Source: a bacterium (GTDB taxonomy: Bacteria; AUK180). Taken from it: 64,000 bases of DNA. Numbering within the stretch: position 1 is the stretch's first letter; the number at the start of each line of letters is the position of its first letter. This document shows positions 1-64,000 of this stretch, one piece after another. The DNA is taken from assembly GCA_023144005.1 (NCBI GenBank), contig JAGLGN010000032.1, forward strand, positions 5,606 through 69,605. Direction: 5' to 3'. The notes under the pieces are model-generated. The model made no database searches and was not told the DNA's origin. It saw nothing but the letters and a program-made list of their open reading frames with translations. Made by a program: the position numbers and the translations under genes.

Positions 1-566
1 CGGCACTTAGGACAGAGCACTACAAACATATCATCTCTTTTGTCAAAAGTAATGCTTCTGCTCGCATCATCGACTATGCCTAATTTCTTCAATTTCTCAT
101 TAAGCAGGCCAAGGTTCGCCGGCTGTTTTTCACCGAGTGAGTCAAGCATCCACAAGATATGATCGCGGGTAGACAGTATCTCTCCACACTCCTCACAAAC
201 AACAAGTTCAAATTCCTTCGCTGTGTGAAGATCATCCCTTGAAAATACCGCGAGTTCAAATTCCGGCACCATCTTGACGCCATCCTTTGTTGTGCATACC
301 CTTTCACATTCGCCGCACATGATACAATGATCTAAATGCCATATGACCTGTCTCTTTTTGCCTTCCGCGTCATTTATTTCTTCGATCGCCTCAGAAGGAC
401 ACCAATTTACACAGCCGCCGCAGCCGATACAACTGTCCTGCGGTTCTGGCTTCCCTTTAAAGCGGGGATGTATCGTAGCGGGCTTAAACGGGTATCTCGT
501 TGTTGCGGGACGGCTGAAAAGGGACTTAACAGCTTCTCTCAACTCTCTTAGTTTTGGCAGCCACAT
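1..566 (-). CDS. 4Fe-4S ferredoxin-like subunit (NuoI/HycF/MbhN-like), 3' partial at the window edge; not in the supplied ORF track because no stop falls inside the window
   Basis: Manual translation of the minus strand from ATG at 566-564, 1 nt after the mrpG stop, is open to position 1. It gives MWLPKLRELREAVKSLFSRPATTRYPFKP...CIGCGGCVNWCP...CIMCGECERVCT, i.e. two CxxCxxCxxxCP [4Fe-4S] motifs and a TxxYP motif typical of NuoI-type subunits. AAGGAG RBS lies 9 nt upstream. Confidence 0.75.
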   Translation of the reverse strand, partial: MWLPKLRELREAVKSLFSRPATTRYPFKPATIHPRFKGKPEPQDSCIGCGGCVNWCPSEAIEEINDAEGKKRQVIWHLDHCIMCGECERVCTTKDGVKMVPEFELAVFSRDDLHTAKEFELVVCEECGEILSTRDHILWMLDSLGEKQPANLGLLNEKLKKLGIVDDASRSITFDKRDDMFVVLCPKC

Positions 567-567
567 A

Positions 568-900
568 CTATTTACTCTCCTTATCCTTGTACTTGTCGCA
601 AACACTTTTCTTCCAGAGCTTCACTCCGGATTTGTATGCTCCCCGCGCAAGCGCGTGGGCGCCTGTCGGCGAGGTTACAAGAATAAATACCATACATATC
701 AGCGCCTTGACACCAAGCGGGTTGAACCCTACTATGACGACAACGCCGATTAAAACAAAGCAGATCCCCAGGGTAACGCACTTTGTCGCTGCCTGCAGAC
801 GGCAATAAACATCAGGCATACGCAGTAGGCCGATACAGCCGAAGAGATTGAAGAGAACTCCAATACCGATTATTATGTATCCTATTATATTATTCATCAA
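568..900 (-). CDS. mrpG: Mrp/Mnh antiporter subunit G (MbhC-like)
   Basis: 110 aa, 3 TM. MMNNIIGYIIIGIGVLFNLFGCIGLLRMPDVYCRLQAATK matches the MnhG N-terminal signature. Confidence 0.85.
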   Translation of the reverse strand: MMNNIIGYIIIGIGVLFNLFGCIGLLRMPDVYCRLQAATKCVTLGICFVLIGVVVIVGFNPLGVKALICMVFILVTSPTGAHALARGAYKSGVKLWKKSVCDKYKDKESK

Positions 901-1153
901 AACTCTTCCCCTCCAGATGCTTCGCCAGAGCGATAGTGCCCAAAAAGGAGATCAGGGCCCACGCGATGGCGATATTCATATAAAAGTCCTTCCCTGTTTC
1001 AACGGCGATCAAGGCGGTAAATCCCACCACGACTATCCCGAGAATATCAATAGCGACAACCCTGTCAGGAACAGTCGGGCCTCTCGCTATACGATAAAGG
1101 CAAAGAAAGCAGCATATCAGCAACACTACAAAGAATAGCAATTCGATGATCAT
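890..1153 (-). CDS. mrpF: Mrp/Mnh antiporter subunit F
   Basis: 87 aa. The ARGPTVPDRVVAIDILG motif is typical of MnhF. Overlaps mrpG by 11 nt. Confidence 0.85.
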   Translation of the reverse strand: MIIELLFFVVLLICCFLCLYRIARGPTVPDRVVAIDILGIVVVGFTALIAVETGKDFYMNIAIAWALISFLGTIALAKHLEGKSFDE

Positions 1154-1635
1154 CCGAACACCTTCATTAAATACTTCTCAAATTTTTCAACAATCTCTTT
1201 GCTTGCAAGATCCACATCATCTGATTTCACATTCAACCAGTGTATATAGATATATTCCCCTTCGATATCCACCGAGAGTGTTCCCGGGGTCAGGGTTATC
1301 GAATTACAGAGAACTGACCTCCCAGACCGTGATTTCAATTTCGTCTTCACCTTCACAATGCCGGGATGTATCGGAAGATCGGGATGCAGGACACGGTACA
1401 TGACGTCCAGATTTGCCAGTATCAAATAATATGTGAATACCGGAATATAGACCAGGAACCAGAACAAGCGGTCTATATGCCATAGCCGTTTGTAGTTCTC
1501 AACAAATTCCTTTCCGAAGAGCAGCGCTACTATCAAAGCAACAAAAAACCCAAGTATCAATGTCTGCAGATCAAGAGGCAGCACCAGAAGGATCCAGATA
1601 ATATACGAAATAAAAAAGAGTGTAAACCTTTTCAT
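1150..1635 (-). CDS. mrpE: Mrp/Mnh antiporter subunit E
   Basis: 161 aa. N-terminal TM region and an SITLTPGTLSVD motif characteristic of MnhE. Confidence 0.8.
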   Translation of the reverse strand: MKRFTLFFISYIIWILLVLPLDLQTLILGFFVALIVALLFGKEFVENYKRLWHIDRLFWFLVYIPVFTYYLILANLDVMYRVLHPDLPIHPGIVKVKTKLKSRSGRSVLCNSITLTPGTLSVDIEGEYIYIHWLNVKSDDVDLASKEIVEKFEKYLMKVFG

Positions 1636-3107
1636 TTTATCACCAGCGCCTTATATGTATCGGCATTTAAAATCACTTCAACGGCTGGAGTCAATACCGC
1701 ATCTCGTAATTGAGGGATCAGCAGGAAAGAGGTGGCTAAACATAAGATCGCCAGGATTATCATACTGACAGACATGAAAAATGGTGATTCCTTGATACTC
1801 TTATAACTCTCCTTCAATGACCCGAAAAACGCATATCTTTGCATCTTCATGTAATAGGCAAGGGTAAAAATGCTTCCAGCGATCGCCCAGAACGCAAAGA
1901 TCGTATGCCCCGACTGAATACATGCGATAATTATCAGAAGTTTTGAGAAAAACCCGTTGAAAGGAGGCATTCCCGATATACTGAGCGAGGCGATCAGAGA
2001 CGTTCCTCCGGTTATCGGCATTACTTTGTTCAGCCCACCCATTTCATCAAGATTTCTGGTGCCAAGCCTGTGATAGACCGAACCCGAATTCATAAAGAGC
2101 AGGGATTTAAAGACCGAATGGTTCACCAAGTGGAACAAAGCCGCAAGAATACCGAGTTTCGTTCCCAAGCCGATACCGAGAATAATGTACCCGATCTGGG
2201 ATATTGAACTATAAGCGAGCAGCCTTTTCATATCCATCTGTCCAAGAGCCAGTAACCCTCCCACCATAATGGAGATTAGCCCCATGTAAGCGAGCATATT
2301 TCCCCCGTTGAATCCGAAAATATTGTACATCACACGGATCATCGCATATAGTCCAAGCGTTTTGATCACGACGCCGCTGAGCATTGCGGATATCGGTGCA
2401 GGGGCAGCCGGATGGGCATCCGGTAGCCAGGCATGGAACGGTATGATCGCCGCCTTTACCGAAAATGCGGCAATAAATAGAAAGAGCGTGAACTTCAAGA
2501 GAATATTGAATTCCGAATTTGCGATCGCTTCACTGATATAGGCCATATTCAATACACCGAACTGTGAATATAAAAGGGCTATCGCAAGAAGTATGAAAGT
2601 GGACGCGATCCCGCCCATGACCATATACTTGAACGATGCTTCCAGCTCGTCAGCTTCCGTTCCGAAACCGACCAGAGCATATGACGCTATTGACGCGATC
2701 TCAATAAAAACGAAGAGGTTGAAAAAGTCTCCAGATAGAAGCACTCCGTTCATTCCCGCAAGCATCAGCAGAAAGAGCGCGTAATAATAATTATTAGCGG
2801 TGTAACGCCTCATATAATTAATCGAGAACAATGTAGCTGTAAAAGCTATCAGGTTCACTATGGACAGCATCAATCCGCTGAGACCGTCAAGAACCAGATT
2901 TATTCCCAGTGGAGGAACCCATTTTCCGATCACATACATTCCCGATTTATTAAACATGAATATCGTCATAATAAAAAGTGCCAATGTGATCACATTTGCA
3001 AGGATCTCGCTGATGACACGAACCTTATTCCTGGTCAGCACATTTAAGAACACGACCAGAAACGCGCCGGCAAGCGGTATTAATACAAAATACGGTAGAG
3101 TATTCAT
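1632..3107 (-). CDS. mrpD: Mrp antiporter subunit D / NuoN-NuoM-like proton-pumping subunit (MbhH-like)
   Basis: 491 aa polytopic membrane protein with the conserved NuoLMN-family core (WLPDAHPAAPAPISAML...). Confidence 0.85.
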   Translation of the reverse strand: MNTLPYFVLIPLAGAFLVVFLNVLTRNKVRVISEILANVITLALFIMTIFMFNKSGMYVIGKWVPPLGINLVLDGLSGLMLSIVNLIAFTATLFSINYMRRYTANNYYYALFLLMLAGMNGVLLSGDFFNLFVFIEIASIASYALVGFGTEADELEASFKYMVMGGIASTFILLAIALLYSQFGVLNMAYISEAIANSEFNILLKFTLFLFIAAFSVKAAIIPFHAWLPDAHPAAPAPISAMLSGVVIKTLGLYAMIRVMYNIFGFNGGNMLAYMGLISIMVGGLLALGQMDMKRLLAYSSISQIGYIILGIGLGTKLGILAALFHLVNHSVFKSLLFMNSGSVYHRLGTRNLDEMGGLNKVMPITGGTSLIASLSISGMPPFNGFFSKLLIIIACIQSGHTIFAFWAIAGSIFTLAYYMKMQRYAFFGSLKESYKSIKESPFFMSVSMIILAILCLATSFLLIPQLRDAVLTPAVEVILNADTYKALVIK

Positions 3108-3451
3108 CCCTTCAACCTTTTTATTTCCGTTATATCAAAGGTGCCGAACCTCTCATAGATCCTGATAGCTACTGCTACCATCAAAGCCGTCACAGCAAGG
3201 CCTATTACAATGGATGTCAGCACAAGCGCTTGAGGAAGCGGGTCCACACTGCTGGCAAGAAACTCATCTAATCGCATCGACTTTGTCATTATCGGAGCGA
3301 TGCCATTGTTCTTATAACCGAGAAGGATCAAGAACAAATTGACTGCATTCTCCATAATAATGAACCCGAGCACGATCTTTATAAGGTTCTTTTTGCAGAA
3401 GATCCCGTACAATCCAATAAAAAACAATATTAAGCAGAGAATATAAATCAT
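3104..3451 (-). CDS. mrpC: Mrp antiporter subunit C (NuoK-like)
   Basis: 115 aa, 3 TM. MIYILCLILFFIGLYGIF...ENAVNLFLILLGY is the NuoK/MnhC pattern. Confidence 0.85.
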   Translation of the reverse strand: MIYILCLILFFIGLYGIFCKKNLIKIVLGFIIMENAVNLFLILLGYKNNGIAPIMTKSMRLDEFLASSVDPLPQALVLTSIVIGLAVTALMVAVAIRIYERFGTFDITEIKRLKG

Positions 3452-3930
3452 TTGTCTTTCTCCGTTTTTGATATGTCCTCATCAAGGATGACTTTATGAG
3501 TAGACAGGACATAGAAGACAAGGAACAATCCCGCCATCACCTTGAGTGCTATCGCGACATTAGATATTGGAATCGTTCCGCCGCTTAGAAATGTAAAGGG
3601 TGTGCCGCCAAATTTCTGATGAAGGAAATTCGCAAAGAACCCACCACCGTAATAGATACCCAGCCATGCTACCGCAATAAAGAGCAAAGCACCAAAGGAC
3701 TCTACCAAAGTGGTTCTCGTCCTTGGAAAGAGTTTATCCGTTCTCTCTTTTCCGAAAGAAAGCATGATGAGGATAAAGCTTGCTGCCATTATCACGCCTC
3801 CAGCAAATCCGCCGCCGGGAGTCAGATGTCCGAAAAGAACGATATAACATCCGAATAGAAAGATAAACCCTTCGATCCAACAGCAAACTGATTTAACTAT
3901 TTCACTTAATCCGCTTTTGTTATTAGTCAT
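3448..3930 (-). CDS. mrpB: Mrp antiporter subunit B (MnhB domain)
   Basis: 160 aa. HLTPGGGFAGGVIMAASFIL is the MnhB-domain signature. Confidence 0.75.
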   Translation of the reverse strand: MTNNKSGLSEIVKSVCCWIEGFIFLFGCYIVLFGHLTPGGGFAGGVIMAASFILIMLSFGKERTDKLFPRTRTTLVESFGALLFIAVAWLGIYYGGGFFANFLHQKFGGTPFTFLSGGTIPISNVAIALKVMAGLFLVFYVLSTHKVILDEDISKTEKDK

Positions 3931-4447
3931 TTTTCGCTTTTCTCCTCAGAAGAACCACAGCCCCAAGAATTGCCGTGAACAGAACGGTAGCTTCTCCCAG
4001 TGTATCGTATGCCCTGTAGTCAAGGATCACACTGGTTACAATATTGGCAGACCCGGTCTCCTTCAATCCGTTTGCCAGATAATGGGGCGCTACTTTGCTC
4101 AAATAATTGCCGAACTCAGGCAGAAGATCCATTGCCTTAGAAGCGAACATAAAGAGCAGAAGAAGGAGCACCATACATATGGCAAAGGGGAAGAATTGCC
4201 GGATATTTTTCACCAGATGAACATCCACGGCTATTGTCGCTCTGATCAATATCACAAGCGTCAGAATTTCAATGATAACCTGAATGATCGCAATATCCGG
4301 TGCCCTCAATAAAAGGAAAACAACGGACAGCATGAATCCTACCGCGCCAATCGAAACAACTGAAGACAAAAGATTTTTCGCTTCAAGTGCGATTAATGCG
4401 GCAAGCAACATAAAAAGAATCAAAATATAAATTATTACATGAACCAT
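3923..4447 (-). CDS. MnhB-related membrane subunit (MrpA C-terminal domain-like / DUF4040-type, MbhD/E-like)
   Basis: 174 aa, multi-TM. VTSVILDYRAYDTLGEATVLFTA is the MnhB/MrpA C-terminal domain motif. Confidence 0.6.
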   Translation of the reverse strand: MVHVIIYILILFMLLAALIALEAKNLLSSVVSIGAVGFMLSVVFLLLRAPDIAIIQVIIEILTLVILIRATIAVDVHLVKNIRQFFPFAICMVLLLLLFMFASKAMDLLPEFGNYLSKVAPHYLANGLKETGSANIVTSVILDYRAYDTLGEATVLFTAILGAVVLLRRKAKND

Positions 4448-6186
4448 ATTACCACCAGTATTATGACTCCGCCTGCAAGTATCCAGGACAGGTAGTTGGA
4501 CAATACACCATTATGCAAATATCTTAGCAATTTAATTATATAAAAAGCCATTGCTTTTAGAACTTCGTAAAGGTCAAAGATCTTCTTCGCCGCCAATCCG
4601 TAAATAAATTTGAAGGGTTGGCCATTCTCAATTCCTTCGTAGAAGTCCGCTCCTGAAATATGCATATCCGGCCTGAGCCCTTCTCCGCCGGCAAAGCCCT
4701 TTACACGGCGGATCTTGATCCTTGATATAAGGAAGATCAATGCTCCGAGGACGAGGCCTACTACGATCAGCAGCATTGCCATTTTCGGATGCCATAGGCC
4801 TGTTAGATCAAGATTTCCATACATTGGTTTGATAAAAAGATCAAAGGCGAATACACCCAGAACAATACAGGAAAGAGCCAGAATGATCTGAGGAAAGACA
4901 AGGGAGAATTTCTCCTTGAACTTTTTCTCTGTTCCTTTTGGATACTTCTTCGCGCCAAGGAATAGCGCATGCATCAGCTTCATAAATGAAGCCAGCGTCA
5001 AGGCGGAGCCGAAGAGGGCGGCGAGCAGACAAAGTATTGAAAGGAACGGATATTGTTCAGCGGTAGCGGCCAATACTCCCTGATAGATCAACCACTTTGA
5101 AAAGAACCCGTTCAATGGAGGAAGTCCGGAAATCGCAAAAGAGGCGATAAGCATACTCGTGAACGTGATCGGAAGGTATTTCGCCATGCCTCCCAATTTA
5201 TCCAGATGATCGGTTTTGCTGACCTTCTCAACCTGACCGGTACCGAGAAAGAGACAGGACTTATAGATCGAATTATTTATCATATGGAAGAGACCTCCGG
5301 CAATACCCAGAGGATTTCCAGTTCCGATACCTAGAACCATGTATCCTACCTGAGAGATCGCATGATAGGACAGAAGTTTTTTCGCCGTATGCTGTGTCAG
5401 AGCCATAAATACAGCGCATATGATCGTTATTGACCCGATAAGCATTACACTTATTTTCACGACCGGAGGAATGGTGACGATAGAGAATATCCTCGCCAGA
5501 AGATAAATACCAAGTAGTTTATCTAAAGAAGCGGGCATAAAAGCTGTCACCGGAGGTGGGGCTTTATCCGCGCATTCCGGTATCCACGTATGAAAAGGCA
5601 TATTTCCCGCTTTGGCAAATGCCGCAGCGGCAATACAGATAAATGCTATCATCGACCAAGTTGAAGAAAGGATGCCGAATGATCCCGTCAGCCGGAATAA
5701 TACAGCAACACCCAGTATCAGGAGAGAATCACTTCCTCCGAGTATGATCAGGGTTTTCTTCGCGGCAAGATTAGCGCCCGAGTTAAATTGCATCATCAGG
5801 TAAAGGGTAATTCCCGAAATACCCCAGAATATGATCAAGACGATCCAGTTCGCGCTCAATATTATGCCGTATGCTGAAGCCAATGTCAGGAAAAAGTAAG
5901 AAAAATACTTATTCAACTTCTTCTTAATGAAACCTGCGGAGTAAATGGAAAGTACCAATCCGAAGAATCCTATAAAGAAAAAGACAAGTTTGGTCAAATT
6001 ATCCCATAAGATCCAAGCTGTATATTTCTCGGGAATGTTCGGGTTGAAAAGCAGGTACACGCCGATCACGATATTAGCGAACGCTAATATCGGTGCAATA
6101 ACTCTCAACGGCTTTTTCCAGTCAGGAGTAATAAAAAGGACAAAGGCTACGATCAGATTAAAAATGATTGGCAGAAAGATATTCAT
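4435..6186 (-). CDS. mrpA: NuoL/MrpA-like antiporter-type membrane subunit
   Basis: 583 aa polytopic protein with the NuoL-family core (FHTWIPECADKAPPPVTAFMPASLDK, HAISQVGYMVLGIG). Confidence 0.8.
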   Translation of the reverse strand: MNIFLPIIFNLIVAFVLFITPDWKKPLRVIAPILAFANIVIGVYLLFNPNIPEKYTAWILWDNLTKLVFFFIGFFGLVLSIYSAGFIKKKLNKYFSYFFLTLASAYGIILSANWIVLIIFWGISGITLYLMMQFNSGANLAAKKTLIILGGSDSLLILGVAVLFRLTGSFGILSSTWSMIAFICIAAAAFAKAGNMPFHTWIPECADKAPPPVTAFMPASLDKLLGIYLLARIFSIVTIPPVVKISVMLIGSITIICAVFMALTQHTAKKLLSYHAISQVGYMVLGIGTGNPLGIAGGLFHMINNSIYKSCLFLGTGQVEKVSKTDHLDKLGGMAKYLPITFTSMLIASFAISGLPPLNGFFSKWLIYQGVLAATAEQYPFLSILCLLAALFGSALTLASFMKLMHALFLGAKKYPKGTEKKFKEKFSLVFPQIILALSCIVLGVFAFDLFIKPMYGNLDLTGLWHPKMAMLLIVVGLVLGALIFLISRIKIRRVKGFAGGEGLRPDMHISGADFYEGIENGQPFKFIYGLAAKKIFDLYEVLKAMAFYIIKLLRYLHNGVLSNYLSWILAGGVIILVVIWFM

Positions 6187-7868
6187 CTCAATTCCCCCCG
6201 TAATCTTTTTGTTTTTTCTTCGGACAATCTAAGCAGTTCTTCCCAATTGTATTTAACATTTCCGTTCTCGACCGCCTGCATTCTTTCGGTGCAGCAATAA
6301 CATGGGTCAACAGCGGCAAGTGTTATTGCGGCATCCGACACATCACCGCCGACAGCCGCCAATTCATTTGAAAGCACATTCATATAAGAAGGAGCCCTTA
6401 TCTTATGCCTTACAGGAGTATTTCCACCATCGCTTCTGACATAATGCCATACCTCTCCACGGGGAGCCTCATATCTTCCGATACCTTCTCCCGGCGGGAT
6501 CTCGCGGACTTCCTCCCAGATATTCCCTTCTTTCAAACCTTTAAGTTTATCGAGACATTGAGTTATTATCTTTACCGATTCATACATTTCAAGAACACGG
6601 CAGACCGTCTTGTCGAAAATATCTCCGTTCTGACATACGATCACATCCCATTCAACCAATTGATAAGCACCATTGAGGATATCTATTTTCCTGATGTCCT
6701 GATCCAATCCGCTTGGGCGGGCAGTGGGGCCTGTAACACAATAATTGATCGCCTCTTCCTTGCTCAATACTCCGATGTTCTTCGTACGGGCATGAATAAC
6801 AGGGTCATCAATTACGGCACCCTTGAAGAGGTCAAAGATCGGGACCAATGACGCCGTCTTCTCCTTCATCGCGTCGATCTCCGAATTGAAAATATCCTTT
6901 CTCACACCGCCGATACGCATCATCGCATAGTGATTTCGGTTTCCGGAGATCTGTTCACAAAGGTCAAGAACTGTCTCGCGGTATTTCCATGCCCACATCC
7001 AGACCGTATTATAGCCCAGGAAATGTCCGGCAAGGCCAAGCCAGAGAAGATGTGAATGTACCCTTTCTAGCTCTGCGATAACGGTTCTGACATATTTCGC
7101 CCTTAAAGGGATCTCCAAACCCAGAAGGTCCTCAACGGCGTTGACATACGCATAAGGGTGAGAACATGAACAGATGCCGCAGATCCTTTCGACCAGAAAT
7201 GTGACCTGATCCCAATGTTTTCCTTCTGCGATCTTTTCTATCCCTCGGTGATTGTATCCGAGATTGATATTGAGGTCAATTACCTTTTCACCCTGAACCA
7301 TAAGTTCGAAGAACTCCGGTTCTTCCTGAAGAGGATGATAAGGGCCGATGGGAATTATTTTTGTTTTCTTGCCGTTCTTTGTTAATTCTTCGATCTTAAT
7401 ATTCGGACGGCGGCAGGAATCTTCTCCCCGGGGCTCTTTTCTTCCGTATTCATAATCCTTTCTTAGAGGGTATACACCTTCCGGCCATGTCGGGTCAAGA
7501 AGTAGCCTGCTGGTATCAGCAGCGCCCGTGAATTCAATACCCAGAAGTTCTCGCATTTCCCTTTCGATCCATGTCGCGCCTTTGATAATATCAGCGATCG
7601 ACGGGATCTGCCCCTTGTCACGGTCTGTAAAAACACGAAGAGAATACACAACGCCCGTCTTATCATCTGAAAAATGATAGAGGACCTCCATATTTTTCAC
7701 ATTGTCCAATCCTGTGGCAATACAGAAACGCAACTCCAATTTCCGGAACAAAAGCTCCGCAGCGGACCTGAGATCCTTCTTATCGATCTCGATATAATGG
7801 CGCTTGGAGCTCTTCTCTTCCCATTTAATGATCTTGCCTTTTAATATGTCTTTTACTTTATTAACCAT
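6183..7868 (-). CDS. Group 4 [NiFe]-hydrogenase large subunit, fused NuoC-like N-terminus plus NuoD-like catalytic domain (HycE/HyfG-like)
   Basis: 561 aa. NuoC-like N-terminal roughly 150 aa. L1 motif RICGICSCSH and C-terminal L2 motif DPCYCCTER supply the four Ni-Fe ligand cysteines, so this is a true hydrogenase and not complex I. Confidence 0.9.
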   Translation of the reverse strand: MVNKVKDILKGKIIKWEEKSSKRHYIEIDKKDLRSAAELLFRKLELRFCIATGLDNVKNMEVLYHFSDDKTGVVYSLRVFTDRDKGQIPSIADIIKGATWIEREMRELLGIEFTGAADTSRLLLDPTWPEGVYPLRKDYEYGRKEPRGEDSCRRPNIKIEELTKNGKKTKIIPIGPYHPLQEEPEFFELMVQGEKVIDLNINLGYNHRGIEKIAEGKHWDQVTFLVERICGICSCSHPYAYVNAVEDLLGLEIPLRAKYVRTVIAELERVHSHLLWLGLAGHFLGYNTVWMWAWKYRETVLDLCEQISGNRNHYAMMRIGGVRKDIFNSEIDAMKEKTASLVPIFDLFKGAVIDDPVIHARTKNIGVLSKEEAINYCVTGPTARPSGLDQDIRKIDILNGAYQLVEWDVIVCQNGDIFDKTVCRVLEMYESVKIITQCLDKLKGLKEGNIWEEVREIPPGEGIGRYEAPRGEVWHYVRSDGGNTPVRHKIRAPSYMNVLSNELAAVGGDVSDAAITLAAVDPCYCCTERMQAVENGNVKYNWEELLRLSEEKTKRLRGELR

Positions 7869-7870
7869 AA

Positions 7871-8293
7871 TTATATCTCTCCACGCAATTTCTTAACAAC
7901 CTTGACAACACCGTCAATTATTGCCTCGGGACGAGGGGGGCACCCGGGGATATACGCGGTTACCGGAATTATCTCATCTACAGGGATCACTCTATTGTAA
8001 GAAACCTTGAACATTCCCATTGAAGATGCGCAGCTTCCGAAGGCGATCACCGCGAGAGGTTTTGGCGCCTGATCATAAAGGTCTTTCAAAAATTCGGCAC
8101 CCTTTCTGTTCATCATTCCCGAAACAAGCATCGCGTCGGCATGTTTTATTGAACCGACCAGTTTAACTCCGAAGCGCTCCACATCAAATCTGGGCGTAAG
8201 GACATCAAGTATCTCTATGTCGCAATTATTACACGCCGCAGAAGCAAAATGAAAAACCCAGATCGATTTTGACAATATCTTTAATTTGTTCAT
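7871..8293 (-). CDS. [NiFe]-hydrogenase small subunit (NuoB-like, HycG/EchC/MbhJ-type)
   Basis: Start moved to the internal ATG at 8293 (MNKLKIL...), which gives an ATGA overlap with the upstream gene stop. Cys ligands (CNNCD, GSCA, GCPPRPE) for the proximal [4Fe-4S] cluster are present. Confidence 0.85.
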   Translation of the reverse strand: MNKLKILSKSIWVFHFASAACNNCDIEILDVLTPRFDVERFGVKLVGSIKHADAMLVSGMMNRKGAEFLKDLYDQAPKPLAVIAFGSCASSMGMFKVSYNRVIPVDEIIPVTAYIPGCPPRPEAIIDGVVKVVKKLRGEI

Positions 8294-9177
8294 AGACCCA
8301 CCACCGCTAATATCAAAGCTACCAGACTCAAAGGAAACAAGATAAACCAGAAGAGTTTCAGGCATTGCTTTACCTTTAACCTGGGATTCGTATTTTCCAC
8401 TAAGATCACAATCACCAGAAGGGCTACGTATTTAAAAACATTAACACCGCCCCAAAATATCGAAGAAATGAAAAACGGCAAAGTGGCAAGCAGGATATAC
8501 TGCCCCATTTTGAAAAATCCCAGAAGCGGGCCGGAATATTCTATATATGCCCCGGCCATGATCTCGGTCTCCGCTTCAGCTATATCAAATGGAACCCTTC
8601 CCAGTTTTGCCTGCATGACAAAGAGTGCGAGAACAGAGGCGATACCTCCCGAGTAAGAATACATCACCGGAGGTTTATTCATGATATTCACCAGGCTCAA
8701 TTCGCCACCGGTCTTGACCCAGATAACGGCGATCGTCATCCAGAACACCAGTTCATATGAAAGGACCAGCTTTATCTCCCTTGAGGCGCCCAAAGAAGCC
8801 AGCGGATTAGCGCTGGCGGCACCTGCGAGGATCAGACATATCGGCGGGATCGTCAGCAGGTAGACAATGACTATCAAGTCGCCCTGAAAAGCTGCATCCG
8901 GAAAGAAAAATGCCATTCCCGCATACATTGCGACCAGAGTGGCACTGACCATGAAGAGGACCGGAGTTGCCAAAAAGGTTAAGAGGTGAGCATTTTCTGG
9001 AACTACACTTTCCTTTGTAAATAATTTCAGAAGATCGTACCAAGGCTGCAGTATAGGAGGGCCTACACGCCATTGGACTCTGGCGGTAACCTTCCTCTCA
9101 ATATATGAAGCGACCATTCCTACGATCAAAGCAAAAAGGAACCCGGGGAAAACAAGGAAATAGAAGATAGTTTTCAT
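8290..9177 (-). CDS. NuoH-like membrane subunit (HycD/EchB/MbhM-type)
   Basis: 295 aa, 8 TM. VASYIERKVTARVQWRVGPP is the NuoH/formate hydrogenlyase subunit 4 signature. Confidence 0.85.
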   Translation of the reverse strand: MKTIFYFLVFPGFLFALIVGMVASYIERKVTARVQWRVGPPILQPWYDLLKLFTKESVVPENAHLLTFLATPVLFMVSATLVAMYAGMAFFFPDAAFQGDLIVIVYLLTIPPICLILAGAASANPLASLGASREIKLVLSYELVFWMTIAVIWVKTGGELSLVNIMNKPPVMYSYSGGIASVLALFVMQAKLGRVPFDIAEAETEIMAGAYIEYSGPLLGFFKMGQYILLATLPFFISSIFWGGVNVFKYVALLVIVILVENTNPRLKVKQCLKLFWFILFPLSLVALILAVVGL

Positions 9178-9650
9178 TCTGTCAACCCCAATTGCTTTTT
9201 CCAGTGAACCCCTTTCACAAAAAGGCCTTCTTTTATCATGTAAATATTCTCCTCGATATTTTCTTTGAAATCACCGATAGTGATCGCACCTTCGGGGCAT
9301 GATGTTACGCAAATAGGATCCCTTTCAGGGCAGAGATCACATGTGGATGTCTTGAATTCAACCGTCTCAAGCGTATTCACTCCGAACGGGCAGGCTAAAA
9401 GGCATGTTTTACAGGAAGTGCATAGGAAACTTGACCGGTGAAGATCATCATCCTTTTTCAAAGCGTCCGTAGGGCAACTGATAACACAGGGAGAATCTTC
9501 ACAATGGCGGCAATAGACCTTCCGTATCGCCTCTTCGAGTATTGATTTGAAACCCGTTTTCTGATCATGAAGAGGATAATTGCAATCCGCTACGCAATTA
9601 TTACAACTGTAACATTTTTCAAGATCAATTAATATCATTTTCATTCCCAA
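9174..9650 (-). CDS. Polyferredoxin with four [4Fe-4S] motifs (HycB/HyfA-like electron-transfer subunit)
   Basis: 158 aa with four Cys clusters: CYSCNNCVADC, CRHCEDSPCVISCP, CTSCKTCLLACP, CDLCPERDPICVTSCP. Confidence 0.8.
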   Translation of the reverse strand: MGMKMILIDLEKCYSCNNCVADCNYPLHDQKTGFKSILEEAIRKVYCRHCEDSPCVISCPTDALKKDDDLHRSSFLCTSCKTCLLACPFGVNTLETVEFKTSTCDLCPERDPICVTSCPEGAITIGDFKENIEENIYMIKEGLFVKGVHWKKQLGLTE

Positions 9651-10450
9651 ATCCCTTCAATGTCCTTGATCAGGCTGTACTTGAAAACCGGACCGTCTTT
9701 ACAAGCAAAATATTTACCTACCCCGCAATGGCCGCATTTACCTATGCCGCAGCTCATATTCTTTTCCATGGAAAGATAAATACTTTCCGGAGCAAAGCCG
9801 AGCTCCAGGAGTTTGAATGTGCCGAATTTCATCATTATAGGCGGGCCGCAAACGACAGCGACACCGTTTTTGGGATTTACGCTATAATCATCAAATAAAC
9901 AGGTCACCACTCCCTCTTTCTCCTTCCAGTCATTATCCGCCGCATCAACGGTCCTGCAGATCTCGGCACCGCGCTTTTTCCAGCTCTCGAACTGATCCTT
10001 ATAAACTATGTCAGCAGGATTTTTCGCGCCGTATAAGAGAGTTATCTTTTCGTACTTGTCTTTTTCATCCAGAAGCGTCAGAAGTAATGAACGCAGTGGA
10101 GCCATCCCGACACCGCCGCCCAGTAAGAGCACTTCTTTCCCTTCAAACTCATTGAGCGGATAAGAAGTTCCCAATGGCCCTCTGATCCCCACAGTATCGT
10201 TTGCTTTCAATTCATGAAGCTTCTCTGTAACTCGCCCGGCCTTCATTATCGTCACTTCAAACGGACCCTTGGCAAATTGAGAAGAGGATGGAGTAAATGG
10301 AGATTCCCCTATCTTCGGCATGGTAAGTTGAATGAATTGACCGGTAGCAAAAGAAAATTTCTTTTCCGGCTCCAGGATAAATGTTTTGATCAGCGAGGTC
10401 TCTTCGATAACCTTAATAACCTTACAATTGATCGTCTTATAAGGATCCAT
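9641..10450 (-). CDS. FNR-fold FAD/NAD(P)H-binding oxidoreductase with C-terminal [2Fe-2S] (sulfhydrogenase gamma HydG / AsrB / PyrK-like)
   Basis: Start trimmed to the ATG at 10450 (MDPYKTINCKV), which has a GGAGG RBS. Ferredoxin-NADP reductase-like barrel plus Rossmann (LLLGGGVGMAPL). C-terminal CGIGKCGHCGVG...C cluster motif. Confidence 0.8.
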   Translation of the reverse strand: MDPYKTINCKVIKVIEETSLIKTFILEPEKKFSFATGQFIQLTMPKIGESPFTPSSSQFAKGPFEVTIMKAGRVTEKLHELKANDTVGIRGPLGTSYPLNEFEGKEVLLLGGGVGMAPLRSLLLTLLDEKDKYEKITLLYGAKNPADIVYKDQFESWKKRGAEICRTVDAADNDWKEKEGVVTCLFDDYSVNPKNGVAVVCGPPIMMKFGTFKLLELGFAPESIYLSMEKNMSCGIGKCGHCGVGKYFACKDGPVFKYSLIKDIEGIWE

Positions 10451-10452
10451 AA

Positions 10453-11430
10453 TTATTTCGCCTCCGCAACTTTTATCAGCACTTCTTGGAAATCTATCTT
10501 CCCTTGACAGCCGGCAGTGCACCTTCCGCAGCCGGTACAGCCGTTAAAACCCTGCATTTGGGGCCTGTAAACGAATTTACAGGTAAATCTGTGTTTGAAC
10601 CGTTCTATAAGATCTTCCCTGGGATTAGCTCCGCCCGCGACACGCGCATAGCTCTTGAGCTGACAGCTGTCCATATACCTGATCTTGTTCTCATCCCCCT
10701 CTGACAGGAAGAAACAGAAACAACTGGAACAAACATTTGTGCAACTGCTGCAGCTGACACAGGTTTTGCCATATTCCTTAAATACATCGCTGTGCTTCTC
10801 GATCTTGCCCTCAAGGTCCTTGAGATCCAATACTTTGTTCCCGTTGAACTTCTTCAACTCTTCTTCAAAAGAGGTCCTGTGAGAGCTCATCGACTTTTCC
10901 TGTTCGGATCGGGCAGATTCAAAAAATCCGCCGTGGTCTTTTAAGAATTTCGCGCCGGCATCCGAACCAACAGAAACCAGATACCCATTCTCCACAATGG
11001 AGAAGTTCAGATCGAAATTCTCTGTAGCCCACGGCTGATCTCCCAGGACCGTACAGAAACAATCCGGGTGATGTGTGGTACAATCGGCCGAAAAGACAAG
11101 GACATCTTTTCTGAAATGGGGATCTTCGGGATCTTCCAGATAGATCTTCTTCAGAAGGGAAAGTCCTTTTGTGTCACAGCCGCGTGCGCCAAAAATGATC
11201 CTTGGCTTATCCTTTTTCTTTTCAACAAGATTCTCTTGGGGGGAATAGAAAAAGTACTTAAGAGGAAGGACCGTCCTGTGACCTTCGAATGTAAACTCCG
11301 AATCGGCTTCCATTCTTGCCCAATCCCAGCTTTCCTCTTGCCTGCGCGGATAAAAGATCTCGTAGTCGGGGATCAATTTTTTCGTCAGGGCTTTCACTTT
11401 TTCATTACTGATAAATTTTTGTTCCATCAC
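10453..11430 (-). CDS. FeS protein of the HydB / AsrA family (sulfhydrogenase beta-like)
   Basis: 325 aa. Cys-rich CVSCSSCTNVCSSCFC and C-terminal CTGCGRCTAGCQG motifs. First gene of the operon, with a 420-bp noncoding region upstream. Confidence 0.75.
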   Translation of the reverse strand: MMEQKFISNEKVKALTKKLIPDYEIFYPRRQEESWDWARMEADSEFTFEGHRTVLPLKYFFYSPQENLVEKKKDKPRIIFGARGCDTKGLSLLKKIYLEDPEDPHFRKDVLVFSADCTTHHPDCFCTVLGDQPWATENFDLNFSIVENGYLVSVGSDAGAKFLKDHGGFFESARSEQEKSMSSHRTSFEEELKKFNGNKVLDLKDLEGKIEKHSDVFKEYGKTCVSCSSCTNVCSSCFCFFLSEGDENKIRYMDSCQLKSYARVAGGANPREDLIERFKHRFTCKFVYRPQMQGFNGCTGCGRCTAGCQGKIDFQEVLIKVAEAK

Positions 11431-11592
11431 GATTTACACCTTAATAACGTAGTAGTTGGATTAAGAAATGCATGAGTAGCAACCATATTAACAATGTTTA
11501 TAGATGATTTTAGTGGAAAGAATATCTTGAAAAGTAACCTCACTCTTATTCCTCCAATAGATTATACCTTATTCTATTTATTAACCTGAAGA

Positions 11593-11621
11593 ATAATACC
11601 ACATTCTTTATTCAATGTCAA
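11593..11621 (-). promoter_or_regulatory. Candidate sigma-70 promoter for the hydrogenase operon (TTGACA-17-TATTAT on minus strand)
   Basis: Minus strand reads TTGACA (11621-11616), a 17-nt spacer, then TATTAT (11598-11593), about 160 nt upstream of the hydB-like start. Confidence 0.3.
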
Positions 11622-11848
11622 CCACTTCTTTATATTTGCGCAGTTATTAATCTAGAGCTATCGAGCCGGATATCCCCGTACATTGCTATACTTAGACAAT
11701 ATTGCATTCATAGGCAAGGCTAGCAACTATGTGAATTTTCTCACAAGCGGGATCAGTAGAGGCAAAGAGTCTACACGCACAAGAAAGTGTGTCTGGTCAA
11801 ATGTAAAACGAGGGAGTAAATTGCAGGAAAATATTGTATTTGATCTTG

Positions 11849-12811
11849 TCAGAATATCTTTTCAAGATAGGCAGTGATCTTGAAAGGCGCCAGGTCTTCA
11901 AATCTCTCCCCTGTACCCATGAAAAGAACGGGGATACTGAATTTCCTGAACGACTGCACAAGTATTCCGCCTTTTGCGGTTCCATCCATTTTCGTGATGA
12001 TCAGCCCGGTGGGCTCCGAATTCTTTTTGAAGATGTCTATCTGATTCAAAGCATTCTGTCCGGTGGTTCCGTCAATGATGAGTATGCGTTCATCAGCGGC
12101 TTTACCAGCGGCTTTTTCTATTACACGCTGTATCTTAGTGAATTGATTTATCAAATTTTCATTCGTATGTATGCGTCCGCCGGTGTCCACGATAAGAATA
12201 TCCGAATCTCCGCGCTGCTGAAAGGATTTCACGGCATCAAATATCACCGATCCGGGGTCTGCGCCCGCCTGCTGACTGTACAGCTTGATATCGAGTTTAT
12301 TTGCCCATTGCGCCAATTGCTCCACAGCGGCGGCGCGATATGTGTCTCCCGCTGCAAGGGACACTTTCATTTTTCTTTCTGATATTAGATAATGGGCCAA
12401 CTTAGCGACGGTAGTGGTCTTTCCAACACCATTGACACCCATTACCAAAATAATACTTCCCTTCTCCGGAGAAAATACCCTTTCACTTCCTTTCAGGATG
12501 CGTGAGATCTGGGAGGCCAACTGCTTGGATAAAAGGTCATAGTCCCTGAGCCCTTCAGCGTTATTCTTCAATTCCTCCATGATATCCACAACTGTCTGCG
12601 GACCCATATCCGCCTCAAGCAGCGTCATCTCGATCTTCTCCAGAATGCCCTTTTTGTCTCCTTTGAAAACACCCTTTAATCTCGCGGCTAACAGGCCTTC
12701 TCTGCGGGTGGATGGACGCTCAACGGATCTCCTTTTTAATAGTAAAAGCAGTAGAACAAGCACGAGGACCAAAAAGAAAGAAATCATAGATATTTGAAGA
12801 GGTTGTGTCAC
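11849..12811 (-). CDS. ftsY: Signal recognition particle receptor FtsY
   Basis: N-terminal membrane anchor. SRP GTPase domain with GVNGVGKTTTVAKLA and DTGGR motifs. Confidence 0.9.
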   Translation of the reverse strand: MTQPLQISMISFFLVLVLVLLLLLLKRRSVERPSTRREGLLAARLKGVFKGDKKGILEKIEMTLLEADMGPQTVVDIMEELKNNAEGLRDYDLLSKQLASQISRILKGSERVFSPEKGSIILVMGVNGVGKTTTVAKLAHYLISERKMKVSLAAGDTYRAAAVEQLAQWANKLDIKLYSQQAGADPGSVIFDAVKSFQQRGDSDILIVDTGGRIHTNENLINQFTKIQRVIEKAAGKAADERILIIDGTTGQNALNQIDIFKKNSEPTGLIITKMDGTAKGGILVQSFRKFSIPVLFMGTGERFEDLAPFKITAYLEKIF

Positions 12812-12813
12812 TT

Positions 12814-15800
12814 TTACTCGAACGCTACTGACATTATTTTAGAGACACCCTCTTCCTCCGAAGTAACTCCGTACAGGACATCCGCAAATTCCATTGAACG
12901 CTTATTATGTGTGATCACAATAAATTGTATATCCTCTGAGAATTTCTTTATCATTGAGAAAAATTTAACCAGATTCACTTCATCCATCGCCGAGTCAACC
13001 TCATCAAAAATACAAAACGGAGTAGGATTCTGAAGGAAAATAGCAAATATAAGAGCAGCGGTGATCAGGGCTTTCTCACCACCTGAAGTCAGACTGAGTG
13101 TCTGAACATTCTTGCCCGGTATATGCACTTGAATATCGACTCCCGTTTCAAGAGGGTCATTCGGCGTTACCATTACTACCTTGGCGTTACCGCCATTGAA
13201 GAGCTCCTTGAAGGTCTTATCAAAATAGACATTGATATTCTCCAAAGAAGCGGCAAATTTTTCGCAAATATCAATATTCACTTTCTCTATCATTTCCATC
13301 AGGCGGTCCTTGGACTGGGAAACATCATCGAAATTTGTCTTCAAGAGCTCATATTCTTCCTGAAATTTACTGTATTCGTCCTGGGCTTCAAAATTGATCG
13401 CGCCAAGTCGTTCGATCTTTCCCGAAAGCAGATCAACTTCTCCTTCAATGGCCGTTATGTCATGGCCGGCGCCGTCCAGTTCATTCAGAAATCCCGAGAT
13501 ATCCGCTCTGTCGTCAAAATATTCCTCCAGATGGGAATATTCTGTTTTTGCTTGGACGATCAGGTCGGTCTTACCCTCTTCAAAGCTAGCCAATTCCTTG
13601 TCAATGCCGTCAAGCTCACTTCTTGAGTTAATAATTTCCCTGCTCAGCTCTTCCTTCGCATCCTCTTTATCCTTCACTTCTTCATTTAGTGAGGATAGTT
13701 GGCTCTCATAACCTTCCAGTTCTTCTGCGTTCTTACCGATCTCGACCAAAAGGTCTTTGATCTCTATCCGCTTATGTTTAATGGATTCCTGGGATTCCTT
13801 GATCTCGCCTTTGTAGAATTTCAGATCCCTGTCGATCTCAAAGAGCAATGTTTCATAATTTGAAATATTGTTATCAAGATTGCCGAGCTCGCTTTCCAGA
13901 AGCCGGATATCACTCTGATTTCTGTCTCTGATCCTTTCATTCTCCAGAAGGTCATTCTCAAGCGCGGTTTTCGAGGAATGGTATTTCTCGTATTTCTCTC
14001 TGATCTCGGTATTTTCACCTCTGACGGTTTCAAGGGAATCCTCGATTTCAGTGAGCTGCTCCACATAATCCTGTATCTCTTTTTCATAGATCTCAATTGT
14101 TTCTTTTTCGGTGGTCTTGTTCTCCTGAAAATTCTTAATGGCTTGCTCAATAGAAATTGTCTCTTCTTTATATCGCGACAGATCAAAGCTGATCTTTTTC
14201 TTTTTCTGCTTTATCTCTTCGATCTCTTCCCGAATTGTAGTCGATCTGGAGAATTTCTTCTGATACTCTTCTTCCAGCTTGATGACTTGTTTTTCCTTCG
14301 CTTTATGCTTTTGTTTTAACTCATTGATCTCTTCTTTAAGTGTCAGCAGGCCGCCTTCGTGAGATCGTTTTCCACCCACAACACGACCATCAGAATGGAA
14401 TAACTCGCCGTTCAAAGTCACTATCCTGAAGCTCTTTCCTCTAAGCTCACCCTTCAGGCGGGTAGCAATATCCATATCTTTCACCACAATAACATTGCGG
14501 ATAAAACGATCAATTATTTCTTTATAAGCGGGTATAGCGGAATAAAGGTCAACAGCCCATCCTACAACACCCCCGATCATAGAAGGCAATTTAAAAGGAG
14601 CGCCATGACTTGGCTGAGAATCCAGAGGAAGGAAGGTCACCCTGCCGCCTTTAATTCTGTTCAGATATTTAATGGCCCTTTTCGCATCGTCTTCCTGATC
14701 AACGATCACATAATGCAGAACAGCTCCGAAGGCAACTTCCAAGGCATGCGCGTGAGCCTTGGAGTAAGAGATCAGATTGGCAACAGCATCATGTATGCCG
14801 GAGATGGAAGTATCGTCCTTCTGCGCGGATTTCTTCATCACATGCCGGACACCGCCGGGGAAAGCCGAGTAATTCTCAAGATTACTTGAAAGTATCTTGA
14901 TCTTCTCATTCAGAGAATCACATTCGACAGAGCTTTTTCCGAAAAGATCCTTCACATCGGCCATCTCATTTTCTGTCCGTAAATTTTCCTTTTCAAGATC
15001 TTCAAGAGTGGAATCAAATTCATCCATCTTGTCTTCGATCCGTTTAAGATCCGCTCTTGCGGCCTCCAGGTCATCGTTAAAATCGGTGATGCGCTTTTCA
15101 AAATTGCCCAGGCGCACTTTCAGATGCTCTATGCTGTTCTCCTTACTTGCCTTGGCGCTGGAAAGAGAGATCTTCTCGTTCTCCACTTCGGAAAGTTTGC
15201 CGGAAAAATTCATATATGTATCTTCGAGGTCAGCGTTCTCCTTCTCAAGATGAGCAAGGTCTTTCTCTAATCCCTTCAATTTATCAATGATCATTTCAAG
15301 GCCGGTTTCTAATTTCTTGCCTTCGGCTGATTTTTCCTTCGTATTGCTTTTCCATTCTTTCAATTGTTCCGCGTGTTTCTTCTTATTATCTTCGTTGCTA
15401 ACTATCCGGCGCTTATCCTCGCTGATCAAGTCTTCCTTATTCGTGATATCCTGTATCATTAATTGCCGCTTATTCTCAAGGCCCGCTATCTGATTGCTGA
15501 TAGACAGCTTTTTATTCACTTCGGCAGATTGAGAATTCCATGCCGATTTGATCTCCTGCTCTCTTTTTGCCCGCTCTTCTTCTTTTAACGAGATGGTCTT
15601 CAGCAGTTCCGCTTTTTTTAAAGAGAGCGGGCTGCGCTTATCATCGTATTGCTTGATATCATCCTCGAATACAAGGTATTTAAGCCCGGAAAAGAGTTTC
15701 TTGATCTCGGCAAGCTTATTTCGGTAATCCATGTATCTCTCATACTTGGATACCGCCCGCTTCAATCCGCCGTATTGCTTATCCTTTTCAGCTATGATAT

Positions 15801-16377
15801 CGGCAATACGCTGAAGATTCTCCTCTGTACGATGAAGTTTTCTCTCCGTTTCAATCTTTTCGATCTTTTCGCCCATGACACCTGCGGCTTCCTCAAAAAT
15901 GATACGCCTTTCTTTCGTTGAGGCCAGGAGGAAATTTTCTATCTTCCCCTGTTCAATTATGGCGTATGAGTTAGAAGTAATACCGGTATCAGCAAAGAGA
16001 GCAACGATCTCTTTCATCTTTGCGCGGCGGTCGTTTATAGTGAATTTTGAACTTTTATCCCTTGAAAATTTTCTGGAAACCACGATCTCGTCAAGGTCCA
16101 TCTTTAACTTCCGGTCGAGATTATCGAACTTCAATTCTACTTCGGCAAATCCTGACGGGTTCATCTTGTCATTGCCCTTGAAGATAACATCCTCCATCTG
16201 GCCGCCTCTGAGGGATTTCGGGCTCTTTTCCCCCAAGGTCCATTTTACGGCGTCCACGACATTGGATTTACCGGAACCATTGGGTCCGATAATGATATTT
16301 ATCCCGCTCTTTAATTCAATTTTAGTTTTTCGCGGAAATGTTTTAAATCCCTTCAGGGCAACTGATTTGAGTTTCAA
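12814..16377 (-). CDS. smc: Chromosome segregation protein SMC
   Basis: 1187 aa. Walker A GPNGSGKSN, long coiled coils, hinge, and C-terminal LSGGEKALITAALIFAIF...FDEVDSAMD. Conserved smc-ftsY synteny. Confidence 0.9.
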   Translation of the reverse strand: MKLKSVALKGFKTFPRKTKIELKSGINIIIGPNGSGKSNVVDAVKWTLGEKSPKSLRGGQMEDVIFKGNDKMNPSGFAEVELKFDNLDRKLKMDLDEIVVSRKFSRDKSSKFTINDRRAKMKEIVALFADTGITSNSYAIIEQGKIENFLLASTKERRIIFEEAAGVMGEKIEKIETERKLHRTEENLQRIADIIAEKDKQYGGLKRAVSKYERYMDYRNKLAEIKKLFSGLKYLVFEDDIKQYDDKRSPLSLKKAELLKTISLKEEERAKREQEIKSAWNSQSAEVNKKLSISNQIAGLENKRQLMIQDITNKEDLISEDKRRIVSNEDNKKKHAEQLKEWKSNTKEKSAEGKKLETGLEMIIDKLKGLEKDLAHLEKENADLEDTYMNFSGKLSEVENEKISLSSAKASKENSIEHLKVRLGNFEKRITDFNDDLEAARADLKRIEDKMDEFDSTLEDLEKENLRTENEMADVKDLFGKSSVECDSLNEKIKILSSNLENYSAFPGGVRHVMKKSAQKDDTSISGIHDAVANLISYSKAHAHALEVAFGAVLHYVIVDQEDDAKRAIKYLNRIKGGRVTFLPLDSQPSHGAPFKLPSMIGGVVGWAVDLYSAIPAYKEIIDRFIRNVIVVKDMDIATRLKGELRGKSFRIVTLNGELFHSDGRVVGGKRSHEGGLLTLKEEINELKQKHKAKEKQVIKLEEEYQKKFSRSTTIREEIEEIKQKKKKISFDLSRYKEETISIEQAIKNFQENKTTEKETIEIYEKEIQDYVEQLTEIEDSLETVRGENTEIREKYEKYHSSKTALENDLLENERIRDRNQSDIRLLESELGNLDNNISNYETLLFEIDRDLKFYKGEIKESQESIKHKRIEIKDLLVEIGKNAEELEGYESQLSSLNEEVKDKEDAKEELSREIINSRSELDGIDKELASFEEGKTDLIVQAKTEYSHLEEYFDDRADISGFLNELDGAGHDITAIEGEVDLLSGKIERLGAINFEAQDEYSKFQEEYELLKTNFDDVSQSKDRLMEMIEKVNIDICEKFAASLENINVYFDKTFKELFNGGNAKVVMVTPNDPLETGVDIQVHIPGKNVQTLSLTSGGEKALITAALIFAIFLQNPTPFCIFDEVDSAMDEVNLVKFFSMIKKFSEDIQFIVITHNKRSMEFADVLYGVTSEEEGVSKIMSVAFE

Positions 16378-16383
16378 CTTACC

Positions 16384-17361
16384 TTAACCAAGCAGCTCCG
16401 TCAATTTCGGCGCGATCTCAAAAAGGTCTCCAACGATCCCATAATCCGCTACATTAAAGATAGGAGCGTTCGAATCCTTGTTGACAGCGATAATATAATC
16501 GGCCGACTTCATTCCGACCTGATGCTGAATAGCACCTGAAATACCAAGGGCAATATACAATTTAGGCATAACGGTCGTACCTGTCTGGCCAACCTGATGC
16601 GCATAAGAGATCCATCCCGCATCAACAGCCGCACGGGAAGCTCCCACAGCAGCGTTCAATTTTGCCGCAAGATCAAAAACGACCTTGAAGTTGGCTTTAT
16701 CCCCGAGGCCGCGGCCGCCGGAAACAATAATATCAGAATCAGCGAGATTAACCATTTCCTCTATGCTTCTTACCGCTTCAATGATCTTCAGAGGCGAATC
16801 ACCGTCAATATAGGTGAATTTCGTAATATTCTTCTCCTTGCTGTATCCGGTCTCTACCTTAAAGACCTTAGGCCTTACCGTTGACATCTGAAGATGCTTC
16901 GGGGTCTTGATGGTAGCCATCAGATTTCCGCCGAAAGCGGGGCGTGTCTGCAGAAGGAGTCCTGTGCCCTCTTCAATATCCAACTCGGTACAATCAGCTG
17001 TCAGGCCGGCTTTCATTGTAATAGCGAGCTTGGGCATCAGCGAACGGCCCTGAGGAGTGGCTCCGGCAAGTACAATACCCGGCTCTTCCTCATTTATCAC
17101 AGCCGCGATATTTCGCAAATAATGAACATCGTTCAATTGCTGAAGTTTCTCATGGTCCAGAAGGATCACCTTGTCAGCTCCGGCTTTGAACAGGCCTTCC
17201 GTCTGAGCGGTATCTATCTTATATCCGGGGACAAGAACTACTACTTCCCCATTGTTCTTTTTTGAGAGCTCTGCTCCTTCCGAAACCAGTTCAAATGTAA
17301 CATGGTGAATACTGCTTTCCCTGCATTCCCCTATAATAAGTATTTTATTCTTTGTGCTCAT
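16384..17361 (-). CDS. etfA: Electron transfer flavoprotein alpha subunit
   Basis: Start set at MSTKNKILII (ATG 17361, AGGAGAG RBS). EtfA FAD-binding C-terminal domain is conserved. Confidence 0.9.
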   Translation of the reverse strand: MSTKNKILIIGECRESSIHHVTFELVSEGAELSKKNNGEVVVLVPGYKIDTAQTEGLFKAGADKVILLDHEKLQQLNDVHYLRNIAAVINEEEPGIVLAGATPQGRSLMPKLAITMKAGLTADCTELDIEEGTGLLLQTRPAFGGNLMATIKTPKHLQMSTVRPKVFKVETGYSKEKNITKFTYIDGDSPLKIIEAVRSIEEMVNLADSDIIVSGGRGLGDKANFKVVFDLAAKLNAAVGASRAAVDAGWISYAHQVGQTGTTVMPKLYIALGISGAIQHQVGMKSADYIIAVNKDSNAPIFNVADYGIVGDLFEIAPKLTELLG

Positions 17362-17371
17362 CTTCACTCTC

Positions 17372-18163
17372 CTAAGCCAGGTGGTTCTCTTTGATGAACT
17401 TGAAAACACCTTTTACCGTTTCCAGATCATCACCTTCAACCTTGATACCGCCCTTTTTTGGCGGGGGGGTAAATGCTTTTACGACTCGTGTAGGAGAACC
17501 CGTGAACCCGATATTCGCTTCATCGGTATTAAGATCATCTGCGCCCCAGACCGGTATTTCCGCCTTCTTCGCGGCCATCTTGCCGCGGAATGAAGGGATA
17601 CGCGGTTCATTCAATTCCTTGAGGACGGTCATAAGAAATTTCCCTTTGACCTCGATGATATCAAAGCCCTCGCTTCTCATTCTCTCGACCTTCGCATGTC
17701 CGGGTTCGAGCTCATCGATCTTTCTCACATATGTAACAGAGGGTATTTTCAGCCAGGTGGCTACACCGGGACCGACCTGCGCGGTATCTCCGTCGGTCGC
17801 CTGTTTACCTGCTATCAATACATCAAAATCGCCTAATTTTTCAACTGCCTTGGAAAGGATATATGAGGTAGCCCAGGTATCGGAAGCGGCAAATTTCTTA
17901 TCTGAAAGGAGTATGCCCTTATCAATACCCATAGAAATAGCTTCTCTTAATGCGGCATCGGCCTGAGGAGGGCCCATGGTCATGACGACCGTTTCTGTAT
18001 CTCCCCATTTATCCTTGATCTTCAAGGCCTCTTCGATCGCATACATATCGAACGGATTGATGATCGATGGAACACCTTCTCGTATCATGGTGTTCGTAAC
18101 CGGATCGATCTTGAGTTCGGCCGTATCCGGAACCTGTTTTATAAATACTACTACCCTTTTCAT
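17372..18163 (-). CDS. etfB: Electron transfer flavoprotein beta subunit
   Basis: 263 aa. MKRVVVFIKQVPDTAELKIDP is a typical EtfB N-terminus. Confidence 0.9.
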   Translation of the reverse strand: MKRVVVFIKQVPDTAELKIDPVTNTMIREGVPSIINPFDMYAIEEALKIKDKWGDTETVVMTMGPPQADAALREAISMGIDKGILLSDKKFAASDTWATSYILSKAVEKLGDFDVLIAGKQATDGDTAQVGPGVATWLKIPSVTYVRKIDELEPGHAKVERMRSEGFDIIEVKGKFLMTVLKELNEPRIPSFRGKMAAKKAEIPVWGADDLNTDEANIGFTGSPTRVVKAFTPPPKKGGIKVEGDDLETVKGVFKFIKENHLA

Positions 18164-18164
18164 A

Positions 18165-19346
18165 TTACTTCCTTAATCTCGACAGCTCCTTGGCTAAATG
18201 TGACGCTATGACCTCTCTTTGGATCTGATTCGTACCTTCGAAGATCTGAGTGATCTTTGCGTCTCGCATCATTTTTTCCACGGGATACTCTTTCATATAT
18301 CCGTATCCGCCGAGAACCTGTACGGCATCGGTTGTAACCTCCATCGCTACATCCGAGGCGAATGTCTTCGCCATTGCCGAATATCCGCCCGTATTTTTTG
18401 CGCCGGAGTCGATCAGCTTGGATACATTGTATATCAGCGCCCTGGCGGCTTCGATCTTTATTGCCATATCAGCGATCATAAATCTGATCGCCTGGAACGA
18501 ATATATCTTACTTCCGAATTGTATTCTCTCCTGTGCATAGCTAAGCGCCGCTTCCATCGCGCCTTGAGCTATTCCAAGAGCCTGTGCGGCAACGCCGGGA
18601 CGGGATTGATCAAAGGTTCCCATAGCAACTCTGAAGCCAGTTCCTTCCCTGCCGATCAGATTTTCAGCGGGGATCTTGCAGTTATTGAATATCAATTCCA
18701 CTGTCTCCGAAGCTCTTATGCCCAATTTGTTCTCTTTCTTACCGATCTCAAGACCATCGGTTTCACTATCGACGATAAATGCGGTCATTCCCCGTATTCC
18801 ACGGGTTGGATCTACGGTCGCGAATACCGAATGCACTCCGGCAACGCCGCCGTTCGTGATCCATTGCTTTGTTCCGTTAAGGATATAATGATCCCCTTCC
18901 TTCGTTGCGGTCGTCCTGACATTGGAGGCATCGGAGCCGGCTTCGGACTCGGTCAGGGCAAAAGCTGCTATCTTCTCGCCGGAAGCTATTGAAGGAAGAA
19001 ATTTTTTCTTCTGCTCTTCACTTCCGTACAAAAGAATGGGAAAAGCTCCCAAAGCGCTGCCCGCGTAAGCAAGAGCGATTCCGCCGCAAACCCTTGAAAG
19101 CTCTTCGGTAACCAGAGACATTTCAAATATTCCCATGCCGAGGCCATCGTATTCTTCCGGAACGAAAACCCGGTAAAGGTCTGACTTAGCCAGAATTTCT
19201 ACGATCTCATTCGGAAAGATCTGCCCTTCATCATACTCTTCTCTAATGGGCAGGATCTTCTCATCGGCGATCTGCTTCGCGATCTCAACTATTGCCTGCT
19301 GTTCTTCGGTCAATTCATAGTTCATCTTAACCATATCTTCCCCCAA
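18165..19346 (-). CDS. Acyl-CoA dehydrogenase (butyryl-CoA dehydrogenase-like)
   Basis: 393 aa ACAD fold with a C-terminal catalytic region ([27 protein letters not shown]). bcd-etfB-etfA order. Confidence 0.9.
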
Positions 19347-19352
19347 ACTTGT

Positions 19353-19994
19353 TTATTTATTCAGAAGTTCTGTAATGAACTTCATCTCGGGCTGCGCGCC
19401 CACAGTAATATTCTCTTCCTTGAGGTCCACGACCTGCTGAGGAACTGAAGACACATTGAATCTTTCGGATAATTCCTGTGCTTCGGTAGCTTCGACACAA
19501 ATCCCGCGAACCTTTTTATTGACAAAGGCGAGCGAATGCGCCAGGACAACAGAGCCCGGGCAATATGGACATGTGGGAGTAACAAAAACATGTATCGTCT
19601 TCTCGGTATCCAGCTCTCCGATCTTCTTTATTCCATTATCGGACAGTGAGCTTTTTCCGGAAGCGAGCATCTTGATCCCTTCGATAAGGCTCCTCGCCTC
19701 ATATCCAAGGGGCGCACCCATGAATTCGATTCGGTAACCTTGATCGTAACCCAGAAAGATATAGGGGAATACATTGATCTGATTCTTCTTGGAAATTTCA
19801 GAATCGCTTGGCAGCACTTCCACTTTTATCTTATCACTGAGCTCCGACAACTCACTTAAAAAATTAATTGTAAATTCCGTATACTCGTTATCTTCAGGTC
19901 CCTTGATCACCTTCACATCCACATCATTCTTGAAGGATGCGAATTCTTTTACCAACTCTTTGTGATCATTTTCGCCTATCAATCTCTCGGCCAT
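19353..19994 (-). CDS. Glutaredoxin-like / protein-disulfide oxidoreductase (PDO-type, two thioredoxin-fold halves)
   Basis: 213 aa. C-terminal half carries the CPYC active site (TPTCPYCPGSVVLAHSLA). GGAG RBS. Confidence 0.7.
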   Translation of the reverse strand: MAERLIGENDHKELVKEFASFKNDVDVKVIKGPEDNEYTEFTINFLSELSELSDKIKVEVLPSDSEISKKNQINVFPYIFLGYDQGYRIEFMGAPLGYEARSLIEGIKMLASGKSSLSDNGIKKIGELDTEKTIHVFVTPTCPYCPGSVVLAHSLAFVNKKVRGICVEATEAQELSERFNVSSVPQQVVDLKEENITVGAQPEMKFITELLNK

Positions 19995-20073
19995 ATCTTT
20001 CTCCTAATATAATGATTTGTTATTTTACCAAATTTATTGATTGAATTCAAGATAATCCGCAAGCCAGTTTAAT

Positions 20074-20094
20074 GTGTCATGCGTGGCGTGACAC
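20074..20094. promoter_or_regulatory. Inverted repeat GTGTCA-N9-TGACAC
   Basis: Read directly from the sequence. Lies upstream of the candidate -35 of the PDO/acd/etf operon. Confidence 0.4.
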
Positions 20095-20108
20095 GTATCA
20101 CGTGCATC

Positions 20109-20142
20109 ATGTCGCATTGTCGTAATTACGACAATGCGACAT
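20109..20142. promoter_or_regulatory. 34-bp perfect palindrome ATGTCGCATTGTCGTAA|TTACGACAATGCGACAT, a candidate operator
   Basis: Perfect 17+17 dyad read from the sequence. Sits 8 nt after the arsR stop and about 115-150 bp upstream of the PDO-acd-etfBA operon start. No U-tract follows on either strand. Confidence 0.5.
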
Positions 20143-20149
20143 TGAACAA

Positions 20150-20431
20150 TTAGTTTCTACTTAATATTTCTTCAACATGTTCTATTATTTCCAGGATTTC
20201 TCTCTTCTTCAAACTGTTTAGCACATTTCTATCCTCCGTAATATAGTACAAAATATCGAGGTCTCTTAATATTTTTAGATGCTTTGATACAGTTGTAGGA
20301 CTTTTCCCTATCAGAGTTCCAATTTCGCCCGTACATACCGCTCGCTTTGACAGCAACTTTATTATTTTATAACGAGTGGGACAACTCAATGCCTTAAAAA
20401 TACTTACTGCTCTTTTCTCTGCTTCTTTCAT
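20150..20431 (-). CDS. arsR: ArsR/SmtB-family transcriptional regulator
   Basis: 93 aa winged-HTH (FKALSCPTRYKIIKLL). Confidence 0.8.
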   Translation of the reverse strand: MKEAEKRAVSIFKALSCPTRYKIIKLLSKRAVCTGEIGTLIGKSPTTVSKHLKILRDLDILYYITEDRNVLNSLKKREILEIIEHVEEILSRN

Positions 20432-20497
20432 TATTTAATCCCCCCTTCTATGATCTTAGTAGTTTTCTTTCTTCTATCTTATCTTCTATTCTGAAGC

Positions 20498-20923
20498 TCA
20501 GCGCCTTAACTCTATTAGCTCTCGCAATCTCGCGATATCATTCCGCATTCCCTGCAGCATTTTCGAATCAGCCTTCAGGAGTAATTTCACTCCCGCTGAA
20601 ATAAGTGTCTTTGCAAAACCGGCTGCTATCGAAAGAAGTATAATAAATGCGAATATGCCGATACCGACACGGAAATTTTCGGGGATACTGATATCTACCC
20701 GCCCCGTATCTTGAGTCTTGATCCGGCTTACCATTTCACTTTGGAAATAGTCGACAAGGCCTACTTTTTCAGGTGATTTTATCATACCGATAAGATTGCT
20801 GAAAACCCAGATACCCAGAGCAATGCCGATGCCGATCAGAAGGAAGCCCAGCAGGCGATTTACCCGCGCATTCCTATCTTCACTGGATTCAGTCAAAAGC
20901 TGATTGTCATTTTCAATATCCAT
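20498..20923 (-). CDS. Small membrane protein of unknown function (2 TM)
   Basis: Start trimmed to the ATG at 20923 (MDIENDNQ), which has an AAGGAG RBS. Two hydrophobic helices. No recognisable family. Confidence 0.5.
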   Translation of the reverse strand: MDIENDNQLLTESSEDRNARVNRLLGFLLIGIGIALGIWVFSNLIGMIKSPEKVGLVDYFQSEMVSRIKTQDTGRVDISIPENFRVGIGIFAFIILLSIAAGFAKTLISAGVKLLLKADSKMLQGMRNDIARLRELIELRR

Positions 20924-21101
20924 GTCCGCTCCTTTTCTCATTATACTTGTTTCAGGAAAGTATTTCAAGATATGCGCAGCAAGCCTTTGGCAGTACGAAG
21001 TGGTAGTAGAGGAAATGAATAATTGGAAAATGAATAATGGAGAGGGTATTACGAGAAATTGTCAATTGCTTTTATCCACATTAGACGCGATACGTCAAAC
21101 G

Positions 21102-21518
21102 TCACATGTTCAATATCAACAACTGAAATTTCTCGCCAAGCTGCAGGATCTTCTTTCTTATCAAGTCACGGGATTCTGAATACTTCGGCAGGTCACCGCC
21201 CCAGGGGTCTTCAATACCCCAATCCTCAATGATCTTGCCTGATAACTCAGGGCAAGAGATCTCACAACCCATCTTTATCACGATGTCAAACTCCGAGGGG
21301 ATCTCCCGCAAGGATTTTGGAGAGTATGCTGAGATATCTATGCCTTCCTGTCTCATCACTTCAATGGCGTTCACGGCAACTTGCTTTGAGGGTGAAGTGC
21401 CGGCGCTGAATATCTCGACTGATTCTTTATACAATGCCCTGGCGAATCCTTCCGCCATCTGACTGCGGCACGAATTCCCTATGCATACGAATGCTATTTT
21501 CAAATTAGCTTCCTTCAT
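21102..21518 (-). CDS. arsC: Arsenate reductase, LMW-PTP family (thioredoxin-coupled ArsC)
   Basis: 138 aa. CIGNSCRS P-loop. Downstream Cys present. Confidence 0.85.
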   Translation of the reverse strand: MKEANLKIAFVCIGNSCRSQMAEGFARALYKESVEIFSAGTSPSKQVAVNAIEVMRQEGIDISAYSPKSLREIPSEFDIVIKMGCEISCPELSGKIIEDWGIEDPWGGDLPKYSESRDLIRKKILQLGEKFQLLILNM

Positions 21519-22462
21519 TTAGATCTCCGCCCAAAGCGAACAGGTATCATATCTTTGAGAGCGGCATTGAAGAGAGAGAAGGTGTCCTGTCGATAGATCT
21601 TTTTGAGAATATCGTACAATTTCTGATGCTTTCTCTTCATTTTCGCAGGGGCCTCAAAGAAGTATTCGCTGACCACGGAGAAAAATTCCGCCTCATTGGT
21701 TCCCCCGTAGGGATTGATATCGCTACGCCCGGATCTGATACGGCCCAGTTCATCTGCCATTATTTTACGCCAGCTCTCGATCAGGCCGTGGCTGGAAAGC
21801 AGAAAGGAAGGAATGCCGTCAATACTGCCGTCCGCTCCGTCTATCTTATGGACAAACTCGTGTATACCCACATTTGTACCGTCATCTGCATCCTTGAATG
21901 AGGAGTACAGATATGTTCTCGAAAGGATCATCGTCGTACCCCCGTCCACAAGGCCCATTATCCTTCCGCCCTTTCCTTGTTCATAATCCTCATTGAAACC
22001 ACCCGGATAGATCAGGATCTCGTTCAATTTGGAATACTCCCAGCCGGGAAGTTTGAAGATGGGGATAATGGCTCCAGCGGCGGTCAAGACCTTGTCTTTT
22101 TCGTTGATCTCAGTATCCACGGGCGTGATATGCTTCTCTCCGAGAAATATCTTCATCAGAGCCTCAAAACGCTTCTTCTCCTTTATCGGCAAGGCATTGT
22201 AGTATTTCACTTCGCTTTTGAGTATATCATACCATTCTGAAAGCATCTCACCCTTGACCAGGCGCATTCTGCGGCGCGAATTATGCGTAAAAATGAAGTA
22301 CAATACAATAAAGAGCAAGACCGCGGATAAAAGCGCAATAGCAAATCTCGCCGTGACAAAAGTCTCACCGAATCCAAGGGTTATTATGGGAGCGGATATC
22401 AGAAAGGCACCGAATAACGATAATCTCGAAATGAACCAGTTATGCCCCTTGGAATACTCCAT
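21515..22462 (-). CDS. Membrane-anchored zinc metallopeptidase, MtfA/M90-like
   Basis: 315 aa. N-terminal TM helices. HEFVHKID HExxH zinc motif. Confidence 0.6.
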   Translation of the reverse strand: MEYSKGHNWFISRLSLFGAFLISAPIITLGFGETFVTARFAIALLSAVLLFIVLYFIFTHNSRRRMRLVKGEMLSEWYDILKSEVKYYNALPIKEKKRFEALMKIFLGEKHITPVDTEINEKDKVLTAAGAIIPIFKLPGWEYSKLNEILIYPGGFNEDYEQGKGGRIMGLVDGGTTMILSRTYLYSSFKDADDGTNVGIHEFVHKIDGADGSIDGIPSFLLSSHGLIESWRKIMADELGRIRSGRSDINPYGGTNEAEFFSVVSEYFFEAPAKMKRKHQKLYDILKKIYRQDTFSLFNAALKDMIPVRFGRRSK

Positions 22463-23526
22463 TACTTGAACCTGAGCACCGCACTTACGGGGTTATGATC
22501 ACTATTGGTGAAACCAAGATCGTGCCCCTTTACCGAGATCACCTCGATATTTGGAGAAAGTAAAAAGCCGTCAATAACGGTGACAAAGTTCTCACCTTCC
22601 ACATAGGGGGCATCATTATCGCGGCATGTCCAAATGCTCTCATCCACAGCCCAGTGAAAAGTTTCCGGTGTAAAATCATCCGGCAAGAGTACAAGCCATG
22701 CAGGCCATACTTCATCCGGCCGTTTTTCTTCCAATTGCTTCTTTGACAGCAGATGGTTCCAATCGCCTCCGAGAATGAGGTAGGTGTTCTCGTCATATTT
22801 TTCGGCGATATAATCCTTCACATATTTGATCTGATGCTTTCTCACCTTGCCGCCTTTGTCATAAGCGGAGAGATGAAGATTGATCAATATCAGTTTCTTC
22901 CCTTCTGCCATCGGGATAACTGTCTCCAAAAGGCATCGGTCCAGAACAAAGAGCTGTCTGGGGAAATCTTCCTTACCGGGAAGCTGCAGCCGGCGGGAAT
23001 GTTCAAACGGGTATTTTGAAAATGTGCAAAGCCCCGAGTGGACTGAACCCATCGGGTTTTTCATCGGGACGGGAACCCATGAGACCTTGTAATTAAGCGC
23101 GAATACATTATTATACTCGGGAAGGGCGTTGCGGAAACGCTCCAATTGATTCAATTTCCAGCTTCGAGAGGCCTTCACATCGATCTCTTGAATTAAGAGA
23201 ATATCGGGCGAGATCGCCTTGATAAAATCCAGTATGCTCACACAATTTTCAAGCGTCTTCTCATGACTTTCGGACCTGGACATCAGGCCGCCGTCCATAA
23301 AGAAATCCCGGCCCTTATCCAAGCCGCAATACCCAATATTGAAAGTGGTCAGTGCGAAGGTGTCTCCCAAGGTCAATTCTTTCGCCCTTTTTCCGGGAAA
23401 TACTGAAAGATCCGTTACTTCGGGCGGCTTGAAATCCGCTATCACCATGGAGAGCACAAATAATCCAAAGAGTAGGATAGGGATGGAAACACCTATACCG
23501 ACCCATTTCAAAGCTTTTTTCATCAC
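22462..23526 (-). CDS. Endonuclease/exonuclease/phosphatase (EEP) family protein, secreted or membrane-anchored
   Basis: 354 aa. N-terminal signal/TM. C-terminal GHDLGFTNSDHNPVSAVLRF is the EEP catalytic His motif. Confidence 0.7.
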   Translation of the reverse strand: MMKKALKWVGIGVSIPILLFGLFVLSMVIADFKPPEVTDLSVFPGKRAKELTLGDTFALTTFNIGYCGLDKGRDFFMDGGLMSRSESHEKTLENCVSILDFIKAISPDILLIQEIDVKASRSWKLNQLERFRNALPEYNNVFALNYKVSWVPVPMKNPMGSVHSGLCTFSKYPFEHSRRLQLPGKEDFPRQLFVLDRCLLETVIPMAEGKKLILINLHLSAYDKGGKVRKHQIKYVKDYIAEKYDENTYLILGGDWNHLLSKKQLEEKRPDEVWPAWLVLLPDDFTPETFHWAVDESIWTCRDNDAPYVEGENFVTVIDGFLLSPNIEVISVKGHDLGFTNSDHNPVSAVLRFK

Positions 23527-24332
23527 TTATCCCCACCGATCTGAAATTCCTTACCTATGAGTAATGCAAAATACAGATCGTAATACTTGTCTCTGAGAAA
23601 TCCTCCGAGAATGGTAACTACATATGCCCCTTTCGCGAAACCGCTTTGGGGAGTAAAAATGGAGGTTAGCGAAATCCTCTGTGATATATACTTCGAATCA
23701 GGGATATAAAGGTAATAATGCTGCAGTCCCAGCATAATACCCGGATTGAACTTATACAGGAAATATGTTTCATTCTCTAGGTTGACATCCTCTTGCGCCA
23801 TTATTGCATTACTCATCCTTTCAAAAAAATACTTCGAGCGGGTGCCCATATTAAAATAATTGATGGTGAGACTGTGCATGGCTATCATTTTCCCGAATGC
23901 CATCTTCACGGTCGGACAGAGATATGCGTATGTTCCTGTCCTGTTCAGGGGTTCAAGCAGATCCAATGCCGCGTCATCAAAGTCACTATCATATCCCTGA
24001 AGCTCAAGAAACGGGAAGCCCAATACCTCGAAGGCGGCGAATACACCGGCAGACAATGTAATGTCCAAAATGGCGATGGGTTCGATATTCATCCTCACTC
24101 CCAGGTAGTCATAGCTTGGGGTTAACTTATTCTGAATACCGATATCGATCTTTGAATCCTTAAAAAGGATATTATCAGAATCGTAGAGATCGAATCTGAT
24201 AAACAGCCGAGAATCATTCTGTATCCCCGGCGGATACTGAAGGGCGAAACTGGATGTATAATACAATTCGGAGCAAACCGCAGTCTGCAATAATAGCGCG
24301 AGGATAAATAACAACACTTTTTTCATATGCAC
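23523..24332 (-). CDS. Hypothetical secreted or outer-membrane protein
   Basis: 269 aa. Signal peptide MKKVLLFILALLLQTAVCS. Aromatic-rich beta-type composition. No family recognised. Confidence 0.4.
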   Translation of the reverse strand: MHMKKVLLFILALLLQTAVCSELYYTSSFALQYPPGIQNDSRLFIRFDLYDSDNILFKDSKIDIGIQNKLTPSYDYLGVRMNIEPIAILDITLSAGVFAAFEVLGFPFLELQGYDSDFDDAALDLLEPLNRTGTYAYLCPTVKMAFGKMIAMHSLTINYFNMGTRSKYFFERMSNAIMAQEDVNLENETYFLYKFNPGIMLGLQHYYLYIPDSKYISQRISLTSIFTPQSGFAKGAYVVTILGGFLRDKYYDLYFALLIGKEFQIGGDK

Positions 24333-24435
24333 CTCATTGTATTATTATACTGTGAATAGCAGGTACGGTCAAGCAAATATCCGCTCAATCGGCAGTTGAC
24401 TAAATTCACATATTTTTGCTATAATATAAGCAAAT

Positions 24436-25212
24436 ATGGATAATGACGTATTCCAATTCGCCTTAAACCTCGTATTAGATGCCGGCAAGCTTTTCAAAGA
24501 AGGCTATCACCACCCCAAAGAAGTGAAGATGAAGGGTCAGCGGGAGATGGTGACCAAAACGGATGAGGATATCGAAAAACTCATCAAGGACCGATTCGCA
24601 GAGAGATTCCCCGATATCATATTTATCGGTGAAGAGAAATCCGCGGACGCTCCATTCGGAAAGGGGCGCAATATTATTCTTGATCCGGTTGACGGTACGA
24701 TGAACTTCATACACAAGATCCCTTTTACGGCGATCTCTCTGGGTTTCTATGAGGACGCAAAGGGGGTCTTCGGAATGGTCTATAACCCCATACTGGAAGA
24801 ATTCTTCGTAGGAGTAGAGGGCGAAGGGAGTTATCTCAACAACGCTCACATTAGAGTTTCCAAAATATCAACTGTCAATGATTCCCTGCTGGCTACTGGG
24901 CTGCCATATGACAGAACAGAACATTCAAATTTGGACCATATCTCAAAGATCGGCCCTATATGCCGTGACATCCGTAGGTTGGGGTCAGCCGCGCTCGATA
25001 TGTGCTATACCGCCAACGGGACATTTGACGGATATTGGGAGCTCGGATTGAAAGCATGGGATGTGGCGGCGGGAGCGATCATCGTAAACAATGCAGGTGG
25101 AAAGATCACTAATTTTAACAATGAGAAGCTGGATCTCTTTGCAGGAGATTTCTTAGCTTCCAATGGAAAGATACATAATGAAATTCATGGACTTATCAAG
25201 GAGGGTTTATGA
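24436..25212 (+). CDS. suhB: Inositol monophosphatase family protein (SuhB-like)
   Basis: 258 aa. DPVDGT and WELGLKAWDVAAG motifs. Confidence 0.85.
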   Translation: MDNDVFQFALNLVLDAGKLFKEGYHHPKEVKMKGQREMVTKTDEDIEKLIKDRFAERFPDIIFIGEEKSADAPFGKGRNIILDPVDGTMNFIHKIPFTAISLGFYEDAKGVFGMVYNPILEEFFVGVEGEGSYLNNAHIRVSKISTVNDSLLATGLPYDRTEHSNLDHISKIGPICRDIRRLGSAALDMCYTANGTFDGYWELGLKAWDVAAGAIIVNNAGGKITNFNNEKLDLFAGDFLASNGKIHNEIHGLIKEGL

Positions 25213-25853
25213 GCTTTTTCAGCACAGGTAAGATAGAAAAAGAGGTCAAAGAGCTTATTCATCAACACATTGACCTGGTTGATCAATGTTTGATGGATCT
25301 GAACAAAATGCTGGTATCCGCATGCGCGAAAGAGGGACAATGTCCCGAATTCACCATAAGGATACACAATAATGAAACCGCGGCGGATAAGCTGAGACGA
25401 GTAATTCTCCAGAAGATAGAAAAGGGAGCGTTCCTTCCCAATCTGAGGGGAGAATTATTGAAGCTCATCGAAATAATCGATGATGTTGCAAACAGGTCTG
25501 AAACCGTTGGGGATTACTATGTCCTTTATCAACCGGAGTTCACCGACGAAGAGGCAAAGACACTGGTCGAGATCGGCAAGATGACCAAGGTAGCCTTTGA
25601 TCTTCTCAAAGAGGCATACGGAAGCCTTTTCAAGAATTTCAAAAAGACCGTTGAGAAGTGCGCGGAAATAGAATTAATTGAAGAGCAAATTGATACGATC
25701 GAGTGGAGGATACGCAAAGATATCTTCAAGGGAGAGGACCTGGCTATGAATATCCTGAAAAAGGATTATGTGCTCCTTCTTTGCGATATCTCCGACAAGA
25801 TCGAGGACGCCAGTGATATGCTTGAGATAATGGTTGTAAGAAGGAAGGCGTAG
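25209..25853 (+). CDS. DUF47 / PhoU-like putative phosphate transport regulator
   Basis: 214 aa helical protein directly upstream of a PiT transporter. Family is typically paired with PiT. Confidence 0.7.
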   Translation: MSFFSTGKIEKEVKELIHQHIDLVDQCLMDLNKMLVSACAKEGQCPEFTIRIHNNETAADKLRRVILQKIEKGAFLPNLRGELLKLIEIIDDVANRSETVGDYYVLYQPEFTDEEAKTLVEIGKMTKVAFDLLKEAYGSLFKNFKKTVEKCAEIELIEEQIDTIEWRIRKDIFKGEDLAMNILKKDYVLLLCDISDKIEDASDMLEIMVVRRKA

Positions 25854-25857
25854 AATA

Positions 25858-26832
25858 TTGTCTTTTCTAAATATATTACCTAAAATATTACCCGGAACCT
25901 TCCTGGGATGGGGATTGGGGGCAAATGACGCCTCTAATATTTTCGGAACCGCTGTTGCCAACAATATCATCAAGTTCTACCATGCCGCTATACTGGCAAG
26001 TATATTCGTTATCGTGGGATCATTCCTCGAAGGGCCGAAAACCTTTGACACAGTCGGCGGCCTCGCAGCGATCACAAAAGGCGACCTCGCGGCGATCACG
26101 CTTGGCGCCGCGGTCAGCGTAGCTTTCTTCACCTATTTGAAACTTCCCATCTCAACCTCTCAGGCATTGGTCGGCTCGATCCTCGGGATCGGTATAATAA
26201 AAGGTTCTGATATCGACCTCAAGATCCTTTTGAAGATCGTTCTTTGCTGGATCACAACCCCGCTGGGAGCGTTCATCATCGGATTTATTTTATATGCGTT
26301 CATCAAATGGATCTTCTCCAAATTCAATTACGGTGTACTCTTTTACAGCATCTTCATAAAGGTCGGGATCCTGCTCGCGGGCATAATGGGTTCCTATTCA
26401 TTGGGTGCCAATAATGTAGGGAATGTCACCGGTATTTACGCTGTGCATATGAAGATCGCGAATCTGCCTTTCGGCCTTTCCTCAGATCGTTTCTGGGCGC
26501 TTTTGGGCGGCATTTCGATCGCCATAGGCATAATGACCTATTCCAAAAGGGTGATGGAAACCGTTGGCAAGAAGATAACGAACATGCTGCCGATGATGGC
26601 TCTGATCTCTGTTGTGGCACAAAGTATTACCGTTTACATTTACACCAATGTTGGCGTACCTGTATCGACATCACAGGCAATAGTCGGCGCAGTGGCCGGC
26701 GTAGGCGCTGTACACGGTTTTTCAAGCGTGAACTTCAAGTCCATCGGACGGATAGCCATCGGATGGTTGATGACACCTATCGCCGCGGGAGCAGTTGCCA
26801 TAGGAACATATTTCTTGTTTAAACTGTTTTAA
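25858..26832 (+). CDS. Inorganic phosphate transporter, PiT family
   Basis: 324 aa, TTG start with an AAGGAAGG RBS. Two GANDxxN signatures (GANDASNIFG, GANNVGNVTG). Confidence 0.85.
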   Translation: MSFLNILPKILPGTFLGWGLGANDASNIFGTAVANNIIKFYHAAILASIFVIVGSFLEGPKTFDTVGGLAAITKGDLAAITLGAAVSVAFFTYLKLPISTSQALVGSILGIGIIKGSDIDLKILLKIVLCWITTPLGAFIIGFILYAFIKWIFSKFNYGVLFYSIFIKVGILLAGIMGSYSLGANNVGNVTGIYAVHMKIANLPFGLSSDRFWALLGGISIAIGIMTYSKRVMETVGKKITNMLPMMALISVVAQSITVYIYTNVGVPVSTSQAIVGAVAGVGAVHGFSSVNFKSIGRIAIGWLMTPIAAGAVAIGTYFLFKLF

Positions 26833-26833
26833 A

Positions 26834-27613
26834 ATGGAATTAAAAGATATTCAAAGGGAATTGCCTGAATTTAAAGAGAAGATCGACCTTGTCGGCGTTA
26901 AGAACATCTGCGCTCCCATAAGGATCAAGGACAGGGCGAATAAGGTGCAGAATACAGTGGCGAAAATTGAAATGTCCGTATGCCTGCCTCATCATCAGAG
27001 GGGCACTCATATGAGCCGTTTCACGGAGCAGCTGCACCTCTCTGAAAGGACACTTTCCTATAAGACCTTAAAGAAAACCCTTGAGGACCTTCAGAAAATA
27101 CTGCATGCTGATTCATCCTTCATTATCGTAAGATTCCCCTATTTCATTAAAAAGACCGCCCCTGTATCGAAATCAAAGAGCCTTATGAATTATGATGTGG
27201 AATTCACCGGACGGTTAAAGAATGGGAAATTCTTATTCACTTTGACAGTAAAAGTTCCTGTTATGACACTTTGCCCGTGTTCTAAGGAGATCAGCGAGAA
27301 CGGCGCTCACAATCAGAGGGCATTTGTAACGATCTCCATTGACACCAACAGCTTTGTCTGGATCGAGGACTTGGTCAAGCTTGCCGAAAACAGCGCATCC
27401 GCCCCTCTATATATGACGCTGAAGCGGCCCGATGAGAAATTCATTACCGAGCTCTCCTATAATAATCCTCGATTCGTGGAGGATGTAGTAAGAAAGGTGG
27501 CAGACGGACTGAAGGGGATCAGCAAGATAAGGAGATTTAGAGTAGAGGTTGAGTCTCAGGAATCCATACACAATCATTCTGCTTACGCCTTCATAGAGTA
27601 TGAGAAAGAATAA
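26834..27613 (+). CDS. folE2: GTP cyclohydrolase FolE2/MptA-like (T-fold)
   Basis: 259 aa. N-terminal LPEF...IDLVGVKNICAPIRI and a conserved Cys/His/Glu pattern reminiscent of FolE2. Assigned from memory of the family, not verified. Confidence 0.5.
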   Translation: MELKDIQRELPEFKEKIDLVGVKNICAPIRIKDRANKVQNTVAKIEMSVCLPHHQRGTHMSRFTEQLHLSERTLSYKTLKKTLEDLQKILHADSSFIIVRFPYFIKKTAPVSKSKSLMNYDVEFTGRLKNGKFLFTLTVKVPVMTLCPCSKEISENGAHNQRAFVTISIDTNSFVWIEDLVKLAENSASAPLYMTLKRPDEKFITELSYNNPRFVEDVVRKVADGLKGISKIRRFRVEVESQESIHNHSAYAFIEYEKE

Positions 27614-28181
27614 AGCCATCGGGATCGATATCGATGCCGTTCTGGCAGATTCTGATCCCGTATTCATCAAAGAACTTCAGCAGATAACCGGCAAGGAGTT
27701 TATCAGAACTAAGGAAACGCCATTCAAATACGAGGATGCCTTCGGTATTGATGAAGACACAATGAACATCTTCTGGGATACCTTTACCCGCAAGAACGGC
27801 TGGATTGATATTCCCGTTCTCTCAGGCGCTGTTGAAGCGGTCAAGCTGCTCCACGAGGAGTATCATATCGCCATTGTTTCAGCAAGGCCGCAGGTCCTGG
27901 AAACACAGACAGTCAAATGGCTAGAGCTCAACAATATCCCGTTCGACGAGATATTCTTCACTGATTTTGAAGATAAGGCACAAAAACTGTCGCATCTTGA
28001 TGAATTGGAATACTTTCTGGAAGACAATCCCATTTTTATAATGGATCTGATAAAACGGGGTGTACATATTCTGCTTTTTGATTATCCGTGGAATCAGAAT
28101 TTTACTGATCCTGGAGTTACAAGGGTCTTCGGTTGGGAGGATGTCTATAAATTGTTCTTCAAGTCCAATCGCGCCAGATAG
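27600..28181 (+). CDS. HAD-family 5'(3')-deoxyribonucleotidase-like protein (NT5C type)
   Basis: 193 aa. N-terminal GIDIDAVLAD DxDxV HAD motif I typical of the NT5C family. Confidence 0.6.
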   Translation: MRKNKAIGIDIDAVLADSDPVFIKELQQITGKEFIRTKETPFKYEDAFGIDEDTMNIFWDTFTRKNGWIDIPVLSGAVEAVKLLHEEYHIAIVSARPQVLETQTVKWLELNNIPFDEIFFTDFEDKAQKLSHLDELEYFLEDNPIFIMDLIKRGVHILLFDYPWNQNFTDPGVTRVFGWEDVYKLFFKSNRAR

Positions 28182-28696
28182 TCGATAAACGAATAGAGAG
28201 TTACACCGAAAAGCATCCAATTGGCGATGGTCAGGGATATTCCCTTCCAGCCGATCATCATTGCGGCATCTCCCGCTGAATCAACCACAAGCAAAAGAAT
28301 GAATATGATAGCTATCATCTGAACGGTTGTCTTTATCTTCCCTGAAAGCATTGCGGGTATCACTTTTCCCTTGGCGGATATGACCATTCTTAATCCGGTA
28401 ATAGTGAATTCCCTGAAAAGAATGAAGATCACGATCCATGCCGGAGTGATACCGTACTTGACGAAAAGGATCAATGCTGAAAAGACCAGGATCTTATCCG
28501 CCAGCGGATCGGCGAATTTACCAAAATCAGATACGGCATTGTATTTTCTGGCTATCAAACCGTCAAAAAAGTCGGTGACCGCGGAAATGATAAATGCGGC
28601 GCCGGCAAATGTGAATGCTTCTATCTCGAATAAATAAACAAAGAGCGCTGCCAGGATTATCCTGACGGCAGTCAAAATATTTGGTACTTTTTTCAT
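28145..28696 (-). CDS. pgsA: CDP-diacylglycerol--glycerol-3-phosphate 3-phosphatidyltransferase
   Basis: 183 aa. CDP-alcohol phosphatidyltransferase motif DFFDGLIARKYNAVSDFGKFADPLADK. Confidence 0.8.
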   Translation of the reverse strand: MKKVPNILTAVRIILAALFVYLFEIEAFTFAGAAFIISAVTDFFDGLIARKYNAVSDFGKFADPLADKILVFSALILFVKYGITPAWIVIFILFREFTITGLRMVISAKGKVIPAMLSGKIKTTVQMIAIIFILLLVVDSAGDAAMMIGWKGISLTIANWMLFGVTLYSFIDYLARLDLKNNL

Positions 28697-29982
28697 GTTC
28701 TTCCTCTGAATTCCCCATCTTGAATATACAATTTCGCTTTGATGAATTTTCCGGGTGTCATCCGTTTGCCCGTAACTTTTATATTAAGGTCCACACCGGG
28801 AGAATCCCTGAAGGTCCTACCCTCATATCCTCCCTTTGCTTCGCGGTCAATGACCACTATTTCCTTTTTCCCGACGGGGAAGGTTTCATAAATATTTTCG
28901 GTCTGTATCTCTTCCAGCAGAGAGAGCCTCTTTTCAATTTTATCAAGGGGAACGGGCTGAAGCGAAAGAGAGTCGGTAATATTATTCTCATCGCTGAAAG
29001 GGAAAAAGACTGCCCTTTCAACCCTGTTCTTCCTCAGGAAATCAGCAAGTTCTTTAAAATCATCTTCACTCTCACCGGGAAATCCGATAATCAGATTAGT
29101 CCGCAAAATGCCTCCCGCTGAACGGATAAGGGGAAGGGAATCGTAAAACCCCTTATTCAAGGATGGGCGGCCCATGAAACGAAGCAGCCTTTCCGATACA
29201 TGCTGTATTGGAATATCAAAATACGGAATAATAGTTTTCATTTCCAGAAATCTTTCAACCCATGCGGGATCAATATCTGCGGGGTTGAGGTAATGCACCC
29301 TTATCCAGGTAAATCCCATCTTATCCAGCTCCTCAAGCAATTCAAGCAGGCGTGATCCGCCGAAAAGGTCTTTGCCGTAATCGGTGGTGTCCTGCGCGAT
29401 GATGATGAGCTCGCTTATACCTTGCTTAAGCAATTTCCCGGCTTCTGCCAGGATATCATTGATACTCCTGCTTCTTAAAGGGCCTTTGATATGCGGGATG
29501 AGACAGTATGTGCATTTATGAGAACAACCCTCGGCGATCTTCAGATACTCGTAATGAGCTCCTGTCAGCAGAAGCCGCTCCGCACCCGGATATTGATTGT
29601 TCTTTTCTCCGAAGATAAAACGCTTTCTCTCATTATAGAATTGTTTAGGAACATCATAATGATCTATTCCTCTAATAAGATCAACATCCTTGAATATCTT
29701 CTTATCCCTGCCGAAACGCTCCGCCATACATCCGCTGACAATGATCTTTAATTGGGGATTTGTCTTTTTTAATTCAAGATATTCTTCTATCACATCCTCT
29801 GCCTCTTTAATTGAACTTTCGAGGAATCCGCAGGTATTGATGACTATATGATCGGCTTCGTAGGGGTCGAAGGTGATCTCATAATTTCCATCCATGATAG
29901 ATGAAGCCGCAAGTATTTCAGAATCTACCAGATTTCTTGGACATCCCAGGGAAATCAGGAATACCTTCTGCTTTTTTTTCAT
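28693..29982 (-). CDS. rimO: Ribosomal protein S12 methylthiotransferase RimO (radical SAM MTTase)
   Basis: 429 aa. N-terminal MTTase domain LGCPRNLVDSE, radical SAM CSHKCTYC, C-terminal TRAM domain. Confidence 0.85.
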   Translation of the reverse strand: MKKKQKVFLISLGCPRNLVDSEILAASSIMDGNYEITFDPYEADHIVINTCGFLESSIKEAEDVIEEYLELKKTNPQLKIIVSGCMAERFGRDKKIFKDVDLIRGIDHYDVPKQFYNERKRFIFGEKNNQYPGAERLLLTGAHYEYLKIAEGCSHKCTYCLIPHIKGPLRSRSINDILAEAGKLLKQGISELIIIAQDTTDYGKDLFGGSRLLELLEELDKMGFTWIRVHYLNPADIDPAWVERFLEMKTIIPYFDIPIQHVSERLLRFMGRPSLNKGFYDSLPLIRSAGGILRTNLIIGFPGESEDDFKELADFLRKNRVERAVFFPFSDENNITDSLSLQPVPLDKIEKRLSLLEEIQTENIYETFPVGKKEIVVIDREAKGGYEGRTFRDSPGVDLNIKVTGKRMTPGKFIKAKLYIQDGEFRGRT

Positions 29983-30629
29983 AGGGAGAAATACTTTTTC
30001 AGTTTCCCCTCAGTAACTTTCTTCTTTTTATATGATTCTATGCGGAAATGAAGTATCCTTCCGTCGGTGCCGGTAAATACCACTTCCTTCAACTTAAAAT
30101 TCTTCTCATCAATGAGAAATTCAATGGAGGAGAACGGAAAATTCTTATCCATGGGTTTGATCTTAACAAGGACGATCCCGTCCGAACTCCTGAAGACCTC
30201 TTTATGGAATTGCTCCCATTTCTTCTTGGAAGGGATGATATAGGTAAGAGAATCATCTTCCAGTTCGAACTCCTTTCTAACCCTCTTGCCGCTCTCTTCG
30301 GTTTCATAATGCAAGGCGTCTCCGTTTGAAACATAAATATCACTTGTAGAATTCTTCATTTCCAATCGGAATTTTTTTGAATTTAAAAGATATATCCCCT
30401 TGCCGTTCATTTCACTCCACTTCTCTAAAAAAGGGATCCACACCCGCTCGGAGAAACTAAGGAATACTGTATCATTGCTGTTAAATACAGCATATAGGGA
30501 ATGGAGAAAAAGTGATGAGTCCTTTTCTTTCATCGGAACAAAGGTATCATTGTATAATGTGAATCCGAAATTCAGCAATGCGGCGATCACCAAAAGGATC
30601 AGAGAAAATCTTTTCTCATATCGTACCAT
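29979..30629 (-). CDS. LolA-like periplasmic lipoprotein-carrier-like protein (hypothetical)
   Basis: 216 aa. Signal/TM anchor. Sits immediately downstream of ftsK, which is the conserved ftsK-lolA synteny. No strong motif. Confidence 0.4.
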   Translation of the reverse strand: MVRYEKRFSLILLVIAALLNFGFTLYNDTFVPMKEKDSSLFLHSLYAVFNSNDTVFLSFSERVWIPFLEKWSEMNGKGIYLLNSKKFRLEMKNSTSDIYVSNGDALHYETEESGKRVRKEFELEDDSLTYIIPSKKKWEQFHKEVFRSSDGIVLVKIKPMDKNFPFSSIEFLIDEKNFKLKEVVFTGTDGRILHFRIESYKKKKVTEGKLKKYFSL

Positions 30630-32797
30630 TTTTCCTCCGTGATGAGCATTTCCCTTTTGCCCGATTTGTCCTTTTGTGAAACGATGCCGTTCTGCTCCAT
30701 CAAGTGGATCAGCCGGGATGATCTGTTGTATCCTATAGATAGAACCGTCTGAAGGTAAGATGTCGAAACCTTTCCTGCCTCCAGCAGAGCTGATACCGCC
30801 GGGACAAAAAGCTCATCGTCCACCTCTTTAGTTCCAGCGTCAAGGCCGTTCAAAGCCGCTTCGGTAACATACTCCTCTTCCCAATCAAAGAATTCCTGCT
30901 GATCCAGCGAGGCCCAGTATTGAACTATTCTCAAGGTCTCTTCATCAGCGGGAAAAGGAGCCTGCGCTCTGACGAGATCACTGGAGCCCGGGGGAAGATA
31001 AAGCAGATCGCCTTTTCCTAAAAGTGCTTCTGCGCCGTTCTTGTCAAAGATCGTTCTTGAATCGACTTTCGAGGCAACCCGGAAGGAGATCCGAACAGGG
31101 AAATTGCTCTTAATGACCCCGGTGATAACATCCACCGAAGGCCTCTGTGTAGCTAATACAAGATGTATACCAACTGCACGCGCCAATTGCGCTAAACGGG
31201 CTATGGAAGACTCTACATCGCCTCTGGCGACCATCATGAGATCAGCGAGCTCATCAATGATCACGACTATATAGGGGAATTTCTTCAATTCCTGATCTTC
31301 CTTGGAATGTTTTTCAACATAAGCATTATATTTGGTAATGTGATTGAGGCCGTAATTGGCCATCTCACGGTATCTGAACTCCATCCGGCGAACCATTTCC
31401 TGAAGCTTCTTTGCAGCAGTCTTTGGTTCGACCACAATATCTCCGAGTATATGCGGTAATTTACTGAATTTGGTCATCTCGACCCTCTTCGGATCTATGA
31501 GCAGCATCCTCAGGTCATCCGGAGTGAATTGCATCAGCAGAAAATCGATAAGGGCTTTTATCATCACGGATTTGCCTGAACCGGTTGACCCCGCGATGAG
31601 CAGATGCGGCATATCATTCAGGCAGCCGGCGATATGCGAGCCGTCGATCGTGCACCCGATACCGAAAGCCAGCCCTTTACATTTTTTCAGAGGGCCGCCC
31701 ATGAATTCACTCAAGGCAATTGTCCGCTTATTCTCGTTCGGTATCTCAATGCCTATTGCCTGTTTTCCCGGGATGGGGGCGATTATTCTCACCGGTGATT
31801 TTGCGAGGGCGTAGGAGATATCATTTTCCAGAGAAGTTATCTGACTGACCCTTTGTCCCGGCGATAGCGTTATCTCATAACGGGTAACCGTGGGCCCGGT
31901 AACATAAGAGGCAAGCGTTGCTTCCACACCAAGGAGGTTCAATTTTTCAATGAGTATCTCCCCCAATGCCTCAAGAGCATCCACATCGTTCTTCAGATTA
32001 CCCTTGGAAACGGGATTTAGGATCGACGCGGGGGGCGGCTTGATCTGTCCGGCGCTCATGACAGGAATGGGGATCGCCTCTATTTTTTTCTGAGGTGCTT
32101 TCGCAGTTTTCTTCTCGGATACTTTTGCTTTCTTCTTCTGGGGAGCGGGTTTACTGCTCAATTTTTTCTCTTTTCTTTTTATTCTTTTCTGCTTTTCCTT
32201 TTCCACTGTTTTTTCAAGAGATTTCCGCTTTCTCTCTCTTCTGAGTGCAATGAGATTGAACACCTTGTTCTTGAGTTTTTGAACGAATTTCCGAAAAAGG
32301 AAATTCGTCATTGTAAATATCGCGCCAACAGTGAGCAGTACGGCAACGATGATCGCGCCGAGTTTGCCGGCCGTCTTAATAAGGATGCGCACAGAGAACC
32401 ACCCCAAATACCCTATCTTGAAAAGTATGTCCTGAGTCGGCTTGGCATTACCTACAACACTCTTTGAAATGAAAAGGCCGAATATTATGGAGAAGGCGAA
32501 CATAAAGAGAAATACTCCATAAAAACTCTTAAAATTCCTATCGCTGCTGTCAAAAAGCCGAATGCCTATATATATCAGCATCAATGGTATCAGAAGGCTT
32601 GACCAGCCGAAAGCGACCTTCAGGCCGAAGGCGATGACCATACCTATCTGTCCGATCACCGAATAATCCTTCGCAACATTTGTTACCAACGGGTTTTTGG
32701 CGGGATTATATGTTACAAGGCTGAATCCCACATATATGGCCAGCAAAAATATGATTATGCCGATAAGTTCGAATTTTTGTTCTTTTTTTATGTTCAT
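30599..32797 (-). CDS. ftsK: DNA translocase FtsK/SpoIIIE
   Basis: 732 aa. N-terminal TM helices, K/P-rich linker, motor with Walker A GSTGSGKSV, C-terminal gamma winged-helix domain. Confidence 0.9.
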   Translation of the reverse strand: MNIKKEQKFELIGIIIFLLAIYVGFSLVTYNPAKNPLVTNVAKDYSVIGQIGMVIAFGLKVAFGWSSLLIPLMLIYIGIRLFDSSDRNFKSFYGVFLFMFAFSIIFGLFISKSVVGNAKPTQDILFKIGYLGWFSVRILIKTAGKLGAIIVAVLLTVGAIFTMTNFLFRKFVQKLKNKVFNLIALRRERKRKSLEKTVEKEKQKRIKRKEKKLSSKPAPQKKKAKVSEKKTAKAPQKKIEAIPIPVMSAGQIKPPPASILNPVSKGNLKNDVDALEALGEILIEKLNLLGVEATLASYVTGPTVTRYEITLSPGQRVSQITSLENDISYALAKSPVRIIAPIPGKQAIGIEIPNENKRTIALSEFMGGPLKKCKGLAFGIGCTIDGSHIAGCLNDMPHLLIAGSTGSGKSVMIKALIDFLLMQFTPDDLRMLLIDPKRVEMTKFSKLPHILGDIVVEPKTAAKKLQEMVRRMEFRYREMANYGLNHITKYNAYVEKHSKEDQELKKFPYIVVIIDELADLMMVARGDVESSIARLAQLARAVGIHLVLATQRPSVDVITGVIKSNFPVRISFRVASKVDSRTIFDKNGAEALLGKGDLLYLPPGSSDLVRAQAPFPADEETLRIVQYWASLDQQEFFDWEEEYVTEAALNGLDAGTKEVDDELFVPAVSALLEAGKVSTSYLQTVLSIGYNRSSRLIHLMEQNGIVSQKDKSGKREMLITEEKWYDMRKDFL

Positions 32798-33588
32798 ATA
32801 AAAATAACCGTTACCAATCCTGCTATTATAGCATAGATCCCGAAAAGATAGTATTTTCCTGAGTTCACTAAATTGCGAAGTAATTTAAGAGCAAAATATC
32901 CCGAGATCAAAGCGGCCAGAAAACCAATGATCATCTGACTCATCGGCAAGGATTGAGCACCGCCTGCGCCGGATATGGTTTCCAGAATAAAAGCGCCGCC
33001 GATGGCGGGAAGTGACAGTAAAAATGAAAAATTGAATGCCTTTTCGGGAGAAAGGCCTGAAATGCCCCCAGCCAAGATAGTCGCACCCGATCTTGATATA
33101 CCGGGTATCGCGGCAAAGCCCTGCATCAGTCCTACAAATGCTCCGGATGCCGGATTCGCGGTCTTGATACTGTTTTTGTTCTTTGTAAGAAAGACTTGTG
33201 CAAGAATATTGATACCGCCGGTGAATAATAATGCCCACCCGGCAACCTTAGGAGTAGAGAACATATCCATCAGGATCTTCTTGAAAAATATTATGAACAC
33301 CGCAGTAACCAGTGTTCCCAGTAAAAGGGAATGTAGCAGAGCGGCTTTCTTTGAAAAGGGGTTCTTGAACATCAGCAGTACTTCCCAGATCTGCTTACGC
33401 ATGAAGATCAGAACCGCGAGTAATGTACCCATATGGAGAACTATCCCGAAGTACACATTACCGGAAAACTCGTTTCCCATTAGAGATTGTATGATAGAAA
33501 GATGTCCCGATGATGATATCGGTAGGAATTCGGTCGCCCCCTGCACCAATCCCAGGAGCAGGGAGTAAACCGATCTGAGTACGCTCAT
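32794..33588 (-). CDS. uppP: Undecaprenyl-diphosphatase
   Basis: 264 aa. GATEFLPISSSGHL signature. Confidence 0.9.
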   Translation of the reverse strand: MSVLRSVYSLLLGLVQGATEFLPISSSGHLSIIQSLMGNEFSGNVYFGIVLHMGTLLAVLIFMRKQIWEVLLMFKNPFSKKAALLHSLLLGTLVTAVFIIFFKKILMDMFSTPKVAGWALLFTGGINILAQVFLTKNKNSIKTANPASGAFVGLMQGFAAIPGISRSGATILAGGISGLSPEKAFNFSFLLSLPAIGGAFILETISGAGGAQSLPMSQMIIGFLAALISGYFALKLLRNLVNSGKYYLFGIYAIIAGLVTVIFI

Positions 33589-34947
33589 TTACTTATTGAG
33601 CACTCCGCTTTTTTCAATATTGGATACTATTTCAGCGATGTATTTATCATTCTTTCTCTTGAGAACCTTTTTTGCCCAATAATAGGCCTTCTTATGGTCT
33701 TTATTAGAATAATAAGCCACGGTGATACCCATCATGGAAGGAAGGAAGCGGCCGTCCAGACTAAGAGCTTTCTTGAAATACTGAATGGCTTTCTGAAAAT
33801 TCGGTGTCTTCTTGCTCATATAACACTTACCAAGATTATGAAGAACGCTTATATCGGCTTTTTTGAGCATCTCTACTCTTGCGTAATAATTTATTGCCTG
33901 ACTGTATTTTTGAAGGTCCATATAGGCGTCACCGATATTTACTAAAACCAGATAGTCGCTTCCGCCGTATTGCTCCGCGATCTTGAATTGTTCCATGGCA
34001 GCCTGTTTCTTACCCATCTTAAAGAGCGCTTTACCCGCGCCGAGATAACCTATGGCGTTAGTATCGTCCTTTTCAATAACCTTGTCAAAGAGCCCCTTGG
34101 CCTTTTCATATTCGCCGTTATCCAGAGCATCCTGGCCGAGCCAGGTAAGCACTTGAGCATCTTCACCGCCCATTTTCTCCAGCTTCGCCATTTCCTTTAA
34201 AACGAGTTCTTTTTCACCCATGGTGCTCAGAACATTGATCTTAAGCTTGATGAGGTTCATATTCTTTGAGTCTTTCTTCAGCCGCTTCGAAATGGTCTTC
34301 AGGGCTTCGTCGAATCTTTTTGTTCTCTGATATATCTGTATCAGCTGAGTTGACATGGTCTCTTCGAAATCCGGATGCACCATAGCGTTCAGGGCAGCAT
34401 TTTCTGCCTGCGTCCAATTCTCTTCCTCAAAGTAGATAATATAAAGATTGTAATAGATCGAGGCCTGATTCTTCTTGACTGATTCCTCTTTCTCCATATC
34501 GGATTCTTCGGTTTTCAATCCCTTATCGAAATACTTCTTGGCCTGTGACTTGAATTCCTTCTTTTGAGCGTCAATCTTGGAAGCGGTTGACTTTCTCAAA
34601 TAAGAGGTACCTATCTGTAGATATGCATAGGTGGTCGGCGTCTGAGCAAGGGATTTGACATACCATTCTATGGCACCATCGACATCGTCCACACGGTATT
34701 CCATATTGGCAAGGCTGTAATAGGCACTCACAAATTCCGGGGATGACTTGACAACCTTCTTGAAATACTTCGCTGCTTCTTCGAATTTAGCCGATCTATC
34801 TTCATCGGAAAGGCCGTTAGTTGTATCTAAAGCCTCGGTTTCGGCCTTTTTTGCACGCTTCCAATAGTTAGCGGAGAGTTCTCCCCAACCGTAAACTACC
34901 GAAAAGCTAAATAATGTAACAAGCAAAACTGCGATGATCTTTTTCAT
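33589..34947 (-). CDS. Secreted TPR-repeat protein
   Basis: 452 aa. Signal peptide. Repeated AxxYYxxA TPR-like units. AAGGAG RBS. Confidence 0.7.
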   Translation of the reverse strand: MKKIIAVLLVTLFSFSVVYGWGELSANYWKRAKKAETEALDTTNGLSDEDRSAKFEEAAKYFKKVVKSSPEFVSAYYSLANMEYRVDDVDGAIEWYVKSLAQTPTTYAYLQIGTSYLRKSTASKIDAQKKEFKSQAKKYFDKGLKTEESDMEKEESVKKNQASIYYNLYIIYFEEENWTQAENAALNAMVHPDFEETMSTQLIQIYQRTKRFDEALKTISKRLKKDSKNMNLIKLKINVLSTMGEKELVLKEMAKLEKMGGEDAQVLTWLGQDALDNGEYEKAKGLFDKVIEKDDTNAIGYLGAGKALFKMGKKQAAMEQFKIAEQYGGSDYLVLVNIGDAYMDLQKYSQAINYYARVEMLKKADISVLHNLGKCYMSKKTPNFQKAIQYFKKALSLDGRFLPSMMGITVAYYSNKDHKKAYYWAKKVLKRKNDKYIAEIVSNIEKSGVLNK

Positions 34948-34958
34948 CCTACAACTCC

Positions 34959-35054
34959 TTAGTAGGCTTTCTTTTTATGTCTATTTGCCCTTCTTTTCTT
35001 TCTTCTTTTGTGTTTTTTGACCTTCAAAAGCTTTCTTCTGCGTCCTGACGGCAT
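34959..35054 (-). CDS. Unlisted 31-aa K/R-rich small ORF, candidate bS22/bTHX-class ribosomal protein
   Basis: Manual translation gives MPSGRRRKLLKVKKHKRRKKRRANRHKKKAY. Strong GGAGG RBS 6 nt upstream. Begins 11 nt upstream of the TPR gene on the same strand. Confidence 0.45.
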   Translation of the reverse strand: MPSGRRRKLLKVKKHKRRKKRRANRHKKKAY

Positions 35055-35111
35055 GGCGTCCTCCTGTATAAAAATATTAATTATTCATTATACAGTATTT
35101 ACACCCTGTTT

Positions 35112-36875
35112 TCAATCAATAAAGGCAAATTTCAAGACCTTTTTAAAGAGCCCACCTGATTTCTCTGCCTTTATATAAACAAGATATATGCCAGATGCTA
35201 AAGAAGTGCCATCAGGGCGTAACTTATCAACGATAAAGGAGTCCTCTACCACATTTGAAGTGCTTGTTTTCGGCGGGAAAGTGTAGATAATACTGCCATC
35301 GATAGAATATATGGAACAGTTAAGCAGCCAACCCTCTTGAGGAACCTCCAGCGCGATAACCGTATTACTCCCGAAGGCGGGATTAGGAACGATCTTCACA
35401 GCTATTTCCTCACTTTCGAACGGCTGCATTTCAATATTTATCTCCTGTGGTGTCTGATCGATGGAGAAAGGGTGAAATACCGTTTGATAACCCGGTTTGG
35501 AGACCATAAGAGTATAGTCCCCTGCTGTCAGCCCCCAGTAATAATTACCAGCGGTATTTGAATACCTATTTCTCACCAGTGAATAATTGTACAGCTCTGT
35601 TATCTTCAGGGTTGCTCCGGAAATGGGTAATCCTGTCTCAGCATCGGAGATACAGCCGTAAATGTGCCTTGAACAGATCTCTTGCGCGAAGCTTAGAAAT
35701 CCTTCATACTGCTCAGGCAAATAGGCCTCAACAACCGACCAGGACGGGTGAAAGCCCAATGATGAGGGGCCGGCCTCGACCGTGAATGCAAGTGTGCCGA
35801 GTTCACCATAAAGCCAATCATCGGAATCACCGGCTGCAGGATACAGGAACACACTCATATAGGGATCATACTTCTCACTGCTGGAATATTTATCCATCAC
35901 CGCTGACATTGAGGAGGCGATCTGAGATAGCCGGCCGTGATCGGGAGTATAAACATAATCGTAGCCGAAAGGAAAGAGGATCATCTCGCCATAAGTGTGA
36001 AAAGACAAAGAGGCGATCGGATTAAGTTCTGTCGCAAGGTCTCTGACCGCGATATTCTCATATTCAGTAAACGGGCCGGTGCCGGGAAAAACATCGCTTG
36101 TAGAATCAAATTCCACACCGGATTCACCCCAATGCCAGTCATAATTTCTATTGGGATCAACACCGTCATCGATAGCGGCATATGATTGATCGGAATTATT
36201 ATCCCTTGTATTCTTTCTCCAGAAAGAGTCAAGTCCGCTGTAAACCACTTCAAGGCCGTCCGGATTGACCATTGGAACAAACCATAACGCATAATTGTCC
36301 ACAAGAGCGGAAAAGAAGGTATCCCCCTCACTGATGTCATTCAGAAGATTTTCCATGATGTAGAGGACGATCTCCGTCGTTTCCAGCTCTCTGGCGTGAT
36401 GCTCGCCCATGATCAGGATATTGAATTCCTCCTCATCCACAGAAGGATTGTCCGAGATCCTCAATGCCCATATGTCACGAGAGGTATAGCTTGCGTTATA
36501 CCCTGTACCCTTGACCTTCTCCCAGGAATCTCCGATATCGTAGATCTCCACATAAGCGGGATAAGAATCCTTCAATGCCTCGATACGCAGCAAAGCAGTA
36601 TCATAGGAGGAATATCCCGTGATCGAGCGGTTGATGGCGATCACCTCAAATCCCGAAGAACCGCAAAGCGCCGCGTACTCCTCTATCTGTGATTCATTCA
36701 ACACAACATCGACCGACGAGGGAATTACCATTTGAATGTCCCAGCCCTTGATCGGCGGGTCAAGAGGGTCGTTGAAGCGGACGAGTACCTGCTCCGCTCC
36801 GATACTCACCGTGATAATAAATAGAATAAGGACAAAAAATGGTACCCGGCCTATATTTTTTACTTTTTTCTCCAT
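35112..36875 (-). CDS. Secreted M14 zinc carboxypeptidase with type-IX-secretion-like C-terminal sorting domain
   Basis: 587 aa. Signal peptide. M14 motifs (HARE, FHTYGEMILFPFGYDYVY). C-terminal roughly 80 aa beta-rich domain ending GIYLVYIKAEKSGGLFKKVLKFAFID, resembling a T9SS CTD. Confidence 0.7.
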   Translation of the reverse strand: MEKKVKNIGRVPFFVLILFIITVSIGAEQVLVRFNDPLDPPIKGWDIQMVIPSSVDVVLNESQIEEYAALCGSSGFEVIAINRSITGYSSYDTALLRIEALKDSYPAYVEIYDIGDSWEKVKGTGYNASYTSRDIWALRISDNPSVDEEEFNILIMGEHHARELETTEIVLYIMENLLNDISEGDTFFSALVDNYALWFVPMVNPDGLEVVYSGLDSFWRKNTRDNNSDQSYAAIDDGVDPNRNYDWHWGESGVEFDSTSDVFPGTGPFTEYENIAVRDLATELNPIASLSFHTYGEMILFPFGYDYVYTPDHGRLSQIASSMSAVMDKYSSSEKYDPYMSVFLYPAAGDSDDWLYGELGTLAFTVEAGPSSLGFHPSWSVVEAYLPEQYEGFLSFAQEICSRHIYGCISDAETGLPISGATLKITELYNYSLVRNRYSNTAGNYYWGLTAGDYTLMVSKPGYQTVFHPFSIDQTPQEINIEMQPFESEEIAVKIVPNPAFGSNTVIALEVPQEGWLLNCSIYSIDGSIIYTFPPKTSTSNVVEDSFIVDKLRPDGTSLASGIYLVYIKAEKSGGLFKKVLKFAFID

Positions 36876-37236
36876 TTCTAAATTACCCTCATCTGTGGGA
36901 TTATACCATAAGCGATGCGAGAATCAAAAAAAAAGTACGAAGTACGGGGTGCGATGTACGAGGTGAAAACGAAAACAATATCCACATCCGTAACCGGAAA
37001 AACATTATTTCGTTGCTTTCAATAAAATCACCCATTAAAACAATAGAACACCGGAGCGAAGGAAGATATGGGACATGTCGTACGCTGCAGGCGTTCGTCT
37101 GTCCCGATGTAAAAGTTCAAAGCAAAGAGTTGACAGGAAGCGAAGCGTGTAAACTCTTTGCCCCGTTAGAATCAAGTACTAACCTTATCCACAACTTCCT
37201 TTTCTGCAATTCTCCATTCTTCCTTTCCCCCTGTTC

Positions 37237-37282
37237 CACTGGGTCCACTTGTACCTGGGTCCACTGCGAAGCGCCATTGTCA
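37237..37282 (+). promoter_or_regulatory. Conserved upstream element, copy A (CACTGGGTCC-ACTTGTACC-TGGGTCCAC-TGCGAAGCGCCATTGTCA)
   Basis: 26 of 27 nt identical to copy B at 63569-63623, which lies in the same orientation relative to its downstream gene. Followed by two CCATTGTCAATT direct repeats. Confidence 0.45.
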
Positions 37283-37357
37283 ATTGTCCATTGTCAATTT
37301 CTCAATTATTCATTCTCCCCTCTGCACCTATCACCTCTTTTCTGCACTTACTCTCTG

Positions 37358-37386
37358 TTGACACCCCCGCACTCATTCAGTATAAT
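37358..37386 (+). promoter_or_regulatory. Consensus sigma-70 promoter TTGACA-17-TATAAT, with the -10 ending 5 nt before the GGDEF ATG (leaderless mRNA)
   Basis: TTGACA at 37358-37363, a 17-nt spacer, TATAAT at 37381-37386, ATG at 37392. No room for an SD. Confidence 0.55.
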
Positions 37387-37391
37387 AACAC

Positions 37392-38309
37392 ATGGCTGAT
37401 AAAACATTTCCGAGCACATATTTCGAAAAGATCATCGAGAATATCTCCGGGGGAGTGTATATAGTGAATACCTCCCGCAAAGTAATCTATTGGAATAAGG
37501 GAGCAGAAGCGATCACCGGCTTTTCCAATGAGGAAATGATGGGTAAGGAATGTGCGTTCGTCGGTGATAAACTTATCAACGGTCACGGGGAAAAACCCTG
37601 CGATGATAAATGTCCGTTCAATATCACCAGCAAAGCAACTGAAAGGCGCAAAGGAGATGAGCTTTTTTTCCTGCACAAAGCAGGACATAGGATCCCTGTT
37701 ATCGTTAGATCGATACCCCTTTTGAATAAAGATGGGGAAGTTGAGGCGATGGGAGAGTATTTCTTTGATAATTCTATCTTTGTTCTCGCTTTGGAACAAC
37801 TTGAGAAATTTCACAATGACTCTACCGTTGACAAATTAACCGGCATCGGGAACAGGAGATACGCCGAATCTCATCTCAAATATCTTTCCAAGAGAAACCT
37901 TTCTTTGAATGACCCCTTCTCTCTTTTATTTGTGGATATTGATGACTTCAAAAAAATAAACGATGTATTCGGGCATGAAACAGGTGACAAGATACTTCAA
38001 ATGACCGTTAATTCGCTCAAGAGCGGATTAAGAGGAACTGATCTCTTGTTCAGGTGGGGAGGTGAGGAATTTCTCATTATTCTTCCATCCACTGAATTAG
38101 AAAGGATCAAGAGCATTGGCGAAAGATGCAGAATGCTGGTTGAGAACTCTTCTATTGAACATGAGGGACAGCGGATATCTGTCACCGTTTCTCTCGGGGG
38201 CACGCAATATATTTCCGGCGAGGACTCTCTTATTGCTGTTGACAGAGCTGATACATATCTTTATTCCAGTAAGAAGGACGGAAAAAACATCACCACCATT
38301 GGGAAATAG
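37392..38309 (+). CDS. PAS-domain diguanylate cyclase (GGDEF)
   Basis: 305 aa. N-terminal PAS. GGDEF domain with an intact GGEEF active-site motif (RWGGEEFLIILP). Confidence 0.85.
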   Translation: MADKTFPSTYFEKIIENISGGVYIVNTSRKVIYWNKGAEAITGFSNEEMMGKECAFVGDKLINGHGEKPCDDKCPFNITSKATERRKGDELFFLHKAGHRIPVIVRSIPLLNKDGEVEAMGEYFFDNSIFVLALEQLEKFHNDSTVDKLTGIGNRRYAESHLKYLSKRNLSLNDPFSLLFVDIDDFKKINDVFGHETGDKILQMTVNSLKSGLRGTDLLFRWGGEEFLIILPSTELERIKSIGERCRMLVENSSIEHEGQRISVTVSLGGTQYISGEDSLIAVDRADTYLYSSKKDGKNITTIGK

Positions 38310-38315
38310 TAATAT

Positions 38316-38350
38316 GGGGACGATGGTTGCAGAAGTTGCAACCTCACCCC
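38316..38350 (+). terminator. Candidate hairpin terminator after the GGDEF gene
   Basis: GGGGAcgatGGTTGCAgaagtTGCAACCtcaCCCC: nested 7-bp and 4-bp stems, followed by a moderately U-rich tract (CAAUAUUCUC). Also forms one arm of a long-range inverted repeat with 38517-38541. Confidence 0.35.
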
Positions 38351-38596
38351 CAATATTCTCGTACTGCCCCTTTATTTACATACTTATCACCCTTTCCACT
38401 TGACATTATGATATTTCTCCATGCATTTCATACAGCCTCGTACCACACTCAACATATATCTATTCGGCCCAGTATAATATGAATTACATGACCCGTAACA
38501 TAAGAATATTCATACTGTGCAACTTTTGCAACCACCGTCCCTATTTTTCCATAATTGACTTTTTCCATCTGATACTATAAACTTTTATGTGGGCAT

Positions 38597-41500
38597 ATGA
38601 AAAAAGACGAACAAAACATCGGCAAGAGCTTCTTAATAGATGATCTTCCATCTCCCTATATGTTGATCAAGAATGAAAAGGTTTCTTCTATGAATGAGAT
38701 CGCCCATTCGCTCACGGGATATGCATCTACCACAGAACCGGTGCCCCTTTCTGAAATATTCGAAGAGGCGGACCTCGCCATTCTACTTAATAAAATAAAC
38801 TCAATAGAGCCCAAGGACTTCAGGAGAATGGACGCGATACTGCTGACAAAAGGGAAAAAGAGGATACATGTCGAATTATTTCTCTCAAGGCCTCACAAGG
38901 AGAAAGCCATCCTATGCTGCCTGAATCCTGTTGAGAAAAGGTATGATTTTCAGAACAAGCTCTTTGAGAGGGAGAGGCAATTCGCCTCATTGCTGAAAAA
39001 TCTTCCGGGGATCGCCTATCGGTGTAAGATCGATGAATACTGGACAATGGAGTTTCTTTCAGAAGGCTGCTATGAAGTTACAGGATACACTCCTGAACAG
39101 CTTATTGAAAATAACGAGCTCGCGTACGCTGATCTGATCAGCGAAGAAGACAAGGAATATGTGAGTAGAACAGTGCTTTCTTCCGTAGAGAAAAGAGAGA
39201 TGTTCACCCTGGTTTATAGAATAAAGACCGCTAAGGACGAGATTAAATGGGTTTGGGAAAAAGGTCAATCATTTGAAAATGAAAAGGGCGAAAAAAGACT
39301 GGAAGGGTTTATTTCAGATATTACCGACCGGATAAAATACGAAAAGGAATTTCAAGAGAGCCGTACCCTCTACGAGCAACTTGTTGAGACATCTCCCGAT
39401 GCCATCATCCTCCTGCATCCCGAGGGAATAATAAAGATGTCCAATTCCAAGACAGCGGAGCTTTTCGGATATGCGGATCCAAACGCTTTTGTAGGGAAGT
39501 CGATCTACGATTATGTTTACCCCGAATACAAATTCCCTTTGGAAAAGTGTATTTCCAGCACAATGATCACAAATGAGCCAGCCGAGAAGGAACTCATCTT
39601 TAAAAAGGGAAATGATGTGATTTTCTGGGGAGATGTCAGAGCATCCGTGATCCGGGATAATCACGGAAATGTTCAAATGATAACCCTTATCATTAGGGAC
39701 ACTACCGAGCGGAATATCACGGATGAGAATCTGAGAAAGAGCCGCGAGAAATACAAAGCGGTCCTTGCCGCTGTTCCCGATCTTATCTTCCTGATGGACA
39801 ATGAAGGTACGTTTCTCGATTACAAAGCGGAGATCGGGCAGGATCTGATACAAAAACCCGATTATTTCATTCATCGCAATGTCTATGAGGTCGTTCCTAA
39901 ATATATTGCCGATCTGACACTGGCACACATCAAAAAAGCGGTGAAAACCAATAAGATGCAGAAGTATGAGTATATGCTTATAAACGCCAATGGGCAGAGA
40001 GAGGATTTTGAATCCAGAGTTGTCCCTGCGGGCAGAGGTGAATGCCTCGCTATTGTCCGAAATATCACCGAAAGAAAAAGGGCTGAGAGAGAGTTGATCT
40101 CTGAAAAAGAAAGATTGGACATTACCTTGAGTTCGATCGGTGATGGAGTGATCTCAACCGACACCAAAGGCAATATTACTCTTATCAACAAGGTAGCGGA
40201 AAAAGTATTGAAAGTGCGGAAAACCGATGTTATGGGACATCCTATCACGAAGTACTTCAAATTACTGCGGTCGCGCGATAAAAAGCCTCTTTCACCGCCG
40301 CCTTTCAAGGCGGTCCTTGTAGACAAAAAAGCGATCGATTACACCGAAAATATCCTACTTTCCTTCACGGATGCTGAACCCATACAGATCGGTTTTTCAC
40401 TCTCGCCCGTTAAGGCAACAGACGGCACATTGATCGGCTCCGTTCTGGCTTTCCGCGATATTACCGATATCCTTCAGATGCAGAATGAAATGGTCAAATC
40501 ACAGCGTTTAGAATCCTTGGGAGTCCTCGCGGGAGGTATCGCGCATGATTTCAAGAATATCCTTACCGTAATATCCGGAAATATACAATTGGCAGAGATG
40601 TTCTACGATAAAAAGGAACAGACCCTGGAAATATTGAGAGAGGCCTATGATGCCTCGGACAAAGCGGTCGAGCTCACTCAGCAGTTCCTCACCTTTTCCA
40701 AGGGCGGCGCACCCGTCAAAAAGGCGGCTTCTCTCTTCGAATTACTGGAAGAATCCATCACCTTCACTTCAAGGGGTTCGAGCATCACACCCAAGATAAA
40801 AGCCGTGGATGGACTATGGAATGCCGAGGTAGATTCCGGGCAGATCAGTCAGGTGGTAAATAACCTGGTTCTCAACGCCATTCAGGCGATGGGCGATAAT
40901 GGTAAATTGACAGTAAGCGCATCCAATGTCAAGTTTAAAAAGGGAGAGCATCACACCCTGCCCGCAGGCAATTATATTAAGATCGATTTTGAAGACAACG
41001 GCCCCGGGATCCCCGAAAAGACATTGGCCAAGATTTGGGACCCGTATTTTACAACAAAGGACGCGGGTAATGGCCTGGGACTTTCATCATGCTACTCAAT
41101 CATCTCAAAGCATGAAGGACATATTTCAGTAACTTCTAAAGTCGGGAAGGGAACCACCTTTACGATTCTGCTGCCGGCACTTGGGAAATCAGGAAAGATC
41201 AAAAGCATGCGTTCCGCAGAGGAATTGAAAAGAGGCAGCGGAAGGATACTTCTGATGGATGATGAAGAAGGGATCAGAGATCTTACTAAACGAATGTTGG
41301 CAGGATTGGGGTATTTCGTCACCGCTGTTTCTGACGGCGACAATTTATTAAAAGAATACAACAAGTCGGTAAAGCAGAAAAAACCTTTTGACCTTTATAT
41401 AATGGACCTTATTATTGCCGGGGGAATGGGCGGCAAGCAAACTATGAAGAAGTTACTGGTAAAAGACCCAAAGGCGAAAGTCATTGTAGTAAGCGCATTT

Positions 41501-41614
41501 TCAAGAGACGATTCAATTACCAATCATAAGGCACTCGGATTTGCGGGAAGCCTCAAAAAGCCATTCAAACTCGAGGAGATGGCGGAGCTCGTTTTCCAAA
41601 TTATCAATTCATAG
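38597..41614 (+). CDS. Multi-PAS hybrid sensor histidine kinase with C-terminal receiver domain
   Basis: 1005 aa. At least four PAS/PAC modules, HisKA H-box (IAHDFKNILTVISGN), HATPase_c (DNGPGIPE...GLGLS), and a REC domain with conserved Asp (DLYIMDLIIAG). Confidence 0.85.
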   Translation: MKKDEQNIGKSFLIDDLPSPYMLIKNEKVSSMNEIAHSLTGYASTTEPVPLSEIFEEADLAILLNKINSIEPKDFRRMDAILLTKGKKRIHVELFLSRPHKEKAILCCLNPVEKRYDFQNKLFERERQFASLLKNLPGIAYRCKIDEYWTMEFLSEGCYEVTGYTPEQLIENNELAYADLISEEDKEYVSRTVLSSVEKREMFTLVYRIKTAKDEIKWVWEKGQSFENEKGEKRLEGFISDITDRIKYEKEFQESRTLYEQLVETSPDAIILLHPEGIIKMSNSKTAELFGYADPNAFVGKSIYDYVYPEYKFPLEKCISSTMITNEPAEKELIFKKGNDVIFWGDVRASVIRDNHGNVQMITLIIRDTTERNITDENLRKSREKYKAVLAAVPDLIFLMDNEGTFLDYKAEIGQDLIQKPDYFIHRNVYEVVPKYIADLTLAHIKKAVKTNKMQKYEYMLINANGQREDFESRVVPAGRGECLAIVRNITERKRAERELISEKERLDITLSSIGDGVISTDTKGNITLINKVAEKVLKVRKTDVMGHPITKYFKLLRSRDKKPLSPPPFKAVLVDKKAIDYTENILLSFTDAEPIQIGFSLSPVKATDGTLIGSVLAFRDITDILQMQNEMVKSQRLESLGVLAGGIAHDFKNILTVISGNIQLAEMFYDKKEQTLEILREAYDASDKAVELTQQFLTFSKGGAPVKKAASLFELLEESITFTSRGSSITPKIKAVDGLWNAEVDSGQISQVVNNLVLNAIQAMGDNGKLTVSASNVKFKKGEHHTLPAGNYIKIDFEDNGPGIPEKTLAKIWDPYFTTKDAGNGLGLSSCYSIISKHEGHISVTSKVGKGTTFTILLPALGKSGKIKSMRSAEELKRGSGRILLMDDEEGIRDLTKRMLAGLGYFVTAVSDGDNLLKEYNKSVKQKKPFDLYIMDLIIAGGMGGKQTMKKLLVKDPKAKVIVVSAFSRDDSITNHKALGFAGSLKKPFKLEEMAELVFQIINS

Positions 41615-41650
41615 ATTTTGAGAATTCCATGTTTTCTGTTAAAATTAAGG

Positions 41651-42232
41651 ATGAAAGAAAAGCATAAAAAGAGACTTAGAACTTACACATATATTGCCAT
41701 ATTAATATCATTTATTGTTCTGTGGATCTTCTTCAGGGAGGAAGCCATTCTATACGGCCTTTCATGCATATTTTTCTTTTCTCTGATCTTCGAAAAGGAC
41801 AAATTATGGGCATGGATACCCGCATTCATAATATCATGGGTATGGGTATACCTCGCCAGAGAAATGTATATGGGATACTCCGGGTTCAAATACAATATAT
41901 ACGGGGTTTCTCTCTTCCCTATTCTGGCCTGGCCCACACTTCTCATGCTGGGATACTTCGTTCTTTTCTCTGCTGTCAAGGCCAAGAATCAACTCTTCAG
42001 ATGGCTCAAGATGTGTATTGTCTGGGCTGTGGGACTTATAATAATCGAAAGTGTGGGTTACAATCTCCTCGGGGTTCATCTGTCTCAAGGAACTCAATAC
42101 GCGGGGTGGCCTATATTGAATTGTTTCCATTCTCCCGCCTGGATGCAAGTATCATATTTCAGTGTCGGTTTTTTCTTTTATGGAAGCATTGCATATTTTG
42201 AAAAACGGCTCAGGGACAAATCAGTGTCCTGA
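41651..42232 (+). CDS. Hypothetical polytopic membrane protein
   Basis: About 5 TM helices. Start at the internal ATG 41651 is preferred over the TTG at 41618. No family recognised. Confidence 0.4.
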   Translation: MKEKHKKRLRTYTYIAILISFIVLWIFFREEAILYGLSCIFFFSLIFEKDKLWAWIPAFIISWVWVYLAREMYMGYSGFKYNIYGVSLFPILAWPTLLMLGYFVLFSAVKAKNQLFRWLKMCIVWAVGLIIIESVGYNLLGVHLSQGTQYAGWPILNCFHSPAWMQVSYFSVGFFFYGSIAYFEKRLRDKSVS

Positions 42233-42368
42233 TTCATAAATACAATGACAATGGCTGATGCTATTTTTTCAGCATGAGAGGAGCAAGGGACTCCACACTC
42301 AATGTTCGTTGAAATTGACTCAAAGCCCGGCACTACACTGCTACCATCTTTATGAATCAGGACACTAC

Positions 42369-43445
42369 TCAGAAAGAAGAGGTATAAATTCCGACTCCCA
42401 TATTCCTGTAATATTGTGCACCCCGCTTCATCGCTATTCGAAATGTTTTACCCCAAGATAGCGGGATCCTCTGTGTAACGATAACGATATCACCCTTTTT
42501 TACTGAGAAATACGCATCCGTAAAGAGCATATCCTGGCAAACAAATAGGTGATACTTGCGCTCATCCATGTAGAACTGCCTTGCCATTTTTTCCTTTGGA
42601 GAATCCTCCACAAATATTATGGGGTGATGTTTATTGGTATAAATGGCGGATTCTTCGGTCATAAGAGCGGCATGAGATTCCTTGCCTACATTATAGCCAT
42701 ATGCCAAAAATTTGTTATTATCCCAGAAACGATTCAGGTTATTTATCATGAATTGCTGCAACGGCCTCATATCCCTTGGGAAAAAATACTCATTCAAGAT
42801 AATTCCATCATGCTTTTTCATAGAATTCAGCAGAGGTAATATTTCACCGTGCAGGATTTCCGGCGACGCGGTTTTCAAGAACGGATATCCGTAATTGATC
42901 ATCTTCTGCGGGATAAAAAGAAAGAATGAGACCAAGATCAACATGGGTACATATCCCCTTCTGAATGAAGTGAATGAAAGAAAAACAGACAGGATCAAAG
43001 AAGCCCAGATCGGATTAAGTGAAACTCCTCTCGGAAAGAGTTCAACCATCGGAAAAGTAATATTGAAAGCTGGAAAATAGCCTGTGAACTCAAGGATGTA
43101 CTGTACCACCGGGATGCCTATGATAAAGATAATAAGATAGATCCAGCGGCCCCGCATTAATAGAAGAAATGGTATCAGATACAATATAAGAGCGGCGAAA
43201 AAGGGAATGAAATAGTAAATACCGAGAACCAGAATTCCTTGAAATGTTATCCCTAGAATGGTGAAGAAGATGAAAAGCACCATATGAAGTTGTCGTAGCC
43301 GCCTCACAAAATAAAGAGCTATCGTGAAAAATAAGAGATACAGGATTCCGTCAAAATGAAATAAAAATCCAGCGGCAGCCCCTGAAAGAGCTGCCGCGAT
43401 AAATGTCAGTAAATTCTTAAAGCGCGGGTCAACGCTTACCGTCAT
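42369..43445 (-). CDS. Membrane protein with an N-terminal multi-TM region and a C-terminal soluble domain (possible CN-hydrolase/Lnt-like)
   Basis: 358 aa. Six or seven N-terminal TM helices. C-terminal roughly 190 aa with weak resemblance to the C-terminal half of apolipoprotein N-acyltransferase. Overlaps the SPFH gene by 17 nt. Confidence 0.3.
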   Translation of the reverse strand: MTVSVDPRFKNLLTFIAAALSGAAAGFLFHFDGILYLLFFTIALYFVRRLRQLHMVLFIFFTILGITFQGILVLGIYYFIPFFAALILYLIPFLLLMRGRWIYLIIFIIGIPVVQYILEFTGYFPAFNITFPMVELFPRGVSLNPIWASLILSVFLSFTSFRRGYVPMLILVSFFLFIPQKMINYGYPFLKTASPEILHGEILPLLNSMKKHDGIILNEYFFPRDMRPLQQFMINNLNRFWDNNKFLAYGYNVGKESHAALMTEESAIYTNKHHPIIFVEDSPKEKMARQFYMDERKYHLFVCQDMLFTDAYFSVKKGDIVIVTQRIPLSWGKTFRIAMKRGAQYYRNMGVGIYTSSF

Positions 43446-44382
43446 TGATCAGGCCTTCAAGATTCATGATCGTGGTCTGATCGGCAACTATGACCTTAAT
43501 ATTGCCTGACAATTTATTCACATAAAGCCAGTTTGAATATCCGGGATTTGCCTTGATAGCCTTTCCGATAGCGCGGATCTTTGCGACCTCGCCTCCGGCT
43601 TCTATCTCTTTTCTTTTAGCTTCCAGTTTCTCCTTTTCATTGATATACACCATCTTTTGAGCCTGCTGTTCCGCTATTTGCTTTTCTTCGATCGCTTTTT
43701 CGAATAGTTTCGGAAATGCGATATCTCTTAAAAGAAGCTTCTCGACGATAAAGCCACGCTGAGCAAGCTCTTGTTTCAGATCTTCAAAAAGAAAATTTTG
43801 GACCTCGGCTCTCTTTTCAGAGTAAAGTTGCATAACCTTGTATTGAGCAACTGTATTGCGGATAAGAGAACGGATAGCGGGACGGATTATCTTACTCTCA
43901 TAATGTTTTCCGATCGTTGTATGCATTTCCGCCAATGTTTCCGGGTTGATACGATACCAGACAGAAAGATCAACTCCGACCTGCAGTCCCTCTTTTGTAG
44001 GCGACCATACGGAATCATCCCCATGCATCCTTCCTTCGCCTTTTGCAATCGACATAGTGTAATCCTGTATTCGCACATCATATTTGTCCAGTTTATAAAT
44101 GAACGGAAATATTATGTGAAAGCCCTGCTCCATCGTGGAAATACTTCCCTTGACAGAGAAGCGGTTGAACTTCACGACCTGGTCTCCCGGATGAACGATC
44201 ACGATACCCTGTGAGACAAGAATAAGCAAAATGACCAGAATAAATGCGATCAGGCCCCAACCTGATTTAAATTTCTGAGAGAGTCGCTTGCCCTCTTTGT
44301 CGAACCAGACCTTCTTCGGTAAGGCAAGATTTAATGCAATGATAATAATGACAACAAAAATGATAAAGATGATCAAACCCAT
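43429..44382 (-). CDS. SPFH/band-7 (prohibitin/stomatin-like) membrane protein
   Basis: 317 aa. N-terminal TM, SPFH domain, and a C-terminal coiled coil (EEKQIAEQQAQKMVYINEKEKLEAKRKEIEA). Confidence 0.8.
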   Translation of the reverse strand: MGLIIFIIFVVIIIIALNLALPKKVWFDKEGKRLSQKFKSGWGLIAFILVILLILVSQGIVIVHPGDQVVKFNRFSVKGSISTMEQGFHIIFPFIYKLDKYDVRIQDYTMSIAKGEGRMHGDDSVWSPTKEGLQVGVDLSVWYRINPETLAEMHTTIGKHYESKIIRPAIRSLIRNTVAQYKVMQLYSEKRAEVQNFLFEDLKQELAQRGFIVEKLLLRDIAFPKLFEKAIEEKQIAEQQAQKMVYINEKEKLEAKRKEIEAGGEVAKIRAIGKAIKANPGYSNWLYVNKLSGNIKVIVADQTTIMNLEGLINDGKR

Positions 44383-44523
44383 CTTATTCCTCCTTTTTCA
44401 TCAGCTCAAAAAGCAATGAATTTTCTTCGTTATATCCGTTCACGCCAAGATATACTGCTGAATATCCCTCTCGGGAATATGCATCTATCTCGGTGTACAC
44501 TAATGTATTGTTCAATGTACGGT

Positions 44524-46347
44524 TCAATTCTCCTCCATTTTCAACATATTCAAGAGCTTCAGCTGCAAATTGGATTTTGCCGTCTCGCCATGTTCCGAAT
44601 ATATCTCCGCAAGCAAAGCTCTGAGTTCTATTTCCAAATACACAAAACGGTCCTGTTGTGAAATTGCCGCTGCATCCTCAACAAATCTGATCGCAGTATG
44701 AAGGTCTTTTTTCCTGTAAAGCTGGCCCATAAGGTGATAGTATTCTATCAGGCATCGTGGATCTTTCAGAGTTTTTGGATCCACCTGATCTAATTTTTTC
44801 TCCATCTTCTCCATATTGCCTTCCTGAAGGTCGATCGTAGCAAGCGCCAATATGATCTCAGAGGTAGGATCAAACTGTTTCTTAAGATCAGAAATAATAG
44901 GTCTTGCCTTTCTCAATTTTCCCCAACGGATAAAATTCTTCGCCCTTTCCAGATTTACCAGATATATCCCTCTTTTTATCTCTAAATTGCGAGATGTTCT
45001 CAAATTCATAAGGAAGTTCTGCTCGGCAGCCTCATAGCGCCCCATCACGCTGAGAAGTTTTCCTTTGCCGCCGTGAGATATGGACAAGCCATAGGAATCG
45101 TCCAGATCATGTTTCAGGTCAAGAGAAAGATCATAATATTTCAAGGCCTTATTAAAACCGCCAAGATCGAATTGTATCCTGGCTTGAACATCATACATCT
45201 TGGCTAAGTTCAGAGAGATCTCCTCATAGAGCTGGTAATTCTCATCCAGAAGCTCAAAGTACTTTAAGCCGATGGAGTAATTCTTATCATGCACCAGCAT
45301 CAATGTGCCTGACAATTCCTTGTATATCTCTTCACAATAGGCCATCTCAACCAATGCCGCCTCTTTCTTATTCAGCTTCCAATAGCTCATCGCCAGATGC
45401 CTCAATGCGCGGGCGTGCTCCAGAGGAGATATATGCCGATTCGACAGGATCATCTCCGAAATATTGATCACCTCATCAAATTCCTTCTTATAATAGTGGT
45501 AGAGCGCGTTTTCATTCAAGAATTTATCATTGATGGCGATCCCGTACTCGCTGGATAACTGCTCCAGTTTCCGTATCGTCAAAAGGGACTGGTCTAATTG
45601 CTTCATCTTATTGTGGATCTCGAGCATTTTCAATTCAATTGAATACTTTCTTTCGGGGTCTTTAAATTTTTTCTCCGCTCTTTTAAATAGCTTAACCGCC
45701 TCTCCCCAGGCATTGGTCTCGAATCCCCTGCTGAAATTCATCCCTTTTAAGAACTCTATTTCACCTTCTTTAAATAGAATTACGAAGGCATCAACAAGCT
45801 TAGGGTCGTACAATGTGCCTTTATGGGCGATCAGCTCTCTAACGGCATCTGAATCGCGCTTTCTGCGGCGATAGACCCTATTTGTGGTCATCGCGTCATA
45901 GGAATCACAAATGCCGATTATTCTCGATACTAAGGGAATATTTTCTCCGGTCAGACCGCCCGGATAACCGCTGCCGTCCCATCTCTCATGATGATGCTTG
46001 ACAATGATATTGACTTCCTGTAGAAGGGGGTGTTTTGAAAGGATGTGCTGCGCATAGATAACATGTTTTTCCATTTCTAATGTCTCTTCTCTGCTTAAAA
46101 TCCCTTTTTTCTTCAATACATGCTCCGAGATCTTTGCCTTACCGACATCGTGAAGCTGAGAAGCAAGATATACGGTGGATATTTCATTTTTAGAAAGGCC
46201 GATGTACTCGGCTACTTTAACCGCATAGAGTCTTACGCGGTCTGAATGTCCGGAGGTATATTTATCTTTCGCGTCAATGGATTCTGTCAGATATTTGACC
46301 GCTAGAACGAAAAGGTCCTGAACATTGAAGTTTAAAATATTCCCCAT
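44524..46347 (-). CDS. HD-GYP domain c-di-GMP phosphodiesterase with C-terminal TPR-like repeats
   Basis: 607 aa. N-terminal HD motif HDVGK and the HHERWDGSGYPGGL HD-GYP signature, followed by long TPR-like helical repeats. Confidence 0.8.
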   Translation of the reverse strand: MGNILNFNVQDLFVLAVKYLTESIDAKDKYTSGHSDRVRLYAVKVAEYIGLSKNEISTVYLASQLHDVGKAKISEHVLKKKGILSREETLEMEKHVIYAQHILSKHPLLQEVNIIVKHHHERWDGSGYPGGLTGENIPLVSRIIGICDSYDAMTTNRVYRRRKRDSDAVRELIAHKGTLYDPKLVDAFVILFKEGEIEFLKGMNFSRGFETNAWGEAVKLFKRAEKKFKDPERKYSIELKMLEIHNKMKQLDQSLLTIRKLEQLSSEYGIAINDKFLNENALYHYYKKEFDEVINISEMILSNRHISPLEHARALRHLAMSYWKLNKKEAALVEMAYCEEIYKELSGTLMLVHDKNYSIGLKYFELLDENYQLYEEISLNLAKMYDVQARIQFDLGGFNKALKYYDLSLDLKHDLDDSYGLSISHGGKGKLLSVMGRYEAAEQNFLMNLRTSRNLEIKRGIYLVNLERAKNFIRWGKLRKARPIISDLKKQFDPTSEIILALATIDLQEGNMEKMEKKLDQVDPKTLKDPRCLIEYYHLMGQLYRKKDLHTAIRFVEDAAAISQQDRFVYLEIELRALLAEIYSEHGETAKSNLQLKLLNMLKMEEN

Positions 46348-46390
46348 GACTAGATTATAATATAATTAGGTGTTAATTTCAACACAGAAA

Positions 46391-46466
<76 letters not shown>

Positions 46467-46475
46467 ATCCCATTT

Positions 46476-46991
46476 TTAGTATTCTATTATAGTGAATATC
46501 TCCAGATTGTCAAGTTTTTTCCGGGCTTCCAGGAATTTTAATTCCACTAAGAACAAAGCCCCGACCACACTTGCACCATTTTTTTCGATCATTTTCTTCA
46601 CAGCACCTACGGTTCCGCCTGTAGCAAGAAGATCGTCTATGATCAAGAATCGATCACCTTTATTTATGGCATCTTTGTGCATCTCCAATGTGTCTTCCCC
46701 GTATTCAAGGGAATAACTCTCAGAAATGGTCTCAGCGGGGAGCTTCCCTTTCTTTCTCACGGGAATAAAGGGTTTGTCCAAAAGATACGACAGTGCGCCG
46801 CCAAAGATAAATCCCCTGGATTCGATCGAAGCCAATTTATCATACTCAACATTTGCCAGAACATCTTTCATGGCATCAATTGCCTTTTTAAAACCCGCAG
46901 GATCCTTCAGCAGAGTAGTGATATCTTTGAATACTATACCCTTTTTCGGGAAATCCGGAACATCTCTGATCAAAGATGATAATTCTTCCAT
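46476..46991 (-). CDS. apt: Adenine phosphoribosyltransferase, possible independent translation product from the internal start
   Basis: 171 aa starting MEELSSLIRDVPDFPKKGIVF with its own strong SD. Canonical APRT PRPP-binding motif. Confidence 0.6.
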   Translation of the reverse strand: MEELSSLIRDVPDFPKKGIVFKDITTLLKDPAGFKKAIDAMKDVLANVEYDKLASIESRGFIFGGALSYLLDKPFIPVRKKGKLPAETISESYSLEYGEDTLEMHKDAINKGDRFLIIDDLLATGGTVGAVKKMIEKNGASVVGALFLVELKFLEARKKLDNLEIFTIIEY

Positions 46992-47819
46992 ATGCCTCTC
47001 CTTTTCAATATTTAAATTGCTTTGTATTATTCCTACACCCTTATTGATGATCTGTCTAACCCTTTCTTTCGAAAGGCTCATAATGGTCCCAACCTCATCA
47101 AGAGTTCGAAAGGCATGGCCATCCAGCCCAAAACGCAATGAAATGGCCTGCTTAACTTTCGGTTTTAAGGATGAGATCATCTTCGACACATATTCACTCT
47201 TATCCTTTCTGTCCTCTTCTTCGTAAAATGAGGCGCTGTCGCGGGAAAGCGTGAGATAATTAATGAAATCCTCGCTATCATTATCTATCTTGAATGACAT
47301 CGAATATTCATTTTGAACAATATTTAATTGATGCAGAAACTTCTCTTCTTCCATGTCAAATTGCTTTGCGATCTCTTTCGTTGTTGGTTTTCTCTCATGC
47401 TCGTGAAAGAACTCGTCGATATAATTCATAACTTTCACGCGAAAATCAAGAATATATATCGGGATCTTAACTATTCGCGCGTTCTTATCGATGAAATTGA
47501 TTATATACGCCTTGATCCAAAAATATGCGTATGTAGAAAATTTGAAATGCTTCTCAGGTTTAAAATGATCGATGGCTTTGAGCATGCCGGAAACTCCTTC
47601 AGAAAGGATATCCAATTTACTGATCCCCCGCAATCTGAAGTACTTCTTTGCGACCATTATTACAAGTCGTTGATTATGAAGGATGATTTTTTCTCTAAGA
47701 GCATGATCACCTGTCTTCTTGTACTCTACAAAATACTCATACTCTTCTTCGGAAGTGAACGGTTTGTAATCCTTCAATTCACGAAAATATATTTTTAAGA
47801 GCTTATCTTCAATATCCAT
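46476..47819 (-). CDS. Sigma-70-family sigma factor fused in frame to adenine phosphoribosyltransferase (APRT)
   Basis: 447 aa with no internal stop. Residues 1-276 carry sigma regions 2 and 4 (FSTYAYFWIKAYI, ARIVKIP, LSKERVRQII). Residues 277-447 are a complete APRT (LIRDVPDFPKKGIVFKDIT...LIIDDLLATGGT). An AAGGAGAGG RBS lies 5 nt before the internal ATG at 46991. Confidence 0.7.
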   Translation of the reverse strand: MDIEDKLLKIYFRELKDYKPFTSEEEYEYFVEYKKTGDHALREKIILHNQRLVIMVAKKYFRLRGISKLDILSEGVSGMLKAIDHFKPEKHFKFSTYAYFWIKAYIINFIDKNARIVKIPIYILDFRVKVMNYIDEFFHEHERKPTTKEIAKQFDMEEEKFLHQLNIVQNEYSMSFKIDNDSEDFINYLTLSRDSASFYEEEDRKDKSEYVSKMISSLKPKVKQAISLRFGLDGHAFRTLDEVGTIMSLSKERVRQIINKGVGIIQSNLNIEKERHMEELSSLIRDVPDFPKKGIVFKDITTLLKDPAGFKKAIDAMKDVLANVEYDKLASIESRGFIFGGALSYLLDKPFIPVRKKGKLPAETISESYSLEYGEDTLEMHKDAINKGDRFLIIDDLLATGGTVGAVKKMIEKNGASVVGALFLVELKFLEARKKLDNLEIFTIIEY

Positions 47820-47825
47820 ATTTTC

Positions 47826-48566
47826 TCATGGTAAGAACAGTAGAGGGTTCAGCGGAAGCTTCTTTTTTCTCACTTCGAAGTGAAGGATCTCGCCGCTCAC
47901 CTTAGCAACTACCTGTCCGGTAACGATCTTCTCACCCTTTTTCACTTTAACTTCCTCGCAGGGATAGTAGAAGACGTAATATTCGGCATCGACCTGAAAT
48001 CCGACCATTAAGCCAATACCCTTAAGGAAGTCCAAATATGTTACCACCCCGTTATTTACGGCTATGATCTCCTTTGTCCGGGGTTTGATATCTATTCCAT
48101 TATTATTCGTGAAGATCCCTAATTCTTCATTGTATATCCTGCCGAATTTCCGGATCACGCTTTTTCTGTCAACATTATGTAAAGGCCATGACCTCAAGAA
48201 AGAGTCTCCCCCGTTGGAAAGCTTTGCGCCGGGCAAGGGCTTCTCGGCAGTTGAAAATGACCCGGCGCCTGGAATACGCAAGACCTGCCCCACTGATATT
48301 TTCGTGGCATCTTCAATAGAATTGAACTCCGCGATATCCTCTATGGGCACCTTGAAATTCTTACTGATACGGTAGAGGGTCTCCCCTTTTCTCACCTTGT
48401 GAACCGCATAGTTCTTGTCTGGAATCACAATCTTCTCAATTTCCTCTCTGGCTTCTTTTTTTGCCGCCAGAATTGTTGTCTTATTATTTTCAGTGACCAT
48501 TGATCTTCCGATCAGGGAACATGAAGAAAAGACAAGGGGAATAAATAGAAGCGCAGCTAAATTCAC
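47826..48566 (-). CDS. LysM-domain M23-family peptidoglycan peptidase
   Basis: 246 aa. Signal peptide, LysM (YRISKNFKVPIEDIAEFNSI...GQVLRIP), C-terminal M23/LytM-like domain. Confidence 0.8.
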   Translation of the reverse strand: MNLAALLFIPLVFSSCSLIGRSMVTENNKTTILAAKKEAREEIEKIVIPDKNYAVHKVRKGETLYRISKNFKVPIEDIAEFNSIEDATKISVGQVLRIPGAGSFSTAEKPLPGAKLSNGGDSFLRSWPLHNVDRKSVIRKFGRIYNEELGIFTNNNGIDIKPRTKEIIAVNNGVVTYLDFLKGIGLMVGFQVDAEYYVFYYPCEEVKVKKGEKIVTGQVVAKVSGEILHFEVRKKKLPLNPLLFLP

Positions 48567-49027
48567 TTTTTTCTGGAACTGAATATTTTTTCTGCCTCGG
48601 TGATCGCACCCTGAGCTTCATTGACTTTGATCACTTTGTCATCCACATCCCACGAGCTGATCGAGATCACAGGCTTATTGATCTTAAGAGCCATCGCGAT
48701 CTCCGATAATGTTCCCAAACCCCCGCCGACGGCAATAACGATATCGGCAGTTCTAACGATGATCGCATTCCTCGCCTGCTGCATTGAAGTTAAGATGGGA
48801 ACTTGGATATGCGGATTCGCATCTTTCTTATCGGATCCGGGTAATATCCCAATCGTAAGGCCGTCCTTGCTTCTGGCACCTTTCGCTACACTTTCCATGA
48901 CGCCGCCAAGGCCGCCGCACACGAGGATCCAGCCCTTCTCAGCGATCAAAGCACCTAAATCTTCGGCGATTTTCTCATATTCTTTTAGGGGAACGCTGTT
49001 TCCGACAACTCCGATTATCTTGCTCAT
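48563..49027 (-). CDS. TIGR00725/LOG-like Rossmann-fold protein
   Basis: 154 aa. GVVGNS...VCGGLGGVMESVAKGA...AVGGGLGTLSEIA pattern of the LOG/TIGR00725 family. Confidence 0.7.
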   Translation of the reverse strand: MSKIIGVVGNSVPLKEYEKIAEDLGALIAEKGWILVCGGLGGVMESVAKGARSKDGLTIGILPGSDKKDANPHIQVPILTSMQQARNAIIVRTADIVIAVGGGLGTLSEIAMALKINKPVISISSWDVDDKVIKVNEAQGAITEAEKIFSSRKK

Positions 49028-49043
49028 AGTTTTACTCCATAAA

Positions 49044-49119
49044 TGGTCGGGGTGACTGGATTCGAACCAGCGACCTCTCGGCCCCGAACCGAGCGCGCTA
49101 CCAACTGCGCTACACCCCG
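49044..49119 (-). tRNA. tRNA-Pro (anticodon CGG)
   Basis: Hand-folded 76-nt cloverleaf: acceptor CGGGGTG/CACCCCG, D-arm GCGC-AGTTGGTA-GCGC, anticodon stem CTCGG/CCGAG with loop TTCGGGG, T-arm GCTGG-TTCGAAT-CCAGT, discriminator A, encoded CCA. Confidence 0.8.
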
Positions 49120-49637
49120 ATCTCTTTCAAAAAAAATCCAGCATTTTTGATTATACCAATATCAATTAAATAAGTCAATAAACCCACTGCTATTGAGGCA
49201 ATGAAGACACCCAAAGCAATAAAGACAATTGACTTCTTCTTATCCAATTTCAAAAAGAAATATATAAGCGCTCCCGTCCAGGCGCCACTGCCCGGTAATG
49301 GGATGGATACAAATAACATCAGACCGACAAACTCTAATTTCTGGACCAGAGCCGATTTGGTTAAGGCCTTTTGCCTTAATTTCTCTAATATATTGTTCCC
49401 GCCGTTGATGCCTTCGATCCACTTTGAAACAGGATCCAAAAGTAAGACAACCGGAAGAATGACTGCCAAGTTTCCTGTCAACGACAGTAACACTGTTTTT
49501 ATAATACCGAATTTGAACAGGAAAACACCTAAAGGGATCCCTCCCCGCAGTTCAAAGATCGGAAGCATCGAAACGAGAATAACTATGGCTTCGCCTGACA
49601 ATCCGATCGAAGCGAGATAATCAACAATTGGCTGCAT
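49110..49637 (-). CDS. Small multidrug export-like membrane protein (COG2426/PF06695-like)
   Basis: 175 aa, 4 TM. FELRGGIPLG motif. The 3' end overlaps the tRNA-Pro 5' end by 10 nt. Confidence 0.55.
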   Translation of the reverse strand: MQPIVDYLASIGLSGEAIVILVSMLPIFELRGGIPLGVFLFKFGIIKTVLLSLTGNLAVILPVVLLLDPVSKWIEGINGGNNILEKLRQKALTKSALVQKLEFVGLMLFVSIPLPGSGAWTGALIYFFLKLDKKKSIVFIALGVFIASIAVGLLTYLIDIGIIKNAGFFLKEIGV

Positions 49638-49642
49638 AAAGT

Positions 49643-50080
49643 CTATTTCTTAAAAGGTACCAGGGGTTCTACTCCTCGTTCAAAAAACAGAAGCTTATAA
49701 AGGCGAACCCTCTTTTTACCCATCTCCCAGATCGCTACTCGGATATTAAGTTCTTCATCCATAAAATACATGATGATGTATCCAGTGTCTTTGACACTTT
49801 CCGCATTTATCAATGTACCCCATTCATATGGGATAGCGGGATTCTTGGATTCTATCTTATCCTTCTTCGCTTTTGCCTCAATTTTCTCTTTCAAGGCCGG
49901 CTTTCTTCCTTTCGGCAGGGGTTTGATCTGCTCCTGTTCGGTTTCAACCGGCTCTGGAACGGTTTCGGCAACAGAAGTTGTCTGTATCGTATCCTTTGGG
50001 GCTACAGGGGTTTCTTCAGCATACACTCCTATGGTTAGGAGCATTAAAAACATTATCGCAAATATCACTTTGCATTTCAT
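49643..50080 (-). CDS. Hypothetical secreted protein
   Basis: 145 aa. Signal peptide MKCKVIFAIMFLMLLTIGVYA. Pro/Glu-rich linker. Confidence 0.4.
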   Translation of the reverse strand: MKCKVIFAIMFLMLLTIGVYAEETPVAPKDTIQTTSVAETVPEPVETEQEQIKPLPKGRKPALKEKIEAKAKKDKIESKNPAIPYEWGTLINAESVKDTGYIIMYFMDEELNIRVAIWEMGKKRVRLYKLLFFERGVEPLVPFKK

Positions 50081-50985
50081 ATACTTCTCCTTGAGGCCAG
50101 GTGCACTCCCAGTAGAATGGAGTTGAATTTGGCCTCTGCGTCATCGGCCCGTGAAAGCAGAATTATTGGTATCCTCGCCCCCAATATCACTCCGCCGGCA
50201 CGTACTTTAGCAAAATATAATATCGCTTTGGCGGTCATATTACCCGCCTCCACATTAGGCGCAAGCAGAATATCCGCGCTACCTGCCAGGAAGGTATCCA
50301 CACCTTTATGCTCTGCGGACCTCTTTGAAATTGCAATATCTATACCAAAAGGACCGTCAACGCGAATATCCTTTCGCGCCTTAAAATGCCTCTTCAATGA
50401 CTCGGCATCAAGTGTTGATGGTATTTTTTTTGAAACTTTTTCAGAGGCGGAGAGCAGGGCGACCTTGACCCGTCTGGACCCGAAAGAATGCATCAATTCC
50501 GATCCATTCTCAATAATGGCGATTTTCTGTTCCACATCTGGAAAAGGGACAACGCCGCCATCTGTTATAATCGTGAATTTCTTGGCTAAGGGGTTCTCAA
50601 ACACAAAACAATGCGTTATCAGACTGCTCTTTCTGAGCCCGGTATCTTTGGAAAGAACTCCCTTCATGAACAGAGGAGTAGGTATCAGGCCCTTCATCAA
50701 AAGAGAATCGGATTTTTCCTTTACCTGATCTGTGCTTTTTGCGATCGTATCTTCATCGGAATCACTATTAATTATCCGAAACATCAGAGGAGGTATATCC
50801 TCTTTTTTCAGCAATGAAATGATCTTGCGCTTATTCCCGACAAGAACTCCTTTGCAGATACCCCTCTTTACAGCTTTAAACAATCCCTTTAATGGCTCTT
50901 CATCATGAGCGGCAACCAAAATAACATCCAAAATATTCTTACTTCCTCTGACCGTGCGCTCAAGTTCCTTGAAATTCCTGATCAT
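50077..50985 (-). CDS. Phosphate acyltransferase (phosphate butyryltransferase/acetyltransferase family)
   Basis: 302 aa. Pta/Ptb-family fold with a conserved C-terminal SRADDAEAKFNSILLG region. Confidence 0.75.
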   Translation of the reverse strand: MIRNFKELERTVRGSKNILDVILVAAHDEEPLKGLFKAVKRGICKGVLVGNKRKIISLLKKEDIPPLMFRIINSDSDEDTIAKSTDQVKEKSDSLLMKGLIPTPLFMKGVLSKDTGLRKSSLITHCFVFENPLAKKFTIITDGGVVPFPDVEQKIAIIENGSELMHSFGSRRVKVALLSASEKVSKKIPSTLDAESLKRHFKARKDIRVDGPFGIDIAISKRSAEHKGVDTFLAGSADILLAPNVEAGNMTAKAILYFAKVRAGGVILGARIPIILLSRADDAEAKFNSILLGVHLASRRSI

Positions 50986-51342
50986 CTACTTCTCCTGAAT
51001 TCTGCTTATCCGATTCTTTTCATCCAAAAAGATCTTTGTCGGAAAATGGCCCTTCATTTCATTTTTATCTAATTGACAGAATGAAAATATGATCACGCTA
51101 TCTCTCTTTTTACCCAATAAAGCTGTGCCTCCATTGAGGATGATCACGCCTTTATCTCCGGGAATGGCATATGTTTCAAAGCGGTTCCCATTACTCACAT
51201 TGACAACCAGGACCTTTTCATATTCGTCAATACCTGCCTTTTCCATCAGGTCTTTATCAATAGTAATACTACCATCATATCCTACCTGTGAATCAGTTAC
51301 AACTCCCATATGAAGTTTGGAATACAGATATGTCTTTTTCAT
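50986..51342 (-). CDS. panD: Aspartate 1-decarboxylase
   Basis: 118 aa. LHMGVVTDSQVGYDGSITIDKDLMEKAGI with the Gly-Ser self-processing site context. Confidence 0.85.
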   Translation of the reverse strand: MKKTYLYSKLHMGVVTDSQVGYDGSITIDKDLMEKAGIDEYEKVLVVNVSNGNRFETYAIPGDKGVIILNGGTALLGKKRDSVIIFSFCQLDKNEMKGHFPTKIFLDEKNRISRIQEK

Positions 51343-52778
51343 TTAGCCACCTTTGCTAATTTATAATTATAGGTCTCTCTCCTTACCGGAGAAAATATCG
51401 AAATGATATAGATCCCATCCGGATATTTACTGAGGTCAACATCCCATTTGTTCGTTTCAAAATCAGATCGGTTGATGAAACGGCTGCCCGCTATCGTGAA
51501 TATCCGCACCGTATCGTTCGAATAAAGCCCCGAGATCGAGAAGATGCCCGTGCAGGGATTTGGAGATATTTCAAAACCCTCCGAAGAATTCTTATAAAAT
51601 AGTATCTCGTCCCATAAGAGATCAGAAGAGGTCAATGATTCCAAATACGCGGGATCATTTATATAATTGATCGTTATGCCGGTTGACGGGACCTCTTTAT
51701 AAGAAGAGGTCAGGTGCTCTCCTAAAGATGTTGATACAAATATCTCATATTGTAAAAGAGCATCAGAAGCAGAGGTATTAACCATCAGCGAAAAAGAAGC
51801 GGTATCCTCTGAGATAGCTCCAAGAACATTTCCCATATCTGAATTTCCTCGATTGTTCCATAGTTCGTATTCATGCAAAACATCCATAAGCCGGTCCTTA
51901 TTCAGGCGATCGGTATCGTTGAGGGGTAACTCCATGTCTGACAGGAGCGCTGAGCAAAAAAGATTAAATGAGCTAACGATAGCTGGATAGGCGGACATAC
52001 GAAGCAGTGACATTGAGTTCCACTCAACAGAAGCGGCATTGTCCTCATAATGCCGATAGAATTCCCGGCAGAAGGATAATCCCAATTCCTCGGGGGATAT
52101 CACTCCATCTTCATCAAATACTGCATTTATTACGGGAGAATAATTCCATCCATAGGATGAGAGATAATCCTCATTCGCGGCAATAAAACCGGCATATCCG
52201 TTTACTTCAGATGCAAGGGTCATGGTAGAACTGATACAGGCGTCGATACCCAGAAGCGATAAGATAATGCCCGAGTCAGATAATGCCTGCCTCATTTCCC
52301 CGCCGGCGATAGATAGAGAATCCGAGTTCGTTTCATCAATACTGAGATCCGATCCCGAAAAACGGTACCAGGAATTTCCATGATCCCAGAGGATCAAGGC
52401 GTAATTGTCTGCGGGAAATGATGATACTGACCATTTGATGAAATCGCTTAATACCGCAGGCGAACCCATGTTTACTTCTCCGAGAGAAAGAATCGCGTTT
52501 TCAGGAGAAGGGGTCATATCGGTGGTCATGTAAAACCTTCTGGCATCCGACCAATCGCCGTATGCGTTGTCATATCCGGGGTGTCTGTCAAATTGACAAA
52601 CGATATTCACATTGGGTGAAGTTCCGATCGCGGAGGAAATCTCCATAAAATCCGTTATAGCGTATTCCTCAAGATTATTATCCCCGTTCAAATAGATCAT
52701 GACCGTCCAATTATCGGAAAAAGCATTCATGGCAAAAGCCATTAAAAGTACAAGCAGAAAAAGACCGGCTCGGATCAC
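51339..52778 (-). CDS. Secreted clostripain-like (C11) cysteine peptidase with T9SS-like C-terminal domain
   Basis: 479 aa. Signal peptide. WTVMIYLNGDNNLE and ALILWDHGNSW C11 motifs. C-terminal beta-rich domain ending IYIISIFSPVRRETYNYKLAKVAK. Confidence 0.65.
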   Translation of the reverse strand: MIRAGLFLLVLLMAFAMNAFSDNWTVMIYLNGDNNLEEYAITDFMEISSAIGTSPNVNIVCQFDRHPGYDNAYGDWSDARRFYMTTDMTPSPENAILSLGEVNMGSPAVLSDFIKWSVSSFPADNYALILWDHGNSWYRFSGSDLSIDETNSDSLSIAGGEMRQALSDSGIILSLLGIDACISSTMTLASEVNGYAGFIAANEDYLSSYGWNYSPVINAVFDEDGVISPEELGLSFCREFYRHYEDNAASVEWNSMSLLRMSAYPAIVSSFNLFCSALLSDMELPLNDTDRLNKDRLMDVLHEYELWNNRGNSDMGNVLGAISEDTASFSLMVNTSASDALLQYEIFVSTSLGEHLTSSYKEVPSTGITINYINDPAYLESLTSSDLLWDEILFYKNSSEGFEISPNPCTGIFSISGLYSNDTVRIFTIAGSRFINRSDFETNKWDVDLSKYPDGIYIISIFSPVRRETYNYKLAKVAK

Positions 52779-54682
52779 TTTTGGACCTTAACCACCGTAG
52801 GTTCATACCCGAATTCCATCATCATATCAGAAAATGGTGCTGCTTCGCTGGCCGAAGAATACGGGCCGGAATAGAGGATATAATTACTGCCGCTTTTTGA
52901 AATATAGAGTTTCTCAACGCCATAACTCTCCATCTCATCTTTCATATCATCAACAGTTGCCCTTGTCCCGGAAACGATCTTTATCTTGTATTCATAAACC
53001 ACTTTCTTGGCGGCAGCAGCACGACGGGCCTCATCTTCCTTGCGTTTTTTCTCCGCTGCGGCAGCGCGCCTTCTGTCATCGGCCGCTTTTTTATCTCTTG
53101 CCGCCTTGGCATCAGCGGCTTTCCTTCTGTCCAATTCCGCCTGAGCGTCAGTAGCTTTCTGTCTGTCCAGTTCCGCCTGAGCATCTAATTCTGCCTGTCT
53201 GTCCAGCTCCGCCTGAGCATCTAATTCTTTTTGCGTGTCCAGCTCCGTCTTAGCATCTAATTCTGTCTGTTCATCAAGCTCCGCCTGAGCATCTAATTCT
53301 GTCTGCCTTTCGAGTTCAGCCTGCCTTTCAGCTTCCGCTTTCTTTAGGGCTTTCTTATCTACTTTCGGCTTAGCTTCTTTCTTGATCTTCGGTGTTGAGG
53401 GGCCCGCAGGAAATCCGCCCTTCATAATAAGATATACGTTCGTGGCAAGCAGGATCACAATAAGGCCCATGAAGATATTTCTGAAGAGAATGCTTTGAAA
53501 ATAGAACTTTCTGGCCCCTTCCTTGATATCCTCGAAATCCTCTCCGGCATAAGTATCATTGTATATTCTTGAATGCAGGTATTTCTTTACCTTCTTGTCT
53601 CTCAGTCCCTTTTCCAGTTTTTTCCTTTCCTCGTCCAGGATCTCACTAAAACCAGAGTATTCCTTTCTCACTTTTTCGAGTTGGCCCATATCCTTATCAA
53701 GATCTTTTTTTAGATTGACGATCTCGCCTTTTTCCTTGGCAATATCAATCTTGATCGTTTTTACTTCTTCCAGCATTTCCTGGTACTTGGAATAGAAGTT
53801 CTTCATCCCGTCGAGAAATTTATCGTATGTACCTTCAAGTGGTTTCAACTTCTTATTGTATCCGTCGATAACGCCCAAACGCTTCTGAATCTCTGATTTT
53901 ACCGCATTGAAGTTCTGAACGATCTTCGTAATGCCGTTTTTCAATTCCTCTAATTTATCTTTCAATAATCGGTTCTGCTTCCCCAACTTCTCTATTTCAG
54001 GAGAGATCACATCCTTTTCCAAATACGAAGGCTCTACGCCGGTATTTTGCTGTACCTGGGATGGCTGATAAGTCTGCTGTTGTGCCGGAGCCGGAGTCTG
54101 CTGCATCATTTGAGCTGTTTTATCCACAGTGGTCGGCTCTTCCGAATCAAAACCCAATATGGCATCGATATCATCATCATTGAATCCGGCATTGGCAGCG
54201 GGCGGTGGTTCCTCTATATGCGATATTACTTCTGTCTTCATCGATTCTGCCGCAGAATTTGACGGATAATATTTCTTCAGGGCTTCGCTCAATGAGTGTT
54301 CTGATGTCACCAGAGGGTCAACCTTCAATCCTGTCATTGACTCTATCTTCGCCTTCAGGCTTTCATCAAGAGGGTCGATCATAACTATTGACAGGTTCGA
54401 TGCAAATTTATCCACTGGAAGTACTTTATTGGCAAGGCAGAAATCTTGCGGCATTATTTGAAGGACATTATCCGGGACATGGAAATTATTCAGATCAATG
54501 GTAGAAACTCCGAATTTATCGGTAAGGAATTTAAGAAGGATATCTTCTGTGATATATCCTAACTCCACCAGTATAGAGCCAACCTTCTTGCCGGATTGTT
54601 TCTGCACCTTCAATGCCTGCAAAAGCTCTTCCTTTTTTATGATGTTATTAATAACCAGCAGTTCGCCTAATTTCAATGCCAT
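52775..54682 (-). CDS. MshEN (c-di-GMP-binding) - TM - ELDxQx repeat - SPOR domain protein
   Basis: 635 aa. N-terminus has two tandem MshEN motifs (KLGELLVINNIIKKEELLQALKVQ, KVGSILVELGYITEDILLKFLTDKF). Then one TM helix, about 8 ELDxQx tandem repeats and a K/R/A-rich segment. C-terminal SPOR-like domain (YKIKIVSGTRATVDDM...YILYSGPYSSASEA). Confidence 0.6.
   Translation of the reverse strand: MALKLGELLVINNIIKKEELLQALKVQKQSGKKVGSILVELGYITEDILLKFLTDKFGVSTIDLNNFHVPDNVLQIMPQDFCLANKVLPVDKFASNLSIVMIDPLDESLKAKIESMTGLKVDPLVTSEHSLSEALKKYYPSNSAAESMKTEVISHIEEPPPAANAGFNDDDIDAILGFDSEEPTTVDKTAQMMQQTPAPAQQQTYQPSQVQQNTGVEPSYLEKDVISPEIEKLGKQNRLLKDKLEELKNGITKIVQNFNAVKSEIQKRLGVIDGYNKKLKPLEGTYDKFLDGMKNFYSKYQEMLEEVKTIKIDIAKEKGEIVNLKKDLDKDMGQLEKVRKEYSGFSEILDEERKKLEKGLRDKKVKKYLHSRIYNDTYAGEDFEDIKEGARKFYFQSILFRNIFMGLIVILLATNVYLIMKGGFPAGPSTPKIKKEAKPKVDKKALKKAEAERQAELERQTELDAQAELDEQTELDAKTELDTQKELDAQAELDRQAELDAQAELDRQKATDAQAELDRRKAADAKAARDKKAADDRRRAAAAEKKRKEDEARRAAAAKKVVYEYKIKIVSGTRATVDDMKDEMESYGVEKLYISKSGSNYILYSGPYSSASEAAPFSDMMMEFGYEPTVVKVQK
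53120..53340. repeat. Tandem 18/36-nt coding repeats (ELDxQx units) inside the MshEN-SPOR gene
   Basis: Repeated ...ctccgcctgagcatctaattctg... units are visible directly in the sequence. Confidence 0.7.
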
Positions 54683-54691
54683 AATTTACCT

Positions 54692-55621
54692 CTAATTAAA
54701 ATCCAGATTTCTCTTATCAAAAATGTCCTTAACATATAGTACAAATTCTTCGCGGCCTAATTTGACCTTCTCGATAATATCTCCGTAGTAACTGCTCAAA
54801 TGATGATGTTTCAAAGATCTTTTGAGCTCCTCCTCCGCAAGTTTATGGGAGGGGTCCACGATATGGAGAAGGGCAATATAATAAAGGGAATATGATATCG
54901 ATTCAAATATTCCATAGACATGAGAGACTTTTCTAAGGGTACTCTTGTACAATTTATCATGTTCCTGTTTCAGACTCAAAGAGCTTTCATAATACTTCAG
55001 CGCATTATCAAGATCGTTTTTCTCAAAGAAAATATCCCCCAACTTGATAACGATGGTCCGGGAGATATTCTCTTCAGCGAATTTTTCATAAAATCGTATT
55101 TCTTCGTCAGAAAATGATGCGAATTCCTCCTTCTTCAGATTCTTGATCCGGGAATTCACATAATTGTTGTACTGCTCTTCAGAAAGCGTTTCCTTCAGGC
55201 ATTCATGCGAGTTGAGAACATTTAGAAATGCGTAAAAATTATTGAAGTCGGAACGGTAAAAATAATCGAGATACTTCTCCAATATATTAGGGTCGTCCAT
55301 TGGAACAACCTTCAGTACACTGTCCAGAAGAGCAAATATCTCTTCAGTGCCGGGGCGGGAGATATACTTAAGGAAGTATGTGTAGAATGATTTATTGTCA
55401 ACTCCCTGTGGAAGGGAATTATTGTCTTTGATGTAATTCAGGACAATATTGAATATCCCCGTATCCTCCATATAATATGATTGGGAAACTATGAATTTAC
55501 TTGTGTCATATTTGTTCTTTCTGCTCAATACCACGATAGTGATTATGATAAAGAGAGTAAGGACGATGACAATTATCAGAGTTTCTATATTAATTCTTCC
55601 CTGAGAGAAATTCCTCAACAA
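54692..55621 (-). CDS. Hypothetical membrane-anchored helical-repeat protein
   Basis: 309 aa. One N-terminal TM. Tyr/Phe-rich helical (TPR-like) body. No family recognised. Confidence 0.4.
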   Translation of the reverse strand: MLRNFSQGRINIETLIIVIVLTLFIIITIVVLSRKNKYDTSKFIVSQSYYMEDTGIFNIVLNYIKDNNSLPQGVDNKSFYTYFLKYISRPGTEEIFALLDSVLKVVPMDDPNILEKYLDYFYRSDFNNFYAFLNVLNSHECLKETLSEEQYNNYVNSRIKNLKKEEFASFSDEEIRFYEKFAEENISRTIVIKLGDIFFEKNDLDNALKYYESSLSLKQEHDKLYKSTLRKVSHVYGIFESISYSLYYIALLHIVDPSHKLAEEELKRSLKHHHLSSYYGDIIEKVKLGREEFVLYVKDIFDKRNLDFN

Positions 55622-56954
55622 AATGGGTGTTATAATTACCCTGCAAAAAGGCGGGAGTGTTGACCAATTCCTTCAAAAAGGAAATATTCGTATTTATCCC
55701 GTCAATATAAAATTCATCCAGAGCGCGGTTTAATCTGTTGATGGCTAAATATCTGGTCTCTCCGTATACGATCAATTTGGCTATCATTGAATCATAATGC
55801 GGCGGTATCTCATATCCAGCATGCACAAATGTATCGATTCTTATTCCAAATCCTCCAGGGAGATTGAGCTTTTTGATCTTTCCTGGACTAGGCATAAAGC
55901 CCTGGGAAGGATTCTCGGCATTGATCCTCACTTCGATCGCGTGGCCGCGGAGATTGATATCCTTCTGCTTAATTTTCAGTTTTTCTCCGTCAGCGATACG
56001 GATCTGCTTAGCGATCAGGTCCATCTCGCTCCTCATTTCTGAAACAGTATGTTCAACCTGAATGCGTGTATTCATCTCCATAAAATAGAAATTCAAGTCC
56101 TTGTCAACGATAAACTCCATGGTACCGGCACTGTTGTATTTCACTTCTCTGGCACCCTTGATGGCCATCTCCAGAATCGCTTTTCTCTTCTCGTCATCAA
56201 GGATAGGAGAAGGAGATTCTTCCACGATCTTCTGGTGGCGGCGCTGCATAGAACAGTCCCTTTCGCCAATATGAACGATATTACCGTAATTATCTCCAAG
56301 AAGCTGGACCTCAATATGATGAGGGTTCTCTATATATTTCTCAACATATACGGATGCGTCATTAAAGGCATTTTGCGATTCACTCTTTGCCATCTCGAAA
56401 TTGTTTTTCAGTTCCCCGTCATTGCGCACAATGCGCATGCCTTTCCCGCCGCCGCCTGAAGAGGCCTTTATTATTATGGGATATCTTATCTTCTTAACGA
56501 TCTTCTTCAAGTCCTCAAAAGAGTCAATATTTCCCTTAGAGCCGGGGACCACAGGGACACCGGCACTGGTCATTGTCTTTCTTGCTTCCGACTTATTTCC
56601 CATCAAACCGATTATGGAAGAGGAGGGGCCGATAAAGATGATATTACTCTCTTCACAGATCTTGGCAAATTCCGCATTTTCGGCAAGAAATCCATAGCCC
56701 GGATGGATCGCATTGGCACCGCTTATCTCCGCGGCGGTAATAATGGAAGGGATCTTCAAGTAACTGCTCTTTGAAGCAGGAGGGCCTATGCATATCGCTT
56801 CATTGGAAAATGCGACATGCGGAGAATTCTTATCTGCCGTAGAGAATACGGCAACTGTCGGGATCTTAAGGTCTTTACAGCTCCTTATCACCCTTAAAGC
56901 GATCTCGCCTCTATTGGCTATCAGAACCTTTTTGATCTTTGCCATTCTACTCAA
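55590..56954 (-). CDS. accC: Acetyl-CoA carboxylase biotin carboxylase subunit
   Basis: 454 aa. KVLIANRGEIALRVIR N-terminus and ATP-grasp motifs. Confidence 0.9.
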   Translation of the reverse strand: MSRMAKIKKVLIANRGEIALRVIRSCKDLKIPTVAVFSTADKNSPHVAFSNEAICIGPPASKSSYLKIPSIITAAEISGANAIHPGYGFLAENAEFAKICEESNIIFIGPSSSIIGLMGNKSEARKTMTSAGVPVVPGSKGNIDSFEDLKKIVKKIRYPIIIKASSGGGGKGMRIVRNDGELKNNFEMAKSESQNAFNDASVYVEKYIENPHHIEVQLLGDNYGNIVHIGERDCSMQRRHQKIVEESPSPILDDEKRKAILEMAIKGAREVKYNSAGTMEFIVDKDLNFYFMEMNTRIQVEHTVSEMRSEMDLIAKQIRIADGEKLKIKQKDINLRGHAIEVRINAENPSQGFMPSPGKIKKLNLPGGFGIRIDTFVHAGYEIPPHYDSMIAKLIVYGETRYLAINRLNRALDEFYIDGINTNISFLKELVNTPAFLQGNYNTHFVEEFLSGKN

Positions 56955-58692
56955 AACCCTCGATCTTCATCATATTGTATTCCTGAAGCAGATGCGCGAA
57001 TTCACCCCAAAGTATTCTACTTTTAATAAGCTTCTTAATAATATTCTGAAGCTTGGCGTATGTGTGTGTCTCTTCAAGGTTCTTGAAACCGACTTCAATA
57101 AGTTTGTTGATCTCAACAAAGAAAAGGTATTGGATCACATTGGACATTCCCGGAGGCGAATCCCTGTTCTTGTCAATATGAAGATTGATCACATCGATCT
57201 TGGGTATTTTCTCACTCGGGATGCTCTTTGCCTTAGCGATCTCCCTCAACTGCTGCATCATTTCCTGTGTATCTCCCCAATCCTTGGTGAGTATCATACC
57301 AACATCAAGATCATATTCAATATCTCCGGAACCGGTGGTATTATGCATTGTAGGGCGCTCATAACTTTCTTTTTCATCAAGCTTACACCCTTCCCTGTCC
57401 AAGGAAGAGATCGCCCAGATCGGACAGTTCAAGGAAAGTGAGAGTTCAGAAAGGCCCGAAGATATCCTATTGATCCTGGTCTGAGGATCGGTGATATGAG
57501 ATTCCAGAGGCATCTTCTGAAGATAATCTATGAAGATCGCTATCTCATCTGTCTCAAATTCATGGAGGACATTGTAGGCATGAGATTCTATCCTTTCAAA
57601 ATTCTCTCTCTGACCGCCTTCGATCAGGAAAATATAGTTCATGAAAGCTTCTGTTGAATGCCATCCCTTTATGAATTTATTCTTGATAAGTTTATCTTCC
57701 ATGATATTCTTGGTCTGGAGCACGGTGGGATTCACCAAACTCTCTTTGGATAGAATTCTCAAAGTAAGAACGCGCTGCGTCTGTTCCCAGGAATAGTAAA
57801 GAACGGGGATCTTGTTTTGTGCAGCGACATGAGAGGCTATGGCAAGAGAGAAATTGGTCTTGCCCCTTCTGGGCGCGCCCAATAAACCGTAATAGAATCC
57901 CTTTCTCAAGCCGGAAAGTACCTTATTGAGTGTATTGAAGGGTTTTATGGAGTAACCCATCACTCCGTCCAGCAATTCTTCTTTTCTCGTTCTGATCTCA
58001 CTCTCCAATTCGTACAGATTGTATTTCATGGGCATGATAACTTCATGGAATTGCATCTTCTGCAGAGAGATCAGCTGATGCCCCAGTTTACCGGCAAAAT
58101 CAGCGACATCGATCTTATTTGATGATGTGGAGAGAAGATATTCCTCTATTTTTTCGCGAACTTCTTTCAGCTTATCCTTACCAGCCCTCATCTTCATGAT
58201 CTCAATATAAGTCATTACCTGCGAAAGCTGCGGTGGATCCACATTCCTTAATTTGGTGTAGAATTTCTGCATCTCAATGGTATAATAGTTACGAGGGATC
58301 AGTTCGTTCTTTATGGATTCATAATCAATGACCGAATCCTCTCTTTTACTGTCAAAGAACTCAAAGATGACATTACAGACTATTCTCGACAGTTTCGATC
58401 TCAGCAGAAACGGCTTGAAACCCTTTTCGATGGCGGTGGAGATCAGGAACCTATCCTGCAGGAAACCGGCGAGGATCTTTATTTCCTCTTCTTCATAGCT
58501 CTCCGTTTCCTCCGGGGATAAATATTCCTCTTCTTCCTCTATGATCGGCCTCTGCTCCTCTTTCTTTAAAACAGGAGCTTCTTCCTTCTTCTCTTCCTTT
58601 GCTTCACCCTTCTTAAGGGGATTATCCTTAATGAATTCCGCAAATAGATCTTCCGGATTGACCTTCTTCTTGTTATCTTTCTTCTCTTCCAT
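56947..58692 (-). CDS. Divergent DnaB-family helicase-like ATPase with an acidic/Lys-rich N-terminal extension
   Basis: 581 aa. Low-complexity N-terminus of about 90 aa. DnaB-N-like helical region. RecA-fold with H1 GAPRRGKTNFSLAIA, H2 IFIDYLQKM, H4 SSLDREG...GSGDIEYDLDVGMIL. Confidence 0.55.
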   Translation of the reverse strand: MEEKKDNKKKVNPEDLFAEFIKDNPLKKGEAKEEKKEEAPVLKKEEQRPIIEEEEEYLSPEETESYEEEEIKILAGFLQDRFLISTAIEKGFKPFLLRSKLSRIVCNVIFEFFDSKREDSVIDYESIKNELIPRNYYTIEMQKFYTKLRNVDPPQLSQVMTYIEIMKMRAGKDKLKEVREKIEEYLLSTSSNKIDVADFAGKLGHQLISLQKMQFHEVIMPMKYNLYELESEIRTRKEELLDGVMGYSIKPFNTLNKVLSGLRKGFYYGLLGAPRRGKTNFSLAIASHVAAQNKIPVLYYSWEQTQRVLTLRILSKESLVNPTVLQTKNIMEDKLIKNKFIKGWHSTEAFMNYIFLIEGGQRENFERIESHAYNVLHEFETDEIAIFIDYLQKMPLESHITDPQTRINRISSGLSELSLSLNCPIWAISSLDREGCKLDEKESYERPTMHNTTGSGDIEYDLDVGMILTKDWGDTQEMMQQLREIAKAKSIPSEKIPKIDVINLHIDKNRDSPPGMSNVIQYLFFVEINKLIEVGFKNLEETHTYAKLQNIIKKLIKSRILWGEFAHLLQEYNMMKIEGFE

Positions 58693-58707
58693 AATGATTT
58701 CTCCTGT

Positions 58708-59139
58708 CTACTCGATCTCAAAAATAGGCTGGTCGTATTCCAGACTTTCGCCGCTCTCGACCAGAACCTTAACGATCTTCCCGCTCATTTCGGCTTTGAT
58801 CTCATTGAAGATCTTCATCGCCTCGATTATACAAACAACGGTGTCGTCATTGATGGTATCCCCCACCTTCACATAATCAGGTGATTCCGGAGAAGGGGTA
58901 CTGTAAAAAGTGCCCGGCATCTTTGCTTTAATAAAACGGGCATTTGAAACCGGTGCTTCAACGACTTGGGGAGTCGGCCCTGACTGGATCAATACCTCGG
59001 CCGGTTTTGACAGTACCTCGCCGTGGGTTATCAGATCACGCTTCAGGCTGAATTTAACACCTTCCTGTTCAATGGTAAGTTCACTGATGTCCGAATCTTT
59101 TAGCATCTGAATGATCTTTTCAATATCATCTATCTTCAT
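58708..59139 (-). CDS. accB: Biotin carboxyl carrier protein
   Basis: 143 aa. Biotinyl-lysine motif CIIEAMKIFNEI. Confidence 0.85.
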   Translation of the reverse strand: MKIDDIEKIIQMLKDSDISELTIEQEGVKFSLKRDLITHGEVLSKPAEVLIQSGPTPQVVEAPVSNARFIKAKMPGTFYSTPSPESPDYVKVGDTINDDTVVCIIEAMKIFNEIKAEMSGKIVKVLVESGESLEYDQPIFEIE

Positions 59140-59148
59140 ATACTCTCC

Positions 59149-59706
59149 CTAAACTCTTTCAACATATGAATTGCTCCTTGTATCAACTTTTATATTGTCC
59201 CCTTCATTTATGAAAAGAGGAACCGTAACTACAAGGCCGGTCTCCAAGGTCGCAGGCTTACTTCCTCCGGAAACAGTATTCCCCCTGATACCCGGCTGGG
59301 TTTCCGCAACTTTCAAAGCAACATGGATCGGGGGTTCCACCATGATTATCCGCTCTTGATAGAAATAACCGGTGATCTTGCCGCCCGCAATAATATAATT
59401 GGCGGTGTTACCGATAACTTCATCATTTAAAAGGTATTGCTCATAGGTCTGTGTGTCCATGAAAACATAATTATCGCCATCGTGATAGGAGTATTCCAGA
59501 TCCCTTCGCTCCACCACAGCGGCCTCAACTTTTTCGCCGGATCGGAATGTTTTTTCGATCACCGCGCCCGTCAGGAGATTCTTCAACTTACTTCTAACAA
59601 ATGCTCCACCCTTTCCGGGTTTTACATGCATGAACTCAACAACGGTAAAAAGGACATCCTTCATCTTGATGACCATGCCGTTTTTGAAATCATTCGATGT
59701 AGTCAC
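59149..59706 (-). CDS. efp: Elongation factor P
   Basis: 185 aa. Conserved KPGKGGAFVRSKLKNL loop region. Confidence 0.9.
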   Translation of the reverse strand: MTTSNDFKNGMVIKMKDVLFTVVEFMHVKPGKGGAFVRSKLKNLLTGAVIEKTFRSGEKVEAAVVERRDLEYSYHDGDNYVFMDTQTYEQYLLNDEVIGNTANYIIAGGKITGYFYQERIIMVEPPIHVALKVAETQPGIRGNTVSGGSKPATLETGLVVTVPLFINEGDNIKVDTRSNSYVERV

Positions 59707-59715
59707 AACTACCTC

Positions 59716-60807
59716 CTAAATTATGGTCAGTTCTTTTGTTATCCCGGAGGACAATGCGACAGCACCGCCATCCGTGATCAAAAGATCGTCTTCAATTCGA
59801 ACGCCGAATTCATTTGGCAAATAGATCCCTGGTTCGTCAGTGAACACCATTCCCGGCTTAAGCCGCCCTCTTGCCGCGCGAGGCGAAAGCCAGGGTTGTT
59901 CATGAACCTCAAGCCCCAGGCCATGACCAAGGCTATGCGTAAAATATTTTCCGTATCCGGCTGATACGATCTCTTTTCTGGCGATCTCATCAACTTTCTT
60001 AAAGGATACATCCTTTTTGACTTTCTCTATAACGCTCTGATTAGCCCTTAGGACTGTGAGGTAAACCTCCTTCATCTTCTGAGTCGGTTGGCCCAGAAAA
60101 AAGGTACGGGTGATATCAGCATTGTAATGTTCATAAACAGCGCCGAAATCCAGAAGGATGATCTCTTTTTCCCTGCATTTAACATCACGGCTCGGTACAC
60201 CGTGAGGCAAAGAAGCTCTGGGGCCGAAAAGGCTAATTATCTCAAAGCCGGAACGCTCACCGCCCGCAGACTTGATCTGATATTCAAGTTCTGCTTCAAG
60301 ATCCTTTTCGGAAATGCCCGGCTTCACAGATTTTATTGTTTCATAGAACGCCTTTTCTGCGATTTCAACCGCTCTCGTTATCTTTGCTATTTCTTCATTG
60401 TCCTTGATCACCCTCAAAGGTGAAAGTAGGCCGGGAACCGGTTTCATCTTGATCTTTGAAAAGACCTTCCTCAGATTTCTGTAGCCGCTGTATGTGATCC
60501 GGTCGGGATCGAATATCACATTTTTCGGAGAAAGCTTTGACATTCTTTCCGCAATATCAGAGAATGCGGCCGCATAAGTTGAAGCAAGGATGACCTTGGC
60601 CTCTTGAATGCCCTTTTTGGCATCCTCAATATAGCGGGAATCGATATGAAGCTCGGCGTGATCAGGAAAAACAGCTAAAATGCCGTCTCCATCTTCACTG
60701 GAACGGAATCCCGTTAAATAAGTCCGGGAAACATTGTCCCTGAAAATAAATAACGAGTCCGGATAAAGCTTCCGGAGTTTGTCCAGGCGTCTCCTATAGT
60801 ATACCAT
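59716..60807 (-). CDS. pepP: Xaa-Pro aminopeptidase (M24B)
   Basis: 363 aa. HSLGHGLGLEVHE metal-binding motif. Confidence 0.85.
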   Translation of the reverse strand: MVYYRRRLDKLRKLYPDSLFIFRDNVSRTYLTGFRSSEDGDGILAVFPDHAELHIDSRYIEDAKKGIQEAKVILASTYAAAFSDIAERMSKLSPKNVIFDPDRITYSGYRNLRKVFSKIKMKPVPGLLSPLRVIKDNEEIAKITRAVEIAEKAFYETIKSVKPGISEKDLEAELEYQIKSAGGERSGFEIISLFGPRASLPHGVPSRDVKCREKEIILLDFGAVYEHYNADITRTFFLGQPTQKMKEVYLTVLRANQSVIEKVKKDVSFKKVDEIARKEIVSAGYGKYFTHSLGHGLGLEVHEQPWLSPRAARGRLKPGMVFTDEPGIYLPNEFGVRIEDDLLITDGGAVALSSGITKELTII

Positions 60808-63454
60808 TGGTTTTTACTTTTTCCGAAAGGAACCTCATTATAGGAATAATGCTGGGTGAATGGATAAATGCCTCGCCTGCGAGGACAAGATATCCATATG
60901 TATCCTTGATGAAAAATGTTTTAATCCCACCAAGCGTAGCAGTGCCTTCCTGAACATCTTCGGCTGAAAGCAGAGAAGCCATCTCATTCTTTTTCTGCTG
61001 GATCTCCGCGAAAAGTGCGGCAAATTTATTGATATCAATATCGGAATCTCCTGTATCTGAAGAAATGATCAAACCGTCTTCGCTGACGATAAATACCATA
61101 TTCACTCCCTCAAAACCTTTGAGCTTAGACATGAGATCTTCGATAGATTCCAACTTTCCTCCAACTCTATTGGCCAGATACATAGGAATGGCAGAGACAG
61201 CCGTCTGCGGGCTGGATATAACAGCAGCGGGCTCTTCAACTGATTCCTCTTGCTGTATCTCGTCTACTATTTCTTCCTCGGCCTCAACTTCAAGCGATTC
61301 TTCCTCGACATCGTCCTCAGAAACCTCTTCTTCCACTTCCTCTTCTTCCACTTCCTCTTCTTCCACTTCCTCTTCTTCTTCTTCTTCTTCTTCTTCAGAA
61401 GAGTCGTCATATGATTCCTCTGCTTCTTCTTCCGCTTCTTCCTCTGGTTCTTCTGTCATCGTATCCTCAAGAAGCTCACCGGGTTTCTGATCGGGAGAAT
61501 ATATTACGGTTTCTTCAGATTCGCCGCCTTCAAAATCATCATCTTCATCAGATTCAGATGCCGCGAAGATCGAATCCAAGGCCTCATCAACCTCCTCTTC
61601 ATCATCTTCGTCCACCGTATCTTCATCTTCGGTTTCCTCAAGGTCTTCGTCCTGGGTATCTTCGATTATATCGCCCTCGGGAGAAAGCTCCTCTTCCAGA
61701 GTAACTTCATCATCATCAGAGGCGGCGAACACATTTTCCTCGTCCTCATCATCCTCGGAAACTTCCGCTTCCTCAGAAAGCTCAAGTTCTTCTTCGTCAC
61801 CGTCTTCTTCAGCAGCAATTTCTTCGGAGGGCTCTTCTGTGGCCTCCTCGTCATCAGTTTCATCTTCGTCTGTGACTTTGTCAAAGAGATCCTCATCGTC
61901 GGCATCCTCATCCTCGGATTCTTCGCTTGCGAAGATATCTTCCTCTGCTACTTCTTCTTCTGTTACTTCTTCTTCTTCAACTACTTCTTCATCCTCTTCC
62001 GGTTCTTCTTCTACTGATTCTTCGTCTGCCGTTTCTTCCTCTATTTCTAACTCTTCGTCTACTTCTTCATCCTCTGTTTCTTCTTTCGGTTCTTCTACTT
62101 CCGATTCTTCTTCCGCCGGTTCTTCCACATCCGCTTCTATTTCTTCATCTGATCCGAATATATCCTCTAAAGCGTCATCTTCTTCAGAAACTTCATCCTC
62201 TTCTGAAAAGAGATCTTCCGCTTCAACACTCTCTTCTTCAGAGGATCCGTCAGCTTCGTCTTCTCCAAAAAGAGCGTCTACATTCTCTTCCGCTTCTTCT
62301 TCCACTTCTGTATCGGAGGGCTCTTCGTCCTCTATAATATCTTCAATATCTCCTGCTGACACTTCTGCTGAATCTTCATCCGCTCCAAAAATATCCTCGA
62401 TATCATCTTCTTCGCTATCCTTTGACTCTTCAGCCGTATCGGGAGAAGCAAAAATATCATCTTCCGCGTCTTCACTTGAACCTTCACCGAAGATATCATC
62501 GAATGCTTCGTCAGAAGAGGGGGCTTCGGGAGTGGATGAGAAGACATCCTTTTTTGAATCATCCGAACTTTCGGGATCTGCTCCAAAGATATCATCAAAT
62601 GCGTCGTCGCCTTTACCGGCCGCGTCCTTATCGCCGCTATCGGTTTCAGTATCGTCCTGATCTGTAACATCATCACTGGCTTCTTCTTCGAAAATATCGC
62701 CGAAGTCACCTTCCTCGGATGCGGCCTGCTCTTCCTTTGGGGCTTCATCAGAACCAAAGATATCGTCAAAACCGCCATCGGCATCCGCAGCTTCTTCCGG
62801 TTCATCACCTTCATCAAAGAGGTCAGCGAATTTATCCTCTACATCATCACCCTCGGCTTCGTCTCCCTCATCCTCAGGTGATTCAAGGTGCTGCAGCATA
62901 TCTTTCGCCTCTTCGTTATCAGCGTCATTGCTCAATATTTTCTCCAGGATCTCCTTTGCCTTATCTTCTTTACCCTTCTCCTCGTACAATCGGGCATTGG
63001 CAACGGTGTAGATCTCGGCATCTGAGGATTCTTCGGGTTCATCGCCCTTTTCAGAAACCTTTGCGCGGAGTTCCTTCAATTCCTCTTCAACCAGCTCATC
63101 ATCCGGATTCTCTTCATAAATAACCTCAAGATGCTTCAAGGCATCTGAAAGGTTGCCCATCTCTTTATAGACACGGGCGATCTGTTGATTCGCCATGTAA
63201 TGGGTGGGTTTATTCTCAAGGATCTTCAGGAATACCTCTTCCGCGTCTTCCAATTGGGCAGCTTCTATCAGCACCTTTCCCTTGACAAGCATTGTCTTAA
63301 GATCACCGGGAAATTCTTCCAGGCATTCATCGGCATACTTAACAGCATTTTCATAATCTTCGCCTTGTCTGTAGTTTTCAATAAGCTTTGAGTAATTTCT
63401 CGGAGAGGGGTCTCCCCTTACAAGGTCGAGCAGATTTTGGAGTTCTTCGTTCAT
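60794..63454 (-). CDS. TPR - poly-Asp/Glu low-complexity (about 600 aa) - Roadblock/LC7-like C-terminal domain protein
   Basis: 886 aa. N-terminal roughly 140 aa TPR-like. Very long D/E-rich tract. C-terminal roughly 120 aa with a Roadblock-like pattern (GVNMVFIVSEDGLIISS...GYLVLAGEAF). Confidence 0.55.
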   Translation of the reverse strand: MNEELQNLLDLVRGDPSPRNYSKLIENYRQGEDYENAVKYADECLEEFPGDLKTMLVKGKVLIEAAQLEDAEEVFLKILENKPTHYMANQQIARVYKEMGNLSDALKHLEVIYEENPDDELVEEELKELRAKVSEKGDEPEESSDAEIYTVANARLYEEKGKEDKAKEILEKILSNDADNEEAKDMLQHLESPEDEGDEAEGDDVEDKFADLFDEGDEPEEAADADGGFDDIFGSDEAPKEEQAASEEGDFGDIFEEEASDDVTDQDDTETDSGDKDAAGKGDDAFDDIFGADPESSDDSKKDVFSSTPEAPSSDEAFDDIFGEGSSEDAEDDIFASPDTAEESKDSEEDDIEDIFGADEDSAEVSAGDIEDIIEDEEPSDTEVEEEAEENVDALFGEDEADGSSEEESVEAEDLFSEEDEVSEEDDALEDIFGSDEEIEADVEEPAEEESEVEEPKEETEDEEVDEELEIEEETADEESVEEEPEEDEEVVEEEEVTEEEVAEEDIFASEESEDEDADDEDLFDKVTDEDETDDEEATEEPSEEIAAEEDGDEEELELSEEAEVSEDDEDEENVFAASDDDEVTLEEELSPEGDIIEDTQDEDLEETEDEDTVDEDDEEEVDEALDSIFAASESDEDDDFEGGESEETVIYSPDQKPGELLEDTMTEEPEEEAEEEAEESYDDSSEEEEEEEEEEVEEEEVEEEEVEEEVSEDDVEEESLEVEAEEEIVDEIQQEESVEEPAAVISSPQTAVSAIPMYLANRVGGKLESIEDLMSKLKGFEGVNMVFIVSEDGLIISSDTGDSDIDINKFAALFAEIQQKKNEMASLLSAEDVQEGTATLGGIKTFFIKDTYGYLVLAGEAFIHSPSIIPIMRFLSEKVKTNGIL

Positions 63455-63484
63455 ATAGGCCCCCTAAAAGGTTTATTATTATTT

Positions 63485-63513
63485 ATTATATACGATATCA
63501 TGCGACAAGTCAA
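63485..63513 (-). promoter_or_regulatory. Sigma-70-like promoter TTGACT-17-TATAAT for the acidic Roadblock protein gene
   Basis: Minus strand reads TTGACT (63513-63508), a 17-nt spacer, TATAAT (63490-63485). About 24-nt leader with an AGGGGG RBS before the ATG at 63454. Confidence 0.45.
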
Positions 63514-63568
63514 GTATTACAGGGATATTTCCCTTTATTTTCTAGTGTGCTCTAATTCATAAATCCGA

Positions 63569-63623
63569 TGACAATGACGCTTCGCAGTGGACCCAGTGGA
63601 CCCAGGGACAAGTGTACCAGTGG
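63569..63623 (-). promoter_or_regulatory. Conserved upstream element, copy B (CCACTGGTAC-ACTTGTCCC-TGGGTCCAC-TGGGTCCAC-TGCGAAGCGTCATTGTCA on the minus strand)
   Basis: Shares 26 of 27 proximal nt with copy A (37237-37282), with one extra TGGGTCCAC unit. Lies 55 bp upstream of the -35. Confidence 0.45.
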
Positions 63624-64000
63624 AGAAGGAATATTGTGAGAACCGGTAAGTATTATATTTGTCATTCTGAAAGAGCGGTAGCGACTGAAGAATCCATCTC
63701 TTCGAGGTACGGGGTACGAAGTGCGCAGTGGGGAAAAGTCGGGATGAAATAAAACTGGATCCCACGGTCGCCAACTCCCTCTGGATGACACTCTCCACTT
63801 CTATATTTTCCCTCCCGCATCCGCTCAACGGGAGCCCGGCAGCGCCGGGCGACCAACCCAAAAGAGTTTTGAACCATTTAAGCGACATTGACATTTTTAA
63901 CGGCAGGAATGAATGGTGGCGAAGCCGAAAATATCCAATTGTCTGAGTGAGCGTTCGTTAGAGCTTTTAGAGGCGGGAACGAATGTTCGAGGAAAAATGA

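What the first reader, a model, noticed from the sequence alone, without database searches (positions are those of the whole stretch)
1..11430. Mrp-linked group 4 [NiFe] hydrogenase operon headed by a HydB/HydG-like NAD(P)H module
Fifteen co-oriented, overlapping or tightly spaced genes run HydB-like, HydG-like, HycB-like, NuoH-like, NuoB-like small subunit, NuoCD-fused large subunit, mrpA-B-B'-C-D-E-F-G, then a NuoI-like ferredoxin. The large subunit keeps both Ni-Fe cysteine pairs, so this is a real H2-evolving or H2-oxidising enzyme on a complete antiporter module.

The electron-input module is not a formate dehydrogenase or CO dehydrogenase. It is a pair that in sulfhydrogenase/AsrAB systems carries electrons between NAD(P)H and FeS centres. 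I do not recall this subunit combination being characterised, so I cannot say it is novel. If it functions as one complex, it would couple NAD(P)H:H+ oxidoreduction to Na+/H+ translocation. That is an ion-gradient-driven route to make H2 from NAD(P)H, or the reverse, which would be valuable for a syntroph.
Basis: partly seen in the sequence, partly recalled or inferred. Interest (0 to 1): 0.8.

Follow-up and report, generated by a model that had tools for sequence, protein, structure and literature searches.

The report
NAD(P)H-module, Mrp-linked membrane [NiFe] hydrogenase operon
This is a real 16-gene operon for a membrane-bound, ion-translocating [NiFe] hydrogenase whose electron-input end is a copy of the NAD(P)H-binding beta/gamma pair of soluble sulfhydrogenases. 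The architecture is widespread in uncultured bacteria and has been noticed in metagenome papers, but it has never been tested biochemically.

Summary
Fifteen translationally coupled genes on the minus strand (11427 to 1) encode HydB-like, HydG-like, HycB-like, NuoH, NuoB, a fused NuoC-D large subunit with both Ni-Fe cysteine pairs, a full MrpA-G set and a HycF/NuoI-like ferredoxin. The operon runs past the window end into a HycI protease. A separate canonical group 3b sulfhydrogenase operon follows.

The HydB/HydG link is not accidental:
- 32 of 34 sufficiently long metagenome loci found with a HydB-like profile repeat the order.
- All 10 sampled large-subunit homologues are HydBG-linked.
- Group-4-linked HydG forms its own clade (bootstrap 79/100).
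- FAD, NAD(P) and 2Fe-2S motifs are at least 90% conserved.
- Where a formate-dehydrogenase-like subunit is present, it lacks the catalytic Cys/Sec.
- Rex genes and Rex boxes are strongly enriched upstream, including one box in the window.

The best reading is a reversible NAD(P)H:H+ oxidoreductase coupled to Na+/H+ translocation, most likely disposing of NADH as H2. This is inferred, not shown.

It is not a new architecture. Matheus Carnevali 2019 (Saganbacteria) and Meheust 2020 (Elusimicrobia, "Mbh-Mrp-oxidoreductase type") describe the architecture with function unknown. Other papers on Omnitrophota and Endomicrobium call Mrp-linked or membrane-bound hydrogenases "group 4g, ferredoxin-coupled (putative)" without mentioning a HydB/HydG module. 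Identity with this family was not tested directly.

The parts
11729..11746 (-). Rex-operator-like palindrome TTGTGAGAAAATTCACAT (2 mismatches to TTGTGAAnnnnTTCACAA) in the ftsY-hydB intergenic region
   Evidence: Only 9 of 2000 dinucleotide shuffles of the upstream region give such a site. The same box is found upstream of 16 of 70 related operons, against 0.26 expected.
11593..11621 (-). Best sigma-70-like promoter (TTGACA-17-TATTAT with extended TG), about 165 nt upstream of the first start codon
   Evidence: 11 of 12 consensus positions. This is a consensus match only.
10453..11427 (-). HydB/AsrA-like Fe-S subunit (324 aa; Fer4_22 domain plus an N-terminal Cys cluster)
   Evidence: Pfam PF17179, 2e-21. 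PDB P. furiosus SH1 beta 9nez_B, 2.7e-32. 15 invariant Cys across 30 homologues. Scores below the NCBIfam equivalog cut-offs for ShyB/HydB/AsrA.
9641..10450 (-). HydG/AsrB-like flavoprotein (269 aa; FNR-type FAD and NAD(P) domains plus a C-terminal 2Fe-2S site)
   Evidence: Pfam FAD_binding_6, NAD_binding_1 and DHODB_Fe-S_bind. SH1 gamma 9nez_C, 1.9e-60. Motifs GE.PFTPSS, GGG.G.AP.R, CGPP.M and the Cys ligands are at least 90% conserved in 70 homologues.
9174..9644 (-). HycB/CooF-like connector ferredoxin with 16 Cys in four 4Fe-4S motifs (156 aa)
   Evidence: Best PDB matches are HDCR HycB3 7qv7_A (7.8e-17) and E. coli FHL HycB 7z0s_B (1.8e-14).
8290..9177 (-). NuoH/MbhM/HycD-like membrane anchor (295 aa)
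   Evidence: PF00146, 1.2e-61.
7871..8293 (-). NuoB/HycG-like small subunit (140 aa) with CxxC...C...CPP ligands for one 4Fe-4S cluster
   Evidence: PF01058, 1e-27. NCBIfam NuoB subfamily above its cut-off. Motifs read from the translation.
6183..7868 (-). Fused NuoC-NuoD [NiFe] large subunit (561 aa) with RICGICSCSH, DPCYCCTER and a 32-residue C-terminal extension after CCTER (35 residues after the DPCYCC motif)
   Evidence: Pfam. MbhL 6cfw_L 3.7e-85 and HycE 7z0s_E 6.4e-85, with both Cys pairs aligned.
4435..6186 (-). MrpA-N/NuoL-like antiporter subunit (583 aa)
   Evidence: PF00361. NuoL 8e9g_L 5.9e-39 and MrpA 6z16_A 2e-35. The TM5 Glu aligns to Gly in that pairwise alignment.
3923..4447 (-). 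Fused MbhD/MbhE-like subunit (equivalent to the MrpA C-terminus, 174 aa)
   Evidence: PF13244 and PF20501.
3448..3930 (-). MrpB/MbhF-like subunit (160 aa)
   Evidence: PF04039, 8e-25.
3104..3451 (-). MrpC/NuoK/MbhG-like subunit (115 aa)
   Evidence: PF00420, 1.5e-27.
1632..3107 (-). MrpD/MbhH-like antiporter subunit (491 aa)
   Evidence: MbhH 6cfw_H, 4.3e-92 over the full length. Residues in the TM5 Glu and TM7/8/12 Lys motifs are identical in the alignment.
1150..1635 (-). MrpE/MbhA-like subunit (161 aa)
   Evidence: PF01899, 1.3e-39.
890..1153 (-). MrpF/MbhB-like subunit (87 aa)
   Evidence: PF04066.
568..897 (-). MrpG/MbhC-like subunit (109 aa)
   Evidence: PF03334. Start taken from the scaffold gene call.
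1..566 (-). HycF/NuoI-like 2x[4Fe-4S] subunit, truncated by the window end (188 of 198 codons)
   Evidence: The full protein from L006 matches FHL HycF 7z0s_F at 6.1e-24, against MbhN at 3.4e-12.

Best explanation
The operon encodes one membrane complex: an FHL-type peripheral arm mounted on a complete Mrp-type ion-translocating arm.

Composition:
- Peripheral arm: HycB-like wire, HycF-like subunit, NuoB-like small subunit and a fused NuoC-D [NiFe] large subunit.
- Membrane arm: NuoH plus MrpA-G.
- Input module: in place of the formate dehydrogenase of FHL or group 4b enzymes, the outer end of HycB carries a HydB/HydG pair. This pair is orthologous in type to the beta/gamma NAD(P)H:Fe-S oxidoreductase module of group 3b sulfhydrogenases.

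Proposed electron path: NAD(P)H -> FAD -> [2Fe-2S] (HydG-like) -> Fe-S clusters of HydB-like -> four [4Fe-4S] of HycB-like -> two [4Fe-4S] of HycF-like -> [4Fe-4S] of the small subunit -> Ni-Fe site -> H2.

Energetics: NAD(P)H (about -320 mV) to H+/H2 (-414 mV at 1 atm) is uphill except at very low H2. The step at the Ni-Fe/NuoH interface would therefore be paid for by Na+/H+ influx through the Mrp module. The enzyme should be reversible, with H2 -> NAD(P)+ exporting ions, near 10 Pa H2.

Physiology: Rex association suggests the usual role is disposing of excess NADH as H2 in a fermenter.

What is shown: gene content, cofactor motifs, conserved synteny, a clade-specific HydBG pair, the Rex link and the maturation protease.

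What is inferred: physical assembly of HydBG on HycB, the use of NAD(P)H, the ion coupling and the direction.
For: Anatomy and single-operon structure:
- All junctions overlap or are 1-2 nt apart. One near-consensus promoter lies upstream and there are no internal terminator-like sites.

Input module:
- HydG-like matches SH1 gamma at 1.9e-60 and HydB-like matches SH1 beta at 2.7e-32.
- FAD, NAD(P) and 2Fe-2S motifs are at least 90% conserved in 70 homologues.
- 15 Cys are invariant in HydB-like proteins.

FHL-type arm with a connector subunit:
- Best PDB matches are HycB3 and HycB, HycF and the fused large subunit HycE.

Hydrogenase and membrane arm:
- Ni-Fe ligands, a C-terminal extension and a HycI protease are present.
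- The MbhH orthologue keeps the residues of the conserved charged-residue motifs.

Conserved association:
- 64 of 64 loci have HydG next to HydB. 32 of 34 loci have HydG-HycB-NuoH-NuoB-NuoD. 23 of 31 have the full Mrp set.
- 10 of 10 sampled large-subunit homologues, down to 49% identity, are HydBG-linked.
- Group-4-linked HydG forms a clade apart from 3b-linked HydG (bootstrap 79/100).

No alternative substrate site:
- The FDH-like subunit, present in 8 of 50 loci, lacks the catalytic Cys/Sec in all 9 sequences examined.
- A soluble FDH-HydBG locus (L079) keeps it.

NADH sensing:
- A rex gene lies directly upstream in 22 loci.
- Rex boxes occur upstream in 16 of 70 regions against 0.26 expected. 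The window's own box has p of about 0.005.

Maturation:
- hypFDE genes are adjacent in at least 15 related loci.
Against: - There is no biochemical or structural evidence for any member of this family. Assembly of HydBG onto HycB is inferred only from operon structure.
- Rex also controls ferredoxin-dependent hydrogenases in other bacteria, so Rex linkage does not prove that NADH is the substrate.
- No rex gene was found in the 64 kb window. The window's box lies about 110 nt upstream of the best predicted -35 rather than over it.
- The literature assigns Mrp-linked or membrane-bound hydrogenases of Omnitrophota and Endomicrobium (phyla and genera whose MAGs carry this family here) to group 4g, with ferredoxin as the putative donor (PMC5037454, PMC8542988, PMC11257099).
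- HydB-like and HydG-like proteins score far below the NCBIfam equivalog cut-offs, so the function may differ from SH1/AsrAB.
- NADH versus NADPH specificity could not be determined.
- The MrpA-like subunit appears to lack the TM5 Glu.
- The 80 metagenome loci are the best hits of a profile built from group-4-linked sequences, so the synteny percentages describe this clade, not all HydB homologues.
Confidence: 0.6

Rival explanations
1. Same complex and same substrates, but the physiological direction is H2 uptake. H2 reduces NAD(P)+ (about -18 kJ/mol under standard conditions) and the Mrp arm exports Na+/H+. This would give an energy-conserving H2:NAD(P)+ oxidoreductase, for example for acetogenic or H2-scavenging lifestyles.
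For: - The reaction is exergonic in this direction at high H2.
- Meheust 2020 finds the 'Mbh-Mrp-oxidoreductase type' in Elusimicrobia lineages predicted to be acetogens.
- Group 3b enzymes with the same beta/gamma module are bidirectional (established knowledge).
- The full Mrp set with two antiporter-like subunits suits pumping.
Against: - Rex-type control (derepression at high NADH) fits an NADH-consuming role better than an NADH-producing one.
- The window's context is fermentative (EtfAB/acyl-CoA dehydrogenase, peptidases), with no Wood-Ljungdahl genes seen in the 64 kb.
- Group 4 enzymes characterised so far are H2 evolvers (PMC5037454).
Confidence: 0.25
2. Ferredoxin is still the main donor, as assumed for group 4g and Mbh. 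HydBG would be a side branch on the same Fe-S wire. It would let the complex either co-oxidise NAD(P)H with reduced ferredoxin (confurcation-like H2 production) or pass ferredoxin electrons to NAD(P)+ (an Mbx/Nfn-like function).
For: - The literature annotates Mrp-linked or membrane-bound hydrogenases in Omnitrophota and Endomicrobium as ferredoxin-coupled.
- The polyferredoxin HycB-like and HycF-like subunits could dock ferredoxin as MbhN does.
- Relatives also encode Rnf (PMC8542988).
Against: - HydG is a PyrK/NfnA-type simple FAD/2Fe-2S protein, not a known bifurcating flavoprotein.
- An uncoupled ferredoxin-to-NAD(P)+ leak through the peripheral arm would waste energy.
- The peripheral arm is FHL-type, in which HycB exists to connect a dedicated input enzyme rather than free ferredoxin.
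- Strict co-inheritance of HydBG with this clade argues for an essential role rather than an accessory one.
Confidence: 0.2
3. HydB/HydG are co-transcribed but are not part of the membrane complex. They would form a soluble NAD(P)H-dependent reductase, for example for polysulfide/S0 or sulfite as proposed for sulfhydrogenase/AsrAB, or an NAD(P)H:ferredoxin oxidoreductase that only shares regulation with the hydrogenase.
For: - HydB/HydG homologues work with other partners: 3b alpha/delta, AsrC, and FDH as in L079/L083.
- P. furiosus sulfhydrogenase reduces S0 in vitro (established knowledge, cited in PMC8542988).
Against: - There is no AsrC-like sirohaem subunit or other catalytic partner in the operon.
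- The gene order HydB-HydG-HycB is fixed and translationally coupled across roughly 30-100% HydB-like sequence identity and several candidate phyla.
- HycB-like would have no partner at its distal end in an FHL-type arm.
- Sulfur reduction by SH1 is regarded as non-physiological (established knowledge).
Confidence: 0.1

Closest known systems
'Enigmatic' group 4 hydrogenase of Saganbacteria RX5A (Matheus Carnevali et al. 2019, PMC6349859) and the 'Mbh-Mrp-oxidoreductase type' of Elusimicrobia (Meheust et al. 2020, bioRxiv 10.1101/765248)
   Same: The gene set matches: asrA-like, asrB-like and cooF-like genes, group 4 NiFe subunits and Mrp antiporter-like subunits. Those authors also propose that these form an 'oxidoreductase module' of unknown function. 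Elusimicrobia MAG proteins are among the closest homologues here.
   Different: The Saganbacteria version carries a molybdopterin (FDH-like) subunit, which the window lacks. Neither paper proposes NAD(P)H-coupled ion translocation, examines the FDH active site or notes the Rex link. All of it is metagenomic description only.
Thermococcus onnurineus Fdh2-Mfh2-Mnh2 and CODH-Mch-Mnh3 (HydDB group 4b)
   Same: A modular design: a soluble input enzyme, a HycB/CooF-type wire, a group 4 hydrogenase and a full Mrp module, with Na+-coupled H2 evolution (PMC5037454 summary; established knowledge).
   Different: The input there is formate dehydrogenase or CO dehydrogenase (low-potential donors, exergonic). 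Here it is an NAD(P)H flavoprotein pair (higher potential, so uphill at high H2). No 4b reference sequences were available to test relatedness.
E. coli formate hydrogenlyase FHL-1 (group 4a, PDB 7z0s)
   Same: The peripheral arm is homologous subunit for subunit: HycB (1.8e-14), fused HycE (6.4e-85), HycF (6.1e-24) and HycG-like. The large subunit has a C-terminal extension with a HycI protease.
   Different: FHL-1 has FdhF as its input and only HycC/HycD in the membrane. The window enzyme has HydBG as input and a full MrpA-G arm.
Pyrococcus furiosus Mbh (group 4d, PDB 6cfw)
   Same: An Mrp-derived membrane arm. Matches are MbhH 4.3e-92 and MbhL 3.7e-85, plus MbhD/E, F, G and A-C equivalents.
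   Different: Mbh takes electrons directly from ferredoxin at MbhN. It has no HycB-like or HydBG subunits and only one antiporter-like subunit. Its MbhK and MbhL are separate proteins.
Pyrococcus furiosus sulfhydrogenase I (group 3b, PDB 9nez)
   Same: The beta and gamma subunits are the closest solved relatives of the first two genes. In SH1 they link NADPH to the hydrogenase Fe-S chain.
   Different: SH1 is soluble and has a group 3 alpha/delta dimer with no ion coupling. The window genome has its own separate 3b operon next door. Its beta and gamma are only 28% and 36% identical to the group-4-linked pair.
Respiratory complex I (NuoEFG N-module on a NuoBCDHI-LMN core)
   Same: The functional logic is the same: an NADH-oxidising flavoprotein module feeds an Fe-S chain into a NuoBCD/H junction coupled to antiporter-like subunits.
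   Different: The NADH module here is unrelated to NuoEFG (FNR/PyrK-type FAD rather than NuoF FMN). The acceptor is H+ at an intact Ni-Fe site, not quinone.

Membership tests
Group 4 (energy-converting) [NiFe] hydrogenase | Large subunit with the N-terminal RxCGxCxxxH and C-terminal DPCxxC Ni-Fe ligand motifs | tested here: met
   RICGICSCSH and DPCYCC align to the ligands of MbhL and HycE. Both motifs are present in every complete large subunit of the HydBG-linked operons.
Group 4 (energy-converting) [NiFe] hydrogenase | NuoB-type small subunit with a single 4Fe-4S cluster, plus NuoC, NuoH and NuoI homologues | tested here: met
   Pfam and NCBIfam hits. Cys ligands were read in the translation.
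Group 4 (energy-converting) [NiFe] hydrogenase | Maturation: a C-terminal extension cleaved by a HycI-type protease, and hyp genes | tested here: inconclusive
   A 32-residue extension after CCTER and an overlapping HycI gene are present. No hypF/D/E was found in the 64 kb window, although these genes are adjacent in at least 15 related loci. The rest of the genome was not examined.
Mrp-linked group 4 hydrogenases (Mbh/Mfh type) | Homologues of MrpA-G in the same operon as the hydrogenase | tested here: met
   PF00361 x2, MbhD/E, MnhB, NuoK-like, MNHE, MrpF and MnhG.
Mrp-linked group 4 hydrogenases (Mbh/Mfh type) | Conserved charged residues of antiporter-like subunits (TM5 Glu; TM7, TM8 and TM12 Lys) | tested here: inconclusive
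   The 491-aa MbhH orthologue keeps them in the alignment with 6cfw_H. The 583-aa NuoL/MrpA-like subunit keeps the Lys residues, but its TM5 Glu aligns to Gly (one pairwise alignment only).
HydDB subgroup 4g (ferredoxin-coupled, putative) | Placement of the large subunit by the HydDB classifier or a reference phylogeny | not testable with these tools
   No HydDB classifier or reference set was available. Papers report group 4g enzymes in Omnitrophota MAGs and in the genus Endomicrobium. The large subunit is 65-77% identical over the NuoD part to proteins from Omnitrophica and Endomicrobiia MAGs. Identity with the published 4g sequences was not checked.
Sulfhydrogenase beta/gamma - AsrA/AsrB family | Gamma/AsrB: an FNR-type FAD and NAD(P) domain with a C-terminal 2Fe-2S site. 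Beta/AsrA: a Fer4_22 dicluster domain plus an N-terminal Cys cluster | tested here: met
Sulfhydrogenase beta/gamma - AsrA/AsrB family | Equivalog-level identity with HydB/ShyB/AsrA or HydG/ShyC/AsrB (NCBIfam cut-offs) | tested here: not met
   Scores of 166, 119 and 111 bits against cut-offs of 690, 750 and 323; and 209, 195 and 209 bits against 650, 600 and 289. The NJ tree puts group-4-linked HydG in its own clade. It is a distinct subfamily.
Sulfhydrogenase beta/gamma - AsrA/AsrB family | Partnered with group 3b alpha/delta or with AsrC | tested here: not met
   The operon partners are group 4 and Mrp subunits. A separate 3b operon with its own beta/gamma pair lies downstream.
Formate- or CO-linked hydrogenlyases (groups 4a/4b/4c) | A catalytic formate dehydrogenase or CO dehydrogenase subunit in the operon | tested here: not met
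   None in the window operon. FDH-like subunits in related loci lack the catalytic Cys/Sec.
'Mbh-Mrp-oxidoreductase' / Saganbacteria enigmatic type (metagenomic description) | asrA-like, asrB-like and cooF-like genes preceding group 4 and Mrp genes | tested here: met
   Gene order. Description.
'Mbh-Mrp-oxidoreductase' / Saganbacteria enigmatic type (metagenomic description) | A molybdopterin oxidoreductase subunit in the module | tested here: not met
   Absent from the window. Present in only 8 of 50 related loci.
Complex I | A NuoE/F/G NADH-dehydrogenase module and a quinone-reducing NuoD without Ni-Fe ligands | tested here: not met
   No NuoEFG homologues are present and the Ni-Fe ligands are intact.

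The most novel reading that the evidence does not exclude
A large family is widespread across candidate phyla (Omnitrophota, Elusimicrobiota, WOR-3, Planctomycetota, Ca. Calescamantes and others). In the literature, hydrogenases of such phyla are filed as 'ferredoxin-coupled group 4g/Mbh'.

Under this reading, the family is really an ion-motive NAD(P)H:proton oxidoreductase. That would be a third route from NADH to H2, beside electron confurcation and reverse Rnf plus Ech. It would also be a natural analogue of complex I that uses H+ instead of quinone.

It would have arisen when an FHL-like ancestor swapped its formate dehydrogenase for the beta/gamma module of a soluble hydrogenase. This would be an independent 'N-module' acquisition, relevant to how complex I evolved.
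Probability: 0.5. Interest if true: 0.8.

Novelty: new member of a known kind. Interest (0 to 1): 0.6.

Why it matters
If the complex works as inferred, it is a single-enzyme way to vent NADH as H2 by spending, or near equilibrium harvesting, a Na+/H+ gradient.

That would matter in three ways:
- Metabolic models of many uncultured anaerobes would change. Omnitrophota, Elusimicrobiota, WOR-3 and others are currently modelled with a ferredoxin-dependent Mbh.
- It would add a new coupling site to anaerobic bioenergetics.
- It would give a living example of a group 4 hydrogenase acquiring an NAD(P)H-input module independently of NuoEFG. This bears on the origin of complex I.

It also offers a target for NAD(P)H-driven H2 production. 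None of this is demonstrated. What this analysis adds to the published descriptions is the following:
- the scale and strictness of the HydBG association;
- the clade structure of HydG;
- the degenerate state of the FDH-like subunit;
- the Rex linkage.

Tried and rejected
Synteny was therefore taken from the look-up of encoding contigs and one metagenome scan.
- A search for a paper on the SH1 cryo-EM structure (9nez) found nothing. Cofactor assignments for beta/gamma therefore rest on motifs.
- Searches for any biochemical characterisation found only metagenomic mentions.
- HydDB subgroup classification could not be run. PDB offers only 4a and 4d references, which score equally.
- An Rfam scan of the whole window found only two tRNAs and no leader RNA upstream of the operon.
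- Structure prediction was not run. The tool returns single-chain confidence only, which cannot show a HydB-HycB interface.
- My first synteny script used an out-of-frame NuoD query. This was corrected.
- 'Operon split at 9650' is rejected: the genes overlap by 4 nt and there is no terminator-like site.
- 'Recent duplication of the neighbouring 3b beta/gamma' is rejected: identity is only 28% and 36%, and the pairs fall in separate clades.
- 'Formate-driven FHL' is rejected: there is no FDH in the window, and relatives carry only degenerate FDH relics.

Full report
**1. What is in the window**

The region 1-11430 carries fifteen co-oriented ORFs on the minus strand. Pfam and NCBIfam assign them, in transcription order, as follows:
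- a Fer4_22 Fe-S protein (10453-11427);
- an FNR-type FAD/NAD(P) protein with a PyrK-type 2Fe-2S tail (9641-10450);
- a 16-Cys polyferredoxin (9174-9644);
- NuoH (8290-9177);
- NuoB (7871-8293);
- a fused NuoC-NuoD protein carrying a NiFeSe_Hases segment (6183-7868);
- a NuoL/MrpA-like antiporter subunit (4435-6186);
- fused MbhD/E (3923-4447);
- MnhB (3448-3930);
- NuoK/MrpC (3104-3451);
- MrpD (1632-3107);
- MrpE (1150-1635);
- MrpF (890-1153);
- MrpG (568-897);
- a NuoI-type 2x[4Fe-4S] protein that runs off the window's left end (1-566).

Every junction is a 1-2 nt gap or a 4-14 nt overlap. The terminator scan finds nothing at any junction and no excess over shuffles. The best promoter-like site in the 13 kb (TTGACA-17-TATTAT with an extended TG) sits in the 420-bp ftsY-hydB spacer.

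**2. The operon continues beyond the window**

An exact-protein look-up retrieved the same 473-kb scaffold (L006). It shows three things:
- The NuoI-like gene is 198 codons long.
- An overlapping HycI endopeptidase gene follows it.
- After a 300-bp gap comes a complete group 3b sulfhydrogenase operon: HydB 349 aa, HydG 278 aa, small subunit 250 aa, large subunit 441 aa, and a second HycI-type protease.

The genome therefore has two beta/gamma pairs. They share only 28% (HydB) and 36% (HydG) identity, so they are not recent duplicates.

**3. It is a real hydrogenase**

The large subunit's RICGICSCSH and DPCYCCTER align with the Ni-Fe ligands of P. furiosus MbhL (6cfw_L, 3.7e-85) and E. coli HycE (7z0s_E, 6.4e-85). 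A 32-residue extension follows the CCTER motif, as in protease-processed HycE. The small subunit has the CxxC...C...CPP ligands.

No hyp genes lie in the window. However, hypF/D/E are adjacent to the homologous operon in at least 15 other loci.

**4. The peripheral arm is FHL-type and the membrane arm is Mrp-type**

The polyferredoxin's best solved relatives are HDCR HycB3 and FHL HycB. The NuoI-like protein matches FHL HycF (6.1e-24) much better than MbhN (3.4e-12). The large subunit is NuoC-D fused, like HycE.

The 491-aa subunit is a full-length orthologue of MbhH (4.3e-92), and the residues of the conserved Glu/Lys motifs are preserved. The 583-aa subunit is NuoL/MrpA-like. In the one pairwise alignment available, its TM5 Glu aligns to Gly.

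In FHL and in the Thermococcus 4b enzymes, a HycB/CooF-type subunit connects a dedicated input enzyme to the hydrogenase (established knowledge; PMC5037454). Here the only candidates for that input are the first two gene products.

**5. The first two genes**

The HydG-like protein hits P. furiosus sulfhydrogenase-1 gamma (9nez_C) at 1.9e-60. The HydB-like protein hits SH1 beta (9nez_B) at 2.7e-32. The next-best NCBIfam families are ShyB/ShyC and AsrA/AsrB, but all scores fall far below equivalog cut-offs.

Across 70 homologues, these motifs are at least 90% conserved:
- the FAD motif GE.PFTPSS, shared with SH1 gamma;
- the pyrophosphate loop GGG.G.AP.R;
- the CGPP.M motif;
- the C-terminal Cys ligands.

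Fifteen Cys are invariant among 30 HydB-like proteins of 29-64% identity. These are functional cofactor-binding proteins of the beta/gamma type, forming a subfamily of their own.

**6. The association is conserved and clade-specific**

Context look-ups of HydB-like homologues at 46%, 37% and 36% identity all show HydB-HydG-HycB-NuoH-NuoB-NuoC-NuoD-Mrp.

A metagenome scan with a HydB-like profile returned 80 loci. The counts are as follows:
- 64 of 64 loci with enough downstream sequence have HydG next to HydB.
- 32 of 34 with at least 6 kb downstream have HydG-HycB-NuoH-NuoB-NuoD.
- 23 of 31 with at least 9.5 kb have the whole Mrp set. The remainder are variants with fewer or reordered membrane subunits.

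All complete large subunits of the HydBG-linked operons in these loci keep both Ni-Fe motifs and a 34-57-residue tail.

The test also works from the other side. Ten of ten sampled large-subunit homologues (49-81% identity) share a contig or operon with HydB-like genes. An NJ tree separates group-4-linked HydG from three 3b-linked HydG sequences and from a soluble FDH-linked one. Bootstrap support is 79/100, using approximate distances.

A profile search finds 440 clusters at E<=1e-30. Every named hit among the 120 listed is a MAG: Omnitrophota, WOR-3, Elusimicrobia, Stahlbacteria, Spirochaetales, and one source label of Ca. Calescamantes for the window's own protein. There is a caveat. The 80 loci are the best hits of a profile built from this clade, so the percentages describe the clade and not all HydB homologues.

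**7. No other substrate site**

In 8 of 50 loci a molybdopterin (FDH-like) gene sits between HydG and HycB. All nine such proteins are short (469-733 aa). They keep the N-terminal 4Fe-4S motif. In alignment with an FDH-family reference, they have acidic or other residues where the catalytic Cys/Sec should be.

Soluble loci differ. In L079, where FDH-HydB-HydG occur without a hydrogenase, the motif HCARLCHAS is intact. In L083 the ORF breaks exactly at that position, which is compatible with a TGA-Sec codon.

The Mo-containing variants branch at the base of the HydG clade. The simplest history is that an FHL-like ancestor gained the beta/gamma module, its FDH then decayed to an Fe-S scaffold, and the scaffold was later lost, as in the window. 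This part is inference from a small alignment and an unbootstrapped topology.

**8. Link to NADH sensing**

A rex gene lies immediately upstream of hydB, on the same or the divergent strand, in 22 loci from at least three sequence-divergent Rex groups.

The Rex operator TTGTGAAnnnnTTCACAA (2 mismatches or fewer) occurs within 400 bp upstream of hydB in 16 of 70 regions. Dinucleotide shuffles give 0.26 +/- 0.49, with a maximum of 3.

The window has TTGTGAGAAAATTCACAT at 11729-11746. Only 9 of 2000 shuffles of its upstream region give such a site. No rex gene is in the window, and the box lies about 110 nt upstream of the best predicted -35.

Rex also regulates ferredoxin-dependent hydrogenases elsewhere (established knowledge). 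This supports a role in NADH balance but does not prove the substrate.

**9. Mechanism proposed**

Electrons would flow in this order: NAD(P)H, FAD, 2Fe-2S (HydG-like), HydB-like clusters, four HycB clusters, two HycF-like clusters, the small-subunit cluster, and finally the Ni-Fe site.

The step to H2 is uphill at standard H2 pressure by about 94 mV, or about 18 kJ/mol. It would therefore be driven by Na+/H+ influx through the Mrp arm. Near 10 Pa H2 the enzyme should be reversible.

For a fermenter, spending about one ion to vent NADH allows more acetate and ATP. The window context (EtfAB/acyl-CoA dehydrogenase at 16384-19346, and several peptidases) fits a fermenter. Nothing specifically indicates a syntroph.

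A soluble 3b enzyme lies next door, and the same adjacency occurs in L056. This suggests a two-gear arrangement for NAD(P)H/H2 exchange, but that is speculation.

I put this explanation at 0.6. The rivals are: the same chemistry run physiologically in the uptake direction; ferredoxin as the main donor with HydBG as a side branch; and HydBG as a separate soluble enzyme.

**10. Comparison with what is known**

- Matheus Carnevali et al. 2019 describe an 'enigmatic' group 4 hydrogenase in Saganbacteria RX5A. It has Mrp-like subunits, an unclassifiable molybdopterin protein, cooF, asrA-like and asrB-like genes that 'might compose an oxidoreductase module'.
- Meheust et al. 2020 name a 'Mbh-Mrp-oxidoreductase type' in Elusimicrobia and state that the oxidoreductase's function is unknown.
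- HydDB defines 4g as a loosely clustered, uncharacterised, putatively ferredoxin-coupled class.
- Mrp-linked 4g enzymes are reported in Omnitrophota, Cloacimonadota and Auribacterota, and a membrane-bound 4g enzyme in the genus Endomicrobium. In each case ferredoxin is assumed as donor.
- Endomicrobiia and Omnitrophota MAGs carry the HydBG-linked operon here. Whether the published 4g enzymes are the same was not tested.
- No paper in the searchable library reports biochemistry.

The window is therefore a further, Mo-less member of an architecture already noticed but uncharacterised. Relative to biochemically characterised enzymes (Mbh, FHL, Fdh-Mfh-Mnh, SH1), it is a distinct module combination.

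**11. Verdict**

- Interest is 0.6. The family is large, is probably mis-modelled in many MAG studies, and is directly testable.

Noticed in passing
L006:11171-16355 (same scaffold, beyond the window's left end): A HycI protease gene overlaps the end of the operon. After a 300-bp gap comes a complete group 3b sulfhydrogenase operon (HydB-HydG-small-large-HycI). A 3b operon also lies next to the HydBG-linked group 4 operon in L056.
   Followed up: partly
window 6183-7868 and large subunits in L002-L086: Most large subunits of this clade (30 of the 38 HydBG-linked rows that show the motif) have DPCYCC rather than the usual DPCxSC/DPCxAC. This places an extra Cys next to the C-terminal Ni ligand. 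Its significance is unknown.
   Followed up: no
L073:11869-12324, L066:2908-3363 (also L068, L074, L076): In one subclade an extra 151-aa ORF lies between HydG-like and HycB-like. By eye it looks like a cyclic-nucleotide-binding/Crp-type domain, and it may be a regulatory subunit. No family search was run.
   Followed up: no
L090:5763-6194, L091:1599-1976: Endomicrobiia versions of the operon carry a CBS-domain protein between HycB-like and NuoH, and have three antiporter-like subunits.
   Followed up: no
L005:2098-3552; L041, L044, L055, L063, L067, L085, L086, L088; L093:3253-4881: The FDH-like molybdopterin subunits inside HydBG-linked hydrogenase operons are short. They lack the catalytic Cys/Sec in alignment but keep the N-terminal 4Fe-4S motif, which suggests a decayed FDH kept as a scaffold or wire.
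   Followed up: partly
L079:4139-8005; L083:4696-8235: These loci have FDH-HydB-HydG without any hydrogenase. L079 has an intact HCARLCHAS active-site motif. L083 has its ORF interrupted at that position (possibly TGA-Sec) and a fused HydB~HydG protein. They are probably NAD(P)-linked formate dehydrogenases using the same beta/gamma module.
   Followed up: partly
L092:4452-5075 and 21 other loci; window 11729-11746: Rex repressor genes and Rex boxes lie directly upstream of the operon in many lineages. The window has a box but no rex gene within 64 kb.
   Followed up: yes
window 4435-6186: In the pairwise alignment with NuoL (8e9g_L), the MrpA/NuoL-like subunit has Gly where the conserved TM5 Glu is expected. 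The TM7 and TM12 Lys residues are retained.
   Followed up: no
L004:13497-13883; L092:14175-14447: Small endonuclease-like ORFs (DUF559; GIY-YIG) are inserted between genes of the hydrogenase/Mrp operon in two lineages.
   Followed up: no
L017:1-4856; L036:5188-8338: A second group-4-like cluster lies upstream of the HydBG-linked operon. In L017 its large subunit lacks both Ni-Fe motifs (Ehr/Mbx-like).
   Followed up: no
window 46476-47819 (-): A 447-aa protein combines sigma-70 regions 2, 3 and 4 with a C-terminal phosphoribosyltransferase domain. This is an unusual fusion.
   Followed up: no
window 16384-19346 (-): EtfA, a probable EtfB and an acyl-CoA dehydrogenase lie just upstream of smc/ftsY. 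This may be a bifurcating Bcd/Etf-type system, relevant to the cell's NADH/ferredoxin budget.
   Followed up: no
window 51339-52778 (-): A clostripain-family peptidase carries a Por/T9SS C-terminal sorting domain. This hints at an FCB-type secretion system in this unclassified bacterium.
   Followed up: no

Follow-up and report, generated by a model that had tools for sequence, protein, structure and literature searches.

Why do two long intergenic regions in one stretch of bacterial DNA carry nearly the same ~50 bp of sequence, each ahead of the promoter of a different gene? In the window, by which we mean the whole stretch of 64,000 nt that was analysed, copy A precedes a gene for a PAS-GGDEF protein and copy B a gene for a TPR, acidic, Roadblock protein (the acidic gene). 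The arrangement that drew attention in a first, sequence-only reading is borne out: the copies have identical orientation relative to their downstream genes, promoters follow 76 nt past the end of A and 56 nt past the end of B, and the spacers are indeed long, 516 bp for A and 750 bp for B when completed from a longer contig of the window genome (L038; window coordinate = 67455 - L038 coordinate). From these facts two readings had been drawn, a shared cis-regulatory site that would make the two genes a co-regulon, and a family of small intergenic repeats or a noncoding RNA. We find that the shared ~50 bp is probably a module of a lineage-specific, mosaic, MITE-like family of interspersed repeats. 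Full elements of this family are 144-680 bp long and bounded by terminal inverted repeats (TIRs), with interchangeable modules inside. The coordinates of the features discussed here are collected in Table 1.

Table 1. Positions of promoters, repeat modules and TIR-bounded units in the window and in related loci.
Feature	Locus	Coordinates	Strand	Length	Basis
Whole repeat mosaic A, between divergent M14-peptidase and GGDEF promoters	window	36928..37328	.		blastn depth <=15
GTACGNN heptamer array (GTACGAAG, GTACGGGG words)	window	36933..36965	+		TRF period 7/14
Nested repeat 'element X', two strong hairpins	window	36976..37200	+		blastn + folding
Copy A word array, 9-nt TCCACTGGG	window	37235..37266	+		TRF period 9, 3.8 copies
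GCGAAGC array-closing motif ('punctuation'), copy A	window	37266..37272	+		sequence
CCATTGTCA then ATTGTCA heptamer array, copy A	window	37274..37299	+		TRF period 7, 3.4 copies
GGDEF gene promoter, TTGACA-17-TATAAT (12/12), outside repeat mosaic	window	37358..37386	+		promoter scan
TIR-bounded unit	window	42223-42366	.	144 bp	TIR AGTGTCCTGATTCATAAA, 18/18 complementary
Acidic TPR-Roadblock gene promoter, TTGACT-17-TATAAT (11/12)	window	63485..63513	-		promoter scan
Element B, part within window	window	63544..64000	-		blastn; L038 inverted repeats
Element B right TIR, TCATTGTCATCGGATTTATGAATTAGAGCACACT	window	63544..63577	-		L038 inverted-repeat search
GCGAAGC array-closing motif, copy B	window	63579..63585	-		sequence
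Copy B array, same 9-nt word TCCACTGGG	window	63585..63624	-		TRF period 9, 4.9 copies
TIR-bounded unit	L033	4699-4933		235 bp	TIR 21 nt, 95%
TIR-bounded unit	L011	6757-7086		330 bp	TIR 28 nt, 86%
TIR-bounded unit	L031	1500-1705		206 bp	TIR 19 nt, 84%
TIR-bounded unit	L023	5331-5558		228 bp	TIR 15 nt, 93%
TIR-bounded unit (element B)	L038	3235-3908		674 bp	TIR 17 nt, 94%

The likeness between the two copies (A on the plus strand, CCACTGGGTCCACTTGTACCTGGGTCCACTGCGAAGCGCCATTGTCA; B on the minus strand, CCACTGGTACACTTGTCCCTGGGTCCACTGGGTCCACTGCGAAGCGTCATTGTCA) was confirmed by a repeat search within the window, which recovered the shared core as a match of 37255-37282(+) to 63569-63596(-) over 28 nt at 96%, together with two distal blocks (37242-37266 with 63594-63618, 25 nt, 92%; 37223-37249 with 63586-63612, 27 nt, 81%). 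An 18-mer, TGGGTCCACTGCGAAGCG, which lies at 63578-63595(-) in copy B, occurs exactly twice in the 64-kb window, against 0.02 occurrences expected and a count of two reached in 0 of 100 shuffles. The shorter word TGGGTCCAC occurs exactly four times, twice in each copy, with those of copy A at 37240 and 37256. What the first reading missed is that both copies are degenerate period-9 tandem arrays, as recovered by Tandem Repeats Finder (TRF): 4-5 imperfect repeats of the 9-nt word TCCACTGGG, closed by CTGCGAAGCG. Beyond this closure the 'CATTGTCA' tail of copy B is the inner part of a TIR; copy A has only the inner 9 nt of the family TIR and, compared with the TIR-bearing copies, is missing the outer part.

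Each copy is embedded in a larger repeat mosaic. When the window and 20 related loci were compared by all-against-all blastn, essentially all pieces of 36928-37328 and 63545-63815 recurred elsewhere, and every part of mosaic A was matched at other loci of related genomes. On its M14-peptidase side mosaic A is bordered by the divergent promoter at 36927-36900(-), and an inverted-repeat search found no terminal inverted repeats in it. The hairpins of the nested element X (37070-37105 and 37122-37161; z -3.4 and -4.6) contain compensatory pairs, and in both L010 and the strain variant L002 element X is turned the opposite way relative to the 18-mer. Element B is TIR-bounded (AGTGnnCTGATTCATAAA) and totals ~680 bp (674 between TIR ends), its 17-nt TIR arms lying at 3235-3251 and 3892-3908 of L038 with 94% agreement. 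Copy B forms its right subterminal part, followed by a hairpin-type module, GGATTCTTCAGTCGCTACCGCTCTTTCAGAATGAC (63624-63702), GTACGNN heptamers in reverse (63695-63727) and a further module, GTCATCCAGAGGG..GGGATCCAG (63744-63800). The left TIR, at ~64220, falls ~220 bp past the window and overlaps the stop of an upstream YggS-like gene, and on the other side the acidic-gene promoter lies 31 nt beyond the TIR end. We considered TTCAGAATGACAAATATAAT within element B as an outward promoter and rejected it, as no -35-like hexamer lies at the right distance from it and the promoter scan does not list it. The short words noticed earlier in both regions are also there, GTACGAAG at 36935 and 63714 and GTACGGGG at 36942 and 63707; all are on the plus strand, so that relative to the downstream gene the words of one region point the opposite way to those of the other.

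If the element were a regulatory site common to the two genes, one might expect copies elsewhere to keep to promoters. A scan for the 18-mer across GTDB representatives, with one genome per species, returned 29 loci. The MAG JAGLWT01 has 17 exact copies on 14 contigs, and a further 6 are in the MAG JAIVYW01 (labelled Candidatus Atribacteria), whose M14 peptidase is 94% identical to that of the window; with the two in the window this makes 25 exact copies in three genomes, 23 of them in two related MAGs. Members of the family sit at numerous unrelated loci in no fewer than three related genomes, as the sequence-only reading had allowed for in proposing a small intergenic repeat family. Seven single matches in unrelated, mostly high-GC genomes or in coding sequence, all without repeat context, we attribute to chance. 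The repeat family has no link to phage: viral contigs gave a single chance match to the 18-mer in coding-like sequence (L043) and none to the TIR pattern. The one match to the TIR pattern among metagenome contigs (L037) lies between convergent ORFs with no repeat context, and we judged it irrelevant.

We classified the context of each copy from the neighbouring long ORFs, correcting by hand for spurious ORFs that span repeats and using L038 for copy B. Divergent spacers and tandem spacers in the sense orientation hold 4 copies each, tandem spacers in the antisense orientation 7 and convergent spacers 2; another 4 lie inside a long acidic ORF that is antisense to the element, and 4 are unassigned. 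Such a mixture of spacer types and orientations is that of a module without fixed relation to promoters. What follows the module is just as variable: after GCGAAGCG comes the TIR sequence TCATTGTCATCGnATTTATGAATCAGnnCAC in 6 copies, CTTGTGC words in 12, TTGAAC words in 5 and something else in 2. A co-regulon, in which one transcription factor controls both genes by binding the iterated TGGGTCCAC words as operators or activator sites, would account for the equal orientation of the two copies and their placement 56-76 nt upstream of consensus -35 boxes, and a tandem run of short words might, in principle, serve for repeated binding. But in the relatives modules lie in convergent spacers, 3' of genes and inside an ORF, more tandem copies are antisense than sense, and the downstream partner sequence changes freely from copy to copy.

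The promoters themselves are kept in relatives that lack the element or carry something else in its place. In JAUVAC01 (L039), whose M24 peptidase is 99% identical to that of the window, the promoter, leader and start of the acidic gene agree 100% with the window genome for >170 nt, and the interval from the stop of the YggS-like gene to the promoter consists only of AGGT-AAGTCAATTCCAAT-ACACT (14 nt), as against ~660 bp including copy B in the window genome. In L002, from another sample of the same study, the GGDEF protein and promoter are identical to those of the window; at the site of copy A, the TGGGTCCAC array and GCGAAGCG are swapped for CTTGTGCC words and GCGCAGCG, the following CCATTGTC heptamers are retained, and the block of GTACGNN heptamers and element X is inverted. 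Presence and absence at orthologous sites and exchange of modules between strains thus occur among near-identical genomes. Neither A nor B is retained at its promoter in these relatives, and the 25 copies occur in all gene contexts; both of the observations that the first reading had itself named as speaking against co-regulation, occurrence irrespective of gene context and lack of conservation in relatives, have therefore been made. We consider a co-regulon very improbable, and the motif does not warrant a regulon link between the GGDEF and acidic genes. On the repeat reading, the like placement and orientation of A and B at the two promoters is coincidental, reflecting where the genome tolerates selfish or neutral repeats, and is no regulatory design; by secondary exaptation the copies may nevertheless affect how the two genes are transcribed.

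The suggestion that the conserved sequence belongs to a family of small noncoding RNAs or structured 5' leaders fares no better, and we hold it to be extremely improbable. Conserved sequence in long intergenic regions is what such a family would look like at first sight, and the neighbouring element X (37060-37170) does fold strongly. The element itself, however, shows no more structure than its shuffles, whichever strand is folded (z +0.34, +1.79, +0.43, +1.60), and its words are direct repeats, not inverted ones. A search of the whole window with Rfam at the gathering threshold returned two tRNAs only, and both intergenic regions gave no match at E<=1. Moreover, the element lies upstream, not downstream, of the predicted promoters and is found in both orientations relative to genes.

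If the ~50 bp is a repeat module, what kind of unit carries it? Inverted-repeat comparison yields six units (Table 1) with TIRs of 15-28 nt, 84-100% complementary, and a TIR consensus of AGTGnnCTGATTCATAAAT; the 18-mer module is present in 4 of the 6. These units contain only low-complexity or spurious ORFs and no transposase ORF. Their interiors are filled with other arrays of 7-9-nt words, GCGNAGC punctuation, small hairpin modules and nested repeats. Across related copies, arrays of different words (TGTTCCAC, TGGGTCCAC, TGGTTCAC, TGGGACAC and others) terminate in CTGCGAAGCG; besides TGGGTCCAC and TCCACTGGG the module arrays include the variants TGGTTCAC, TGGGACAC and TTGTCCC, and they close with CT-GCGAAGC-G. 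A CT-GCGNAGC-RT closure also ends the CTTGTGC word family, ~30 times in the sampled loci, so that the motif closes two word families, with N mostly A and all four bases represented. A quarter of the module copies adjoin the inner TIR (TCATTGTCATCG-ATTTATGAAT-CAGnnCACT). By blastn most intergenic spacers of the related loci hold such mosaics, and in the sampled loci ~29% of intergenic bases, compared with ~4% of those in ORFs, fall in repeats.

One filled site is the TPR/bacA junction of L033 (JAIVZQ01), where a four-genome alignment shows a 235-bp TIR-bounded insert, with ends GTGGTCTGATTCATAAAGGCG ... CGCATTTATGAATCAGACCAC, that is absent from L034 (JAIVYW01), from the window (33588/33589) and from the more distant L036. 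Its interior consists of word modules and of the hairpin module that is also found at window positions 63744-63800. Units of this kind leave their mark on neighbouring genes, as the TIR contains TGA and TAA codons when read in one direction and ATG when read in the other. The TIR of the 144-bp unit is the source of the TGA stop of the window gene at 41618-42232, a TIR likewise gives the stop codon of a 289-aa gene in L023, and bacA of L033 is called from an ATG inside the right end of the 235-bp insert. Modules have also been taken up in frame: an acidic ORF of 1123 aa in L020 runs three times through the module's reverse complement, each time giving TLRSGPSEPVDPVEQQ. This ORF has weak N-terminal TPR matches and a long acidic stretch, and L024 (JAIVYW01) has the module at the position orthologous to this ORF.

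It is also possible to imagine that no transposition is involved, and that STRR-like tracts arise by slippage and spread only by homologous or microhomology recombination and gene conversion, with the TIR-bounded units being just another module. Several observations are consistent with this. Copy A is without TIRs, the module swap in L002 kept the flanks, and modules occur in either relative orientation. No consistent target-site duplication was found at five complete elements, and of 13 GTG ends roughly half have TA or CTAG in front of them. At both filled/empty sites a few bases at the left junction also differ, and the outermost AGGT and CACT are present even at the 'empty' site of L039, so that recombination, replacement or internal deletion could have acted there instead of cut-and-paste. 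It also counts against the MITE-like reading that in ~200 kb of related loci we found neither a TIR pair 1-2.5 kb apart, as an autonomous element would show, nor a transposase with matching TIRs. The repeats also coincide with a synteny break. In three MAGs with a 94%-identical M14 peptidase, the upstream neighbour of this gene is a co-directional gene for a 678-aa TPR protein, with no spacer between them, and the 678-aa TPR gene is absent from the entire window. The GGDEF gene has no close orthologue, its best non-identical homologue being 44% identical and in unrelated organisms (a 305-aa ORF of L009 was considered as an orthologue and rejected). The change of neighbour of the M14 gene and the lack of a close GGDEF orthologue place mosaic A at a rearrangement breakpoint; the block of GGDEF, histidine-kinase and 204-aa genes at 37392-42232 is flanked by mosaic A and the 144-bp MITE-like unit. 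Against recombination as the sole means of spread, there are six discrete units with matching TIRs at both ends, a clean TIR-to-TIR insert at a junction that is repeat-free in three other genomes, and a single TIR that recurs at unrelated loci, abutting gene stops and starts. On balance we regard spread without transposition as rather unlikely.

We therefore return to a MITE-like family. We infer that its elements are mobilised in trans by a transposase or recombinase that recognises the TIR, and that slippage during replication, together with recombination among copies, diversifies the arrays inside them. Element B will have landed between the YggS-like gene and the promoter of the acidic gene. 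Copy A sits in rearranged mosaic DNA that has no TIRs and lies at the synteny break, with divergent promoters on either side. The closing motif may assist array diversification, as single-stranded GCGNAGC could form a very stable mini-hairpin. In DNA, GCGNAGC mini-hairpins melt at 76 °C with A as N, at 73 °C with G, at 71 °C with C and at 70 °C with T (PMC13037366), and the motif, with two G-C pairs and a sheared G-A pair, is matched by sequence in both copies. One might speculate that such a hairpin stalls replication and so provokes slippage or template switching.

Two further readings were weighed. The first is that this is a distinct mobile mosaic element whose interior is reshuffled by a dedicated, hairpin-dependent mechanism, either slippage or template switching primed at GCGNAGC or a single-strand transposase or recombinase that leaves no target-site duplication. 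We think this distinctly unlikely, but if it were true, word arrays would be replaced like cassettes upstream of unchanged promoters, acidic linker segments would be donated in frame to proteins, and an uncultured lineage would have built-in, rapid variation of regulation and of protein linkers. The second, to which we give still less credence, is that the family is kept for a genome-wide structural function, in an exapted architectural role like that of REP/BIME, in which the arrays or GCGNAGC motifs would bind a nucleoid protein, gyrase or primase, or would insulate nearby promoters. The large share of intergenic bases covered, the way in which mosaic A exactly fills the gap between divergent promoters, and the retention of GCGNAGC across different word families would suit such a role, as would the known occurrence of mini-hairpins at priming sites (PMC13037366). 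It is difficult to reconcile, however, with individual copies being dispensable between near-identical genomes and with the family copies showing no positional regularity.

The family, for which we found no earlier description in the open-access papers searched, is best read as undescribed MITE-like mosaic repeats with STRR-like word arrays. Like the bacterial MITEs (Correia/NEMIS of Neisseria, RUP of S. pneumoniae, MITEAba12, Nezha of cyanobacteria), its members are small, non-coding, TIR-bounded and present in multiple dispersed copies, are polymorphic in presence and absence between close genomes, and land at gene boundaries, where they supply stops and starts (here the bacA start in L033 and three gene stops). 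They differ from these in that no clear target-site duplication was seen and no parent IS was found in ~200 kb of related loci, and in having as interior shuffled word arrays and hairpin modules instead of a deleted transposase remnant. With such an interior, copies of the family share their ends but not their content.

The interior in turn resembles the cyanobacterial heptanucleotide STRR of Calothrix and Nostoc and the GGGAATC repeats of Xanthomonas, which are likewise intergenic arrays of degenerate 7-9-nt words (here ATTGTCA, GTACGAG and TCCACTGGG). Some of our words resemble STRR units (TTGGTCA, CCCCAGT), and the number and type of words differ between copies and strains, as in STRR. The likeness is one of form, not homology: our family is non-cyanobacterial, and its arrays lie inside TIR-bounded units and are closed by GCGNAGC, a closure that to our knowledge has not been described for STRR. 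Intergenic heptamer arrays of Xanthomonas and Nostoc also vary in length and sequence between close relatives (PMC4692102).

Modular intergenic repeats of variable number and order include BOX of S. pneumoniae and the BIMEs of E. coli, to which the family bears a resemblance in these respects and no sequence relationship. BOX and BIME are built of a few modules in variable number and order, with a composition that differs among copies; the modules of BIMEs are REP palindromes with a GTAG tag that are mobilised by RAYT transposases. REP sequences are imperfect palindromes of 20-40 bp that bear a GTAG or CGTC tag. The present module is not a REP or REPIN, because it is a direct tandem array without self-complementarity and not a palindrome. 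The small dispersed repeats (SDR) of Nostocaceae (Elhai et al. 2008) are reportedly very small mobile units that nest in one another and are associated with heptamer arrays; their lineage and sequences differ from those of our family. Rickettsia palindromic elements (RPE) are palindromic repeats inserted in frame in ordinary enzymes. In-frame insertion is what the TLRSGPSEPVDPVEQQ segments of L020 have in common with RPE, but here a direct array sits in a low-complexity acidic linker.

The family is then a very dynamic repeat system of an uncultured bacterial lineage. It marks synteny breaks, rewrites the ends of genes, enters coding sequence and makes spacers differ by hundreds of bp even where genomes are nearly identical, and these properties together make it a useful strain marker. 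It also offers a modest but tractable case for the origin and movement of STRR-like word arrays. Before motifs are sought in this lineage, word-like sequences of this kind should first be masked as repeats. The same caution applies to gene prediction, as long spurious ORFs run over the mosaics (for example 36839-37399 and 63535-63894) and are best not called as genes.

In the terminal inverted repeat (TIR) of the mosaic MITE-like repeat family (CTGATTCATAAAT / ATTTATGAATCAG), one strand contains TGA and TAA and the opposite strand contains ATG. This TIR provides three genes with their stop codon and bacA in L033 (from JAIVZQ01) with its predicted start codon, and ORFs therefore stay intact after insertions at gene boundaries. 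Repeats also border a signalling block, which is flanked on one side by repeat mosaic A, lying between the divergent M14-peptidase and GGDEF promoters, and on the other by the 144-bp MITE, a complete member of the family. The closest orthologue of the GGDEF gene reaches only 44%, and the M14 peptidase in relatives has a neighbour gene different from that in the window. The block looks like a strain-specific, possibly acquired signalling island located where repeats mark a break in synteny.

Coordinates of the repeats and associated features (L-numbers denote loci fetched for comparison; L038 is a longer contig of the window's own genome)
Feature	Position	Strand	Remarks
PAS-GGDEF, hybrid histidine kinase/response regulator and 204-aa ORF (signalling block)	window 36876-42366		
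TIRs supplying stop or start codons	window 42223-42366; L038 3234-3256; L023 5331-5345; L033 4913-4933		
Element X, ~225-nt repeat	window 36976-37200		inside mosaic A
ORF, 186 aa	window 36839-37399	+	crosses repeat mosaic
ORF, 119 aa	window 63535-63894	-	crosses repeat mosaic
Hairpin-type modules	window 63624-63702 and 63744-63800		also in many related loci: L007, L010, L011, L015, L018, L022, L031
MITE-like unit, second and different family	window 38306-38552		occupies spacer from GGDEF stop to histidine-kinase start
Perfect 34-nt palindrome (ATGTCGCATTGTCGTAA/TTACGACAATGCGACAT)	window 20109-20142		intergenic, gene on either side
Third short region with the same word vocabulary	window 20990-21070	-	CACTTCGTAC, ATTATTCATT twice, CAATTGACAATTTCTC
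1123-aa protein with in-frame repeat modules	L020 91-3462 (JAGLWT01); L024 1-1549 (JAIVYW01)		

Within mosaic A, element X forms two strong hairpins (37070-37105 and 37122-37161; z -3.4 and -4.6), and both stems are kept by compensatory changes in copies from L007, L010, L028 and the strain variant L002, such as ACGCC/GGCGT versus ACTCC/GGAGT and, in the second stem, A-U to G-C. Element X may represent a structured MITE or a family of small RNAs; it has no match in Rfam, and its orientation relative to the 18-mer, the exact sequence common to copies A and B, is not the same from locus to locus. The hairpin-type modules of the mosaics take the form GGATKSATYC...stem-loop...RRATGAC (for example GGATGGATTCCCGATCAAGTCGGGAATGAC, GTCATCCTGAGCTTTTCCGCGAAGGATCC and GGATTCTTCAGTCGCTACCGCTCTTTCAGAATGAC) and resemble short repeats apparently common across many genomes of uncultured and Bacteroidota/Chlorobi-type bacteria. 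Such short repeats yield spurious '...LRMT' or 'VIPAKAGI'-like ORFs. The two ORFs crossing the mosaics, the shorter of which has no Pfam match, almost certainly arise as artefacts from the low-complexity repeats, and neither merits annotation as a gene.

Other dispersed repeats are also present. The terminal inverted repeats of the second MITE-like unit are 35 nt long (83%; ATAGTAATATGGGGACGATGGTTGCAGAAGTTGCA / TGCAACTTTTGCAACCACCGTCCCTATTTTTCCAT), and similar ends (GGGACGGTGGTTG) are found in L006, L015, L020 and L031. The palindrome is dispersed as well, with near-identical copies in two related MAGs (L020 3727-3763 and L024 2026-2063), and may be REP-like or serve as a bidirectional terminator. 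The third region, which contains neither the 18-mer nor the TIR, is located immediately upstream of a TTGAAA-17-TATAAT promoter-like site, read by eye, of gene 20498-20968(-).

Repeat modules can also lie within coding sequence. The 1123-aa protein of the same two MAGs gives weak TPR hits at its N terminus and has a hydrophobic stretch and a long acidic low-complexity middle; its in-frame modules include TLRSGPSEPVDPVEQQ three times and GDKEQGT many times, the latter derived from CTTGTCC words. Its acidic linker appears to have been recruited from repeat modules, or the modules from the linker.

Follow-up and report, generated by a model that had tools for sequence, protein, structure and literature searches.

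Cells usually regulate sigma factors of the RpoS/RpoD type through distinct anti-sigma factors and adaptors, through proteolysis, or through small molecules that act on RNA polymerase, and the place downstream of a sigma gene is usually that of an anti-sigma gene; we know of no characterised RpoS that carries an enzyme at its C-terminus. Adenine phosphoribosyltransferase (APRT, Apt, EC 2.4.2.7) is a homodimer which converts adenine and PRPP to AMP and PPi. In gamma-proteobacteria, nlpD lies directly before rpoS (RpoS review PMC10948607). Sigma factors of the ECF41 group are regulated in cis by their C-terminal domain (PMC3426412), and fused C-terminal regulatory domains have been described in ECF41, ECF42, ECF56 and others (review PMC8999054). 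The PurR of Bacillus and Firmicutes consists of a winged-helix N-terminal domain (PF09182) and a phosphoribosyltransferase (PRT) domain without enzymatic activity, which binds PRPP and (p)ppGpp and sets the transcription of purine genes (PMC8789054). In-frame internal starts have been documented genome-wide in E. coli (bioRxiv 10.1101/520783; PMC11005335). Our literature search found no paper that relevantly combined sigma factor, APRT and fusion, and none in which a sigma containing region 3 had a fused sensor domain or an intact central-metabolism enzyme as one; for SLOG/LOG together with phosphoribosyltransferase, sigma factor and gene neighbourhood, nothing was relevant by title or abstract, and a paper on Apt and c-di-AMP in Staphylococcus has no bearing on the fusion.

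The window analysed here is a stretch of 64,000 nucleotides of bacterial contig JAGLGN010000032.1, in which an open reading frame on the minus strand (46476..47819, ATG start, stop codon 46476-46478 included) encodes 447 aa. This single product carries Sigma70_r2 (aa 46-115), r3 (aa 129-189), r4 (aa 215-261) and Pribosyltran (aa 301-426), all above the Pfam gathering scores; the one stop-free frame of sigma factor and APRT that the sequence-only reading had noticed was borne out by the ORF list, Pfam and NCBIfam. The identical protein at NCBI, MCK5224721.1, is recorded merely as 'adenine phosphoribosyltransferase'. All parts lie on the minus strand: the RpoS/RpoD-like sigma half, without region 1.1 (aa 1-272, 47004..47819), has r2 at 47475-47684, r3 at 47253-47435 and r4 at 47037-47177 by Pfam, the linker (aa 262-276, 46992..47036) is the natural C-terminal tail of the sigma by alignment with the RpoS tail, and the APRT half (aa 277-447, 46479..46991) is complete with its substrate-binding motifs intact.

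Sigma regions 2, 3 and 4 are all present and in order (51.2 bits for PF04542 against a cut-off of 24, 35.0 for PF04539 against 25.3, and 37.5 for PF04545 against 24.1), which is the architecture of the sigma-70 family. E. coli RpoS aligns to the window sigma over aa 59-325 of its 330 (32% identity, E 3e-43), the closest solved structure to the sigma half is E. coli RpoS 5ipl_F, and within the top 25 NCBIfam matches those to sigma models were of the RpoD, RpoS, SigA-D, RpoH and MzaA types, with no FliA/WhiG or SigB/F/G model among these 25. The sigma had first been taken for group-3-like, and this did not hold, as RpoS/RpoD models and E. coli RpoS structures matched best and an NlpD-like gene lies upstream; by sequence, the sigma half is RpoS/RpoD-like and group 2-like. 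The NCBIfam RpoS and RpoD models gave about 157-161 bits for the sigma half against cut-offs of 384-394, and because the curated RpoS equivalog cut-offs were missed (NF004207, 157 bits against 394; TIGR02394, 156.7 against 378.7), we call it RpoS-like and not RpoS. The partner sigmas of other lineages came nearer to the RpoS cut-off (356 against 394 in locus L005) and none passed it. Its RpoS-type traits are the region 1.2-2-3-4 layout without 1.1, an RpoS as the best solved match and an nlpD-type gene upstream; the Pfam model r1_2 was absent among the matches of the window protein and present in a second group of fused proteins (clade B, described below). A homologue search with the sigma alone returned few close relatives, none usefully named.

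The window sigma carries the motifs NQRLV, SEGVSGM, FSTYAYFWI, LRFGL and KERVRQI, which we set beside the reference motifs NLRLV (2.1), EGNxGL (2.2), FSTYAxWWI (2.3), LRFGL (4.1) and RERVRQI (4.2), which serve in core binding and promoter contact. Within the clade of the window (clade A) NxRLV, SEG, FSTYA..WI, LRFG and ERVRQ are conserved, and ERVRQ is invariant in 10 aligned relatives, E. coli RpoS among them. Region 2.4 reads KAYIINF in this clade. The Gln and Arg that are conserved in the RQxIxRA motif and recognise the upstream edge of the -10 element are missing from it, and specificity for this edge probably differs from that of RpoS in the window clade.

For the APRT half, aa 274-447 matched positions 3-176 of the 176 in the NCBIfam equivalog NF002636 with 231.8 bits, where the cut-off is 125; TIGR01090 gave 214.6 bits against 185.85, and NF002634 gave 210.6 against 170. 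RGFI, RKxGKLP, YxLEYG and DDLLATGGT are invariant across 15 full-length fusions; by comparison with type I PRTs and human and E. coli APRT, DDLLATGGT is the PRPP-binding loop, RGF the pyrophosphate loop and LEYG holds the Glu-Tyr of the flexible loop. The AF2 model of this half has a pLDDT of 87-97, and Foldseek matched it to the solved APRTs 4lza, 4m0k, 2dy0 and 6fci with target TM-scores of 0.92-0.97 and an rmsd of 1.0-1.7 A; the same search of the PDB found no chain covering both sigma and APRT halves. The equivalog cut-offs, the full model coverage, the motifs and the fold confirm the complete in-frame APRT seen at first, and on these features the half is predicted to be a catalytically intact APRT. 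In the APRT tree of 80 loci (this tree and those below are neighbour-joining trees without support values), APRTs partnered with a sigma are scattered among standalone APRTs, and apt occurs without the sigma in some Omnitrophota. A specialised APRT paralogue was ruled out by this interspersion; the partnered APRTs look like ordinary housekeeping-type apt that would do no more than share an operon with the sigma, which makes the nucleotide-sensing idea somewhat less probable. By tblastn no second copy of the sigma or of apt was found within the window.

A frame of this kind could also come from a sequencing or assembly error, or from a wrong gene call, that erased a real stop between sigma and apt, and there are grounds for such a suspicion: related lineages have a stop at the equivalent position, one apparent fusion (locus L048, below) proved to be an open-frame artefact of high GC, and several multi-domain matches in our search of representative proteins were duplicated or chimeric. 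It is opposed by five further full-length 447-aa strain variants from other assemblies (98-100% identical) with the same open junction, the six variants sitting on at least 13 contigs in all in the NCBI, ENA and Logan assemblies, which we took as a stand-in for a read-level check of the junction; the amino-acid differences among these variants are confined to the sigma half and the linker. Moreover, the open junction and the synteny are kept in four clade A relatives (54-59% identical), clade B comprises at least eight fused proteins (493-500 aa, ~495), several of them named 'Leptospirales bacterium', with both halves conserved in frame in the two clades, and two more fused proteins, P0007 and P0008, occur singly. 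Conservation of the fusion in related genomes, proposed earlier as a check, is found in clade A, clade B, P0007 and P0008. The independent assemblies rule out a sequencing or assembly error, and we regard an artefactual junction as highly improbable.

All organisms carrying the fusion are uncultivated. Synonymous sites are saturated (proportion of synonymous differences, pS, 0.58-0.92), while the proportion of non-synonymous differences (pN) lies at 0.15-0.43 for the sigma and at 0.07-0.25 for the APRT; judged by these values both halves are under purifying selection and the fusion is long maintained. For the sigma half, this selection would be indirect support for binding to RNA polymerase core and promoter-specific initiation. 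Among the best 150 matches of the fusion profile in 1.84 billion proteins, P0016 and P0003 were the sole true fusion representatives, and therefore the fusion is rare; no extra lineages appeared among these 150, and the other multi-stretch matches were rejected as internally duplicated or chimeric sigma/APRT sequences. When metagenomes were scanned with the sigma half of clade A, no new clade A members were among the best 80 of at least 600 candidates, these 80 loci being ordinary sigma-70 genes of at most 36% identity.

Separate sigma genes directly upstream of apt were found at 14 unfused loci from about seven phyla (Nitrospirae, Planctomycetia, Hydrogenedentota, Eisenbacteria, Limisphaerales, Omnitrophota and Auribacterota), with a stop-to-start gap of -4 to 16 nt in 10 of the 14 and a single in-frame stop between the two genes at four loci (L005-L008). 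Against this background, apt is downstream in just 1 of 80 generic sigma loci, the best 80 of the metagenome sigma scan. The junction reads ttg TAA AGG AGG cat ATG in the unfused L005 of Nitrospirae and gaa AAG GAG agg cat ATG in the window. The possibility, raised earlier, that relatives have a real stop at the junction was right for separate lineages such as L005 and wrong for the window's own clade, which is uniformly fused, and therefore the absence of the stop in the window is no error. In the sigma and APRT trees the fused P0007 is sister to the unfused L009 and the fused P0008 to the unfused L008, and the trees indicate that fusions or fissions took place at least four independent times. 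Two further candidates were set aside: L048 (Eiseniibacteriota), whose 600-codon open frame is the high-GC artefact mentioned above, is an unfused pair with the sigma in another frame and ending with TAG 2 nt before the apt ATG, and in L019 apt precedes a different, Lys/Ala-rich group-3-like sigma. As a separate observation, the close spacing and the single in-frame stops at four loci raise the mutational opportunity for neutral fusions.

At the window junction, the internal Shine-Dalgarno (SD) AAGGAGAGG (46995..47003, minus strand) codes Lys-Glu-Arg of the linker, and 6 nt separate GGAG from the in-frame ATG of Met277 (46989..46991, minus strand), by conservation and alignment the ancestral apt start and the probable internal initiation site; the junction letters are exactly those first quoted, and the SD that had been described at the end of the sigma codons before the APRT Met was upheld. 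The junction ATG has the best anti-SD pairing of 27 ATG contexts in the gene (-8.0 kcal/mol, against -2.7 kcal/mol at the ORF's own start and -2.6 to -5.1 kcal/mol at the ORF's own starts in clade A); of the 10 fused genes, 8 have their junction ATG in first or second place among all ATGs (-7.8 to -9.8 kcal/mol). AAGGAG or GAGGAG is retained in every clade A gene despite the saturation of synonymous sites. Near the old apt start, 9 of the 10 fused genes have an SD and all 10 an in-frame ATG; P0007 lacks the SD at its junction Met. Met277 is conserved in clades A, B and P0008 and, where apt is a gene of its own (L005, L031, L039, L043 and further loci), lines up with its start codon. SD-like purine runs are frequent in these Lys/Glu-rich genes (42-80 ten-mers at or below -6 kcal/mol per clade A gene), so what speaks for the SD is where it lies and that it is conserved, not that it is unique. 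What we found is a conserved, properly spaced SD before a conserved in-frame start, and as SD and ATG are kept in nearly all or all of these genes, two products are predicted: the locus probably makes both a sigma-APRT (~52 kDa) and a free APRT (~19.6 kDa). At the outset the locus had been read either as a real bifunctional protein or as a gene pair that no longer has its separating stop and in which the internal start still yields APRT; the two readings hold in combination, the fusion being real, apparently arisen by stop loss, with the old apt SD and ATG kept.

At its end the sigma reads IIQSNLNIE, which aligns with ILQTQGLNIE at the end of RpoS, and the linker is constant in length, with zero indels among the five clade A members. 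AF2 predicts a continuous helix over aa 251-282 of the window protein (pLDDT 84-92) and a broken, low-confidence linker in clade B; a common rigid linker geometry was ruled out by this difference between a helical clade A and a disordered clade B. The pTM of 0.40-0.51 means that the predicted structures have no confident inter-domain packing. The differing linkers of the two clades offer no common geometry that could stand behind an allosteric mechanism.

An NlpD-like lipoprotein gene with signal/lipobox, LysM and M23 parts (47826..48566, minus strand; Pfam LysM and Peptidase_M23) ends 6 nt before the sigma start, and translational coupling between the two is likely. With E. coli NlpD its product shares 31-32% identity in each of the two domains, the gene is upstream in all clade A loci, and in E. 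coli nlpD is directly upstream of rpoS. Before it lies the first gene of the compact unit, for a SLOG cluster 4/LOG-like protein (48563..49027, minus strand; Pfam LDcluster4, 158 bits), which keeps this upstream place in clade A and the unfused L005; 16 nt upstream of this gene is tRNA-Pro(CGG) (49044..49119, minus strand; ARAGORN and Rfam), the probable start of the transcription unit. The loci of clade A and clade B, and L005, have the same tRNA upstream. The promoter scan placed a sigma-70-type promoter, TTGACT-17-TGnTATAAT, upstream of tRNA-Pro (49150..49178, minus strand), with 11 of 12 matches, an extended -10 and conservation in clade A. A further promoter, TTGACA-16-TATAAT (46486..46513, minus strand), lies in the last 13 APRT codons and by the scan serves tRNA-Arg(CCT) (46391..46466, minus strand; ARAGORN and Rfam), which begins 9 nt past the fusion stop codon; it has 12 of 12 matches and is conserved at the nucleotide level in L001, L086 and L087, and L085 is without both tRNA-Arg and this promoter. 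Rfam showed the two tRNAs alone near the locus, and no riboswitch or other RNA element.

We favour, with moderate confidence, the explanation that the locus encodes a stable fusion of an RpoS-like sigma with an intact, ordinary APRT, which came about when a long-standing, closely coupled sigma-apt pair lost the stop between its genes, so that the natural C-terminus of the sigma would be the point of joining to the ordinary APRT of the cell. The unit of tRNA-Pro, LOG-like gene, NlpD-like gene and sigma-APRT would be transcribed from the strong housekeeping-type promoter; weak reinitiation after the NlpD-like gene would yield the 52-kDa sigma-APRT, and ribosome loading at the much stronger internal SD would yield the free 19.6-kDa APRT. 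Since APRTs are homodimeric, most sigma-APRT would pair with free APRT, and each sigma would thus bear a dimeric, active APRT on its region 4.2 tail, with the APRT going on with purine salvage. The most speculative step, which we hold to be doubtful, is that occupancy of the APRT site (by PRPP, adenine, AMP or possibly (p)ppGpp) or dimerisation modulates the sigma.

How far the two halves work together is the question on which the remaining readings differ. If the fusion is a neutral accident of the operon, the sigma stop was lost, the enzyme is tolerated on a free C-terminus, the internal ribosome-binding site keeps apt normal and no coupling exists; we consider this possible, short of favouring it. 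Tight spacing and the single in-frame stops of L005-L008 mean that one mutation makes a fusion, the SD and ATG inside the frame persist and form a stronger start than that of the sigma, the APRTs are ordinary, the linkers differ between the clades, and the many other APRT fusions in databases (among them those with MTAP, acylphosphatase and enoyl-CoA hydratase) show that APRT fuses readily. What a neutral origin fits less well is the persistence of the fusion down to ~50% identity with saturated synonymous sites and zero reversions in the sampled clade A and B members, and the repeated independent fixation, which goes beyond what one would predict if the appended enzyme burdened a sigma that has to dock to RNA polymerase. 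The pairing kept across phyla would also still call for an explanation.

It is unlikely, in our estimate, that the APRT is a dedicated sensor or anti-sigma-like module that reports PRPP, adenine, AMP or (p)ppGpp to RNA polymerase, the fusion making permanent, as in a Rosetta-stone argument, an interaction that exists between the separate proteins. The repeated, independent fusion of sigma and apt points this way, as do their adjacency in about seven phyla, which is not generic to sigma genes (the 1 of 80 given above), the position and 4-nt overlaps of apt, typical of sigma/anti-sigma pairs, and the clade A linker, fixed in length and predicted to leave the recognition helix of region 4.2 as a rigid helix; precedents are Bacillus PurR, with a PRT domain sensing PRPP and (p)ppGpp (PMC8789054), and ECF41, a sigma regulated by a fused C-terminal domain (PMC3426412). 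However, the APRT retains every substrate-binding motif, whereas the PRT domain of PurR is enzymatically dead (PMC8789054), the partnered APRTs form no distinct lineage, the clade B linker is modelled as flexible, and the domains are not confidently packed. We think it improbable that a housekeeping APRT moonlights as the dedicated partner of an RpoS-like sigma and couples RNA polymerase to the PRPP/adenine/AMP/(p)ppGpp state in many, mostly uncultivated phyla (Omnitrophota, Planctomycetota, Verrucomicrobiota, Nitrospirota, Hydrogenedentota, Eisenbacteria, Auribacterota and Leptospirales-like spirochaetes).

Should the APRT influence the sigma, the stable fusion which we prefer would link purine or energy status to the choice of promoter in a new and very direct way, parallel in concept to control by PurR and by (p)ppGpp. 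Even if it is neutral, it brings to light a conserved sigma-apt linkage across several poorly known phyla and a clear natural gene fusion that keeps the ribosome-binding site of the downstream gene as an internal start, together with a systematic annotation error, the name 'adenine phosphoribosyltransferase' hiding an RpoS-like sigma in these genomes.

Among known systems, the fusion sigma resembles RpoS and group 2 in its region 1.2-like start, regions 2-4, absence of region 1.1 and RpoS-like tail, and the nlpD-rpoS locus in having a LysM and M23 lipoprotein gene directly upstream; it differs from RpoS in bearing a 171-aa enzyme at its C-terminus and in falling under all curated RpoS/RpoD cut-offs. 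The window APRT differs from Apt in being made as the C-terminal part of a sigma protein, probably besides being made alone. With the extended ECF sigmas the fusion shares a folded domain past region 4 in the same gene, but those are minimal sigma2-sigma4 proteins whose extensions are SnoaL-like, TPR or zinc-binding and not enzymes of central metabolism, whereas the window sigma has region 3, its best matches in groups 1/2 and an intact enzyme with its own start codon; by these features the fusion is an analogue of the extended ECF sigmas and not a member. Like PurR and PyrR, it would be a transcription regulator on a PRT fold, PurR joining a DNA-recognition module to a type I PRT; unlike PurR, it has a sigma in place of the winged helix (PF09182 had no match in the window protein by Pfam) and a PRT of the APRT type, with control by ligand hypothetical. 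As in bacterial N-terminal proteoforms, a conserved in-frame SD and ATG inside the ORF predict a shorter product, but here a once separate gene has left the start behind, and what would be made from it is no truncated isoform but a complete, independent enzyme.

The sigma::APRT ORF (46476..47819, on the minus strand, which the sequence-only reading had left unstated) is one ATG-initiated frame of 447 codons, in which Pfam places Sigma70_r2 at aa 46-115, Sigma70_r3 at aa 129-189, Sigma70_r4 at aa 215-261 and a phosphoribosyltransferase domain at aa 301-426. Residues 274-447 give full-length matches, above curated cut-offs, to the NCBIfam adenine phosphoribosyltransferase (APRT) equivalogs NF002636 (231.8 bits, cut-off 125) and TIGR01090 (214.6 bits, cut-off 185.85). 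The junction reads gaa AAG GAG agg cat ATG, with the internal Shine-Dalgarno sequence (SD) at 47003..46995 and the ATG of Met277 at 46991..46989 (both minus), and in the sequence of the window ORF no stop codon lies between the halves. Therefore, the claims that a sigma factor and a complete APRT share a single 447-aa frame without a stop, and that an internal SD and ATG mark the join, are borne out, the latter to the exact bases quoted.

An identical protein, MCK5224721.1, is recorded at NCBI under 'Candidatus Calescamantes bacterium', and its 90% cluster contains five further full-length 447-aa variants (98-100% identity); these variants come from NCBI, ENA and Logan assemblies (13 contigs or more), and every one has an open junction and few substitutions, confined to the sigma half or linker. 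Four less similar proteins, P0002-P0005 (446 aa, 54-59% identity to the window protein), are fused likewise and form clade A with the window protein; their loci share the order Sm_multidrug_ex / tRNA-Pro / SLOG-LOG-like / LysM-M23 / sigma::APRT. The proteins of clade B (P0009-P0016; 493-500 aa; 31-34% identity), several of which bear the name 'Leptospirales bacterium', carry the fusion as well but differ in context (tRNA-Pro / acylphosphatase / sigma::APRT / YCII), P0007 (518 aa) and P0008 (536 aa) are additional fused proteins, and P0026 is a fragment of one; conservation in related genomes, which had been proposed as a check, was thus found in clades A and B, P0007 and P0008. Between fused genes the proportion of synonymous differences is saturated (pS 0.58-0.92) and that of non-synonymous differences is lower (pN 0.15-0.43 for sigma, 0.07-0.25 for APRT), therefore both halves have long been under purifying selection as one frame. 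Variants in separate assemblies, distant fused relatives and purifying selection rule out an artefact, and the protein is almost certainly a genuine, conserved fusion derived from a gene pair. Public records label it APRT only. Only two true fusion representatives were present among the best 150 in a profile search of 1.84 billion representative proteins, therefore the fused state is rare.

Many other high-scoring 'multi-stretch' representatives (P0134-P0146 and others) carry an internally duplicated sigma or APRT, for example an E. coli-type RpoS with a repeated block; these resemble artefacts of assembly or gene calling and could mislead surveys of domain architecture. The 377-aa P0018 (Candidatus Aureabacteria) passes straight from sigma regions 1.2-3 into an APRT part without its first ~20 residues, and region 4 is absent; it is probably an in-frame deletion, pseudogene or assembly chimera of a sigma-apt pair.

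Unfused pairs were sought by scanning one genome per GTDB species with ORF parsing, and a separate sigma gene (~270-370 aa) immediately 5' of a separate apt was found at 14 loci in total, one of them (L101) from a metagenome scan: L005 in Nitrospirae, L006, L039 and L043 in 'Planctomycetia', L007 in Hydrogenedentota, L008 and L048 in Eisenbacteria/Eiseniibacteriota, L009 in Limisphaerales, L031 in Auribacterota, and L020, L037, L038, L044 and L101 in Omnitrophota or Omnitrophota-like genomes. L048 was considered as a fusion and rejected, its long open frame being a high-GC artefact. The sigma stop lies -4 to 16 nt from the apt start in 10 of the 14 pairs, and in L005-L008 the two genes are in the same frame, one stop codon apart; the L005 junction reads ttg TAA AGG AGG cat ATG against gaa AAG GAG agg cat ATG in the window, so a single base change would be enough to fuse the pair. 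Among the best 80 ordinary sigma-70 loci of the metagenome scan, apt was downstream in one (L101), and sigma-apt adjacency is no general property of sigma genes. Neighbor-joining (NJ) trees, whether of the sigma or of the APRT parts, pair fused P0007 with unfused L009 and fused P0008 with unfused L008 as sisters, and clades A and B are uniformly fused; we provisionally count at least four independent fusion or fission events from these trees, which carry no support values. Of the bifunctional protein and the gene pair with a lost stop that the sequence-only reading had offered, each holds in part: the stop-free fusion is real, and a stop-separated pair, its stops kept in L005-L008, is the source.

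Some Omnitrophota and 'Planctomycetia' pairs have further neighbours in common, namely a putative pyruvate phosphate dikinase-like gene upstream (~900 aa; L006, L020, L038, L039, L043; assigned from the C-terminal motif by eye) and a conserved ~215-aa protein downstream (L006, L038, L039, L044, L101), putatively PHP-like, also by eye. In one Planctomycetota MAG (L019, 5592-7479) the order is reversed, apt preceding a different sigma, whose group-3-like core follows a long N-terminal extension rich in Lys and Ala; this arrangement is separate from the sigma-apt pair.

The proposed group-3-like identity of the sigma half did not hold: the NCBIfam sigma models among the best 25 are RpoD, RpoS, SigA-D, RpoH and MzaA, so that the subfamily by HMM is RpoD/RpoS-like and not group 3, and no sigma model reaches its cut-off (RpoS/RpoD models 157-161 bits, cut-offs 384-394). 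Among solved structures, E. coli RpoS chains match best (5ipl_F, E 2e-36), then SigA and RpoD. By BLASTP the sigma half is 32% identical to residues 59-325 of the 330 of E. coli K-12 RpoS (E 3e-43), it lacks region 1.1, and the alignment reaches the tail (IIQSNLNIE against ILQTQGLNIE); therefore APRT follows on what is essentially the native C-terminal end of an RpoS-like protein. Partner sigmas of other lineages are more conservative (39-49% identity to RpoS), the L005 sigma scoring 356 bits with the RpoS model (cut-off 394). The gene 6 nt upstream of the fusion (47826..48566, minus) encodes an NlpD-like protein that combines a lipoprotein-type signal with LysM and M23 domains, each sharing 31-32% identity with its counterpart in E. 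coli NlpD, and since nlpD lies directly upstream of rpoS in E. coli K-12 (RpoS review PMC10948607), this shared synteny supports the RpoS-like label. In region 2.4 the window clade reads KAYIINF instead of RQxIxRA, the conserved Gln and Arg being gone, whereas ERVRQ of region 4.2 is invariant in aligned relatives, which, from general sigma-70/RpoS knowledge, suggests an altered recognition of the -10 upstream edge and a conventional -35 contact. By promoter scan, canonical TTGACA / TATAAT promoters are clearly in use as well at the tRNA genes of the window, consistent with a housekeeping sigma encoded separately, elsewhere in the genome; the 64-kb window itself contains no further sigma or apt gene.

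The fusion lies in a compact same-strand unit (gaps of at most 16 nt) running from tRNA-Pro(CGG) (49119..49044, minus) to tRNA-Arg(CCT) (46466..46391, minus), behind a near-consensus predicted promoter, TTGACT-17-TGnTATAAT (TGgTATAAT; 49178..49150, minus), which in clade A sits within the 3' end of the Sm_multidrug_ex gene. tRNA-Pro(CGG) also stands just 5' of the sigma-apt unit in clades A and B and unfused L005 (window 49044-49178, L001, L086, L087, L005, L002, L089), and this synteny is old. Directly 5' of sigma, an acylphosphatase gene is found in clade B, P0008, L008 and L005 (L005 2203-4702, L002, L089, L090, L088, L008); the full L005 order, tRNA-Pro / LOG-like / acylphosphatase / sigma / apt, is possibly the ancestral layout. 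The unit's first gene (48563-49027, minus), kept in clade A and L005, encodes a 154-aa SLOG cluster 4 / LOG-like protein. Enzymes of the LOG family split nucleoside monophosphates to give free bases, opposite in direction to APRT, and a functional link is possible. A perfect predicted sigma-70 consensus promoter, TTGACA-16-TATAAT (46486-46513, minus), lies within the last 13 codons of the ORF, embedded in the sequence coding for the APRT C-terminus (…KLDNLEIFTIIEY) 20 nt 5' of tRNA-Arg(CCT); its nucleotides are kept in L001, L086 and L087, all with the tRNA, and absent in L085, without it, and by sequence it is dual-use coding and promoter DNA. Signalling proteins are encoded downstream by 44524-46347 (minus; 607 aa, an HD-GYP-type HD_5 domain plus TPR repeats) and 38597-41614 (plus; 1005 aa, a hybrid histidine kinase with multiple PAS domains and a receiver domain).

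An in-frame ATG near the old apt start is present in all ten fused genes with DNA, and nine have an SD before it: AAGGAG at 6 nt spacing in the window, L086, L087 and L001, GAGGAG at 9 nt in L085, AGGAGAG at 6 nt in L088, and GGAGGGAG or GGAGGGAA in clade B. In P0007 (L004) the junction Met itself lies further upstream, as in its unfused sister L009, and is not preceded by an SD. In 8/10 genes the anti-SD pairing of the junction ATG ranks first or second within the gene (-7.8 to -9.8 kcal/mol), against only -2.6 to -5.1 at the ORF's own start in clade A, which lies at most 6 nt from the stop of the NlpD-like gene or overlaps it. The linker around the SD is variable (EKERH, EEKRN, QKELI, NKEWL), these genes are AT-rich and synonymous sites are saturated, therefore the keeping of AAG GAG rather than AAA GAA points to selection on the nucleotide sequence; its rough chance is ~1e-3 to 1e-4 from Lys/Glu codon usage over independent clade A lineages, with the caveat that SD-like purine runs are frequent in these Lys/Glu-rich genes. 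Bacterial in-frame internal starts are well established (bioRxiv 10.1101/520783; PMC11005335), and on balance we favor an internal start in use here, inferring two products, sigma-APRT (~52 kDa) and free APRT (~19.6 kDa), with the free form probably in excess. A weak promoter-like site overlapping the junction and SD (TTGAAA-18-AATTAT, 9/12 matches, 46979-47008, minus) could give apt its own transcript or may be chance at such a score.

In the AF2 model of the window protein (pLDDT 86.5, pTM 0.51) a single unbroken helix is predicted at aa 251-282 (pLDDT 84-92), leading from the recognition helix of region 4.2 across the linker, constant in length throughout clade A, into the first APRT helix. 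The linker of clade B P0010 (pLDDT 78.7, pTM 0.40) is longer (aa 307-324), broken and of low confidence; thus the models suggest that tethering is common to both clades and fixed geometry is not, and these pTM values yield no confident inter-domain packing. We propose that the unit is transcribed constitutively, that sigma-APRT would be translated at a low level by coupling, and that APRT would be translated independently and more strongly. Because APRTs are homodimers, the fused domain would pair with free APRT, and each sigma molecule would then bear an active APRT dimer on its outward-pointing region 4.2 tail.

Whether such a dimer would regulate or sense for the sigma is another matter, and we consider this partnership rather unlikely. 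It would agree with the recurrent fusion of the same two genes, the conservation of the pair across phyla, the position of apt where anti-sigma genes typically lie, and the precedents of PurR, in which transcription is controlled by a PRT domain that senses PRPP and (p)ppGpp (PMC8789054), and ECF41, with sigma factors regulated by fused C-terminal domains (PMC3426412). However, the linkers of clades A and B are unlike, such junctions are mutationally easy to fuse, and the APRT half is by sequence ordinary, complete and fully catalytic: RGFI, RKxGKLP, YxLEYG and DDLLATGGT are unchanged in all 15 fusions aligned, and its AF2 model (pLDDT 87-97) can be superposed on solved APRTs (target TM-score 0.92-0.97, rmsd 1.0-1.7 A). 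In an 80-APRT NJ tree, sigma-partnered members are scattered among standalone ones from related taxa, so that the partnered enzyme resembles the housekeeping apt and not a specialised paralogue. Databases also hold many other APRT fusion partners. A neutral fusion, merely tolerated, is a reading we entertain tentatively.

APRT is often fused in public data: MTAP/PNP (PF01048)::APRT (~425-450 aa) dominates the listed matches, enoyl-CoA hydratase, MFS, GGDEF and histidine-phosphatase combinations are also listed, and P0045 and P0072 are acylphosphatase::APRT proteins. No description of a sigma-APRT fusion or sigma-apt pair was found in the literature searched. The fusion is not a new category, and is best classed with sigma factors carrying fused C-terminal domains, PRT-fold transcription regulators and two-product genes.
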